Of a stretch of 64,000 nt of DNA, positions 1 to 64,000 are shown piece after piece. This stretch comes from Bugula neritina (Eukaryota; Animalia; Bryozoa): NCBI GenBank assembly GCA_964035545.1, contig OZ037767.1, positions 11,046,581 through 11,110,580 of the forward strand, written 5' to 3'. The translations under genes and the position numbers were made by a program. Under the pieces are notes generated by a model. It made no database searches. It saw only the letters and a program-made list of their open reading frames with translations, and had not been told where the DNA came from. How positions within the stretch are numbered: the stretch's first letter is position 1; each line of letters starts with the position of its first letter.

Positions 1-413
1 ACCTCTACAAAGAAGCTTTTTACTTTCACAAAGTTGCTAATATATAACGAAAAAATGAACTGTATATTCAGCACATAGAAACAAATAAGTATTTCATTGA
101 TTGTAAACTGCTATCACTTCTCATCCCTTAGTCATTTATTTAATACACTAATAAACATATTAATGTTACAAAATTTAATATATCATAGCAGCTAGTTTGC
201 TGATACCGCAAAAATTGTTTTCATTTTGGTCTCATCATATATCTCCAACCATATCTATACTTAGCCTTTTTGCCAACTACAAGTTTGATATACTATGTAA
301 TATTAGCATACAGTTAACAAATATAATTCTAATATATTCTGTTATACTTCTAAACTGCATTTCCTTGCACATATAGTATATTCTTATTCGTTAACTACTT
401 GACTCACTCACAG

Positions 414-3400
414 GTTCACTGAAATCCTGCCGACTCAAGTTTTCAGCTCTAGTCAAAGTCTAGTCGAGGTCAAGGACAACTTAGCCTGTGCTTCTACTAT
501 TGGCAGAATACCTGGTCAAAGTCAAGTGTTGTCACTGGCACCTGGGTGTCTTGTGGTAGGTGCAAAGGCTACTTTTGACATTCTTTATACAAACGCTCTA
601 AAACTTGCATCTACATTCTACACACTCTACACAGTAGGCCTATGTTTACATATACACATACACCTCAACAACCACATATGAAAATTAAAACTTTACAATA
701 ATTTTTGACCACAAATATATTTTGGTAAAAAGTATAATCTTGAAAGGCTCATAGCATCAAATTAAAGTCTTATGATTAAATGTCAATGTAACTACAGATT
801 ATATTTCAACTAAAAATTTAAAATTTCTTTTTTAACTCTATGCTTTTATTTTGCAGACTGGGACAATACAGCATGAGTTTCTGCATTCGCTCGGCTTCGG
901 GCACGAGCATGAAAGACCTGACAGAGATAACTTTGTAGCCATAAATTCTAAGTACATACAGCAGGAGTATATTCGAAACTTTGACAAAGAGCCCTACCCC
1001 ACATATTCTACAAACATAGCTTATGATCTGTCTTCTATCATGCACTATTCTCAGAACGTATGTAGGCCTTTGATAATATACTAAACTTACTCTAGAGTCT
1101 AGACTCCTGGCCATGTTCAACTTATTTATGTAATAGATAGTAATAATTTGTGTCTTTAACAGCGGGACTGAGTTCTTTTGATATCAAATAGCCTAGCAAT
1201 GTGGGGTGTATCCTTATCTACCCTACCTGCAGATCAACTTTTGACAAGGGAATGTTAGAGCTCAGCTTTTCTGTTCACCATGATTTTATTAACATGTTCT
1301 TATGTCAAATACTCTTCAAGTTAATTTAACTGCATGGGCGTATACTTTCATCTATAATTATTTCATACTTCTATCATCTATACAGATAGATTTCGATATA
1401 ATATTTAGAAGGGACTCTATAATACTATAACACTTTACCGTATACTATATAATACTAAACTATCATATTCCAGTGATGCAATGCAATATATTAATATATT
1501 ACTGTATTGCACTATACTACATTAAGTTACAGTAGTAAGTTATACTGTATAATAACCATGCATGCATGTACTTTAAACAGCTGCTGCTTTATAATTATTG
1601 TAATGGTTATCATGCATACATACTTTAAACAACTGATGCCTTGATTGTTAAACAAATTAATATATGCCTCTCATTACAGCAATTCAGTATAGACCTAGGA
1701 TCTAACACCATAGAGGTAACCGACCCCTACCTTGCCATCAGTGCCCTAGATGTAGGGCAGAGAATAGGCTTTTCCTGGCTGGATGAGGTGGCAATGAATC
1801 AGTACTACAACTGTGAGAAGGATTGCACCATGAACTGCAAAAATGGTGGATATGTGAGAAAACTGTCATCTGGTATCTGCCAATGCTTCTGCCCTCCTGG
1901 TTTGAGTATGTGTACTGCTATCTGGAAATACTAGCAAAACATAACATGTTTTCTATATAGAGACAAGAGTGAAATTGTAGTTCTGAATAGCCTTTGCTTT
2001 AGTAAAACTTGTAACACAAAAATTATACAACTACAGCATAAAGCCACTACATTTCAAACCAGCAAATACCAAACCCATCTCAAACTAACCAAAGAGTATG
2101 AACACAAGACATACAGAAATCTGCACTTAGATGTATATTTCCTGCTAGTCCAAACTAACTTTTATGTAAGTAGTTATCTGCATGCAGTCCTACGAGCTTC
2201 GATCCTTTGTCATATCACTCCAGCATATATGACCTACATAGAAACAATTGAAGTTTAACTTTAGGAACCAGAATTGACAGAGAGAGCTTAATTTCAAGTT
2301 TTCTGACGTGTAGCTCAATAAAAACTGCAAAAAAAGATTGTTTTTAATAGTTCAGATTGCAAACAATTTGCTATTTTAACTGTTCTTCCTTATCACATTA
2401 GCATAATATGTATATGCTACTGGGCCTCAACAAATTCTTTATTCGAATTGGCTTCTCTCATTTCTCTAGTCATGGCTACTGTTTCCACGATCTATTCTGT
2501 CATATCTAGCTCATGGGTTTTCAGGCTTTATGTTTCGACATCTTTCTCTTGAAACATCTATTTCTGTATTTCCATGAATCCTCAAAAAGCAATTGTTAAA
2601 GCCATATTTCATAATCAAAGTTGCTTATAGTGCTTCGAATGGATTTGAAACTGTTCATTTACAGAACATTGTTGGTGAGGAAATAGTATTACCATCATTA
2701 TCCAGTCAGGTGTTGTTATTTCTTTAGTTTTTGCACTAGAAATTCTATAGAAATTAGTAACTGCAAATTACCCATAACATAGTGCTTATGAGTCATAAGC
2801 AGCAATTAATATGATTATACTAATTGCTTAACTTGACATGACATTAGGGCGCTAATGAAGTGGTGCTGTTTTATGTATAGTGTGAAACTGTGTGGCAGGT
2901 GCCTGTTGTGTAGTAAAGCTAACTGGATGACAAAGTTAGTAATTATGAGTTGGAGTGACTAATAAACATTATTACTATCTGTTTATACGTGATGGTACTT
3001 TTGGTTGCCTATGAATTTGCTAGCAGTTTACATAAGGAAGTTACTGTTTACTGGATTTCTGATGTTGTATCAAATCATAACATTTGATAAATGTGATTAA
3101 CTAAAAATAGCAATTTCCAACATTTGATAGATGTCTGTTAGTCTATCCAAACTAATGATTTGGTATACACGAAAGCTTAGATTTGCATAAACTACAGTTT
3201 CACAATTTTTTTCAGCCTAACATTATTTTTTACAACCACGTAAACAAAAGTTCCAATAATGCGTAACCTAATTTGTAATTAAACTTCACTTTATACGATG
3301 AGAAATTTTCAAAATTGAAGAACCAATTAACCTAAAGATTGTCACATAGACTAACTTCATAACTTCGCTGATGCTCACAAATTTTTTATCACTCAGCCTT

Positions 3401-6400
3401 TTTAAAACTTATTTATAAACAAGTTTAAAATATGTTAATATTTCGTATAAGATATATAGATATAACTGCACACATTTATGGTTCTAGGGATTGTAATCCG
3501 AAATTTTATTTAGTTAATGTTCTACACCAAGAGCCATGCTGGCAGTCTATAGCCCTGAGTGATTAAATGGTGTGTTTTTAGGTTATCTTCCAGGCAATCT
3601 CTTGCATATACACTATATGCACTATATACACTATATACACTATATGCACTATATACACTATATACACTATATGCACTATATGCACTATATACACTATAAT
3701 ATACACTATACACACTATATACACTATATCTACACTATATACACTATATGCACTATATACACTATATACACCATATACACCATATACACTACCTCTATAA
3801 TACAGAATCTTATTGCATCTTATAATGGTCTGTAGGTGGAAGTACATGTGAAGAAGTTGTCAACCCTTGTGGGGAATATGTTGACTTATCATTAACAGAT
3901 GGGGAGAAAAACATCACCTCTCAAAGTATGTTATATTATTGCAGACCTACTATAGCTTGTCATAATATAAATATTACTATATACTTACCTCGAGGGCCAT
4001 ACTTACACTATACATACTGTTAGATCTATTATACTTACCTGAAAAACCCTGTTTATTGCATAAGCCACACCTTAAGAATTATACTTATATTATCTTGTTA
4101 TCAGACTTTGATGGAGTCGGGTCCTTTCTAAGTAATGATATCTGCTACTACTTCATAAAAGGACCGGGTTACATTGAATTGACCTTCACACACTTTGATA
4201 TAAAGTGTGACAACTCCTTAGAAGTCCGATCTTTTCACATTAGTCAACCAGCTCTTGGGTAAGTAGGTTAATGGATGCTAATAGCTTGAAGTCAATGAAA
4301 GTTGTAGAATCTAATTATGACACACCATCTGCTACTTCCATAACTTCACAAGGAAGTTGAAAGGTCACACAGCATGTTTTCAGCTTTGCTATGTGTGTGA
4401 GGGTTGGTTACATTGTTATACATTTTTAGCAGTCTTGGTAAACCAGCATGTCATTGCCAAGAAATCTACATAGTTTGTAACTAATAACCATGCCTAAATT
4501 TACAACAAATATTCTTAGCATAATTTCATGTGGGTTTATAGTCGCCATCCCTGTGAAAACCCCTGTTGGAAAGGGTTTTTTAAGTGTGCCAAGGACTTAT
4601 TTCTGTCGTGGCAAAAAAGAAATCATGACTGAATGCCTTTCCTGGCATCCCTAATGGCCGTTATTAGGATTTGAACCACTGACTTTGTGTTTACTAATTA
4701 GTCAATGCTTTAACCACCAGGTCATCCTGCACCCTACAGCATTATACATTTTGAAGCTTAGTGTAGTATTGCAATACTGAAATCATCCATAAACTATGCC
4801 CTAACTTCAATGAACTAGAGTGAGTATTTTGTAGACTGTGTGGAGACACAGAGCCAGCCCCTGTAAGGACTATGTACTCCCCCACCCCTGGTATGCTCAT
4901 GTTGATATATGATACAACTAAGGCCAATGAAAGGCAGAGAGGATGGTCCCTATCAGCTAAATCACACACTGATGCCTGTCTAGCTGATCCTTGCCATGGT
5001 GCTAAATGTACTCCAGTGTCTGGGTCAGACACCCAGTACAGATGTGACTATCCTGGTGAGTAAAATAGTTTGCAGTATAACCATGTTAATTGTAACATTC
5101 AAGTTACTGAAACACTATATGATAATAATCATGTTTAAAAAATTAGGAAGCAAGCACTGGTGATTTGCTAATATGCACATCTATATTATATTAAATACTG
5201 CTAGTTAGCTGAAAAGCCAAACTACTTATGTGAAGTTGCTTTCTCACAACAGAAAATGTCTCAATAAGCATTGCCAATATTAGTTTAGTTCTTATTTATT
5301 TACCATTACTTTTTATTACCTTCTCATGATTTACTGCCCATAATTGATTAAAACTGGAGTTGCCTTCTTACAGACATATTGACAAATGAGATGTTAGAAA
5401 TTTAGTTTATATGTCAGATATCGTACAGAATGACTATAAACATGATGAAGAAGTTGTTGGTATTCACCACCTCAATTGCTGGAAGATCTTTAGCTAAATT
5501 ATGATTCTACATTACTGCCTCTTCCTATTGGTGCAATCAGCTTTTCTGTTAGCCTAAAGTTATCAAACTAGTCTCAATATGCTTCGGTTTACTTCACACA
5601 CAACTTGCCCGTTGCCTTTGTGTTGCCACATTAGGCAGGATAAACTCTAGAAATTGAGTGTAAAAACCCATTCAAGTGTTGTAACAGAGAAATTTGAAAA
5701 AGTCTGGATTCTTAATGTCAATTTAACTTTTGGTTTGAGAGGGCAATGAAAATAGCAATAACAAAACTTTATTTGCAAGATCTCTCGTCTAAATTACTGA
5801 CTTCTTTTTGCAAATATCCCAGTTACTGCAACAGCCTCTATTTATACAGCCTTTCTACCAGGTTAGATACTCATGACACTTAATTAGATGTTATTGGTAG
5901 ACCACCCCATGCACTGCGAGTTTAACCAAGGAAGACTGGGAGCCTGCAACAGAGTCAAGTTTAACAAATACTACCAGCACGCAGATGACTTTCAGTTAGC
6001 ATGGCAGGTGGCCTCCAACAGCAACCCGCACATGCTCACCAGTACCGATGTGACTCACAGGCTACAGAGAGGAATAGCTAGCATTATACCTCACGACTTC
6101 ACTGGTGAAGTTTATAGTTCCCGGAACAATCTTAATATCTTGATTTGTTGTGACTTATTTGTTATTTGAAATAATTTTTAAGCATTTTTAAAAATATGAA
6201 TTTTACTGGTTTATTAGGTTAAAAACTTATTGTCTGAAAAACAGTATTTATAAAGTTACAATAAGTGGGAGAAGCTTACAATATAAATGGCTACCATATT
6301 ATGACAAAAACTTCTTATAATAATAATCAATTCTAAAATACGGAAATTGTCTTCCCATGACAAAACAAACTGTAATACACAAAATCAAACCATATTCTTA

Positions 6401-9400
6401 TTACGAACAAAATGATAAAACATAACAGGGTAACGAAATTCTATTTTGAAGTTACAGATTGTGAAAATACTTCTGATATTTTGTTTCAACTCATTGGGTT
6501 ATGGGAGTTGTGCTTTCATTTCAGGAAAGCAATGGTGCTTCAGCTTCAAGTACAGAATAAATGGTGATGATGATGCCACTATCAACCTGCATTTAGTGAG
6601 GAACAAGGAAATGGGGGCTGGAAGCATAGTTTATACAGATACGGATGACAGACTGTCTTTCTACTCCACACAAAATATTGACATTGATGGGCGTCAGTAC
6701 GCTGACTCAGATATGGTGGAGGTCAGCATAGCAGTCACAGTGGAATAGTAGAGTAGTCAGAGTAGTACTGTGTAGCAGTATTGTGTTGTAGCGCTGTGTG
6801 GTAGAGTCGAGTACCTACTGTATAGTATCACTGTGTATTAGTACTGTGTAGTATAGTAGTACTGTGTAATGGAGTAGTACTGTGTAGTAGAGTACTATAC
6901 TGTGTAATAGAGTAGTACTATGTAATAGAGTACTATAGAGTAATACGTATTATGATGATTTCAGTTGGTGTTTGAAGTGCTATACACAGATGTGGGACCC
7001 AGAATTGACACAGTTGATATTGACGATATTCATCTTATTCCTCAGCCATGTCCAGTCAGAACAGGTAGATCAGTAAATAAGTAACAAAACTCATTATGGG
7101 GACAAAATAAGAGCCTCCAGCTACCAATTTAATGTTCATTTTAGATCCATGCGCTTCGTTCCCTTGTGGAGACAGAGAATGCAGGAGTGTCAACAACGCT
7201 GCAGTTTGCACCTACCCAGACACAGATATCCACTGCGGCTTTGAGACGCATGAGAACGGTTGCCAGGCAGACGTTGAGTTCTTTGGAAAATTCCACTCGC
7301 ATGACGATTCTGATTGGACGTTATACAGCGGACAAACACTGACACCTGGCACTGGTAGGTTGCTATACAATATCAAGATGCTTCACCTGGCCTTTCTATA
7401 TTGTTTTAGAAAAACTGCTATATTGCATATGAACATGATTATTAGAAATTGTGTAAATTAGTGCTAGCTATCAAATGTGCCCAGTCAATGTATAGGTGTT
7501 ACATGGATGTCTATTAGATTTATATTGGCAATATGGTATGTTAGTGAGCAATCTTATAGAGTTCATTTTCTCGGAGCCTATTCCTGAAATTTAAAAAATC
7601 TGTGATATCATGAATATTGGCTAGTTTATAAATTCAACATGTTTATCAGCGAAATCCACTACTATGTCACTCACAGGTATTATATTCACTCACATGTATC
7701 ATATTACATTCACTCACAGGTATTATATTCACACACAGGTATTATATTATATTCACTCACAGGTATTAATTACATTCACTCACAGGTACTATATTCACTC
7801 ACAGGTACTATATTCACTCACAGGTATTATATTCACACACAGGTATTAATTATTCTATTCACACATAAATCACAGGTTTTCACCTAAAAGCTGCTTTTTT
7901 CAGGACCAGATGGAGCTGCTGTCGGTGACGGATATCTCTATGTAGAGTCAAATTTTCCTCCTGTTGCCATGGCAACATCAATAAGATCCTCCTACATTCG
8001 CCTGTCTCCACGGAAGTCAGCGGAAAGGTGTCTAGAGTTTCGCTACCACATGTTTGGCATTGCGTGAGTTGGTATAATGATACCCGTGTGCAGTGACAGT
8101 AGTTCATCTAGCAGATATATGCTTTTGTTTGTTTATAAAGTATTTCCAGCTATTTCATAGTATTGTCTCTAAATAAAGTATATGCAACGTTTTCTGATGG
8201 AACAATGGCTATTGCTCAAAACTTTTTCATTATTCGTTAATTTTTATAACAGTAAAGTAAAGCTGCCTGCAACATTTATCATAGATTAAAATACTTCCCT
8301 TACTTGAGTTTTGACTACTGATTTATTGAGGCTGTGCCTATTTCACAAAGAATAACTTCTAAATTAGTTCATATGCATGCATTTAAAGAACTAATGTGGA
8401 GTAAATTTACTAATTAAATAAATAGCATGCAAGGCTAATGTTTTAAGAAATTGCATTTAATAAAGTAAGTGGAGCAATTATACAAGCCACAACTGTGCAA
8501 TAATGGCATCTTCTTGTCATTGCTACTGTGTATAACTTACAGTTGCAAGACTTATAGTTTAGATAACTAGTATTAAGTATTCATTCTAAATTATATTAAA
8601 TATATGATTATAACCTGTGTGCCTGAGACCAATCAAGGAGGTAGATGACTAGATGCAGTAATGGAGAAATTGAAAAAACCCTGTGTTCTAGACTAAGAAT
8701 ATATAGCAGAAAAGGTTGTGCTCTCACAAACTTTCTATTTTTGCCCCAAACCAAAATTTAGTAACGAAATTAAAGAACTGAGGCTATTTCAGCTTCTTCA
8801 GCTGAGCAATGATTACATAGAATATGTATGTTTTAGAGTTGAAAGGCTAGAAGTACAAGTATCTATCTACGACTCCTTTGTACCAGGGATACGGCGTCTG
8901 TGGGTTGTTCATGGAAATCAGGGCAACCAGTGGAAATATGCACAGGTTGATGTAGATGTCAATGACCGGCTCGAAAATGTAAAAATACAGGTATGTTTAG
9001 CATTTTCTAACTGTTAAAATTATCTCTCCTCAATGCGTTACAAAATAAAAGTTTGCACAAGATCAGCAAATTCTTGTACCATTCAGTTAATATAGATCAA
9101 ACGGTTTTATTGAACAGTTATGGTAATTATTAGTAAGCATTGTGTGATTCCTTATAGACAATATGTCATACACTTTAAACATAATGTGCTAATATAAATT
9201 GTTTTCTTCAGCATCTTTTTCCCCATTGCTGTTTTGTCCATCTCTATATTACCCATTACTGTTATGTGCCCACTACTATTTCGTCCCATTATTATTTTGC
9301 CCCATTACTGTTTTGTCAAAAGCCCATTTCAACAAGCGCAACACTTTAATAGTAAAAAGAAATAAGCAAGTTAGTAAAGCATCTTTATGATATTATATGT

Positions 9401-12400
9401 TTTTAATAGAAGCTGTTTGATTAGTTTAATTACTGGTGGGTAAAACTATGCAAATGTCCTAAAGCCGTGTTACTAGACTAAATTATTTGCTTCGTTAAAT
9501 ATATAGTTTGGCACTGATGTACTAACCAAGACATAGTACATATAAGTAAGTTATAACCTTCAAAAATATTAATCTAGATTGATATAAAACTTTAAAAATA
9601 AAATAAGTTAGTTACTATAATTATGTGGCTATAAAAATAATGCAGGTGGAGATTATCGCTAAGGGCAGAAGTAAATTCTCAGATATAGCCGTAGATGACA
9701 TTCACCTCACTAAAGGACTTTGTGATCGTAGCCCAGGTAAGTGAAATGCTAAATAGTAAACTGCAGCTCATTTCAAATGGCTTCTTTACTATTAATGAGT
9801 TTATAGCTATTGATCAACATGTAAGAAATCTGGCAAACTCAGCTTGTGTTGTCAAATTAGCAAATAAGATACGTAAGAAACTAGTACACATACCTTAATA
9901 TTTCATAATAGGTATCACCAATTAACTTTCTTATTGTAGTGAATGGCAAATGGGCAGAATGGGGTGCATACAGTCAATGCTCGCATACATGTGGAACTGG
10001 AACCAAATCCAGAAACCGTTCATGTGTTCCTCCAGTAAATGGAGGTCTTAACTGTAGCGGTGAAAGCTTTGAAACAGCTAGTTGTGAGGTGGTTGCATGT
10101 GCCGTGAATGGTAAATTAACAGAATGGTCAGATTGGGGTACTTGTCCAGTAACTTGTGGTGGAGGCATGGCGTCAAGAAGCAGATTCTGTATACCTCCTG
10201 AAGGAGCAGGCTTGCCTTGCCCACCAGAAGAGCTTGAACAATCTGAAGTGTGTGGTAGCTCTCCGTGTCCAACACCTGGAAATTGGCAAGCTTGGGCATT
10301 ATGGGGGACTTGTTCAGTAACTGAATGCGGATTAAATGGACAACAAATCAGAGAAAGAGTCTGTGTTCTTACTCAACATAATGGATTGCCATGTTCTGGA
10401 GGCAGTAGAGAAAGCAGGTTTTGTAGTGGCCCTCCATGTATTCCAGTAGACAGTGTAACAGGAGAGTGGAGCAACTGGAGTGAATGCTCACTTGCATGTG
10501 GTGGCGGTCAGCGCCACAGATCCAGACTGTGTATTCTAGAGAGCATTAATGGAGGTTTAACATGTGAAGATGCAGGATTAACAAGCTCAGAAGCGTGTAA
10601 CACTAATATATGTTCAGAGAACGCAACTGTATCCTCTTGGAGTGAATGGACAGATTGCAGCCGTACATGTGGGACAGGAATTAGGACAAGACAACGAAAT
10701 TGTGTATCTGAGCAACAAAATGGTGGAAAAAGTTGCTTAGATTTTGGACTTTCTGAACAAGAAAACTGCAAAACAACAGATTGTCCAATAGATGGTCAAC
10801 TGTCTGATTGGACAAGTTGGTCTGGTTGTAGTAAAACTTGTGGGGAAGGTGGGGAAGTTACGAGAATGCGATCATGCTTAGTTGAAGCTCAAGATGAAGG
10901 AATTTCATGTGCTGAGCAAGGGCTAATTGAAGCAAAGTCATGTGATTTAAATGATATTACTGAATGCCTAATTGATGCAGTCTTGAGTTCTTGGAGTGAT
11001 TGGACACAGTGCCCAGTAACATGTGGAGGAGGAGAACAAAGCCGTATAAGAAAGTGTGACACTGAGGCATCAGGTGGGGGCAAATCATGCAGTGACTTTG
11101 ACCTAGAACAAAAAATAAACTGCAGCTCAAACCCATGTCCAATAGATGGAATACTTTCCCCATGGAGCACATGGACCGTATGCTCGGTAACATGTGGTGA
11201 AGGGAAGCGAGAAAGGAATCGAGTTTGTTCTTTAGCAAGGCATGGTGGTGTGTCATGCCTATCAGCAAATCTTATGGAGACAGAGCCTTGTTTGGTAAAA
11301 CCAGACTGTCCAATTGATGGAACTCTAACTCAGTGGACAAATTGGACCCCCTGCTCAACTTTTTGTGATGAAGGTAAGCAAACCCGATCTCGTAGCTGTA
11401 TTCCTGCTCAAAATGGAGGCAATGATTGTGGTGATGGCCTTCTAGCACAAACAAAGTCATGCATATTAGCCCCATGCCCAGTGGATGGAAAACTAACTGA
11501 ATGGACAGAATGGTCACAATGTTCCAAGTCGTGTGGTTCAGGTGACACCTTTAGAATTAGAACATGTATAGAGCCTAGGTATGGCGGACTTCCATGCGAT
11601 GAAGAACTAAATCAACAAAGTCAGTGTAATACGCATGTATGTAAAATTGATGGAGTTTGGAAGCCTTGGACATCTTGGGTCTGCTCAGTTACATGTGGTT
11701 CTGGTGTGGAGCAACGTCACCGAGAATGTAATGGCCCGTTTAATGGTGGAGACAATTGCATTGGCGATACACATCAAAGTAGGATGTGTCAAGCTGCACC
11801 TACGACTTGCCCCATAGATGCTATTGAAGAAAGTTGGGGTACATGGAGCTCGTGCTCAGCTACATGTGGCCAAGGTGTACAAGTAAGTAAAAGGACATGC
11901 ATACCACCTCAATTTGGTGGAATGGCTTGTGGATCATTGGAGAAAAATCAAACTTGTTTAGTAAGACACTGTCCTGTTAATGGCGTTCCATTACCATGGT
12001 CTTCTTGGGGACTGTGCTCTGTTTCATGTGGTTCTGGGACACATTCAAGAACTAGACAGTGTAGTGTGCCTCAGCATGGTGGTCTTAGCTGCAACGCTCA
12101 TTTGACAGAAACCAAGACATGCATTGGCATACTGCCATCTTGTACAACAACATATCATGCATGGATGGAGTGGACACCATGTAGTGCAAGCTGTGGGCCA
12201 TCAGGCACAAAAATTAGAAGAAGGAGTTGCCACGGAAATGCTCTATGTGATGGTGTAGACATAGTAGAAACAACTGACTGTAACCAAGAGATTATATGCC
12301 CACAAGATGGGTTCTACTTGGACTGGGCAGAATGGAGCCTATGTTCTGTAACCTGTGGTTCTGGTGCTCAGGTGAGACGACGACAATGCCAGCCACCTGT

Positions 12401-15400
12401 AGGAACAGGGAGCTCTTGCATTGGGGAAAATGAAGAAAGCAAAGTTTGTGTTAAAACATGTAAAGGTGAATATATTCTAATTGTACAAATTTTAGTTTAG
12501 TAAGCTGAGCCAATGATAACAATATTGTTACACCGGGATTTGTTATATTTTGGGAATACTATCAACTTGGTAGCTTATTACCTGTCATATTCTTTTATTC
12601 AGCCAACAGGGTTGATGTATCAATATGCTTTTGCCTAGAAACTAGCTGCAATGTTAGTATTAGTTTTTATCTTAATTGGTAGTATTTTTGTACCCATTAA
12701 GTTTTGTTACTTGTCTGTAAAAAAGCCGCAAAGCTTCTAGATTTTGATGTCAATATATATGGTGGTGCTCTAGAGTCCTAACGTACATGTGGTCTAAACA
12801 CTCATAATTGCAAACAAATGCACCCATTCTCCATGCCCTTGTGCCCTATACCATCTCTTTCCCCATAGTCTTGCTAATACACTCTCTTCTGTAATCATCA
12901 CATTTATAAGAATACTGATCACACCTATACCATACAGTTCCAATTCATCATTAAAGTGGTGCTCTCTATGCGTGCCAAAAGGAATAGCTGTTTAGTGATG
13001 ATTAAAAATTGTGACATAAAAATATTTCAATGCATAATCTATCAATAATCATAGTTGATGGCACATGGCAGAGCTGGAGCAACTGGGGTGCTTGTTCTAC
13101 AACTTGTGGTCCAGGGCTCATATCTCGTACACGGAGCTGTACACAGCCTTTGAATGGAGGTCAGAACTGTCCTGGGACAGGAGTTGATACAAAAATGTGT
13201 CCAAACAATCCCAGCTGTGCAACAAGTGAGGAACACTTTTAAAGAATTCTTGCCATATCCTTTATTTCATACATATTCCATCATTTGTAATGCCAAATAG
13301 CAATTAATTTAAGATATACCATTTATTTAAATAGATGGGTTTACACCATGGAGTGAATGGAGTGTTTGTACCACTTCAACATGTGGATCTGCAAATCCAA
13401 GAGCGTTTCAGACTAGACAAAGAAGGTGTAATGGGGTATGTAGGTTTGGAAGAACTTTTGAAATACAACAGTGCACTCCAGACTGCAATTCTTTGACAGG
13501 GACAACCACTACTCCTAGTGAATCTACTACTGGATCTTTAAATTCAAGTAGGTATATGTATTCCCAGGTATCAACATAATTAAAGCATTATTGCAAAACA
13601 TGTGTTTTTATATTAGAGTTTTATAATAACATATTGCACCGATTATTTTCTCACTATTAAAAATAATAATGTTATCAGGCTATTACTTGTCCATGCTTTA
13701 AAAACCTTAGCTATGCTACTATTTGCCAGAAAATTAGAGAACAAACAGACCTGAGTAAGTAAACTTTGAGTTGACAAACCACTTTTTCTTTGCACATTTT
13801 ATTTTAGATGGCCAGTGGGGTGAATGGACACAGTGGACTGGGTGTCAGCAACTGTGTAGTGGTCAACGCACTAGGACACGAGCATGCAATCTCTCTGCGC
13901 CTTCCTTTAGTGGACGGACATGCCCAGGCAATGCATCAATGCGTGAAGACTGCATTAATGACCCGAATTGCAATGGTAGACCAAATTATGTCATACTATA
14001 CTATCTTCTTTAACTTGATTTTAAATCATCATTGATTTTGGATTCAAAAAACACTTCAAGATTGCATTACCATGACTTTAGGTAGCCTTTATTCACTACA
14101 CTGCCAAGTCAGCCCTGGTAGTGCCGGTAGTGAAGTTAGTGTAGGAAGTGTAGGTAGCGCAGCTAGTGTAGGTAATGGAGATGGTGCAGTTAGTGTGTGT
14201 AATGGAGATAGTGCAGTTAGTGTAGGTAGTGCAGTTACTTTAGGAAGTGCAGCTGGTGTAGGTAATGTAGGTAGTGCAGTTAGTGTAGGAAGTTTAGCTA
14301 GTATAGGTAATGGAGGTAGTGCAGTTATTGTAGGTAGTGCAGTTAGTGTAGGAAGTTTAGCTAGTGTAGGTAATGGAGGTAGTGCAGTTATTGTAGGCAG
14401 TGCAGCTAGTGTAGGTAATGGAGGTAGTGCAGTTATTGTAGGTAGTGCAGTTACTTTAGGAAGTGCAGCTAGTATAGGTAATGGAGGTAGTGCAGTTACT
14501 TTAGGAAGTGCAGCTAGTATAGGTAATGGAGGTAGTGCAGTTATTGTAGGTAGTGCATCTGGTGTAGGAAGTTTAGCCAGTGTAGGTAATGGAGGTAGTG
14601 CAGTTATTGTAGGCAGTGCAGTTAGTGTAGGAAGTGTAGGTAGTGTAGGTAATAGAGGTAGTGCAGTTATTGTAGGCAGTGCAGCTAGTGTAGGTAATGG
14701 AGATAGTGAAGTTAGTGTAGGTAGTGCAGTTACTTTAGGAAGTGCAGCTGGTGTAGGTAATGGAGGTAGAGCAGTTATTGTAGGTAGTGCAGTTAGTGTA
14801 GGTAATAGAAGTAGTGCAGTTATTGTAGGCAGTGCAGCTAGTGTAGGTAATGGAGATAGTGAAGTTAGTGTAGGTAGTGCAGTTACTTTAGGAAATGCAG
14901 CTGGTGTAGGTAATGGAGGTAGTGTAGTTATTGTAGGTAGTGATCAAGAGCTTACGCCAAACTGCTAAGCAAGCTAATACTGAATCCACAAGCAACTCGC
15001 AAACATGTAATTGAGTTCAAAATTGGAACTTGCAGCATAAATTAGAACAAAAAATCGAAGTTGAAAGACCTTAAATCAAAATATATGCTTGAATTAAAAG
15101 TTTTAAAAGAATACTTCAAAATTAATTATGGTCTTCAGGCTTGATATAAGCAAAGACATAGCACAAAAACTGATCACGACTAAAATGAGCATGTTTAATA
15201 TATTTTCAATCGTCATATAGCATGCTATAAATAGAATAGTTTACCAATTCTAACTGTGACAATAGATTTAGTTGGAGCAAACAAGACCAAGTTATGTGAA
15301 GGGTTTGAAGAAGGTAGAAATCTCCGGAAGTATGGAGAGGCAATGCCCGTGACTAGTGACTTCAGCATCGCCAGTGGGCCGTCTAGGTCATACTTCAGTG

Positions 15401-18400
15401 GTAAGCTTTCATACTTTCAGCTTCGTCAACCAAATTTACCAAGTGAAATAAGAAATATGATGTCTTGCATCTTGCAAATACTGGTTTCTTTATATGAGCC
15501 AGTAGCCTTATTTGCAAGTTGAACCTTTTGCAGCTTCTTTTTGCTCACTACAGTCTACCCTCAAACATCAGGACAAGAAATCTTTGCCTGTGAAATTTCA
15601 GTTTGTTGATTCTTCTGTAGCCAGTTGGAATAAAAACTTGTATTCTGTTGCAGGAGAAATAGGACTAAATGGCCCCAGCTGGGCACCAGAGGGCGCTAGC
15701 TATCTGCTGCTGACAACAGATTCACAGAGACGCCATGAGTTCACCTTTGGAACTGAGTTCAACTTCAAAGGTGTTTATTGTTCATACTTTAATCTAAATA
15801 CTACAACAGAGCTAATGTGCGGGTGCTTTCAGTTGTTGTTCATAGCAATGATACATTATCGAGAAAGAGAACTGGAAAAAAGTTCCTTTAATTTATATAA
15901 ATCATGGTCTTACAAAGCAATAACTGAAGAGTGGAACAAATTTAATTTATTTCTTTTATAAGACCATGAATTTATATTTAGACTTCAATTGTTAGAATGC
16001 GGAAAATACAATCATCATTTTTATCTTATCCAGCGTTTAGAGTTATGAGATGTTTGAGTTTGTAGTATATATTCACCATTTTTTATGAATCGACCCCAGG
16101 TCGATCTCAGCCAGTTCAATCTAAAAAGTGTACTTAAATAATTTCAGTGTGTTCAGAAACATGCCATTGTTTTGTAGATGGTGCTTGTGTAAAGTTCAAG
16201 TACAACACGCATGGCCAGTTCTGGGCAGGTAAAAAAATGGAGTTATCGCTGTTGAGTTCAAGGTCAAACAGATACTCGCAAGCAATGTGGAGTTTAGACA
16301 CAACCAACGAAGTCTTGTGGAAAGCTGCAACAGTTTCTATTCCAAAACAACATTTTATGTTTGAAGTATCGAAAATAGTATTGATAGTGAGCGGAAATAG
16401 ACAAACAGTTGATCTAGGATTCGACGATTTGCAAGTAGGGCAAGGATCATGTGACCACTATCCCCAGGATATCTGTCCACAAAATGGTAAGTACCATGAC
16501 AATGTATGCTTGCCATGTAACAGCAATTTTTAAAAATAATCAGCTGCTTTTATGAACAATAGGGTACAATAGAGTATATCAAATTACTAGTCTTGCTAGA
16601 AGTTGGTTTTGAGTCAGCACGTGGTAGTTTCAACTTCTTCATTTAATACTTCCAAAAAATTTTTGCCAAATACTTGGTGTTAATCATATTTGGCAGTCTA
16701 TGACTGGACACAACGATAGTTGCGCTAAAGTTTTTCAACCAATCACAGCAACTCCACAGATAACCTTTGGCTAGCAGCTAGTAATATGATTTAAGGTATG
16801 CCTTACCCTTATGCTACTGACAGTACTGTATAGACGAAACCAAAATACCAGGAATTGTTTTAAAATTGCAACTTGCTTTGGCAAGACTTTGCTTTGGATC
16901 TTTTGATTACAATAGATTTCACTTCATGCAGGCAACCACAAACTTTCCTAATTTACCACAGCAATTACTCTCCTGACCAGAAATTAAACTAGATGGGCTC
17001 TTAAAAGTGGGAAAATATTCTTTTAAATAGACTTAGTACAAGTCTGAGGGCATTTTAGTTGGTATAATTGTAAGAAAATTCTTATTTTTTGCAGAAAATA
17101 TGCAGACTTTAAAATGTGGTTTTGAAAAAGGAGAAAATTGTAGTTGGATAAAAAATGATGGCCTATGGAAAGTGTGGAGAGGGACAACTCCAAATCTAAA
17201 TACAGGGCCGTCATCTGCAGATCAAGGTGTGTGACTAGAGGCAACTAAAAATATGCCAGTATTTCTGTTACTTTAACATTATACTAAGATGACACCCTAA
17301 GCAATTTAACAGCAACAATAAAATTCAAACAGTGGCATTGTCAAATCATGAAACTATTTAGCCTAACTTAAATGAGATGAAATAATCTGGTTCAATAAAG
17401 CAGCCATAAAAATTTGAATTACATGATCAAATCTGTTTTTCTCTTTCACATTTTTAGGAGTACATAACTCCTTTTTCAACTGTCCTTACCTGATACCCAT
17501 ATAATATATTTCACAGGCTCTAATTACATCTATGCAGACACAAGATCGAGTTTGACTTTAGAAATTCCTGGAGGTATATATACAATTCTGCTAATTTTAG
17601 GCTTTTAGCTACTCAATTAAGTTCCTTTACCAGAATGTTTATACTGATTCAACATACTACTGTATGGTAAACAAAAGATCTACATTATTTCAGTTTAAGA
17701 CTGGTTAAATTGTACATTCTATGTGACTATTAATACACAACTTTTTAAATTTATATTTTCATAAGAGTTATATATTTAGTTTACAGTACCTGATACACAT
17801 TTCTATGGTGTATATCTTACCAGTTAGCTGCAGCTGTGTACTTATTTAAAATTATATCTGAATATTCCACGCCTCATGAAGCTTATGATACTATATAATA
17901 TAATGTAACATTCACTTAGAGCTCTTTTGAAAACGTACCAATATTCAAATAGTGTTGAAATATTACATCTTCAGATATACTTCAAGTACTTTTATTTTAC
18001 TATTTTCAGGTCAAGGTTGTTTAGAGGTCAGCTATCACATGACAGGAAAACCTCGTCTAGGTACACTAGCTATACTAGGTGAAAATAAGAGACCAATGTT
18101 CAGAACCAACAGAGATCGTGGTGATCGATGGGTGACTAAGAGACTGAACGTGCTGCTTCCGGGAGGAACCACTGCTTCTAGCAAACCTCAAGTGAGTGCC
18201 GACGAGTGTCTATACACAAAATTTTTACTGCTGTATGAATTACTGACTTTATAATGTGAACATATAGATTAATAGAACTGCTGTAGTAAAAGGAAGTTGA
18301 CAAAAAGACTAAAGGGGAACTTTAAAGTTTTTGCTATGAAAATTAAAAAAACATATATAAATTCACTACCAGATACGCTTTAATCGCTTGAAATGATTAA

Positions 18401-18662
18401 GACAAGTGTGTTGTATGTGATCGGAATAACTGTCATAACATTATTAAATATAGCTTTCATGAACTCCTCCTATAACTAGCCTAGTTGCAGGTAACGTATT
18501 TAGTCAGTACAGGTACTTCTAACATGCTGACTGTATTTAAGTATCACATTTATTTTATTATTTCATTTGCAGATAGTGATACAATACAGAGCTAAAGCAA
18601 ACAGAACCAAAAAAGACGTAGCTATAGATAACATCATATACCGTAAAGGAAGAAGGTGCTGA
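414..18662 (+). CDS. Multi-exon astacin-family (M12A) zinc metalloprotease with EGF, CUB, MAM and about 18 thrombospondin type-1 repeats; 5' end lies upstream of the window
   Basis: Exon 857-1057 encodes HEFLHSLGFGHEHERPDRD (astacin HExxHxxGxxHExxRxDRD) and the SIMHY Met-turn. EGF-like CKNGGYV...CQCFCPPG (about 1680-1906); CUB-like exons (about 3836-5057); EGF+MAM exons (about 5901-9736); TSP1 exons 9940-12465, about 13055-13225, 13335-13548 and 13808-13975; two further MAM-like domains (about 15267-18662). Last exon 18573-18662 ends AIDNIIYRKGRRC-TGA. GT-AG boundaries are phase-compatible where checked. Confidence 0.85.
3606..3790. repeat. Intronic 9-bp minisatellite (tatacacta / tatgcacta)
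   Basis: Visible tandem array ending about 45 bp before the acceptor at 3835. Confidence 0.9.
4535..4737 (-). mobile_element. tRNA-derived SINE, diverged copy 1
   Basis: Similar to 47229-47430 and 54969-55153 (tttatagtcgccatccctgtga...ggaaagggtttt...aggacttattt). Confidence 0.7.
7666..7878. repeat. Intronic minisatellite attcactcacaggtattat
   Basis: About 9 degenerate copies ending about 25 bp before the acceptor at 7903. Confidence 0.85.
9940..12465 (+). CDS. Single 2.5-kb exon encoding 15 tandem TSP1 repeats (part of the astacin gene)
   Basis: ORF 9939-12500 with 15 WxxWxxCSxTCGxG...RxRxC units; acceptor ttgtag at 9939, donor AAAG/gtgaat at 12466. Confidence 0.92.
14117..14941 (+). repeat. 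18/27-nt unit repeat, open frame encoding G/S/A/V-rich units; possible exon
   Basis: ORF 14072-14968 with VGSAVS / IGNGGSAVI units. Confidence 0.85.
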
Positions 18663-18987
18663 TCCAGAAAATGTAGAATCTTAAAAACTGAGCTGTTTAG
18701 ATTGTGTGGTAACTTAATGGAAGCTTTTATTGATATGACGTGTTCAAGTCGTACCAACAAAATAGAAAAATTTATATAAAAGCTCTGTTAGATATAATAC
18801 TGTGTTATAGATTTTTAGTTCAGTAGAAATATTATCCTTTTATATTATTTCAATTTATTTACATGCAATCACTGACCAACAATAGAGATTATTTTCTTTG
18901 ACTTTTATTAATAAACTATAACTTTTACATCAGCTGCTACTTATCACATCGACATTCTATGACTCATGATTCAAGACTCATCTGGTA

Positions 18988-21900
18988 TCAGCTGTTAGTA
19001 TCAGGTAGAGAGTCAGCTACCTGCTGAGTATTGAAATAAGTGTTTATAGTAGCCCTGCATACAGGGCAGTAGGTAAGTCTCTCGGTACACTGAATACAGC
19101 AGCATTTGTGTCGGCATGGCAACAGCACGCAGGAACTGCTCTGAGTCAGACAGACTACACACTCCTCATGCACCCCGCTCGTACTTGGGTATATACTCTA
19201 CAACAGAGTAATACTTGGGTATATACTCTACAACAGAGTAGTACTCGGGTATATACTTTACAATAAAGTAATACTTGGGTATATACTCTACAACAGAGTT
19301 GTACTCGAGTATATACTCTACAACAGAGCAGTACTCGAGTATATACTCTATAACAGAGTTGTACTCGGGTATATACTCTATAACAGAGTTGTACTCGGGT
19401 ATATACTCTACAACAGAGTAGTACTTGATTAGTACAAAGTAGTACTCAGTTAGTAAGAAGTTGTATGCAGTTATCACAGAGTAGTACTCAATTAATAGTA
19501 TCTTATGTATAAAAACACATTATTTACTGGACAGTCTTTGACATAATGGCTGTAAAGTGCAGTCAATAGAACTGCCAAGTGGTTGCAGAGTGCTCCAGTC
19601 TTCAAAATTATGTCATGTACCACCATTATTCAGGTGTGGCCAACATATTTTGCACAATTCAATAAAAAAATTACATATATATGTACAAATAGTACATGCT
19701 TTCACTGTTTGTATCACTAAGACGGTGTATAATTGAAACTAAAGGATTGATTTTACTCGAATAATTCTCTACATTATCATTCACAGTTGAAAATCTCGTG
19801 TTTATTTAACGCCTTCACCCCTGTAAGAACCTCTGATATCAAAGGGAGGGAGGGGGGGGGAAACGAGGAGACTGAGGACTGTGTGGGCGTATACACACAC
19901 AAACGACTATGACTGGATACCCTTTCTGAGTAACAAATGGCTGAGATAGGTGAAGTAATAGAGAAAAGCCTGTGTTCTAGATTAAAAATGTAGCAAAGGA
20001 GCTGTTTTTGCAAGAAGTTCAACCTACACTCCAAACTGAAAGTTTTTTTTAAAAAATTACAGAACTCAGGCTACTAAAATTTTTACAACACTACACATAA
20101 TTTAACCTAATGTTTTCGTTAAACTAGTTTTGCTGAGTGTGTTGAATTCTTAGCGCAATTATGCTATTATGACTCATTCAAATTGATAAGATTTACAGGC
20201 CAGTTCTTGAGGAAATTTATTAAAAAAAAGTGAATAAAAATTTTAAAAGCCTAATGGCTATTTAAATTTCTCCACGACTACACCTAAATGCTGGAGGGGG
20301 ACTTGAACCCATGACTTAGGGCCCACTAAACCAGCTAATTGTGAGATCATGACAGAAAACAACTATACGCAGTCAGTGTTGATTATAATCTACTCACTGT
20401 GAGCCGGTAGAAAATCCCATCTGTATCTCTATAGAACTGAGCAATTATGTAGCTAGTAGGGAGAAGACGATCCTTTACGTGTATGAGACTAACCAGAGTG
20501 TGCTACAACAATACCAACTCTACCGCTCTTTATTTCAACAGGTAGCTCAAGCAAAATCATACAAAGAATACCCCCTGTGTTTTAGAAAAAGCAATGTTCT
20601 GTATGTTATGCAGAGTGCTAGCCAGTGTCACCAATCTAGGTGTGTCTAATTATCACCATGTACATTAGAATTTAGCACAGAACTTTTCTAGAATGTTAGG
20701 AATATATATATAGAACAATATTAAATAATATGGCAGGACAACTCTTATAAATAAACTGGACATAGCAAAAGATGGCTGAATTACATAGGAATGCAGGTAG
20801 AAACACAGAGTGAATGACACACATCTTGAACCTACAGATACCTGGAAGTCAGTAGCGAGTAGGACTAAAGGAAATGAAGATCTGGAGACAGAACCTTCTG
20901 ACAAGGGCGACTGCTCTTCAATTTTTAGATGTTTGATAAACCTTTCAGTTCTGTAATGCAACACAACAAATATATTATTAGAAAAGAGTGATGTAATATC
21001 CTGTTAGATGAACTAGTTTTTAGCACACCACATATCAGCTAGTTAATCATAACATCTCATAGCTAGAAAGATCCTTCAACCTCGCCACCATATCATGACC
21101 AGTACACATGAGGGTAACTATTTTCCATGCACTGCTGCATGAAATCTTATATCTATATGCTATATCCTTGTTTTACTAACCATCGCAGCAACAAATGTCT
21201 AAATTTACAAAGAGCTGAAATGTTGTATAGAATAAGGAAGCTCAAAATAAATAAAAACACAAAAACATTGTAAGCTCCACCCCCAATTATTTAAACCATG
21301 ACACGTAAATTTTCCCAATAAAGAAATCGCCAGGTTTAGAAAGAGAAGTAGAAAAAGTACATTAACACTACTAAATAGGCATCATGTTAATACATTAAAG
21401 CAAAAACAGGCCCTACACCATGACAAATAAATAAACTACATGTAAAAATATTTACCCACTATACTGAGCAACTGTGTGATTTCCATTGCAGCATGATTTC
21501 ACAAGCTGGAAATAATCGTCAGAGCTGAGACCAGGAACCAGCAGTTCTGCCATGACAATGTCTTTGTTGACATGAGAAAAAGGGAAGATGGACCAGCTAC
21601 TTAGTGTCTTCTGATACTTGACTTCTAATGTATCGACTGTACTAGAGCAACTGAAATAGAGGTAAATAATCTGGTATGGTTTATATTGTGACAAGTAGAT
21701 AATTTTGCAACTATAGCTTACAGCTAGCAAACAAAAACAGAGTAACTAATCTGTGAAGAAGTGTATTATGATTTGCAGTAGCAATTACTCAATTATTAAA
21801 AAAGGTAATATATCAAAACTGAAATATTCATTAGATTGAATTATTAGAATACATAATATAAATTCCAAAAGGTATGAATATTTGTATAAAAAAATAAATG

Positions 21901-22739
21901 GTGTGGCATCAATATCTAAAATGATAAAGACCATCGCTTTCCTCTGAGTTTTGAAACATATTCATCGAATACTATTATTGATATCAAATTTCATGTAGGA
22001 ATGGCCCAGGATCTTTCGGGTAAATGATACGAGTTTTTGCTTTAGATTTAGCTAGCACTATTGCAATGGCAGCAAATATGGAGCGAATACATTTTAATAT
22101 TAGCCAAAGTCAGCCTAAAGTTTAGATTGTACAGAGAAAATACTTTTATAAATATCTAATATCAATATCAAACAACAATAAACTGCATGTTAAAAATAAG
22201 AAAAAATACAGTTTTGATATAAAAAAAATGAAAAATTACCTCAAACTGACGTGAAAAGGTATGTTCAGTTCTTTTATGGGAACAGATTGAGCGGAACAAG
22301 TATGTATACTAGAGTAATCTTGAAATAGTAGATGAAACACTCCACCCCACCTGTTACATGACAAGATATTAGTAATGCTGACACTATAAATATCACACCA
22401 CTAGTAATACAGCACTAGTATTTTAACAATTATTATTGTTGAAAAATGCAATATATCTAAAACAAAACACTCAATAGGTGTATCTAAAAAGAATGTATAT
22501 TTCAAAATTCAACTAATTTATATAACTTGTTTAATTGTTTAATAAATTAATTAAATTCACATTTACTTGTTAATAATCAACTAAAGTAAAATAAAGTAAA
22601 ATAAAGTAAAATAACTTTTGTGGGGATAAGAGACTATGTATTTTTAGTACCTGTGTGAAAGAAGAGCCAATATGCATATTAGAACAAAAGTTAGAGGAAT
22701 TATTAAACTGAAGTCTAAGAGTTGGCCAAAGTATTCCAT
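18988..22739 (-). CDS. CGRRF1: Cell growth regulator with RING finger domain 1-like (N-terminal TM helix, C-terminal C3HC4 RING), 6 coding exons
   Basis: Exons 22739-22651 (MEYFGQLLDFSLIIPLTFVLICILALLSHR, hydrophobic), 22350-22240 (...PIKELNIPFHV), about 21650-21456, about 20950-20842 (SFPLVLL), about 20512-20398 (LVSLIHVKD...IIAQF) and 19197-18988 (CVVC...LLPCRHKCCCIQC...CPVCR). Architecture and motif order match CGRRF1 as I recall it. Confidence 0.75.
19181..19425 (-). repeat. 30-bp tandem repeat spanning the acceptor of the last CGRRF1 exon, about 8 copies
   Basis: Minus unit tactctgttgtag/AGTATATACCCAAGTAC. Confidence 0.92.
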
Positions 22740-25700
22740 ATCTCCATGTATCCAAATATTAGTTCCAAGTCTAAAATTTTTACAACAAGCAAAGTTCACT
22801 TTGAGCCTAAATGTTTTAATTCATATTATTAAATAAAAAATTCACGCCCTCTGATTGCTTGTAATCTGATACTGAACTTTCTTTGCAGCCCTAAAATGTT
22901 AGTAAAAAGTCGTGAAGGTTGAGGTTTAGTATATATTTTAAAATAAATAGTTAATAAAAATGCTTTGTCGTTAGCTTTGACCTAAGATTCAAATTTAACA
23001 GCTGCCAAAAATTTCAGATGTACACGCAAAAGTTTATCAGACTTCATTGGAGACTATAACATAAACATAAGTTGACAATAGATAATCATAACGACAATGA
23101 AAATCACCAAATAAATGAATAAATATTAGCACTATATCATAAATATAATTAGGATGATAATGCAGGTGTCTAAAAGCGTAAGACAGCAAGTGTAACTGTA
23201 AGAGTAAGTTTTAGCCTTCAGGAGTAAGTAGCACTGCCACTAGGCCTAACTAGCATAATAACAACCAAAAGCATAATCATAATGATAAATGCATTCACTG
23301 AGTAGCACAATTAATATTTCACTATATGTCAGTGCCACTAGTTGAAGTTACCATTGCATCAATTGTGATTGTTATTATAATCATGATTATCATTTAATTA
23401 ATACTCCTACTGAAACTTATTCAATCACAATGAGTCATTATCATTGTGATTCAATCAATCACAGACACAACCACTGATGATGTCTGTGACAGTTATGGTC
23501 TGATTGTCATTTACATTGTGATTGTCATTGTCAATGTGCTTGTTCACTTGAATTTGAAAATTTATATTTATAAACTTTAAGTTTAATCATTAATTTTAAA
23601 TTTAATCATTAAATTTAATGTTTTTAAACTTAAAGTTTAATCACTAACGCTAACACTAATGGCAACACCCATTGATTTTGTTATACCACTTCAAATTTGT
23701 TCAAAATAAGTTAACATTGCCAGCTCGGCCTTCATTGTGACTAACACAATGACTACCACTTTAGCTCACTATACAATATGAATATTATCATGTTACTAGT
23801 AGTAGACGTAGTAAACCATCTCCTGTATGCAGTAAACATAGACATGCTGTTTCCTGTTGCACCAGCGTATCATGATCGTTAGCATAATGTAGGAAAACGG
23901 AGTTATATGCTCTTTTTCTTGTCTATTTCGCTGTTTCCGACCAATGAACCTTCTTATATAGTTATAGTTCAATGACCAGCAACTTGGAACTGCATATAGA
24001 ACCATCAGCGTGATTTATTCATATCCATCACATCTGAGAACCATTCTATAAAACCAAAGTTACACCCCATTGACCTCAACTCGACCTTGAAAACTATCGC
24101 TATGTAACTGACTTCGGATTTGGAATTAAATTAAATCATTCATCGTATTTGTAGTACAGTTGTAGTCGATGTTATACTAGTAACTGTAATACTAATAGTA
24201 ATAGTAATAACTAATATTAATAAGTATTGTATTTATAACTATTGTCAATAATAATAATAGAATGATTAGTTTAATTTTAAAAATAACTTGATCATCATGA
24301 TCATGATCATCATCATGATCATGATGATGATCAGATGATGATGTTGGACTTGAACTTTAACTTGAGACTCATATTGATATTCAATTATATTCATACAGTT
24401 ACGCTATTAAAGTATTATACTGATACTGGTAGTGATATTGAATAACTGATAATGATACTGATACTTATAAGTTATAATGATAATCATACTGTCAACATCT
24501 ACGACTACTGATCTACTTTTAGACATGAATTATTCTTATTGAATAATGAACTTTAAATTTGAAATGGTCAAGTTGAACTAATGAACCTAATTCGGTAATT
24601 CTTAAACACAGTTTGAGTTTAAATTCTATTTTGAATTTTAAAATTTAAAAAATGAAGGTACTAGTATTACCATTACTATTAGTTTATGTTTAATCTTACA
24701 ATTTAAATTGTAACCTCGTGTAGTCATATTCATATTGTTTGTTGTGATTAGTAATTGATATCATTGGAGAACGTTATACATTTATCCTAGTGGTAATACC
24801 TTTCCTTGCCAAATATGAATATCTAGGAATACTAGTTGGCAAGTACAATAACAATACCAACTACTAGCCTACCACTGCTAGCACTGTGAATGTTGTTTTT
24901 TTTAATACTAACTGCAAATAAGTTATTAAGTTCTAGTTGTACTTAGTCTTGTGCTAAGTCATCACATTTACTGTAATTATGAAATTTACATTAACTATAA
25001 CTAGTTGTAAGATTTATTTTTTCAACTTCAAGTTCATAACCTTAATTTACCTATGGGTATTAGTTTAATTAGTATTACATCTACTGTAAGTATAAAATAT
25101 TAATAGCATGATTATATTCATATCTGTATAACTTAATGGCTCATCATTAGGAGTATCTATTATCACAATTAATATAATTAGGCCTAAAGTATCAGAATGA
25201 CTTGGTTATTAAGGTAATGCCTAAATTAAAGTTTAGTGGTCAGTTTTCGATCTGCTATAACTTTCAGTGGTGTATGTAACAAAATATAAAAAAAATAACA
25301 GGAACACGGTAGTTTTAGATTTAATAATATAAGGCTAAGGTAGAACTCTAGATAAATAGAGTTGACAGATTCAATGAATGTCAGTTAGAGTTAGCTGAGT
25401 CTAGAATGGAAAATATTGATATGAATATGGCAATATGCTAACATCTACATACATATTAATAATTAATATTAAAATTATTTATATGTCAATTCTTAGGTGA
25501 TTAATTGGTTTACCCTACAAAGATATGGTTACAACTAACACTGTTATCATCCTTCATAACTATGAGCATCATCAGGACATTGAATATTATTATGTACTTG
25601 GCCTTATAGCTTTTTTCTACTGTTATAGATGTTCTTATTCTGATTGTGCTTCTCATTGTCAATATGAATATCAATGTGAATTAGAATGTGTTGTGCTTTT

Positions 25701-25973
25701 GAGATGCTATTAAAAATGTAAATGCGGGTGTAAGTTTTAAACTAGCTTTGGCTTCAAGTTTTTAGAATTAATTGAAACTGAGAAAGATGTTGCTGTATTT
25801 TACATATGTCAAATTCTCATGATAAAACAAAGACTATTCAATAATATACAGCTCTGCACCTGCCTCAACAATAATTTTAGAGGTGAAATAACAATTCCAC
25901 ATATTAGATTTGAAAAAATATAGGTAGCCCATTATACGTAATGTTGGATTTTCTTTTTTTAATTTACGTAGCC

Positions 25974-28900
25974 ATGGCAAATAAAGGCAAAAACTATAAA
26001 ATCGAAGCAGAAATTGAAAAACACAGAGCTCACCAGAATTGGGATAAAGCTTTAGAAGTTACAAAGAATCAATGGAGCAACAGCAAATCTGCTAATGGTT
26101 TAGGTATATTTTAGAGCAATAATTTATGAAATTAATATTAGCAACTGATATATCTTGTTTATAATTAGTGCTGCGGACACTGAATCTAATGGCTACGTCA
26201 TCAGCAAGTGAGCCATCATTTTAATTTAGTTAAAGACATGTATGTGCAAAATTTATTCTAAAACCACTATGCTTGGTCACACTACCCCGAAGTTGTATAT
26301 AGCTAATAACCAAGACATATGTGAATAATTTAACACTGAATAAATGTAATGTACCAGGGAGTCTAAGCTAAATTATTATTTGAATTATTTCTAACATTGC
26401 ATATAAAAGAAAGTTTTAAAATAAGTTTGCCTAATAACTAAAAAACAGTATTGTTTTCTTTCCAGCTGATTTGAATGGTAAGTAAGCCTCAAACTATAAA
26501 ATGTTAAACTTTGTTTATTCATGCAAAGATTTCCTTGGGTCTCAAAGGTTTTTAATCTTGTGACACATTAACTGGCTAGTAACTCCATCACGTACCTTAT
26601 ACCTTATCCTATTCCAAGTCTAGACTAGTTCTAACATCTCTAATAACCCTAATTGACCAAGTAACACGTATTTGTGCATCCCACAATCACTTTGTTCTCA
26701 GTCTGAGTCATATAACAGTTGACCAATCAGCTCCTTGCTTGGCATGATTCACTATCTCGTGATGAATTCAAAGCATTTTGTATTTTTTTAGTTCACATGT
26801 TAATTTTTTTGTTCACATTGTTCTCCTGTTGTCCTGCAATAATTTGCCAAGCTAATTGTCCGTTTATTACATACTAATAACATACCCAACCACAATTCTA
26901 CCTGTGTACGCTCTGCTATCATTCTTATATTGTTGGGGTTTTTCCTTTCAAGAGGTTGCAAGAGATAAGCTGCACCAAGGTAGGTACTGAGGCTACATGA
27001 GTCATAGTTGTCTATACTTCTAGTATTAGCTGAGTTACTCTACATTGTGTCACTCAGAACATGGGGTGGGGCAGAGGTTATCTCGTTAGAATTTGAGTTC
27101 TATTCTACTGCATGCATTGGCAAAGGTAGTAGAAAATTGTAAGTCTTATTACAAACAGTATTGTAAAGTTTAAAGAACTAAATGTGTCCATAACATTGAC
27201 ATTTTACAATATCTGTTGTATCTGTTGTCAGTTAGCATTGCAAGTTTAGACATCCGATATATTATTGGAGTTGTCTTCCAATGTGTCTTATAAGTTGTGG
27301 TGTAGTGGATCAATATGAGATGAACTGACATGTGGGGAGATTTGCAATAGAATGTTATAAGGGTCCGTGGTGCGGACAACTACACGTATATAAGCTCTAT
27401 TTTGGACACCTCACAGCACTTTTAAATGCTTTCCTTTATTCAGTTTTTGCCAAATGTTGTGGCTATGAAAGAAGATGCATGTATCACTAAATTAGAATGT
27501 TCTTAAAACAGATTGATTTTATGAAACAATATGTTTTTTAATTTGTAAAATGTTGTTTAAACTTGCACTGCTTTTAGTGATATTCGTATGGCATATAAAC
27601 AGAATTATTTTATTATATCTCGTTTGTTGTTACATGTACATTTAAATGTAATGTTGCTGTATTATATGGAATCATGTTACTCTCCATTTATATTTACCTG
27701 CATGTCCGTGCCCAGCTGTTTGTGTTTGTATTGAGTTGGCATGATAATTCATATAGAAAGTTCACTTTAACATGCATTTTCGCAGCCAGAATTTTAAAGA
27801 TTACAACTCGACATATCTGTGTTGATGAATTTAATCGAATTATTTATCATGGAAATGGCCTAAAATAGCAATTCATGTGACATCAGTTTAGTTCTTATGG
27901 CACTTCTAATTGGCTGTGCAGATACTAGCCTACACATTATTGGTTCACGGTTGTGTACGTGTTGTGAACTTGTTAGATGTCGTCTCCAACTTGCTGCACG
28001 GAGAGAAGGAGCTAGAATCTTACCTCCGGGCTAACCCACCCAGCGAAGAGAATGTTGGGAAGGCGAAGGAAAGCCTGGCCAGTGCTGAGAAACACCTGCG
28101 TTACGTGTCTACAAGGTGTCCTAAAGAGAAGGTAGTATAACCTCCTATCTCTGGTATAGATTCCTTTCAGCACTCAACAATGCTTGACCTTCACTGTAAT
28201 TATTTTTACAGATATTCTGCCTTGAATAATGTCTAATTGTAGCTCTAACTTTTTTAATTTTTTTGTGCTATTTTCAAGCTTGATAGACTAGCAACTAGGT
28301 GACATGAGCAATATTATAGGTTGGGGAGGGTAATCTTCTAGGTTAGAGAAGGGCAGGGGCATAGGGGATTATCTGCTACTTGAACTTTTATTGTGAATAA
28401 AACAGGAGACGTTGAAGCGGGAGGCGGTGCTGCTGCTAGTCAAGCTGCTCTTTGCTCAGGCCAGGTACACGGATGCGTTGAATGAGTTTGACAGTATCAG
28501 TGTTGACGCCCTCACTATTCACTCCATCACCAACAGAATGCTCAAGATACTAGCTGAGGGCCTGGCTGTCAAAGGTACTGTTATATACACCGGCACCTAT
28601 GGGACCTGTAGTGATGTGTAGTGTGGCATACTGTGTGATGTGTAGTGTGACATACTGTGTGATGTATAATGTGACATACTGTGTGATGTGTAATGTGACA
28701 TACTGTGTCCGCATATTTCATGTGAATATTTGTTTCAAGATTTGTCTACACAATATATAGAGTACACACGTGTTGTTTCAGCCATGTGCATGGAGAAGCT
28801 GATAGACCAGGGAGTTAGAGAAAGAACCCCGCAGTCAGAGGAGATGATTATCAAATATTATGAGCAAGCAGGAGATATTCTGCTCGTTTACCTTCAAAAC

Positions 28901-31900
28901 AGGTTGAGACAACTTCTAATATTGTTTATCCTAATAACCGTTTATTTTAGTAACCTTTCTCATGTTCTTTATTACAACATATTGATTTAGAATCCCATAC
29001 ATTCCAATCATTGAAAGATATTAGCCTACCCTTTCATGTTTTTTATATATCAGGTTCTTCTCGTGTTCTGTAATTTAGAATTTCCAGCCTCTTTGATGCA
29101 TGTGAACTCTATTACCCTGTATTTAGTAGCATTACACAAGTTGTGTTTATACTTCCTGTTATGACTAAAGCAATTAAGTTCTCATAATATATTACAGTAT
29201 ATAGATAATATATTACAGTATATAGATAATATATTACAGTATATAGATAATATATTACAGTGTATAGATAATATATTATAGCATATAGGTAATATATTAT
29301 AGCATATAGATAATATATTATAGCATATAGGTAATATATTACAGCATATAGATAATATATTATAGCATATAGGTAATATATTACAGTATATAGATAATAT
29401 ATTGCGGCATATAGATAATATATTACAGTGTATAAATGACATATTACACATTGTTATATTACAGAGATGTGGTGGACCTCAACAGCGCCAGCCCTACTTA
29501 CAGCGGGAATGTAGCGGTTGGCCCTGGGAGTCACAATACAGCGAGTGACGACTCCATTGGTTCCATATTAGAAATGGCTGTACAGAAATCTCCCTTAATA
29601 TATATAGAGAAAGGGTAGGCACAGATATTGGTGTACTGGTATAGTTTATCAATTATGTAGCATGTGTTTCTTGCAAAAGTTGTTTGAATCATTTAATTTT
29701 ACCGGACATTGTAAGAAATGTGAGTACATACATAAGGGAATTTGTTTTTATCACTGTACTGGTATGCATTGTTCCAGATATTGGACTTTATAATACTTCC
29801 AATAGTAGCACCAGTAGTAGTACTAGTAGTAGCACTATTGCAGATTGCTAGTAGTAGTGGTAATGGTAGTAGTATTAGTGGTACTAGTAGTTGTAGTAGT
29901 GCTAGAAGTGATAGCAGTAGTAACTACTGTCAGTATGAAGCCATGCTATTGAGTGTATATTACAGAGAGGTGTCATACTATTGAATGTCTATTACAGAGA
30001 GGTGTCAAACTATTGAACGTATATTACAGAGAGGTGTCATACTATTGAATGTATATTACAGAGAGGTGTCATACTATTGAATGTATATTACAGAGAGGTG
30101 TCATACTACTGAATGTATGTTACAGAGAGGTGTCATACTATTCAATGTGTATTACAGAGAGGTGTCATACTACTGAATGTATATTACAGAGAGGTGTCAT
30201 ACTATTCAATGTGTATTACAGAGAGGTGTCATACTATTGAATGTATATTACAGAGAGGTGTCAAAAGGTGTTGGCAGATTTAGAGACTTGCTACGAGCAG
30301 TTGGATCCACAACAAGTAAAAACCTCTACAGACTCGTGAGTATATATCATAGTACATGTGTTATTCTCCATAACGATATACTACACTAGTTCATTGGAAA
30401 CAGATTTACTCGTGATTGTTATTTTGTCTTGACTTTTTACATGCTAACAGCTCAAATATTTTGCGTATTTTCAATCCATACAGCATGGGTTGACAACTCC
30501 AGTTGTTCAAGGCTATGTTGGTGGCTGTTGTATGTTTTAAAAGGTATCTCTGAGTTATGTGATGTTTTGTAGACCTTGGCCCGACAGTTAGCCGAGGTGC
30601 TATTGCGGGGCGTATGCTCAGCTACTTATCCCCCCATCGCACTAAAGACAGATAGAAAGAGAGGATCACTAAAGGCTAGGCAGTACAGTGGGCGGGACAT
30701 GTTTGTTCCGTCCAATGAAGAGGAAGAGGCGCTGTTGCTGCTGCTCATCGCAGAGGCAATGGCCAATAGGGAGGCAGTATTGGAGAGGAGGCCTGAACAC
30801 AAGCAGTCTCGACAGCATTCCTATGACAACGCCACTGCAGTGTACGACCTGCTGGCCATAGCCCTGGTGCGCAGGTCCAACTGTGCAATCTTAGCGGAGG
30901 TAGTCACCTGTAATCCCACATTCTACTTAGTATTACTACTGTGCTGCATATGTCCTTTATACTGCATATGTCCCTTGTACTGCATATGTCCCTTGTACTG
31001 TATATGTCCTCTGTACTGTATATGTTCCCTGTACTGCATATGTCCCTGTACTGTATATGTCCCCTGTACTGCATATGTCCCTTGTACTGCATATGTCCCC
31101 TGTACTGCATATGTCACACAGGGGAAAACACCTGACAACATAAGGGCATCTCATCAGAGCACCTGCACATTGCATCCTCTTCTATGCTGCGCTGGCTTGA
31201 AAGTTTTAAGTTTAAACTTTCAATAATTGCTATTAGTTTTATAATAGACTCCAGAGCTGACTGGAAACATTATCAGCAAGTGATCAGAAAATCCAAAGTT
31301 ATTCAAGACATGTTTGTACAAAATTTATCATAACACAAAATTGTTTGAGCATACAACCCTCAAACAGTGTGTAGATAGCTATGATATATATAAATATTTT
31401 AATACTGCATAGATAAAGTGTGTCAGGGATTCTTTAAAGTTTAAGGGTTTGGTTTTGCGCAGTTGAACCTTTGACTACAGCCATTCCATGAGAGCATACA
31501 TATATATGTATAATATATTGAGTGTGTTTACTGTATATTATTTGGTGCTGATGTTTCCACAGGCCCTGGAGAGAGCCATGAAGTTCTCGTATGAAGAGCC
31601 CCACGTCTGGTACCAGTTTGCTCTGTCACTCATAGAAACTGGCAAGGTCTGTACTACGTACACTTGAACTGAGTATGTTAAGCTGCTTGATTCGTCTAAT
31701 CATTTGCTTGTCAAATTTAGACACATTTTAGATATGAGTGAAGATAATTCACAAATCTGCAATTTTAAGAGTTGCGTTTTGTAAAGTTTATGGTCTATAT
31801 ACCCTATACAGCATACAATATATACTGTATAGACTATAGAGTATATACAATGTAGAGTATATACAATGTAGAGTATGTATATATGCAATATATACCATAT

Positions 31901-34900
31901 GGAGTATATATTGTATAGAGTATATACCATATGCAGTATAGATTGTATAAAGTATATACCTTATAGAGTATATATTGTATAGACTATAGAGTATATGCCG
32001 CCTTATAGAGTATATACCATATACAGTAAACATTGTATGGAGTAACTTGCAGAATGATGTTAGCCTGGTGTAAAGTCTGGGTTGATTTTAATTATCATTT
32101 CAAGATTTGGAATGTATCTATGCTAAAAGTTATTTTTGTAAAGCACCTTTAGTTTTTATAGCTGGTACTATACGCAGCTTTTATCAGGAGTGTCACATTT
32201 TTATTGCAGTTTGACACCTACTAATATGTTTGTGTTACAGTTTGACACCTGCTGTAATGTTTGTGTTGACAGTTTGACAGAGCTAATGTGGTACTTAAGG
32301 AGTGTCACAGACTGATGCCTTCTAATAATACTATTCTCCTGCTGCAGGCCGATCTCTGCTATGAAAAGCTACACTTGGTATGTCTGTAAAGTTACATTCA
32401 TACTTTCACGATTTTCAGTCAGAGATTCAATTTGGTCGAGTTTAAAATTGCACCAATTTGCATTGCTTTGTAAAATTTTTGACTTGTGATTACCTAATCA
32501 GCCAATGATAACTCCTTGTAGACATTGGTATTTAATTATAACTTTATCGACTTACTTAAAAAGATTTAAATAAAGCTTCAGCAATTCAAGTAAAAGCTTA
32601 ATGTTTATAATTATATCGGCTGCCTTTCTCAATAAGGTGTGCCAGTACTCAGTTTATTTACATCAATTTCTAATTATCAGTTTGTGTGAAGTTTTGGGTA
32701 GTTGTATGCTGAAAGGTGTTTTTTGCCTTGAGGTTTGGACATGTAGACTGCCAATTCACCCAGTTATGTGAAGTCATCTGGCTGAATCTTATCTGCTTGG
32801 TGTTTCAGGGATTGAAACCCACTAACCCACATCAGCTAAAACTTATAGCTTCCTGTCTGTTTATTAAATGCAGTTTGTGAATTTTACAACTTTTTATACG
32901 CGTAAAAATGATATTTTTTAGATTTTATTTTCTCGAAATTTTTTAAACTGATTTGTCTAACAATACTATTGGAGATTCATTACTTGGTGCTTTGATCAGG
33001 TTGATGATGGAATAGCACTGTGCGAGAAAGCGGTGGGCAACTCCGACACTACTATAGGCAAAAGTAAAGCATACTTACTATTAGCAACTGGATACAGTTA
33101 TAAACTAGCGGAATGTCGAGTGAAGAGTGAACGAGAACTGTTAGAGAAGAAGGCATATGATGCTTACAACAAGTAAGAATGTGCTTATCAAACATGCTTA
33201 TTTAAATTGCGATGCTTTGAGTGTGTGCTGTTTACACAGCATTGCTGATTCGGAAAGTTTGGGCCACGTTTGTGGTGGAAATCCGTTGCCAAGTTACCTG
33301 TTACACACAGTGTGTTGACTGGCTATAGCAGGTTGTATAACGAGTTTACCTTCTGTCTAGTGGCTACACCTGGACTAATGTGTCTGTCTGTAGGTCCTAC
33401 AGTCTGGATAGTTACAGCGTAGAGTCGGCTTACAGACTTGCCTTGCACTTGGCGCAACAGAGGAGACTGACTGAGGCATTCCGGTGCACGAGGCAAGCTC
33501 TTAGGGTTAGTATTGCATCTGCACATTACAGCGTCTTACAGCTGCTCTGAGAGTTAGTATTATATATGTACATTATGGTGTCTTAAAACAGCTCTGAGAG
33601 TTAGTATTGTGTAAGCACTTTATAGTACTGCTAGACATTAATGATGCTCACTTGGAGAGATTTCTCTCTTTATACAATTGGCCATAACAAGTATAACATT
33701 TTGTTGCTTCTCTGGTAAGTGGCAGCTGACAAGTGCTTATTATGAGAGGGTTTTAGCGACAGGTGCTTGCTATGAGAGTGCTTTAGTGACAAGTGCTTGC
33801 TATGAGAGTATTTTAGTGACAAGTGCTTGCTATGACAGTGTTTTAGTGACAAGTGCTTGCTATGACAGCATTTCTGTATTATAAACATGCTTCTGTTACA
33901 CCTACAGCTACAACCTGGTCACATGAACAGTCTCTCACTTCTCAGTCTCCTGTTTTCTGCTGAGAAAAATTATGAACGAGCTCTAGAAGTTATAAAGATT
34001 GCTCTGGCAGAGTATCCCGACACTTTCAGGTTAGACGTCATTGTAGGTTAAATCATTTTAATAGCCACTATTTCCTGTCATTCCACCATCAGTTTAAGTA
34101 ATCACATGAAGTATTATCATTTCTAAAGTGTAATTTGGTAGTCATGTTTATACCAACAGCAGCAGCACCACAGTGTTAGGTTGATGAGTCATGTAGTGCA
34201 TTTCATGGAGTTAGTGGATATGGGCAAATGTATGTGACATAATTTTCTGTTGTTATGGCGTCTGAGACTATTAAAGTGATGTTAAATGAAATGGTCACAT
34301 CACTAAAGGTGACTGTGAGCACAGAATAGTTATTATCTACTTACTAAGTCATACAGAGAGGAGTAAATATGCAGATAGTAGATTGTTGGCGTTGATGTCT
34401 GTTTTATACATTGTAGCCTGTTGTTGATCAAATCCAGATTGGAGAATAGTTTGGGGCTGTTCAATCAGTCCCTTATAACTTGCTCTAACATGCTGCGTCT
34501 GTGGAAGAAAGAGTACCAGAATACTCTAGAAATGTGAGTACAGATTAGAGTGTTTCTCACCACAGATTTGATAGAGTACGGGCTGGTGGGGTGGTACAGC
34601 CCGTAACGTCTATGTAATGTGTTCAGGGATCCTGTAGATAGCACGGCTATACTATACTGTAGTGTATGTGTTGACTTGTAGAGAGAAGAACAGAGGTACC
34701 GGGTTGTTGGAGAGGTTTACAGACAGCGGCAGCAAGGCCTTTCTGTTGGTATCCAATACTGCTGACACTGGTGAGTGTGAACATGGTGTAGGATGAGCTG
34801 TGGTAATACTGGTGTCTAGAGAGAGTACCATATTGGTGTCTAGAGAGGGTACCATATTGGTGTCTAGAGAGGGTACCATATTGGTGTCTAGAGAGGGTAC

Positions 34901-37900
34901 CATATTGGTGGCCGTAAGCTGATCATATTCTGTGTGAGGAAAATGTAAAGTTTTTTAATATCTGACCAACAAGTCATAAAGGTATATTCAAAGTATTTAC
35001 TCTTGCTGTTTTCTTCATAACCAGTGTGAAAGTTCAATATTTGTGTGCAGTATACGTGTGTAGATAATATACGTGTATATAATATACGTGTGTGGATAAT
35101 ATATGTGTGTATAATGTATGCAGTAGATATTATGTATTATAACATAGAACAATATTAACTTGTATGCTATTTGTTGAGTGCTGGCATGTTTGTCCAGTGA
35201 GTGACGTCACGTCATGTAAGTAACTACTATCCCCACTGTCATCTCTTGTATCCAGTGTTAGCTAAATATACTTTTAGATTTCTCTCATGCCGGCTTATTT
35301 GAAAGCAAAGGTAGGGCTCTCGACGCATGACAATATTGTCAATGTAATGGTAGTGCACTAAGCTCAGTGTCATGTGACTGCAGTAGTGTCACATGACTCT
35401 AATGTAGTCTTCCACAATTGTAGTATAATGTCACATGACTAGTCAAATGTCACATCATAACTAGTGCAGTGACTAGTGTAGTGTCACATGACTAGAGTAT
35501 CATGTGACTAGTGTAGTGTCACTTGACTAGCACAATGTCACATAATTAGTGTAGTGTCATGTGACTGTAGTGTCATGTGACTGTAGTGTCATGTGACTGT
35601 AGTGTAGCAGTGTGTAACATGGCTACAGTGTGCTCCTATCCTTTGAATTATTCCCAGTATAGATGTCTCTTTACTAATGAATCACTAAAACAATTGTAGA
35701 GTCAGATATAAACTCAATAAATAGTTCTTGGCTCAAAACATGAAACTTTACTCTTTTGAAAATAATTTGTTATCTTGAATTACTGGATTAGGCCCTAGTG
35801 GAGTTGGAAGAACCTACTCATTTGATTCATGAACTGTTATGATATTTTGTGCAGACATGTTTGTAGTACACATACTTGCTGATCTTACACTGTGTCATGC
35901 CGTATTCTCATTTATTTCAAAATGAAAGTGACAACGCAACCAAATAAGTTTTTATAAGCAGCATTTCACAAATTACCGTAAAAATGATACTAATCAGTAA
36001 ATCGGCCTACCTGTAATAGCTTGATTAACTATAGCCTCACGACCATACTTTTACTAGTTTCATAGAGGGTGGTTGTGGAGGCCCTTTTACTGTTTTAGAC
36101 TGTGAAGTCACATACTATGTAACTGATTTCTACTAACCCCAAACCCAACTAACAGTACAGTAGGCACTGCACGCTTTGCTTCTAATATAGCAAATATACT
36201 TTTCACTTATAAACAATTAACCATCTTTTAGTTGGAATATACCTTTAGATATACTAACGTTACGTGACTTAATAATTCGGTCTGCTCTCTCTTTACAGTA
36301 TTATATGAACACTGATGTAGAAATTATCTGTTTTCACATGATACTAAACTTAGTTGGTGGCCATTGTTATACAAACCTATATTCTCTGCAGGATCAGTGA
36401 GAGAGTCGGTAGCTGCGTCTAGAGTGGAGAAAGCTCTGTCAGAAGTTGCCTCCTCCTACCAGAGCTCTGTGTGGCCCAGACCTGGTCCTCAGTACAGCTG
36501 GTCTGTGCAGGCTCAGATCTGGCTGCATTTAGGTGAGCATCTAGTCAGCTTCTTAACCTATCTTCCTGCGTGATCTTTGTGTGGTCTCAAACCTTCCCGT
36601 GTGATCTTTGTGTGGTCTCAAACCTTCCTGTGTGATCTTTGTGTGGTCTCAAACCTTCCTGTGTGATCTTTGTGTGGTCTCAAACCTTCCTGTGTGATCT
36701 TTGTGTGGTCTTAAACCTTCCTGAGTGATCTTTGTGTGGTCTCAAACCTTCCTGTGTGATCTTTGTGTGGTCTCAAATCTTCCTGTGTGATCTTTGTGTG
36801 GTCTCAAACCTTCTTGTTTTGTCTCTCATCTTAACTTAATATTATAAGTACAATATCTAAATTATAAAATCTAATGACTCACTTTTCAACAGCCAATCAA
36901 ATGCAGCATACAGCCAGCCAATCAATCGTAAGCACTCACACATTATCGTTGACTCAAAAATGGTTTCTGCATTGTGTGTAATTTTTAAATTCATGCTAAT
37001 GTAATTTTGGCCATATCTAAAATATTTCTCCATCTCGTGTAAAAGTGTTGATTATTTTGAACATACAGTGTTGACTGCTAGCAGTAAATAGTGTTGGAAG
37101 TATGAACATTTTAACCAAGTTTATTTACTCCCTTCAGCTGAAATTTACCTCGAGGCATCAAAGACTAAAGAAGCTCACGACTGCGTAGATGAAGCTATGA
37201 CTATATGTCCACTATCCCACCTAGCTAGTTATATGGTAGGTAATATCCCACCTAACTAGCTATATGGTAAGTAATATCTCACCTAGCCAGTTATATGGTA
37301 GGTAATATCCCACCTAGCTAGTTATATGGTAGGTAATATCCCACCTAGCCAGTTATATGGTAGGTAATACCCTACCTAGCTAGTTATATGGTAGGTAATA
37401 TCCCACCTAGCTAGTGATATGGTAGGTAATACCCCACCTAGCTAGTTATATGGTAATCATTACATATCTACATAAGAATTGTTAGTATTTCTAGACTAGT
37501 ATACACCACTGTACACTGTGTAGTATATGAATTTTGGATTTTAGAAAGGGCGTGTGCTGGAAGTCGAACAGAAGTATTCGGAAGCCAAATCGTGTTTTGA
37601 GGCTGCCCTCTGTATCAACCCGTATCATGTGAAGAGCATGGCCTATTTGGTATGTCTGTATGCCCAGTCTAAGTTATATAATATGTATGGCATGTAGAAT
37701 TTAATACAAAGTGTAGGTGTGTGTGTTGTATGTGTGCGCACATGCACGCTTGTAGTACCAGATCTAGGTCACTATTGCTACAAAAGACAGTTGATATAGT
37801 CAATACTGTAGCACTGGGTTATAAAGATAGTCATATATGAGTATATATATATATATGCTACTTGAAAACTTTCTAGAGCCATGTCTTTAATAACTGACGA

Positions 37901-38910
37901 ATGTTGTCTTTCACCAGGGCAAGACCTTGCATTCCATGGGACATTCTAAACTGGCTGAGAAGATGTTGCGTGATGCTGTCAACGTCAACCCGACAGCGCA
38001 TCAGGCCTGGTAAGTTGCTGAGATGCCAGTCTACTATTTTACTATTATCTGATAGTGTTTATGCTTCACTATTTGGTGTTTATTGGTTTACATTTCATGT
38101 TGGTGTTTAGCTATAAGTGCAGGGTAGAAGTGCCGTCATTTGCAGCTCTAGTTGATACAATGATTTATAGGGTTGTTAATTAACTATAAGGTTTACATCC
38201 TTCTAGTTGGTCTGAACTGCACAACACCCAACATTTTACAACCATGTATGAGAAAATAACTCCTCAGGGTGCTGCAGCTATTTATATTAATCCAAATTAT
38301 ATTATCTAAATTATAAGCAACATATTTATTGTATTAGAGCTGTTACTCACTTCAGTGTAGGCACCTATAATAATTTATATGTCCAATGCAACTGGTTATT
38401 GTAAACTTATGGATGTATTAATACGGCTATTATGCTGCAACATAAAGTAAGTATGGAACTTACAATTGACCTAAAAATTAATATCAAACCGAATAGTCTA
38501 TTCTATGCGATGCAGATGTATACACTGAGCATGCTCGTACTGTAATGTATACACTGAGCATGCTCGTACTGTAATGTATACACTGAGCATGCTCGTACTG
38601 TAATGTATACACTGAGCCTGCTTGTTGCTGTGATGTATGCACTGAGCATGCTCGTTGCTGTGATGTATGCACTGAGCATGCTCGTTGCTGTGATGTATGC
38701 ACTGAGCATGCTTGTTGCTGTGATTTTCAGTTGAAATGTTACTTTCTCTTATCTCAGCCTACTATTCCTGTCTGCTTTAGGAAAGAGTTGGGGGTGGTGC
38801 TGGAGGCCCTCAAAGAGTTTGATACAGCTTCAGATTGTCTCATTACAGCTATCAATTTAGAACGTTCTACACCTGTTATTCCATTTTCAAACCTCTTCCG
38901 AATGAGTTGA
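25974..38910 (+). CDS. TTC7: Tetratricopeptide repeat protein 7 (PI4KA scaffold), about 19 exons
   Basis: Starts MANKGKNYKIEAEIEKHRAHQNWDKA; conserved blocks GVGRFRDLLRAV, LARQLAEVLLRG, EEEALLLLLIAEAMANREAVL, VYDLLAIALVRR, LERAMKFSYEEPHVWYQFALSL, VAASRVEKALSEVASS, QAQIWLHLAE, LAEKMLRDAVNVNPTAHQAW; ends STPVIPFSNLFRMS-TGA at 38910. Confidence 0.93.
29185..29464 (+). repeat. 21-bp tandem repeat containing atattacag, abutting the TTC7 acceptor at 29464
   Basis: Unit taatatattacagtatataga, about 12 copies. Confidence 0.88.
29947..30263 (+). repeat. 32-bp tandem repeat spanning the TTC7 acceptor at 30253, 10 copies
   Basis: Unit attacag/AGAGGTGTCAtactattgaatgtat; AG at 29965 through 30253 in steps of 32. 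Confidence 0.93.
30938..31115. repeat. About 20-bp intronic minisatellite gtactgcatatgtcccc
   Basis: Tandem array starting about 40 bp after the donor at 30900. Confidence 0.88.
32400..32610 (+). repeat. Interspersed repeat fragment, related copy at about 57097-57330
   Basis: ttcacgattttc.gtca.a.attcaatttgg.cg.gtt.aaa and ataactccttg.a.acat.g.tattta.tta shared between both sites. Confidence 0.6.
33722..33870. repeat. 30-bp intronic minisatellite, 5 copies
   Basis: gtgacaagtgcttgctatgagagtgtttta units. Confidence 0.88.
34808..34910. repeat. 24-bp intronic minisatellite, about 4 copies
   Basis: ccatattggtgtctagagagggta units. Confidence 0.88.
36556..36816. repeat. 31-bp intronic minisatellite, about 8 copies
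   Basis: ccttcctgtgtgatctttgtgtggtctcaaa units starting about 25 bp after the donor at 36533. Confidence 0.92.
37214..37456 (+). repeat. 31-bp tandem repeat spanning the TTC7 donor at 37236, about 8 copies
   Basis: Unit ATCCCACCTAGCTAGTTATATG/gtaggtaat. Confidence 0.93.
38515..38725. repeat. 29-30-bp intronic minisatellite, about 7 copies
   Basis: atgtatacactgagcatgctcgtactgta units. Confidence 0.9.
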
Positions 38911-39385
38911 TAACCGTGACACTTGCAGCTATGATTTCTAAATATTGTAGTCATACAAATGATCTTAGTTACATATTATGTTTTGTTATGTTATATTTAT
39001 ATTTCAATAAATAGAATATTATTTATTTCTTTTCACTCATGCAGACACAATATTCTACTTTATATTAAATGTTCCTGGTTGTAGATTAGTATAATGTATA
39101 ATATGGTATAGTATAAGTATAATTAGCATATTGGGTATTTTCTCAAATGTATTACTTTGGTTATAATATATTTAAAGTTGTTTTTATTTTTTATATAATT
39201 AAATGATGTTTACTTTCAATTTTAGTCGACTATTACTATCAGACTATTGTTTATTAGGTTGAAGGAAATTTGTTATTATGTTACTACAAAATTGCTGCAT
39301 TGTTATTGCTGACTTAAAATAGTACCTGTATTTATTTTTGTGATGTAGCGGTTAATGTTTGTGTTCTAAAAAATAATCACCATAT

Positions 39386-39737
39386 TGTAGTAATTTGTGC
39401 AATTACTGAGCGTGAGTTATTTACTTGCGTATAGTTAGCTGGTTATTCTGTTATCAATTACTAGGGTAGCTGTCGAGTAATTATATTTATTATCCACAAT
39501 AAAGCATAAACCAAACATCACATCAAATTATCCTATACAAGAGTCAACTACTAACACATGTTACTACTACAAGCCTCCGCTTACAACAACGTGATATAAT
39601 CTTAATAACCCGGGAAGTGTCACGTGACTCGGAAGCATATCTTCCGGAGCTGCTAATTGGTTGCTACATAAGAGTCTAAGTATTCCAAGAATAGGGAGAG
39701 GGCGATTCCTGTATTTGTACTTGCACTACTCACTACA
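39386..39737 (-). repeat. 3' LTR (352 bp)
   Basis: Near-identical copy of 44293-44645; preceded on the minus strand by a polypurine tract. Confidence 0.95.
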
Positions 39738-39748
39738 CCGTCCCCCCC
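39738..39748 (-). promoter_or_regulatory. Polypurine tract
   Basis: Minus strand GGGGGGGACGG immediately before the 3' LTR. Confidence 0.8.
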
Positions 39749-40028
39749 AGCAGAAAGCCCTACTTTCTGATAACACAATAAAAAAAACATAATGAAAAAC
39801 CATACAATAATCCAAAAAGGAAATATTCATAAGTAAACCCACAAAGAGTAAGAAAAGAAATAGTTAAACACGACAACGTTTACATTAGAAGACAACAGGG
39901 TGATCGATCACACACATCTAGTCAGCTATTAAGAGAGAGGGTGCTTACCAGCACGCGGGCCAATGTCGGAGCGCTCGTCACATCCTAAACGAGCTATAGC
40001 TCAACGAAGGTGCCTACCCCAGGCATTC

Positions 40029-41076
40029 TCATTGGTTGGACTCTGCTTCTTGTAGCGACCGTGCTCTGTGTCGAGCCTGTCGGGCCCGTAGCCGCCTCTT
40101 CAGTCGTCCCACTGAGTCCTTCAACTGGTATAGACCTGTCGTCGTATCCAGCAAGTCAGGGGCAAGTTGTGTGAACTCGGCTTGCAGTCTTAGAAGCCGC
40201 TCTTCTACGTTAGCCAGCTGGCTAGGTCTTGGTGGGGTTATGGGGGTCTCCGTTATACGGGATATGGTTGTTTCTTCTACTTCTGGGGTGTTGCTAGGGT
40301 TGACGGGGGTAGGAGGTGGGCCCTGAACCATAGGGGACTTATGGCGGGCAGATAGTAACAGTACGTGAAACCCGGACGTTAGTGCGGCCAGGGTAATAGC
40401 CTTCCTGATGACTGGCTTGATGGCATCCAGGTATAGGGGGAAACTGTCTTCATCAACAGTGTGGTTCTCTCCGGCGAAGCAGCTTAGCTTATGTACTGTC
40501 ACGGGATACGGGTAGACGTCGTGGAACCCGCAGGGACAGAAGTGGAGTAGGAAATGGGCATCTACATGTAAACGCAAGGAGCGGTGCGACGGGCACTCCT
40601 CAAAGCAGACCTGGCAGGTTCGGTGTGGTCCACTGGGTCCCCAGGCTTCTTCAATTCTCCTCTCTGTCGTGGGTGACACCCAACGGTGTCGTCGGCGGAG
40701 TACTACTGGTATGCCATTCTCCATTACAGGCTCTTCTTCCATAGACAGAGAGGTTGGCTGGTCCCGTGACCGGGAGGTGGTCACTCGAGTGTGATCTGAA
40801 AGAGTAGCAGTGTTAAAGATTATACACTGAGACACCGTCGGTGTGTACAGCCTGACCGGTACTCTGTTCAGTTACACTCGTGAGATTCAGGCTAATGAAT
40901 AGTTGATGGAGAACACACTCGCTATGACAGATTATTTAAAATCAAAGTCGACGTGTATTCCCACCACTGTTTATCATTATCGAATCTCCAGCTAGCTAGT
41001 GTAGCTGACTGATGCAGTCTAGTTATCGTACCAAAAACATAATTAACTCACCCTTCGATCCAGAATAGTAAGACAT
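40029..41076 (-). CDS. Retrotransposon accessory ORF3, predicted two exons (41076-41052, 40795-40029), about 263 aa, C2H2-like zinc finger plus C-terminal coiled coil
   Basis: CAAAATG start, MSYYSGSK, phase-1 donor G/GTGAGT (41051), acceptor ctctttcag (40796) in frame with ORF 40029-40835; CQVC-x12-H-x3-H then CPCG...H...C; heptad-like LANVEERLLRLQAEF...LKDSVGRLKRRL. Confidence 0.7.
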
Positions 41077-41099
41077 TTTGGAATGAAAGTGGTATCTGA

Positions 41100-43358
41100 T
41101 TACTGTTTACTGGCACGTCTACTCTCGACTGCATCAACATAGGAAAAGACCGGACAGCGTGGTTGTGAAACGTGACTAGGGCTTTTCACTTCCAGCGGAT
41201 GAATCTCGTGTGAGATTCCGCCGAGGCAAAAGTTGAGATTCTCGTGGTGATCACAACTCCCACGGCTCTTTGCCTGTTTTCCCATGCGAGGCCTCTCTAG
41301 ACTTTTGTTACTGCCGCTTATACCGCGGTCACGTACACAGTCTCTGAGACACGCTGGAAGTTGCCTAGTGTGTGGTGCTGGTCCTATGTTGGCATCTCCT
41401 TGCGGAGCCCCTCCCACGGGGGGTTTTTGCACTTCCGGACCTGTTTCTGGTTCCGGAAGTGGTGATGATGGCAGGCTTGACGTTGGGGGCGGTGGGCGCA
41501 CTTTCAAGGACGGAAGTGGCCTTTCTCGCCTCGCCAAGTCTTCCTGACGTGTCATGGAGGTGTTTCCGGCCAGGTTGACAGTCTCCGCCTGCCGAGACCT
41601 TCTCGCACAATGCGTCTGCCGCCCCGCTTCACCAGGGAGACGGCTATGCTTGTTGGTCTGGCAGACTTTGCACCGTCTCACTCTGCGTCGGATATCCCGT
41701 TCCATGTTAGGCCAGTACCACCGGAGTTGTAACTTGGTGACCACCCCTTGGACTCCTCCGTGAGTCTCCTCGTGAGTGTCTTGTATCAACTTCCGGCGGA
41801 TGGCAACTGGGCAGACAACCCTCTTCCTGGCTGGCTGTCTGCTGTTGGTGGCCAAGGTCATGGTTAGCAGACCATCTGGCCCGACCCGCAGAGAGCTCCA
41901 ACGTTGACAGTACAGCCGTAACTCGGCGCATCCCTGTCGCCGTTGTGTACTACTGGGTCGTCGCCCCTCCTGTTTCGCTCGGTACACGTCGGCTACCACC
42001 CCAGGAAGGCATTCCTGGAGCTTCGGCAGCTCCCTAACGTTACCAGCCCATACAGGTTTGGCGCGGAGGCTCTGGGCAGCCTCCGGGGGCGTGTCAGCCC
42101 TCTGTTGAAGTGGCTGAGCAGGGGCGGTCCTCGCCGCCCGTGGTACCTCACGGCAGCCTGCTCTATTTAGGCGGGCTCCGTGGTTTGTGTGGCTGAACGC
42201 CTCACTGTACCCATGTGGCAACCTAGCCATAGCCTGGCGCTTCCCGTTGCCTGTGCAGCCACGCGTCCCTGGAGGAGGGGAGGCGTGGGTTGGGACGGTC
42301 CTCCGCCCTCGAGACGGGCTCTGCTGAGGACCTTCTGTCGTAGCTCCCGACGACGGCCCAATGGCTTCCTCCTGGACAGGATGGAAGCGACCCAGCATGG
42401 ATCTGGGTGATAGGTCTACTGTCTCTGAGAAGGGGTTGACACACTGCACTGAGATCTCTCCTTGCCTCGTGAGCCGGCTAAAACTACGGGCAAGTTGGAC
42501 TCTCGAGTGCGTACTTTCGACAACTCCCAACTTAGAGGTTTGGCCACCGTCTACCTTGCAGCGGACGGTAGCCCGGGAGTGGCCTGGTATAGTACAGCTC
42601 CGTACTACCTGCACTGCTCCCGCTAGAGGACGACCAAACTTATCGACACAAGCGAGCTCCTTGTCGCCCATGATTATCGCAGATTTACTGAAATCGATGC
42701 GACAACCGTGTCGTTGTAAGAATGGCATCCCGAGGATAGCATCCTCGTTGAGCTGCCCGACGATAAACGTCTCTTGGATGGCCTGGTCACGGACGTAACC
42801 AGTTAGCTCAATAATGCCGTAGAAGGGAATGCACGACCCGTCTGCCAAGGTGCCATGATCCCCCTCGTACGGTGCCAACCTGTCCTTGACCTTAGCGCTG
42901 AGGGTGTCAAAGAACTGACGGCTAAGGAGGTTGGTGGTGCAGCCGGAGTCCAGGAGGAAGTTGGCAGGCTTGCCGGCTAACTTCCCTGGCAGGAAGTAGC
43001 TACTTCCGTGCGGCTGCAATTGAGTGTGCCGTGGTTGCACCTCCCTCGCTGTGGGTCGAGGGGTCCACGGTTGGCGGCGACTATTGACCAGCTGCCGAGG
43101 TTGGGGCGGTACGCCTTGCGGCGCTTGTACCGTTTCCCTCGCAGGCTCTGTGGTCAACCGTCTGCCGGCTCCGTGTTGGTGCCGGAGTGGCGTAGAGGAC
43201 CCAGGCGGCGAGTGGCTTGAGCCTACTTGCCGCGGGGGTCGCCACTTCACAGCATCTCCGCGCGGCGCCCAGCGGGGCGACAGACGCGCGGGCCTCCCTG
43301 GGTGATTTACAGACGGCCCGCAGGAGGTGGGAACATCTGCGGGCCGGGGTAGTTTAAC
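41100..43358 (-). CDS. pol: Internally deleted Pol: aspartic protease, RT N-terminal stub, integrase HHCC zinc-binding domain and tail; in the -1 frame relative to gag
   Basis: FLLDSGCTTNLL and AILGMPFL protease motifs; H-x3-H-GG...RWYWPNM..DIRR.VRRCKVCQ integrase zinc-binding domain; no YxDD, RNase H or DDE core visible in the 786-codon open frame. Confidence 0.85.
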   Translation of the reverse strand, partial: VKLPRPADVPTSCGPSVNHPGRPARLSPRWAPRGDAVKWRPPRQVGSSHSPPGSSTPLRHQHGAGRRLTTEPARETVQAPQGVPPQPRQLVNSRRQPWTPRPTAREVQPRHTQLQPHGSSYFLPGKLAGKPANFLLDSGCTTNLLSRQFFDTLSAKVKDRLAPYEGDHGTLADGSCIPFYGIIELTGYVRDQAIQETFIVGQLNEDAILGMPFLQRHGCRIDFSKSAIIMGDKELACVDKFGRPLAGAVQVVRSCTIPGHSRATVRCKVDGGQTSKLGVVESTHSRVQLARSFSRLTRQGEISVQCVNPFSETVDLSPRSMLGRFHPVQEEAIGPSSGATTEGPQQSPSRGRRTVPTHASPPPGTRGCTGNGKRQAMARLPHGYSEAFSHTNHGARLNRAGCREVPRAARTAPAQPLQQRADTPPEAAQSLRAKPVWAGNVRELPKLQECLPGVVADVYRAKQEGRRPSSTQRRQGCAELRLYCQRWSSLRVGPDGLLTMTLATNSRQPARKRVVCPVAIRRKLIQDTHEETHGGVQGVVTKLQLRWYWPNMERDIRRRVRRCKVCQTNKHSRLPGEAGRQTHCARRSRQAETVNLAGNTSMTRQEDLARRERPLPSLKVRPPPPTSSLPSSPLPEPETGPEVQKPPVGGAPQGDANIGPAPHTRQLPACLRDCVRDRGISGSNKSLERPRMGKQAKSRGSCDHHENLNFCLGGISHEIHPLEVKSPSHVSQPRCPVFSYVDAVESRRASKQ

Positions 43359-44257
43359 CCTGGTGAGAGTTGAGGGCAGTTTCTCTGGAAATGTCCTGGC
43401 CTTCCGCATTCCCAGCAGAAGTGGTGCCCCATGCCTGGTGATTGTACCTGCGGCCCGCAAGGCTCACGGGCAGTATCTACCTGGCTTGGGGAGGCTAATG
43501 TGGTGACCAGTTTATCTAGCATGTCAGTCATCTGTGAGATTTTTGACGCTAGTGACATCTGGTTCACACTAGCCACCGCGGAGGGTTCCGCATTTAATTC
43601 GGTGTGAGCAGTAGAGTGCTCCGTGGTCACCTGGCGGGAGGCCACGCGGTTGCGGTGCATATGAGTCGCCAAGAGATAGGCTTCTCCCACCGCAAGTGCA
43701 TCTTCGACTGTGGTGACTCCCCTCGCTTGGAGTTGATGGTGGAGCCCCAAGTCGTTGATGGACTGCACGAAGGCATCATAGGTATACCTCTCACGGTGTA
43801 CCGGAGGCAGATCGCGGAATGCAATCTGCGCTAATGGGTACACCGTGGCAGCGTGCTCTTCTAGTGACGTGTGAGGATCACGCCGCATCCTCTGTAGACG
43901 GGTCCGCGCATCTATGGGAGAGATGCCAAAACGGGCCCGCAGGGAAGCAAAGATTCCGTCTATGTCAGGTCCCGCTCCGTACGGCTTAGCTTTGCCCGTC
44001 AGCGCCATCCTGAGCTTGAGCAGCGCCACCCTTGGCGGCCACTCTGAAATCTCCATCACATCTTGGAATATTTGGATAAACTGCTCCACTGCTTCCTCGC
44101 CTGCGAAGGTGGGCACCTTCATCCGGTATCTGTCTTCACCATACTCTCTAAGAATTCTCACTTCTTCATCTAACACCACTGGTTCCACAGGTATATCAAC
44201 ATTATCTCTCTCACCTTCATTCAGTGGAATGGGTAGCTCCGTGCCGTCTTCTGCCAT
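43307..44257 (-). CDS. gag: Gag (capsid plus CCHC nucleocapsid knuckle)
   Basis: First ATG at 44257 (MAEDG...); KVPTFAGEE..EQF...W...L...LTGKA capsid pattern; CWECGRPGHFQRNC = CX2CX4HX4C. Confidence 0.9.
   Translation of the reverse strand: MAEDGTELPIPLNEGERDNVDIPVEPVVLDEEVRILREYGEDRYRMKVPTFAGEEAVEQFIQIFQDVMEISEWPPRVALLKLRMALTGKAKPYGAGPDIDGIFASLRARFGISPIDARTRLQRMRRDPHTSLEEHAATVYPLAQIAFRDLPPVHRERYTYDAFVQSINDLGLHHQLQARGVTTVEDALAVGEAYLLATHMHRNRVASRQVTTEHSTAHTELNAEPSAVASVNQMSLASKISQMTDMLDKLVTTLASPSQVDTAREPCGPQVQSPGMGHHFCWECGRPGHFQRNCPQLSPGLNYPGPQMFPPPAGRL
43314..43358 (-). promoter_or_regulatory. -1 programmed ribosomal frameshift signal
   Basis: G TTA AAC heptamer in gag frame (43358-43352), 5-nt spacer, perfect 10-bp stem CGGCCCGCAG/CTGCGGGCCG with 13-nt loop, inside the gag/pol overlap. 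Confidence 0.78.
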
Positions 44258-44273
44258 GACTGCTATACGCAAG

Positions 44274-44291
44274 ATCCCACCGCTGCCACCA
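44274..44291 (-). promoter_or_regulatory. Primer-binding site for tRNA-Leu (AAG/TAG type)
   Basis: Minus strand TGGTGGCAGCGGTGGGAT, 1 nt inside the 5' LTR; complementary to the conserved animal tRNA-Leu 3' end ATCCCACCGCTGCCA-CCA. Confidence 0.88.
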
Positions 44292-44292
44292 C

Positions 44293-44645
44293 TGTAGTAA
44301 TTTGTGCAATTACTGAGCGTGAGTTATTTACTTGCGTATAGTTAGCTGGTTATTCTGTTATCAATTACTAGGGTAGCTGTCGAGTAATTATATTTATTAT
44401 CCACAATAAAGCATAAACCAAACATCACATCAAATTATCCTATACAAGAGTCAACTACTAACACATGTTACTACTACAAGCCTCCGCTTACAACAACGTG
44501 ATATAATCTTAATAACCCCGGGAAGTGTCACGTGACTCGGAAGCATATCTTCCGGAGCTGCTAATTGGTTGCTACATAAGAGTCTAAGTATTCCAAGAAT
44601 AGGGAGAGGGCGATTCCTGTATTTGTACTTGCACTACTCACTACA
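44293..44645 (-). repeat. 5' LTR (353 bp)
   Basis: Matches 39386-39737 except one extra C (taaccccggg vs taacccggg); adjacent to the PBS. Confidence 0.95.
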
Positions 44646-45511
44646 ATATACTTTGTTTTGTATCACGATGAAAAATTGTTTTAAATCAATAATACTAATT
44701 GTTGTTATACAATGTAGATCCAGGAAACATATTTTTTTTATAGAACAAGTTCTTAGCAACTGGTGGTATGTTAAGAAGTTACATTATATAGGCTACCATA
44801 TACCTGAAAGTTGTACATTGAACCCAAATTTTAAGCTACAAAGCAAAAAAAATTATGGGTCATCAAATGTCAGTCTATATCTTATGGATTATAATTCTTT
44901 TCATTGCAATCTCCCATCCATTAGTTTAGAGTACTTGCTACAACATTCAATTTGTTGAATTTTATGTTTCACACGCAATTCACCTATGTAAGTCCAAACT
45001 GCTGCACTTGGTCACCCCCAACCCAAAGCTGTTTATAGAACAAGTCATTGCAAGAAAGCATAGCGTTTTAGTTGTTGGGATATAGAAGTGAAGAAGGAGA
45101 CGTAGTAGTGAGACTTCCGAGATGAAAAAACGTGAGGTCCCAGCATAAGGTGAAGGACGTAGTAATGAAAGCGGTCTCCTTATCGCAACGAATACCAGTA
45201 CTGAACTAACTAATAGTAATACTACAAATACCTATAGTTAAACTTATAGTAATAGGAATTTATATTCGTAGTATTATTATTCAATTACATTTAACTAATC
45301 TTTCAATAAGATTATATTACCAGTGGCTATATTTTCTAATAGCCGTGTTACGTTTAGATTTACTGTCACACTGTTACCTGTAAGTGTAAGTGTGAGACTG
45401 AGCGCGACTGTCTGACTGTGACTGCAATTTCAATTTGCAGTTAGTGAGTTACTAATAACTAATAGTAATACGTACTATTAGTAATACTATCAATTTCGAA
45501 TTAAATTTAAA

Positions 45512-48500
45512 ATGCCAGAAATTAGTTTGGCTCGCATCGTTTCTGTGAGCAGTGAGGACAACAAGTTTCCAGCAACAAACCTTCTCGGAGCACCAGGTTC
45601 TGGCAAATGGAAATCTGCTGTTGCAGGAGAAAAGCAACTTTCAGTTATTGTTCAGCTGTCAAGACCTTCAAAAATAACTGGTGTGCATGTAGGCAATGAA
45701 GGGTCTGCCTTTGTGGAAATATTAGTGGGAAAAGAATCTGCTACATCAGAGAAAGATTGGAAGGTGGGCAAATACAAATAGTGGTAAATTAAGCAGTTGC
45801 CTAAGCTTCAACCTAATAGTAATGTAGTCTGTTCAAACTACAGCTTGAAATGAGGGTTTGGAGCAATTGTGTTGCATCGTAGTTCACTCACTGCAAGCTA
45901 TCAACATATAGTTGTGCTAAGAATGCTATATCCTGATAGTAATGTAGATCAGCATTGCTTACATTGGGTTTCTGTTTTAATGAGCTCAATTAGTAACTCA
46001 ATATCTTGTGATTGAGTTTAGTTTATTATGGTTTAAAATATTATGTTACACGGATACAACCATAATGAGTCGAATAATAATAGTGGGTGGTAGCATGTGA
46101 AACAAATAGAGCAGTTCAGACAACAGTCAAATTTATGTCTGAACACCCAAATGTTTGTTTAACATGCTGAATGCTTAACACCCAACTGAAACAGGCTGCT
46201 GTAATCTAAACTTGGACTTTATTGCAGTGAATGAATAGGCCATATGTTTAATACTTACTCATTACTAAGGTAAACAAAAAAGCTATACACCATCAGCTAA
46301 TATTTTTTCAGATTTACTGTAATAGCTAATGTAACTGTCAGTTTAGGTTTTTATGGCGCACTTTCTGTGATGTAGTTATGTTTTGTCTGATCAACTAACA
46401 TGTAGAGTCTATAGATGTAGAGATCTGGGGTTCTGCTTAACTTTGAGATGCTAGTTAATGAGTAATAATATGCAAAATAGTAAATTTTATTTGAAAAACC
46501 GAGTAATACCCCCATGATGTGTGAATTATTACAGGTTTGCATTAAGTTACTTTTAGAACATATAGATCTGGTTTTCATACTTGTAGGTGCTTTTAGTAGC
46601 CTCGTCGCTGATGACCCCTTCTGATGCCAGGTCGCACACTAATTTGCAAAAAGTTAGAATTTTCAACTCTGACGCTCTTTCAGCTTCAACTCGGAATGAG
46701 ACTTGGGACAGAGTAAAACTCGTTTGTACTCAGCCCTTCAACAAGTCTCAACCGTATGGGCTGTCATTCATTTCCCTCCTTAACGATGATGAAAGTCTAG
46801 AAAAAGGTAAATTTTCACTTGCTGTTGGCTGTTATATTTTTTATATATGTTGTTTAATTGAATTTAACACCAACATTTTTTTATAGTAAAAACTGAAAAA
46901 GTGCCGCAGAAATTAGGAGCTTTCACTTTGAGAGACGATACTGATAGTGATGAGCCAAGGCTGAACATGGCTGGCAGCGTCTTCTCTGACAGAGCTCGTC
47001 TTAAAGCTGACATCCCACCAGCCACTGCGGCGGCAGCAGTCAGGGCAGCGGCTAGAGAAGCTGATTCAAAGGTCAGCACCACAACTATTAAACCTGCTAG
47101 GTTGTCTCTGTTGGTAGTTAATGAAAGCGACAAGTCTAGTTTATATGAAAATGTATGCAGGTTGAAAAAATGCCCTTACAGTAAAGTTTTATGTGATTCA
47201 CACTTGAGAACCAAATAAACTCACGTACGTTTATAGTCGCCATTTCTGTGAGAATACCTGATGGAAAGGGTTTTTGTTAAAGCAGGCTGAGGACTTATTT
47301 AGATGAGGCACAGGAGCAATTATGACTGGATGCTCTTCCTAACATCACCAATGACCTTTGTCGAGTTCAAACCCCTGACCTCGTGTGTACTAAGTAAACG
47401 CTGTAACCCCTAGACCACGGCTGCTCCCTGCTTTACTGCTGTAAAATGAGTGGTACTAGAAAACTACACAAAGTTAAATAGTGGTAGTTTAACCAGCAGT
47501 TGATTTAACACAAATCTCAGTTGAATCCATCAACATTATCTTAATAATATTGTCCTAATATTATTTCAGTACATTGCCAAAAGCTACTGAAGTAATAATA
47601 CCAGCTGCTTCTTTTTAAACTTAAAAATTATTCTTTGTAATATTGAAGCTCAGTTTCGCTTTATCTTCAATAACAGGTTGGAACTCATAAGAGTGACTCT
47701 CTACCGTCTTCTGCTTCAAAACTCAAGAGAGCAGCATCTCCAGCTGATAAGAAAACTCCGAAAATGAAGTCAGCAAAGCTGGACAGTAGTAGGACAGGAA
47801 AACCAAAAACCAGCAGCACGTCAGCATCTGCAGCAGCTGGTGATGAGAGAAAGACTAGCAGCTCTACACCTGTGTCCAGTTCTGTGCCCGCAGGTGAGAA
47901 AACATAACATTTAGCTGTTCAGATAAAGCAGTTTTTGAAATCAAGAATAGGCTATTTGTATAACTAGTCATGAATGTGGCCTGATGGTACACATCAATCA
48001 TGTGATATGAAACATTACCTTAAATCAGTTACCTTAAAATTGCTCTGCTGCTAATATTAAGTAAGTGTATTGTTAGTAGTAACTATGCTGTTAGTAGTAA
48101 CTAAACTGTTAGTAGTAACAATACTGTTAGTAGTAACTATGCTGTTAGTAGTAAGTGTACTGTTAGTAGTAACAATACTGTTATTAGTAAGCATACTACT
48201 AGTAGTTGTCTGCTCGTGATTTTATCAGACAAAACTTTCTCTATTTGAAGTTGTCTGCTCGTGTTAATACTTTGCAGATTATAAGCTTCTCGTATGATGA
48301 TGGTATATTTCAGTGCCATTGAAAGAGATACTTAAGGGTGTTGTCTTCTCTCTCAGTGGATTCAAAAACCCCAAGAGGTCAGATTTGAGAGAGAAAGGCA
48401 TACAGATGGGAGCTGTTTACTCACCAGACTGGGATAACAGATGCACTCACCTCGTTTGTGCTTTCACTTCAACTCCCAAGTTCTCACAGGTATGTTTACT

Positions 48501-50153
48501 AATGGCTCCTTCATCTCCTACACCTGTAGTCTCTATATTATATGATGTTTGTTAGGTTAATGGTAAGGGATTCATAGTTACTGTATATTATATGTTTGTT
48601 AGGTTAATGGTAAGGGATACATAGTAACTGTATATTATATGTTTGTTAGGTTAATGGTAAGGGATACATAGTTACTGTATATTATATGTTTGTTAGGTTA
48701 ATGGTAAGGGGTACATAGTTACTGTATATAATGTTTGTTAGGTTAATGGTAAGGGATACATAGTTACCGAAGACTGGATCCTCAACTCATACAGCAGGAA
48801 GAAAAAGCTGCCGTGGAGAGACCACAGGCTAGGCAGAGCCAGGTCACCAGCCAGGGCGCCGGAAGATGACGAAAAGGTAACTTCACCCATAACAACCATA
48901 CGCTCACATAATGTGGTGCTTTTGTAGACAAGATACTCAGTCTATTTGAAAATTGAATGGAAGGGTTTTCTCCTACTGCATGGGCCTGAACAAGTTTATC
49001 TCATGGTAGACTGATATTGGCCTGATTATGAAGTCATATTGGGCTGATTTTGAACAGATAGTAGACTGATATTGGCATATCAAGCTTTTGAAACATTTAG
49101 CCTGTGATTCAGCTCTTAGGAATTCTCACTAATGTTAGGAACTCGTTGTAATCTGAACAGTATCTAAGTCTATCTACTCTCAATCAAGACTGCATTGTTC
49201 CAATTGTGTATAACATACGTATGCAATATATTGCTAGATCCATTTTACAACTGAGTTACGTTTCCATGTGCAGGAAAAATTGACTACTAAAGTTGAAAAC
49301 GAGTCACCTAAAAAAGATGCAAAAGCAGATGAATCTAAGGCAGCCAATGATAGCTATGCAGGTTCCACTGACATTGATGATGGTGAGTGGAGAGCAGAGT
49401 TTGTTGTGGAGTTACATGTGCTGTTTACAATATGTGACACTCAATCCATAATAATAGTTACTAGTATGTATTATGATGATTGTGTTAGATGATGAAGTTG
49501 AAGGAAACAAGATGGATGCCACACAAGTAGATAGTGATGCCACCGAGGTTGACTCAATGGACACAGATGATGAAATAGCAGCGCATTTAGCGAAAACACA
49601 ACCAGCCAGTAAAGGTCAGCGAGTAATAATATGTCAAAATATTTTAAATTCAGAGAGTTTATAAGTTGTTTCTGCATATTATAACTGTTCTGTGAATTGC
49701 TCACATCATGAAAAACTGAGCTGATTATGGTTGCGTCAGACAAACTTATGTTGTGTTATCAAGTTTGTAAATAAAGCTTAATTTAACGTGTTTTTGACAG
49801 GCAAATCTCCAGCCAACGGCAAGCCTGCTTCCACTAAATCATCCAATGGCAGCTGCTATAGAGAACTGCCAGTTCTACCAGACTTTGTGTTAGATAAAGT
49901 GTTCTTCCTTTATGGAAACGTTTCGGATAGACATAGCGTGTATAGATACATCTACGCTTACGGTGGCACTGTGGAGGAATACATGTGCGATGAGGTCAAG
50001 TTTGTCATTACTGATGACTCGTGGGATGAAAACTTTGATAGCGCCTTACAAGACAACAATAATCTTGTCTTTGTTAAATCAAAATGGATTCAAGACATTC
50101 ATAAACAGCAGAAGTTTGTTCCACACCAGAAATATGCTATTGTCCCCACCTGA
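45512..50153 (+). CDS. XRCC1: DNA repair protein XRCC1, about 9 exons
   Basis: N-terminal domain MPEISLARIVSVSSED..FPATNLL...VHVGNEGSAFVEILVG, WDRVKLVCTQPFNK..PYGLSF; BRCT1 LKGVVFSLSGFKNP.RSDLR...THLVCAF; BRCT2 ELPVLPDF..DKVFFLYG; stop at 50153. Confidence 0.96.
47229..47430 (-). mobile_element. tRNA-derived SINE, copy 2
   Basis: Minus-strand Pol III A box TGGTCTAGGGG and B box GGTTTGAACTC, then a core and tail shared with two other copies. Confidence 0.75.
48546..48767 (+). repeat. 47-bp tandem repeat spanning the XRCC1 acceptor at 48741, 5 copies
   Basis: Unit tgtatattatatgtttgttag/GTTAATGGTAAGGGATACATAGTTAC. Confidence 0.93.
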
Positions 50154-51013
50154 ACCTTAGTCAGCTAACCCAATTACTGAATCTTGTCTGCAGATTCTAC
50201 TTTTCAGAGAGAATAAAGTCTCCTCTGGACAATGATTTATAATTTACATTATTATATAATTTTTGTAGAATTTGATCAGCTTAACAGTTATGAGTTTATT
50301 TGAGACAATATATTGTATCAATATCCATTTTCGGTAAGATAAATTTACTGACTGATTGTATAAAACCAGTGACTCATTATGACTCATCATTTTCACTCGT
50401 CTATACGTATTAACTTGTCTAGACGTATTAACTCGTCTATACGTATTCATATTTCTAGGTCTCCGATAAAGCACATTCTAAACCCCTTGTAGTGGTCATG
50501 TTTGCATTCCTTTATTGATTTACACAATAAATTAAAGTGAACAAGGTAAAATACTTATTTTACTGTTGATAAATAATAATAATAATATTCAAGAAGGTTA
50601 AATACGCTCTGAAGAATGAGTAACTACTGCATAGTTTATATTTATTAAAAATTATTGAAAAAATACCTCCATAATCACCAACTCTTATCAAATCTTGCAC
50701 AAATTCTTGGGGGGGGGGGGGGGGGGGGGAAACGAATTTAAATATTGCATTTGAATATAAATATAAAAATATTTAGTGATTAAAGATACTAAGATAGGAC
50801 TAGGTCCACATGAGTATGTAACTAGGAGTACATCAACAGAGTACAATGCACCAGTCAGCTTGGAGTTTAATCAATTCTCTTGGCAGCCAATCATAATAAT
50901 TCCAAGTGCAAGTAGAAATTAGGAAAAATGAAGGATTTAGAAAGAGTATAAGTACTTGGAGTAAAAGAAAATATATAAACTTTGAGTAGGTGAGTATTAC
51001 TTATGAAGTTATC

Positions 51014-54000
51014 CTAAGATTGGTTCTGTTTACTCAGATATTTCTCACAGATTCCTTTGACAGTCATCTGGTTGAGACGCGTGGCTTCAGCCGCTATCCG
51101 TTTGACGGCATCAACAGAGTCGGATTTTATAGCCAGCAGGTACGCGTTTCTAAGTTTGCCACACAAGATAAGGGCCTCCATCTGAAATTATACACAATGC
51201 TGTACTATCACATTGAAGAACAGGGAGAAGGTGGTAGAGTAATTTGCAGTTATCTGAAGTCATAATAAACACTGCTTGCAGTGAATATATAAGGTATCAT
51301 GTAACATAGCCTGCACTGCTAAAATGTTGAAAAACTAGTACGTTTACACGAACAGTCGTGGCGTGAAATGTTGAAGTAACTTTTTTACTCTAGTAAATTT
51401 TACATTTATATGAAACTAAAACTACCCACTAAGGCCAGAGATGCGTTAAGCAACATTTTGAGTGTGAGACTGGAGTATATCCACTGTGGGAGTTACCTGC
51501 CACACACGATACATTGTCAGTGGGAGTGAGACTAGAGTAGCCAGTTGTATTTGCCAATGGCTTTATTACTCTGATATAAATTACTTCATTTTATAATCTC
51601 ACTTGCCATTTGTAATGAAGCGAAATTGATTGAAATAAAGAACTAAAACTGAGCTGCAAAAAGTGGGCTCACTAAATAGTGATCAGCCAATTAGATCACT
51701 GCTGCAGAAACTTTTGCAGTGTTCTATCAGCAATTCTACGACATAAAATCCACACAAAACAGCCCAATTTTCCACTTTTTCGTAAATTTTGCTAGCGACC
51801 AGTGAAGAAAATTTGCCCCATGTGATCCTCTGCTAACGAGCTAACTGTGAACAGACCAGAGAGTGTGGTATCACTATTGAGTTTTCCATTTTCTTAGAAA
51901 TAATTTAGTATTTGGTATTAATAAGAGGTTTGGTGCTGTGGGGTAACGAACTCCCTCAACACATCTACTAACTAGACAGAGTTATAATGTTGTATAGAAT
52001 TTCACCTTGCTAGAGTCAAGACGGAGGAGTTTAGTAAGAGAGTCCAGCTGACTAGCCTGGGATCCATCAGTAGGATTAGCATTACGGATGGCAGTGAGTA
52101 GCACTTCATCTAATAGCATGTGATCACTTAGTCCCGAGTCTTTGATGCAGTTAACAAACTGCTTAATGGTTGGGTACGCTCTCTTCTCCCCCAAACTTTG
52201 AGCAGTTGCTGTGTAGACTTGATTATAGTCGAGTTGAAACTCCTAAACAACATGAAATAGTATGTGTGTCTGCATAACCAATAGATCTAGCAGTTTAGCA
52301 AGGGGGACACATGTAGAACTACAGTTACTTAGGCTATACTGAAAACGCATAAAATGTTATATGGACATTTGACGTCATTTTCTAGCAGAAATCGGTTGCA
52401 TCTATTTACAGCTGAGTAAAAATATAAACCTGAATTATTCGGAATGCCAGTTGGAAGCCATCATTAAAATTCTTGGATCCAGTAAGAAGTTTGGAGCAGA
52501 GACTAGAGATCTGCGCCGTGTTTCCAAACAAGGTGATGGCTGGCTCTTTTGAGAGTGGAGGAGTAGACATGTACTTGGTTACTTCTAGCTGCAGCTTCAC
52601 TATGCTAATCTGCCTGCAACATCACAACATTTCATTCAGTAACATTTCATTATGTGTCCTTCTTCCACCATTATGTGGGATAGGAACACATGCTGAAAGC
52701 AAACTGTTAGTTTTATGTTTTATTTCAAGAGATGAAAGGTATGTCAAGATACAAGTGCTGTCGAAGTTGTGATCTGGTTTACGTCAGTCTCACCTGTGAA
52801 CTTCTGAGTCGGTCAATGCCATTCTAACCGAGGAGTTTGATGGACCCTGTTGGAATGATTTGGGGCGGGGGATCCTGTCCCACTTGAGAGGGTTGAGATA
52901 GGACTGATAGTGATCTAAGGCTTTGGTCAGATGATTTGATCTCTCTGCCAGAGTTGCGTAGGTCTTGGCTTTGGACAAGTAAAAAAGTTGAACGCAACTC
53001 ATTGCGGCCCGTATAAAATCCTGAAACACACAATAAGATGTCAATATATAAACATGAGTCCATGGAAATTATAATACACAACTACTGGATCGTTGATAAT
53101 AAATAGAATCTCACAATGTGGGGGTATATTGGCAGCATAATACAGCTACCACTGTCACACATTACATCATACTCAGGAGGTAGGTAGGGGTAGAGTGAAG
53201 ATGGAGAAGGGTGAAGAGGGAATTACCTTGCAGAACAGCTGCATCTGGTAAAGAGTGTAATAATGATGACTTTTAGCCAAGTACTTGCACACAGCTGCCA
53301 GGTAAGAGTTACACTTCTTTAGACTGCTATCTATCAGTATCAGCTGATCCTGAAGGGTGGACAGCTCCCCGTCCCGAACCGCAGGCAGAAACAAACAGTT
53401 TATAAATACTTCCGAAGAGCAACCCTAAAATAAAAATTTAGTTCGTGTTTGCAATAAGTCATAGTAAAGTTAATATTATATCCATGTGATCAGCTAATAC
53501 CCCAATTACGTTAAACGTCATATTATATTACATTATATATTATTCTATATTATAGTATATATTATATCATATATTAGAGTATATATTATATGATATTATA
53601 TACTATAGTATATATTATATATAAGAACCTCATCTATGCAGTATTGCACAGCTCTAGACCAGAAGCCATGAGTCCTGTAGAACTTGATGAGCATGCCATG
53701 GTTGCCATATTGTGACAGGTAGTGGACACATTCCTGCACGTGCTCTAAGTTCTCATCTAATTGACACGCATTCCATGCCAACATAGGCACCTGTTCAACA
53801 TAATCATATGGAGTGGTTTTAGGTACGAACAATACTCGCTTACAAGCTGAAGATTTTACTCTGCCAAACATGAAGGTAAGACAGTACAGTTAACTGCTAC
53901 AAGTACAAATTGAATGATAAATAGTAAGTGTAAGCGTAGGGCCACACGATGTGGACTTTCTGCGTGCGTGCGGGTACAAATGCGTGAAAATCCATTGTGA

Positions 54001-57000
54001 AAACGGCCTGTCATACACAATGCGTTGGCAAATGACATTGACATTACACTTTGCTTCTCGCCTACAGCCGTTTGTTTTTAAATCCACGTCATCGGCAAAC
54101 CGTCCTTAGATATTATAAAAGCGGAAAATGCAAACTATAAAAAAATGTTTTAATTCAGCTCGCTAAAATTTAAACTGCGCATTAAAACACAAAAGTTGTG
54201 CTCACTAATGGCAACCAGCCAATTAGATCAAATCCGCATAAGCTTTCCGCATTACCCGCTCAGCATGTTATCCGCATGAAATCTGTCTGAAACCCGCACA
54301 CAACAACCTATTTTTGGGCTAGACGAATTTTCCGCATGAGAAATCCATGTCATGTGATCTTACATGAAGAAAGAGAAACGGTATATCCTACAGTGACTAT
54401 CAACAAGTACACTAACAATAAGACTCAGCAGTGTCAAAGAGAACAACACAGTTTGACAGCTAGTGCGCACGTACCGATTTACTGAGGTCACTGGAAGTGG
54501 TAAGAGCTTTTAGAGCGTGTTCTATTGATGCCTGTGTGCATATACCATTGTTCTGGGCTGCCTGGCCTTCCAGCGTACTGACAATGTCACTCAGTATAGA
54601 ACTGTAGGCTATAGTTTGGGAGTTTTTGTCCAGAGGCGACTATAATTACAGTATATACTATACGTAACATTGACTTACACACAGAGAATATATCACACCA
54701 ACTAGATGATGATCACAAGACAAAACAAATACTGCATTAAGAGAAGTACCCTCATAAACTTGGAGAATTTGTCCCTAGCCCCAGGGTAGTCGCCCTTTCT
54801 GAGACAGTCCAGGCCCCAGGAGGACCAGATGATGGTCGTTTCTAAACCAAACTTTGTGGATATTTCCAGGGCCAGTTGAGGTCTCTCGTCCTCTATCAGC
54901 TTGTCCCTTAGCCGTCTGCAACAAATATCAAATCACCTGATATTATATTATACTATATACTCACGTGAATTTATAGTCACTATCCCTGTGAGAAACCCCT
55001 GGTGGAAAGGGTTTTTGTTAAAGCGGGCTAAGGACTTATTTAAATGGGGCACAGAAGCAATTATTACTGGATGCTCTTCCTAACATCACCAATGGCCTTT
55101 GTCAGGTTCGAACCCACGGCTTCGTGTTCACAAAGCAGACGCTTTAACCCCTAAATACTAACTTGATATTATATATATCACACTATATACTAATTTGATA
55201 TTATATATACTATTAACTATATAATATATACTAACCTGATGTTATATATACTAATCTGATATTATATATATTACACTATATATACAACCTGATATTATAT
55301 TATACTATACACTAACATGATATTATATATTATATACTAACCTGATGTTATCCATCTTGGCGAGCTCGTCAACCGTAGGAAGGTCAAGGTAATAGTGAGT
55401 TATCAGAAGATTGAGCACGTCAACTCTGTTGTTGTAATCTTCACACAGAGCAACACCATCAACACAATGCTCTCTCACAAACATCAGCTTGGCACTGAGC
55501 AGTAGGAACTTCATCATACTACAAGGCATACAGAGAAGTATAACACTTATTGAGCTTTAAAGGAAATAGATGAACAGATGAAAAACTAAGACATAGCTAG
55601 AAGCAGCACAAAGTTGGGGGTGACAGAGTACAGTATTCTACAACCTGTCCAGGTGCTGCTTCAAGCAATTCCCTACTAATGAATATACAGTTTTAATTAA
55701 TATCTACAGTTATTTACTGTATTTGTTACGAGACACCACCATGATGCAGGAGAGAGACCAACAAGTGGATGAACACACTTTATGAGCATTGACTATGGAA
55801 AAAAGAAAATATTAGCTGGTTGTAGGGCCTTATTCACTGAGCTAGCAGGACTTCTTGTACAAACCACACTTTAGGCATGTGTTGCTCTATGAAAAGCATT
55901 ACCGACCCTCTATTGAGTCACAACCATCCTATCTGAGGGACTATTGCTGAATGGTAAAGTACCTGAAGACAAGATTGTAGTCTACTTCCTGGTTGATAGT
56001 CTCTGGTCTCAAAGGTTTGATAATACGGGACAGCGTCTCACACAGACTCAGCATGTGTCTGGCACACTCCACCTCATTGCTGTACATCTTCAGTATAGCA
56101 GTGCAGAGAGAGACACTAGGTGCCTGACAATTACAAACAGAGTTATACAGTTTTGGTTAGTTGAAAAAGAAAATTAAACTAATTGTGGCTTAAATAAAAT
56201 CTCAGGTGAGTTTACAACTACCATCGTTGTGAGGACCCTCAGTGCAAAGGACTTTTACAATCAGGGGTATAAATTAGGGCTATCAATTTATTTCATGCCT
56301 TAGAGAAATTATACAATTTTAATGTATTTGATAACCATCTGGAATAATGGTGAGCCGAAATAAATTCAGCTTCAGTCATATATTATCAATTCAACTGCTG
56401 ATTCCTGCCTCTATCACAAAAGAGTCCATTTGGTGAGAATTTAATGCACTATTCTTATAGTTAGCTATCAGCTAGTGCTAAATATCCTCCCATAAATATC
56501 ATTCCATAACTGCTGTATACCAGCTCATATCGTCCCATAAATTATTTACCATTGATTGAATGATGTGGTCATCAATAAAATGGAAAGGTAGTGAATATCT
56601 TTATAGGCATAATGCGCATTTGATTTGCTATATCAACATACTTAATATATCAGCACTACAGAAACTTATGGTGAGTAAACACTACCGCAATATAGCACTA
56701 GTTCCAACTTCTATCCACTATCAATACAACGAAAGGGTTCGTTACCAGCCAAAATGAGTTTGCGTTTTTACCATCATACTACACTGTCACTACTGAAATA
56801 GAATTTAATGTAGTGACTATTACTTGAAAAGATAGCCTGGGCTTTAGGAAGTGTGGAAGCCCCTTTCTCCCTCCCCTACAGTGATGGAAATTAGTTAGTT
56901 TAAGCAGTTGTAAAATTGAATATCGGCAAATAATAAGGTGTCAGCCGATATTACTTGTTAACATGAAAGCGTTATAGCTGAAATAACCAGGTAGGAGATA

Positions 57001-60000
57001 CATGTGTGCAGAGCGGGGCGCAACACTTGAACACCCAACAATTTAACATAAAAGCTACAGGACTGCTGCTAAAGCCAAAATATAAAGTTGCGTTTATACC
57101 TTCACGATTTTCGGTCAAAATTTCAATTTGGCCGGGTTGAAATTTCTCCGAGTTGCATTGCATTGTAAAAGCCACTCGTTGAAATTTTTGTACTGTGATA
57201 ACTCAATCGGCCAATTTTAGAATAGGAGTAATAACTCCTTGCAAACATCGTTATTTAGTTATTACTTTGGCGATTAGACAACGTACTTATACGGTTATAA
57301 TTATATAGCCTACGCCTTCTCAATTATCGCTTTTATGCTTTCCGCTTCACTAATTCACGACGTTTACAAAGGGCATCAAATAGCTATTATGCGAGTCAAA
57401 TTTCAATTTCAGAAAGTGAGCAACCGCATCAATATGATTTCAACGAGTTTCAGTTTGACTATAAAGGGGTACCCGGACAAGCATTATTAACTTAAACTCG
57501 GTACTTTTTACAGCAGAGGTATAAACGCAACTTAAGAGCTGCCAGAAAATATTTGAAAATCAGACTTCCAAAACATGATTTCAGTCTAGTTGATTACTTT
57601 AAAATAACCGGTCATCAACAATAATGTCTACAAAATTACACCTATATAAAAATGTTGTGCTTTCAATAGCCTTAGAGATGAACATCTAATGAAAAGCTTG
57701 CGGTTAGCATTCACAGCAACTACAAGTAATGTGTATGCAGAGTGATTCTCCCAGCCAACCTCTAAACTTGTTAAAATAGTTATAACTTTAGACTAAGTTC
57801 CTAGGACAGTCAGTGTAAGAAGGAAGACAGCTACCCGTGCCGTAACACACTAATGTGGATTAGAAAAGTTACCGTGTGAGAGAGAACCTGGAGATGATAA
57901 AATGTATATAATTAAATCAAACTACACTTTCACAGAAGTACAGCATTGATTAGTCTACAAAATCGGAGTTACGACTCCAACGAAGATATTTTAATGCGGC
58001 TACAGCTCCCTGGGAGTTGTCTTATTAATATTGACAAAAATGCATAACTTCATGCAGTCACCATAAACACCTGTCTAACTATCAAGTGAGTAGATAAATA
58101 GGTCTAGTAAGGCAGCAGCAGTAGAAAATCTCAATACCCTAATTTCTTTTATTATCTATAAATTTTTGTTTGGGGGCATTACTGCACCCACCTCACCATA
58201 CTGGAAGGAAGCTAGTTCCCAACAACTTGTTACACACATGGCTCCCGGAGTGAAGTACTAAAGAGAGGAGGCTGTGACTCGACACGTATATAACTTACGT
58301 GGTCAAACAGGAACTCATTTCTAATCTCTTCATTCTCTTCTGGATCGGTTGTGAGACACCATTCAGGGTCAGCCATGTCAGAGGTCACCGGTTTAATAAT
58401 ACTGTCAGGGGTTTCAGCAAGTGGTGCAGAGGAGGCAGCTATAATATAGTACAATACACTATAGTACAGTGTACACTACAGCGCAGTGTGCACTACAGTA
58501 CAGTGTACACTACAGCGCAGTGTGCACTACAGTACAGTGTACACTACAGCACAATGTGCACTACAGTACAGTGTACACTACAGTACAGTGTGCACTACAA
58601 TACAGTGTGCACTACAGTACAGTGTATACTACAGTACAGTGTACACTACAGTGCAGTGTACACTACAGCGCAGTGTACACTACAGTACAGTGTATACTAC
58701 AATACAGTGTGCACTACAGTGCAGTACAATACACTACAGCACAGTGCGCACTACAATACAGCTCCCTTCCCTGCTCTAAAACTTATGATACATTTTCTTG
58801 GAAAATCCAATTGGATAAGTGAAAATTGCATTGTTTTTAATCGTAAACTCAAGGTTTTCAACTCGACATGTATGCCACTTGATCTAACTGAAGGTTGCAT
58901 TCCACACAGGTCAGTACCAGTTCCATTACATTCTATACTACAATATAACGTATACTATTGACCACCTGCTGATTGTACAACATACACTACCTGATAACTT
59001 TTCCCGGAGTCGTCTCCCACCAGCATCCTGTTCTCCCTGAACCTCCTTAGATTTGAACATGACGTCGTAACAGTCGTCACACACTCTCACACTCCTCCCC
59101 CCTACTGGAGCCGTACGCGGCGAGCAGTTTGCACACACGACTCTGCCACAGCGACGGCAATGATGTCTCCGGTTAAACTGCAGCATAAAAGGTTGACCAA
59201 TTGGAAGAACGGAGTTTAGAGGTCTTGCACAAGCTGGTGTCAGTTATCATTGTGATGTCAGATGATAGTTATAACACAGAGACCAACCACAAATATGTCT
59301 ACCACAGGTTACTCTATTAAAGCTACAATTTTAGCTGCACACTTCACATATATTGGATGTGAAAATTTTCTTGTCTTGACCAGTGAAATTGGCACCCAAA
59401 ATGAAGCTAATAAGAGACTGCAACACAAAAACCGGTTTTCTAATTTTAACAACATTAAAATGAGGAAAATTTGATGCCAGTTTTACATGTTGAAAGTGAT
59501 TGAGTAAATCAGGAAAAATATCATAATAAAGCAGTTTCTTATCATAAAGAAAAAAAATTGCAGACAAAACATGTGAGCTGTAGACATATTAAAACGCAGA
59601 TATACCTTTCTTGAATTTAAAACTACTTGTCAGAAAATTTAACATATTTATATCAGCTAATGAAATGATCTATAAGATGAGACGAGACATGCCAGCATAC
59701 TGACCATGCTGAAAGGGTCCAGCTGACAGAGCATACACCTGTCTGTGTGGTCATCCGGGACCCACTCATGTCTGGCCGGTGCTCGCTCAGGAATCACAAA
59801 CTTTCTACTCTTCTCTGGGAGAGACGAGGAAAGATTTAATGAAGAACTGCTGGAGAGAGTTAAAAGATTGCCAGGAGCAGTGGTGGTGCGATTTAGCCGA
59901 GATGACGGGCTCTGAAACATACCCCCGCATTGTTTCACAATATAGACTGGAATATGAGTGCTATGGTGCTTACAGACAGGAAATTTACTGCCATGTAAAG

Positions 60001-63000
60001 AGTAAGCGCTATCAGTGACTGGTGTGAAGTAGAGCGCCATCTATCCCATAAATATGCCAAAGTCTGTGAAGTTATTTCTATGATAAATTTTCGCCACATA
60101 AAACCATAAACTTTTAGAGAACTTGTAATATACTATGTAGAATCATTTAGCTTAAGCTGTATTTATATTTTACTAAAATCATAATAGACTAAACAACACA
60201 ATTACAGAACACTACCTACGCTACCAAATTTTATGCTAGCACTGTATACTTGTAAAGTTAGCACTATATACCTGTGAGGTTAGCACTATACACCTGTGAG
60301 GTTAGCATTGTACACCTGTGAGGTTAGCACTATATACCTGTGAGGTTAGCACTATATACCTGTGAGGTTAGCACTGTATACCTGTGAGGTTAGCACTGTA
60401 TACCTGTGAGGTTAGCACTATATACCTGTGAGGTTAGCACTATATACCTGCGAGGTTAGCACTATATACCTGTGAGGTTAGCACTATATACCTGTGAGGT
60501 TAGCACTATATACCTGCGAGGTTAGCACTATATACCTGTGAGGTTAGCACTATATACCTGTGAGGTTAGCACTATATACCTGTGAGGTTAGCACTATACA
60601 CCTGTGAGGTTAGCACTATATACCTGTGAGGTTAGCACTGTATACCTGTGAAGCAGAAGGAGACGATCTCCGCAGTGAAGAACCAAGCAGAGCTTTCTGT
60701 AGAGGACTTATACTGGAAGAAGAGTCAGTCTTAGCCAAAGTTCTTGCATGCTGGGGAATTAATGCGGACATCTTACCACTGCCCCCTAAAACAAAAACAA
60801 GAAACTGCAAAAAACACAAATCCTTCTATGGTTAAAAAGCTCACTTTGTTTATTCAATTCAAGTATTCGTGAATAACTTGTGCAGGTCTAATCTATTCGA
60901 CCAGAGCTAGTTGCTCAGTATAAACTCATGACTGTATATTCACAGATCTACTGTAACAGGATTTTAACCTGCTGACAATTACCTATTGGAAGTTGTCTGG
61001 ATTTACGTCTGGGAAGGGTGTTACTAATATTCTATTTAGTATACAGCTTTATACTTTGGCATCATAGATTCAATTTCATGAGCACACAACTCTTTCTCAA
61101 AAGGAGTAAATTTCAAGCTTTCAACTAACATAAAATAATGCCAAGCATCAGCAAATCTTCAGCTAGTAAAAGCTTTAGCTCTCTGAAAATTCCATACTGA
61201 AAAAAAAATTGGTTAAATTTATCACTAGCCTAAATATTGAGAAAAAGCAAAGCGTGGAAAATATCCTATCCTTCAACAGTTACAGTGTATAATTTACAAG
61301 TCATGACCTTAGTTGTGAATATTGTGTTTATAAAACCGATAGCATAGTAACCTTTTAGCATATATAAATCTAAAACACATCGTGATACAAGTTATAGATA
61401 GCACTCTATTCTAGATCATACAAAGGTCATACAAACCGAGTGCATGTGGTGACAGACTCAGGATAGGGAAATGAACGGCCTTCTCAGCGTAGGAAACTAG
61501 CAGCTCGTCAACTTCCTGTGTAAAGTTGAACGTGTCGGAGGACGAGTCGCGCAGAAAGCCGACTACTTGCTGTGCCCATGTGATCTTCGCATTCATTAGC
61601 AGTTGTTCAAACATGAGCAGGGGAGTGAATATGAGGGGCTTGTACAGAGCGTGACTGTCAGCATCAATACACTGGAGCATCTGTGAGAACGTGGGCAATT
61701 TATCAGAGTATATAATAATATATTACACTATATGAAAGTACATTACAGTATATAACAATATATAATAATAATACCTTACAGCAAAGGATAAAATAACCAG
61801 AGGAGATAGTGCAACTGTACGCTTACACTAGTGGTCATATAGTATATACAGTAACTTACCTGTACTACTGATCATATGATATATACAGTAAATACCTATA
61901 CTAGTGATCATATAGTATATGCAGTAACTTACCTGTACACCTATACTAGTGATCATATGGTATATACAGTAACTTACCTGCACACCAATACTAGTGATCA
62001 TATAATATATACAGTAACTTACCTGTACACCAATAGTCCCAAGCTGTACTTTCTCCCTCTGCCTGTCACCAAGGCAACCAGCCATTTGGTTGTTCATGAA
62101 GTTGAGTAGGAGGGACATGCTGCTGGGTTTACTCAGCTGACTCAACACGTCAATACACAGCGTGAAGCTGTCATTAAATTCCGCCTCCAAAGATCTCTTC
62201 AGAACTGCCGTGACATCTCCGCTCTCTCCCTCTCCATCTAAACTGCTCACTAGATACTGTTTGTACACCATCTATGAAATATAACCACTTATTAGACACC
62301 ATCTATGAAACATAACTCTAATCACTATACATAATCTATGAAATATAACTGCTTTTAACAAGTCATTTCAATTTATTGCACTGCATAATCTTCACGTATA
62401 ACATGAATGTTTTTGAAATCATATATATTATAGAAGGCTAATATGCGTATAATGTGTATGATATGCGTATAAAATGCATATATGTAATATGCACATAATA
62501 TGTGTATAGCATGCTTATAAGATGGGTATAAGATGCCTACAATGTGTATAATTAGTATGTGTATACTGTGTATAATATGCATATAAAATGTTGATATCAT
62601 GAGTATAATATGCATATTGTATGCATATAAGATGCATATGGTATTTTTGCCACCTTTCTCCACCATTTTTTGATCTGGTGGCGGAATAAGCATATGGTAT
62701 GTGTACATAACAATATATAATATATAAAATGTATAAAATTTGAAGAGAAGTAACTCACTGTTCTGAGATCACCCGGAATGTTCTTTGTAAAGTCGGCTAG
62801 TTTCAAGGCAAACTTGTATTCGTGAGCATCGAAAAGGAGGTGGAAGACAGAATTTGGGTCGCTGACGAGTAACTCCGCCACATGCTGCCAGTCAGACGCC
62901 AGAATCTTTATCACCTAAAGTTGCAAGATAAACTTAGAACTTCTGTTGTTGAAAAATTCAATTGGAAATAAAACTACGCCAGGCAAAAAGTATTTTACAA

Positions 63001-64000
63001 GAGTCAAGGTCAAATTTCCAACAAAATAGCCACGTGAAGTATGACATTCGGAGAAAATATTGTAAACTTATTTGGGACTTGTGTGTTTAATTAGCCAAGA
63101 AATAAAGCTTTGTCATTATAATAAATCAGAATATTAACAAAAGACCGATTTTTTCCTTCATTGCTTCACAACTTCCAACTACAAAGTAGAAGTTACATGA
63201 CGTCACGCCCCAACATTTTACCACGTAACAGATAGAAATATCCTTGTTATTAAAATCCTTGCTTATAAAACGTTTCGTTAAATCAGATTGGCTGCTAGCC
63301 AACCCACTCCTTTACAGTTTTAGAAAAAGCATGCGACTGTTCACGTTTACAACAATTCTGGTTTAAAATTTTTTATGCGATTAATTTCAAGTTGAATGTA
63401 ATAAATAAACAAATTGCAGAGTAAGGAATTCAATTTCAAATATATCCATACAAGTTAATAGAAAACAGGTTTTAAATCTTTTCAAGTCATTGTTTGAAAT
63501 TTATGAAGCTTCACTTTACCACAAGAGATGTTGAGTTTATTGTTCACCTAAAGGAACTTTAATCTACGGTATTTTTTAATCTAAGTTGAACAGATGCAAT
63601 AGCAAAGTCATTACAAGACATAACAAGTTACTGCCTGTGTAATTGAGCTTGCAGCTCTTTACAACAGGAGATCCAAACACTATGCTTGACTAGAAAGTGC
63701 TATATCAAACATATGTGTGTATGAAGCTACATGCATGTCTATTTGTATTGGACGACACCAATAATAAATCTATTTTTGCTAACAAACACAATAGTTTTAG
63801 CTTTTTGCATGCAATTAGTTGTATAATTTTCTTTCCCTGTACAATTGGTTGAGTAATGAATGCCCCACCTTAGCTGAGCAGCCCTCCACAACTACATCCT
63901 GTTTAGCTACGGCGTGGAGCATGATGCGGTGGAAGGCGGACATTCTCTCGATAACGGTTTGGATGTAAGATACAAGACGGCCATCTTGTATGTCCAGCAG
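51014..64000 (-). CDS. ZFYVE26: Zinc finger FYVE domain-containing protein 26 (spastizin/SPG15), 3' part; 5' end beyond the window
   Basis: FYVE domain WVPDD...CMLC...FSM/FNRRHHCRRCGRVVCANCS; PLLMFEQLLMNAK; NEEIRNEFLFD; ECVHYLSQYG; DFIRAAMSCVQLFY; DGFQLAFRIIQ; last exon ALILCGKLRNAYLLAIK...ICEKYL, TAG at 51016-51014. Confidence 0.92.
53937..54362. mobile_element. Possible MITE with imperfect terminal inverted repeats
   Basis: tagggccacacgatgtggac at left vs atccatgtcatgtgatctta at right; internal gctcactaa...cagccaattagatca also seen at about 51665-51700. Confidence 0.45.
54969..55153 (-). mobile_element. tRNA-derived SINE, copy 3 (5'-clipped)
   Basis: B box GGTTCGAACC on the minus strand; high similarity to 47229-47410. 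Confidence 0.75.
58445..58760. repeat. Intronic minisatellite cagtgtacactacagta
   Basis: About 17-bp units abutting the ZFYVE26 acceptor near 58439. Confidence 0.88.
60238..60651 (-). repeat. 22-bp tandem repeat spanning the ZFYVE26 donor at 60645, about 18 copies
   Basis: Minus unit TCACAG/gtatatagtgctaacc. Confidence 0.92.
61828..62035 (-). repeat. 45-bp tandem repeat spanning the ZFYVE26 donor at 62022
   Basis: Minus unit TATTGGTGTACAG/gtaagttactgtatatattatatgatcactag, 4-5 copies. Confidence 0.9.

Follow-up and report, generated by a model that had tools for sequence, protein, structure and literature searches.

A recently inserted and probably semi-autonomous Ty3/Gypsy element lacking reverse transcriptase and the integrase core in Bugula neritina

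The window, a stretch of 64 kb of Bugula neritina DNA analysed here as a whole, carries a Gypsy-type LTR element on its minus strand, the features of which are collected in Table 1. The initial annotation had described LTRs one base apart with the target-site duplication (TSD), PBS and PPT intact, and this description was borne out in every part, as end-to-end alignment of the LTR pair gave no mismatch and one gap, in a G-run of three versus four, as their sole difference, ATAT stands on both sides of the element, and the 18-mer PBS and the G-rich PPT are in place. By our own estimate, a four-base match of this kind would occur by chance at about 0.005 at the local base composition. The TG...CA ends of the LTRs and the short TSD are those of Ty3/Gypsy elements (Metaviridae), and the PBS, we presume, is similar to a tRNA-Leu 3′ end; no tRNA gene for its comparison was found in the 64-kb window or in eight loci. 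The CpG observed/expected ratio is 0.78 inside the element versus 0.41 in the flanks. The window copy is a very recent insertion, and its near-identical LTRs, TSD and undepleted CpG mark a recent transposition of a form that is itself deleted. An Rfam search of the window returned no match.

Table 1. Features of the element and their positions in the window.
Feature	Position	Strand	Remarks
Gypsy-type LTR element	39386-44645	minus	5,260 bp
Target-site duplication ATAT, upstream copy	44646..44649	.	flanks 5′ LTR
5′ LTR	44293..44645	-	353 nt, TGTAG...ACTACA
PBS-like TGGTGGCAGCGGTGGGAT	44274..44291	-	TGG-initiated 18-mer, 1 nt past 5′ LTR
gag	43307..44257	-	316 aa from ATG; CCHC zinc knuckle near C-terminus
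pol ORF	41100..43460	-	786 codons, frame -1 relative to gag
Candidate -1 frameshift site GGUUAAAC	43352..43359	-	in gag/pol overlap; putative
Candidate frameshift stimulator hairpin	43314..43346	-	10-bp GC-rich, 5-nt spacer after slip site; putative
Aspartic protease domain	42711..42989	-	pol aa 158-250 (Pfam); DSG at aa 171
Deletion junction 1	42113..42114	-	pol aa 449/450; RT and RNase H missing
Integrase N-terminal HHCC zinc-binding domain	41643..41810	-	pol aa 551-606; H563, H567, C597, C600
Deletion junction 2	41546..41547	-	pol aa 638/639; integrase core and C-terminal domain missing
ORF3	40029..40742	-	237 aa from first ATG; full ORF 40835-40029
Conserved 3′ block with terminal polypurine tract GGGGGGGACGG	39738..39773	-	near-identical in RT-bearing L003
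PPT	39748-39738	-	G-rich purine tract, abuts 3′ LTR
3′ LTR	39386..39737	-	352 nt
Target-site duplication ATAT, downstream copy	39382..39385	.	flanks 3′ LTR

Gag and pol are both open, as the initial annotation had claimed for all the ORFs that it listed, and so is ORF3. Pfam recognized zf-CCHC in gag (E 5.6e-5) and only two domains in pol, the aspartic protease and Integrase_H2C2, the latter with an E-value of 9.9e-15 on the HHCC segment; pol runs in the order protease, RT stub, pre-integrase region, HHCC, IN-core stub and tail. Neither RVT nor RNase H nor rve was matched at E<1 in the gag and pol ORFs, and none of the three was matched in ten ORFs of other frames, which upholds the earlier claim that RT, RNase H and the integrase core are missing and disposes, among these ten ORFs, of the possibility raised with it that RT or rve might lie in another frame. 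The window copy does not possess the RT, RNase H and integrase catalytic core of its own that an autonomous element would carry. For the passage from gag into pol, the candidate slip-site motif GGUUAAAC is retained in most copies, and the putative stimulator hairpin has a minimum free energy of -29.8 kcal/mol (z -2.3), with a stem that is kept in five deleted lineages, mostly unchanged or via G-U changes, and across which no two-sided compensatory change was found.

The missing parts of pol were mapped by nucleotide alignment against the RT-bearing relatives L003/L004, L005 and L011. At the first junction 1,248 nt were lost across the whole deleted family and about 96 nt more in the window subfamily only, while 879 nt were lost at the second, the boundary of which is identical in all deleted copies. 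Both deletions are multiples of three, and the alignment thus confirmed what had been proposed from the window alone, namely two large deletions that preserve the frame. The stubs left in pol are truly homologous to the N-terminal part of RT and to the beginning of the IN core, and a dN/dS not distinguishable from neutral agrees with their description as having drifted without stops. Because short homology occurs at the edges of the first deletion, we infer template switching, which this homology suggests as the probable origin of that deletion.

The same two junctions were found in L001/L012, L002, L006, L007/L008 and L009, all 70-99% identical to the window copy in nucleotides, and 11 different predicted proteins (55-99% identity) have them as well, 11 other proteins being RT-bearing. 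These relatives come from metagenome scaffolds labelled AY690838, the accession of the B. neritina mitogenome; a pol-alignment search of a separate metagenome contig collection, evidently without Bugula samples, yielded no relative. Many copies of one structure are therefore present, at five loci besides the window and in the 11 proteins, and at least five independent copies that are 20-30% diverged have the same junctions. Additionally, deleted and RT-bearing copies are split by one branch in both the PR-postPR tree (100/100) and the preIN-HHCC tree (98/98). The deleted copy L007, an older one, has an LTR pair of its own, about 95% identical in aligned columns (85.6% by BLAST, which counts gaps), and is flanked by a 4-bp TSD (ATAA), and therefore the deleted form has integrated repeatedly. 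Taken with the divergence, these alignments show a deleted form that has evidently multiplied and diversified into two or more subfamilies about 25% diverged. The young subfamily of the window is known from the window and two metagenome contigs, one of them LTR-collapsed, and the flanks of the window were not present in the retrieved contigs of the relatives.

The pol order of the RT-bearing relatives L003/L004 and L011 is PR, RVT_1, RT_RNaseH, Integrase_H2C2, rve and SH3_Tf2-1, which is the Ty3/Gypsy order, and the window copy keeps from it PR before HHCC. The PBS TGGTGGCAGCGGTGGGAT occurs in L001, L002, L006 (with one C-to-T change) and L007, as well as in the RT-bearing L011 and, expanded, in the RT-bearing L003. 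L003 and L011 have the PBS core and the PPT block in common with the deleted copies, and their LTR ends, TGT(A/G)(A/G)TG...A(C/T)(A/T)ACA, differ in one or two bases, so that PBS, PPT and LTR termini are all shared between the deleted form and an RT-bearing family. Between the RT-bearing relatives and the window subfamily, LTR identity is 46-64% and gag dS is above 1.2. The LTR of L011 is 80-84% identical to subfamily-B LTRs and only 64% to that of the window, and L011 groups with subfamily B in its 3′ part only; this mosaic grouping indicates recombination and hence co-packaging. In every RT-bearing relative sampled the pol gene is broken, and an intact helper with closely matching LTR or gag was not found in searches whose protein length range left out a pol of about 1,500 aa.

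Selection was assessed by pairwise NG86 comparison between deleted subfamilies, which gives rough estimates. Against other deleted copies, dN/dS is 0.21-0.22 for gag (P<1e-17), 0.14-0.19 for the protease (P<1e-6), about 0.3 for the flanking pol segments and 0.29-0.34 for the pre-IN segment (P<5e-4), and ORF3, at about 0.08 with NG86 saturated, appears to be under stronger constraint than any other gene of the element. These ratios show purifying selection on gag and the protease together with their flanking segments, and on ORF3, and the intact gag and protease ORFs under such selection are what characterizes semi-autonomous elements of the GAG-Pro kind. For the stubs and the C-terminal tail, dN/dS of 0.5-0.8 is indistinguishable from 1 and marks them as seemingly drifting linkers that are kept open; the simulated chance of remaining stop-free is about 0.02 for the pre-PR segment, 0.25-0.31 for the RT stub and 0.04 for the tail. 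The initial annotation had expected both protease and HHCC regions to be non-neutral, which stands for the protease, whereas the HHCC domain is borderline, with dN/dS of 0.33-0.52 and P of 0.012-0.14, individually non-significant in two of three comparisons. All four HHCC zinc ligands are kept in the window copy, L001, L002, L006, L007 and L009, and also in proteins P0001, P0002, P0006, P0010 and P0015; the DSG motif of the protease is retained in all copies compared, and the CCHC motif across copies as well. Of the five indels that separate the window copy from L002 in pol, four have a length divisible by three.

Based on these findings, we propose that the element probably belongs to a semi-autonomous Ty3/Gypsy lineage, of which it is a young copy, and that it most likely sits in the B. 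neritina nuclear genome. Two in-frame deletions deprived an ancestral gag-pol-ORF3 Gypsy element of RT/RNase H and of the integrase core, and the descendants of that element would produce their own Gag, a -1 frameshifted Gag-Pol remnant with an active-looking protease and the HHCC finger, and ORF3. Their RNA would be reverse-transcribed and integrated by the RT and IN of related autonomous elements, and we infer this borrowing because the copy lacks RT and IN, and its LTRs are near-identical and its target is duplicated.

The possibility that the window copy is a one-off, a recently inserted autonomous element in which two private deletions arose while it inserted or later, would fit the single copy seen in the 64-kb window, and the initial annotation had named unique deletions in a single copy as the finding that would speak against a lineage. 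Both junctions recur at the other loci and in the 11 proteins, and the shared junctions in diverged copies therefore indicate a lineage, as had been proposed there and as the low gag and protease dN/dS also supports; the one-off reading is extremely improbable. No more credible is that the copy stems from segmental duplication or assembly error, not from retrotransposition, which is a general possibility given some substance by the LTR-collapsed assemblies among the metagenome contigs of the family. However, both LTRs of the element are complete, its AT-rich target is duplicated over 4 bp, its flanks are unrelated to those of other copies, and its CpG is undepleted within a CpG-depleted host. 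A domesticated host gene was considered and rejected.

A more serious objection accepts the deleted lineage and holds that its constraint is borrowed, in that frequent recombination with autonomous elements refreshes gag, protease and ORF3, such that the low dN/dS is a trace of selection among autonomous partners, and the proteins of the deleted elements themselves are irrelevant. In the tail/ORF3 and HHCC regions (dS about 0.23) the RT-bearing L011 is as near to subfamily B as the members of that subfamily are to each other, while in gag and PR it is saturated against subfamily B, as in a mosaic family, and third-position identity between the window subfamily and subfamily B is 46-48% in ORF3 versus 65-78% elsewhere in the element. 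Low dN/dS could thus be imported in part. However, the well-supported branch sets the deleted copies apart in both trees, gag and PR of the sampled RT-bearing copies are never closer to either deleted subfamily than the subfamilies are to each other, and in the two pol ORFs compared the reading frame stays open over the junctions, something that autonomous donors cannot provide; we therefore regard a wholly borrowed constraint as distinctly unlikely. With regard to the HHCC domain and pre-integrase region alone, their survival by an accident of breakpoints or as a cis-acting RNA/DNA signal, with no role as protein, has the best standing among these alternatives, although it too is somewhat unlikely. 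The borderline HHCC ratios agree with it, and the homology at the edges of the first deletion allows the breakpoints to be mechanistic accidents, but in the pre-IN segment synonymous changes exceed non-synonymous ones, pointing to constraint at the protein level, and the four zinc ligands persist in each of the seven deleted-type rows that were compared, old decayed ones included.

Within the semi-autonomous reading, a bolder step is that the isolated HHCC domain works, being delivered by the Gag-Pol remnant and joining helper integrase multimers via N-terminal-domain contacts, which we consider unlikely. It would draw helper IN, and RT, into particles of the parasite's Gag, or would poison the integration of the helper. 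If so, the HHCC domain and ORF3, whose zinc-binding fold has no earlier description and which lies downstream of pol in several Bugula Gypsy families, would make the element not a passive deletion derivative but a retroelement hyperparasite with dedicated hijacking proteins.

The semi-autonomous concept itself is not new. The closest analogues known for the Bugula element come from wheat, in which RLG_Sabrina_SA and RLG_WHAM, the latter with the partner RLG_Wilma, are semi-autonomous Gypsy families with GAG-Pro only (PMC9744471). Like the Bugula element, these high-copy families have an intact GAG-protease ORF without RT and INT coding sequence, and they are thought to give Gag and borrow the enzymes, as subfamilies alongside an autonomous family (PMC9744471). 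They differ in that they belong to a plant and that neither an HHCC finger nor a conserved downstream accessory ORF has been described for them (PMC9744471), whereas the Bugula element has an animal (bryozoan) host and shows two clean in-frame losses inside a continuous pol ORF. In the Triticeae centromeres, the non-autonomous RLG_Quinta keeps GAG together with a domain whose function is unknown, and has PBS, LTR termini and PPT in common with its autonomous partner RLG_Cereba (PMC11302176), the same signals by which the Bugula element was compared with its relatives; however, it is without a protease or integrase remnant, and its autonomous partner is intact and identified (PMC11302176). Barley BARE2 is also a parasitic LTR element that needs a relative, BARE1, for one function, but the labour is divided the other way round, the enzymes being kept and a functional gag missing (PMC9744471).

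LARD and TRIM elements depend on helper RT and IN and have terminal cis signals in common with the helper, but they have no coding capacity, and this classification is ruled out for the Bugula element by its three long constrained ORFs (316, 786 and 237 codons). Among animals, the mouse IAP I-delta-1 and ETn/MusD elements are internally deleted LTR elements that are mobilised in trans and can outnumber their full-length relatives; ETn is without coding capacity, and in IAP I-delta-1 the deletion joins gag and pol into a fusion, with the downstream enzymes kept. To our knowledge, neither of them retains only the protease and the HHCC finger.

Such systems have been documented mainly in large plant genomes, and the Bugula lineage would offer a clean animal example of this division of labour, with Gag and protease kept and the enzymes outsourced to relatives. 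Its sequences also show the semi-autonomous state to have persisted stably over a long diversification. It is set apart by its in-frame deletions, by the zinc finger that it keeps from integrase and by an accessory gene that is strongly constrained and encodes a protein of unknown fold, and as an invertebrate case it could be tractable for asking which parts of Gag-Pol a retrotransposon parasite needs.

ORF3, which was absent from the initial annotation, is also carried by the RT-bearing relatives. Its layout comprises a predicted N-terminal zinc-binding domain with the pattern C-x2-C-x12-H-x3-H followed by C-x-C...H...C, a P-rich linker and a long C-terminal helix, from which we take it to be a putative zinc-binding coiled-coil protein. 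A model built from close homologues only reached pLDDT 63, and one of the N-terminal domain from a deeper alignment reached pLDDT 93. Pfam found no match in ORF3, and Foldseek with the N-domain model against PDB and BFVD gave nothing below E 0.4; no likeness to an envelope or fusion glycoprotein emerged from Pfam or Foldseek, and an env-bearing errantivirus was rejected on this ground. ORF3 would represent an uncharacterised protein family tied to Gypsy elements in bryozoans. The best partial Foldseek match of its N-terminal domain is to tandem C2H2 fingers, and Pfam on ten distant homologues of the domain gave weak C2H2 matches only.

The window holds a single LTR element, a Ty3/Gypsy retrotransposon of 5,260 bp on the minus strand, for which the boundaries proposed in the initial annotation, 39386-44645, proved exact. 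The LTRs begin with TGTAG and end with ACTACA, and the one-base difference ascribed to them is a single gap rather than a mismatch; the reported target-site duplication, primer-binding site (PBS) and polypurine tract (PPT) were likewise found, as ATAT on either side of the element, a TGG-initial PBS that we take to match the 3′ end of tRNA-Leu, and a purine tract abutting the 3′ LTR. The only Pfam matches in pol are an aspartic protease (aa 158-250) and Integrase_H2C2 (aa 551-606), and RT, RNase H and rve gave no match in pol at E<1 or across ten ORFs in other frames at E≤1, in agreement with the claim that pol lacks RT, RNase H and the integrase core. The third frame, ORF3, lying downstream of pol, was absent from the earlier description.

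Features of the Ty3/Gypsy element, in window positions
Feature	Position	Strand	Basis or remark
5′ LTR	44645-44293	-	end-to-end alignment with 3′ LTR: 0 mismatches, 1 gap in a G-run
PBS, 18 nt, starts TGG	44291-44274	-	1 base past 5′ LTR
gag, 316 aa, CCHC knuckle	ATG at 44257	-	ORF listing
pol ORF, 786 codons	-1 frame, 153-nt overlap with gag	-	ORF listing
Junction 1, pol aa 449/450	42114/42113	-	alignment with RT-bearing relatives
Junction 2, pol aa 638/639	41547/41546	-	alignment with RT-bearing relatives
ORF3, 237 aa from first ATG	40835-40029 (from ATG, 40742-40029)	-	ORF listing
PPT, G-rich purine tract	39748-39738	-	adjoins 3′ LTR
3′ LTR	39737-39386	-	aligned with 5′ LTR over whole length

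Since pol lies in the -1 frame, we infer that gag-pol is expressed through a -1 frameshift at the candidate slip sequence GGUUAAAC (43359-43352). A GC hairpin with a 10-bp stem lies beyond it, across a spacer of 5 nt (43346-43314; MFE -29.8 kcal/mol, z -2.3), and is retained in five deleted lineages, its pairs unchanged or altered to G-U only.

The missing regions were delimited against the RT-bearing relatives L003/L004, L005 and L011, metagenome loci that have gag, protease, post-protease, pre-integrase/HHCC (the integrase N-terminal zinc finger), tail, ORF3 and PPT block in common with the window element, and whose extra DNA between these blocks encodes RVT_1/RT_RNaseH and rve/SH3_Tf2-1. 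At junction 1, a run of 1,248 columns of the multiple alignment is missing from every deleted copy, with ~96 nt further missing in the window subfamily (the window element and L001/L012); a short homology, GAGAAGG..GGAGGT, stands at both edges in the RT-bearing copies, and template switching would fit as the origin of this deletion. At junction 2, 879 columns are missing, with an identical boundary across all deleted copies. Both lengths are multiples of three, as expected from the earlier reading of two large frame-preserving deletions, and the decayed stubs quoted there are genuinely homologous, one to the RT N-terminus and the other to the initial integrase-core residues.

Both junctions recur in L001/L012 (99% nucleotide identity to the window copy), in L002, L007/L008 and L009 (77-80%) and in L006 (70-72%), and a one-off broken copy is ruled out by these identical junctions. 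The close relatives all come from JGI samples 3300002729 and 3300003318, where scaffolds are labelled AY690838, the GenBank number of the mitochondrial genome of Bugula neritina, and the L001 contig matches the window element at 98.8% identity. The window, which is not human, is therefore probably nuclear DNA of this bryozoan or of a very close relative. Such metagenome contigs may be chimeric or LTR-collapsed (L001, L012). Among 38 family proteins from the pol search, 11 distinct ones span junction 1 in the deleted style, five of them spanning junction 2 too, and 11 are RT-bearing. One branch separates all deleted copies in the PR-postPR and preIN-HHCC trees (PR, protease; support 100/100 and 98/98), within which they split into the window group, with a long stem (0.13-0.16 changes per site) and tiny tips, and group B (L002, L006, L007 and L009). 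L007 is bounded by a separate LTR pair (~95% identical over aligned columns, or 85.6% in BLAST with gaps counted) and by a 4-bp ATAA duplication, and therefore the deleted form integrated on separate occasions. With the junctions found in five further lineages and 11 distinct proteins, the non-autonomous lineage envisaged initially was upheld, and the deleted elements are, on this sequence evidence, best regarded as a lineage rather than an accident. CpG observed/expected is 0.78 within the element versus 0.41 in the flanks, which would fit a lineage without long residence in a CpG-depleting genome. The host DNA outside the element has 36% G+C, versus 56% in the element interior, and its CpG level suggests germline CpG methylation. 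Upstream of its 5′ LTR, L001 carries an inverted 3′-end fragment of another copy (L001:1-151; element positions 4784-4933), explained either by nested insertion in head-to-head orientation or by a chimeric assembly.

Selection on the retained regions was estimated by pairwise Nei-Gojobori comparison, in the window reading frame, of the window copy with L002, L007 and L009.

Rough pairwise dN/dS estimates by region
Region	dN/dS	Significance
gag	0.21-0.22	P<1e-17
protease	0.14-0.19	P<1e-6
post-protease	0.29-0.35	significant
pre-integrase	0.29-0.34	P<5e-4
HHCC	0.33-0.52	P 0.012-0.14
RT stub	0.48-0.71	P 0.035-0.34; 1 of 3 comparisons <0.05
pre-protease linker	0.59-0.82	no difference from 1
IN stub + tail	0.71-0.82	no difference from 1

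The proposed selection on the element's own capsid, protease and HHCC finger thus stood for gag and protease, with ratios well below 1, and less firmly for HHCC, for which P falls on both sides of 0.05; the DSG motif, CCHC and all four ligands of HHCC persist in the deleted copies. The stubs have indeed drifted without stops, at ratios of 0.48-0.82. Over pol as a whole, the window copy and L002 differ by five indels, four of them multiples of three in length. The simulated chance of no stop in the near-neutral segments is ~0.02 (pre-protease), 0.25-0.31 (RT stub) and 0.04 (tail) with all divergence placed on one lineage, and about the square roots of these values if it is split. These segments fit linkers necessarily read through en route to protease and HHCC.

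ORF3 is the most constrained frame (dN 0.17-0.20, saturated synonymous sites, rough dN/dS ~0.08), with 126 homologues in a word-index search, most of them full length, and its presence in the RT-bearing relatives makes it ancestral to the family. A different Bugula Gypsy family (L013:2715-8080; PR, RVT_1, rve) carries a distant 355-aa homologue directly 3′ of integrase, and thus an ORF3-like gene is a recurrent Gypsy accessory in Bugula. A profile search found the N-terminal domain, which itself has no Pfam match, in ~100 further proteins of 150-600 aa, none with a Pfam name; for ten distant homologues of the domain, Pfam gave weak C2H2 matches at most. With a deeper alignment, this domain (~125 aa) has a predicted fold of pLDDT 93 and pTM 0.87 and two putative zinc sites, with conserved putative ligands C37, C40, H53, H57 and C63, C65, H78; Foldseek against PDB and BFVD gave a best E of 0.4 (Kaiso tandem C2H2 fingers, TM 0.30). 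The C-terminus is predicted as a single long helix. ORF3 seems not to be an envelope protein; our guess would be a dimeric accessory protein that binds nucleic acids.

At third codon positions, the window copy and group B are 65-78% identical throughout gag and pol but 46-48% identical in ORF3, and divergence is also higher in the 3′ untranslated part, so that the 3′ part of the window subfamily seems to have a different, deeper, recombinant origin. L011 is mosaic as well, its distance from group B being equal to the within-group distance in tail/ORF3 and HHCC (dS ~0.23) and saturated in gag and protease. Together, these patterns imply that the family recombines, as might be expected if deleted and autonomous RNAs were co-packaged. 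The PBS core and PPT block are common to L003, L011 and the deleted copies, and the LTR ends match bar one or two bases; beyond the ends the L003 LTR is unrelated, and the L011 LTR shares 80-84% identity with those of group B but only 64% with the window LTR. Therefore, a helper lineage for group B is plausible from these sequences, while none was found for the window subfamily among the sampled relatives, and every RT-bearing copy sampled is broken. In L003, a unit resembling GGCAGCAGT has expanded in tandem after the PBS (L003:4916-4965).

Wheat RLG_Sabrina_SA and RLG_WHAM, which encode only GAG-protease without RT and INT, have been termed semi-autonomous, with RLG_Wilma as partner (PMC9744471), and RLG_Quinta retains GAG and an unknown domain and has PBS, LTR ends and PPT in common with RLG_Cereba (PMC11302176). 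The window family is like these in working and criteria, although its sampled RT-bearing relatives are all broken, and by this analogy we consider it a variant of the semi-autonomous type already known from wheat. It differs from the plant elements in its animal host, in its origin by two clean in-frame deletions inside a still continuous pol, in the retained HHCC finger of its integrase and in the constrained accessory ORF3.

As for the host surroundings, an 853-codon open frame at 9939-12500 (+) with ~15 thrombospondin type 1 repeats (TSP_1, E 1.8e-136) is presumably one giant host-gene exon, and Pfam gave no match for the open frames at 14072-14968 (+), 58299-58961 (+) and 61828-62271 (-), of 147-298 codons. 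For the frame at 30576-31226 (+), the match is to TTC7 and covers the C-terminal portion of its N-terminal domain (E 1.3e-33). The element follows ~8 kb downstream, on the other strand, and may sit inside or beside the TTC7 gene. Three minisatellite arrays with 30-31-bp units (36562-36817, 37213-37455 and 38515-38724; 7-8 copies each, 91-95% matches) are all found less than 3 kb from where the element inserted.
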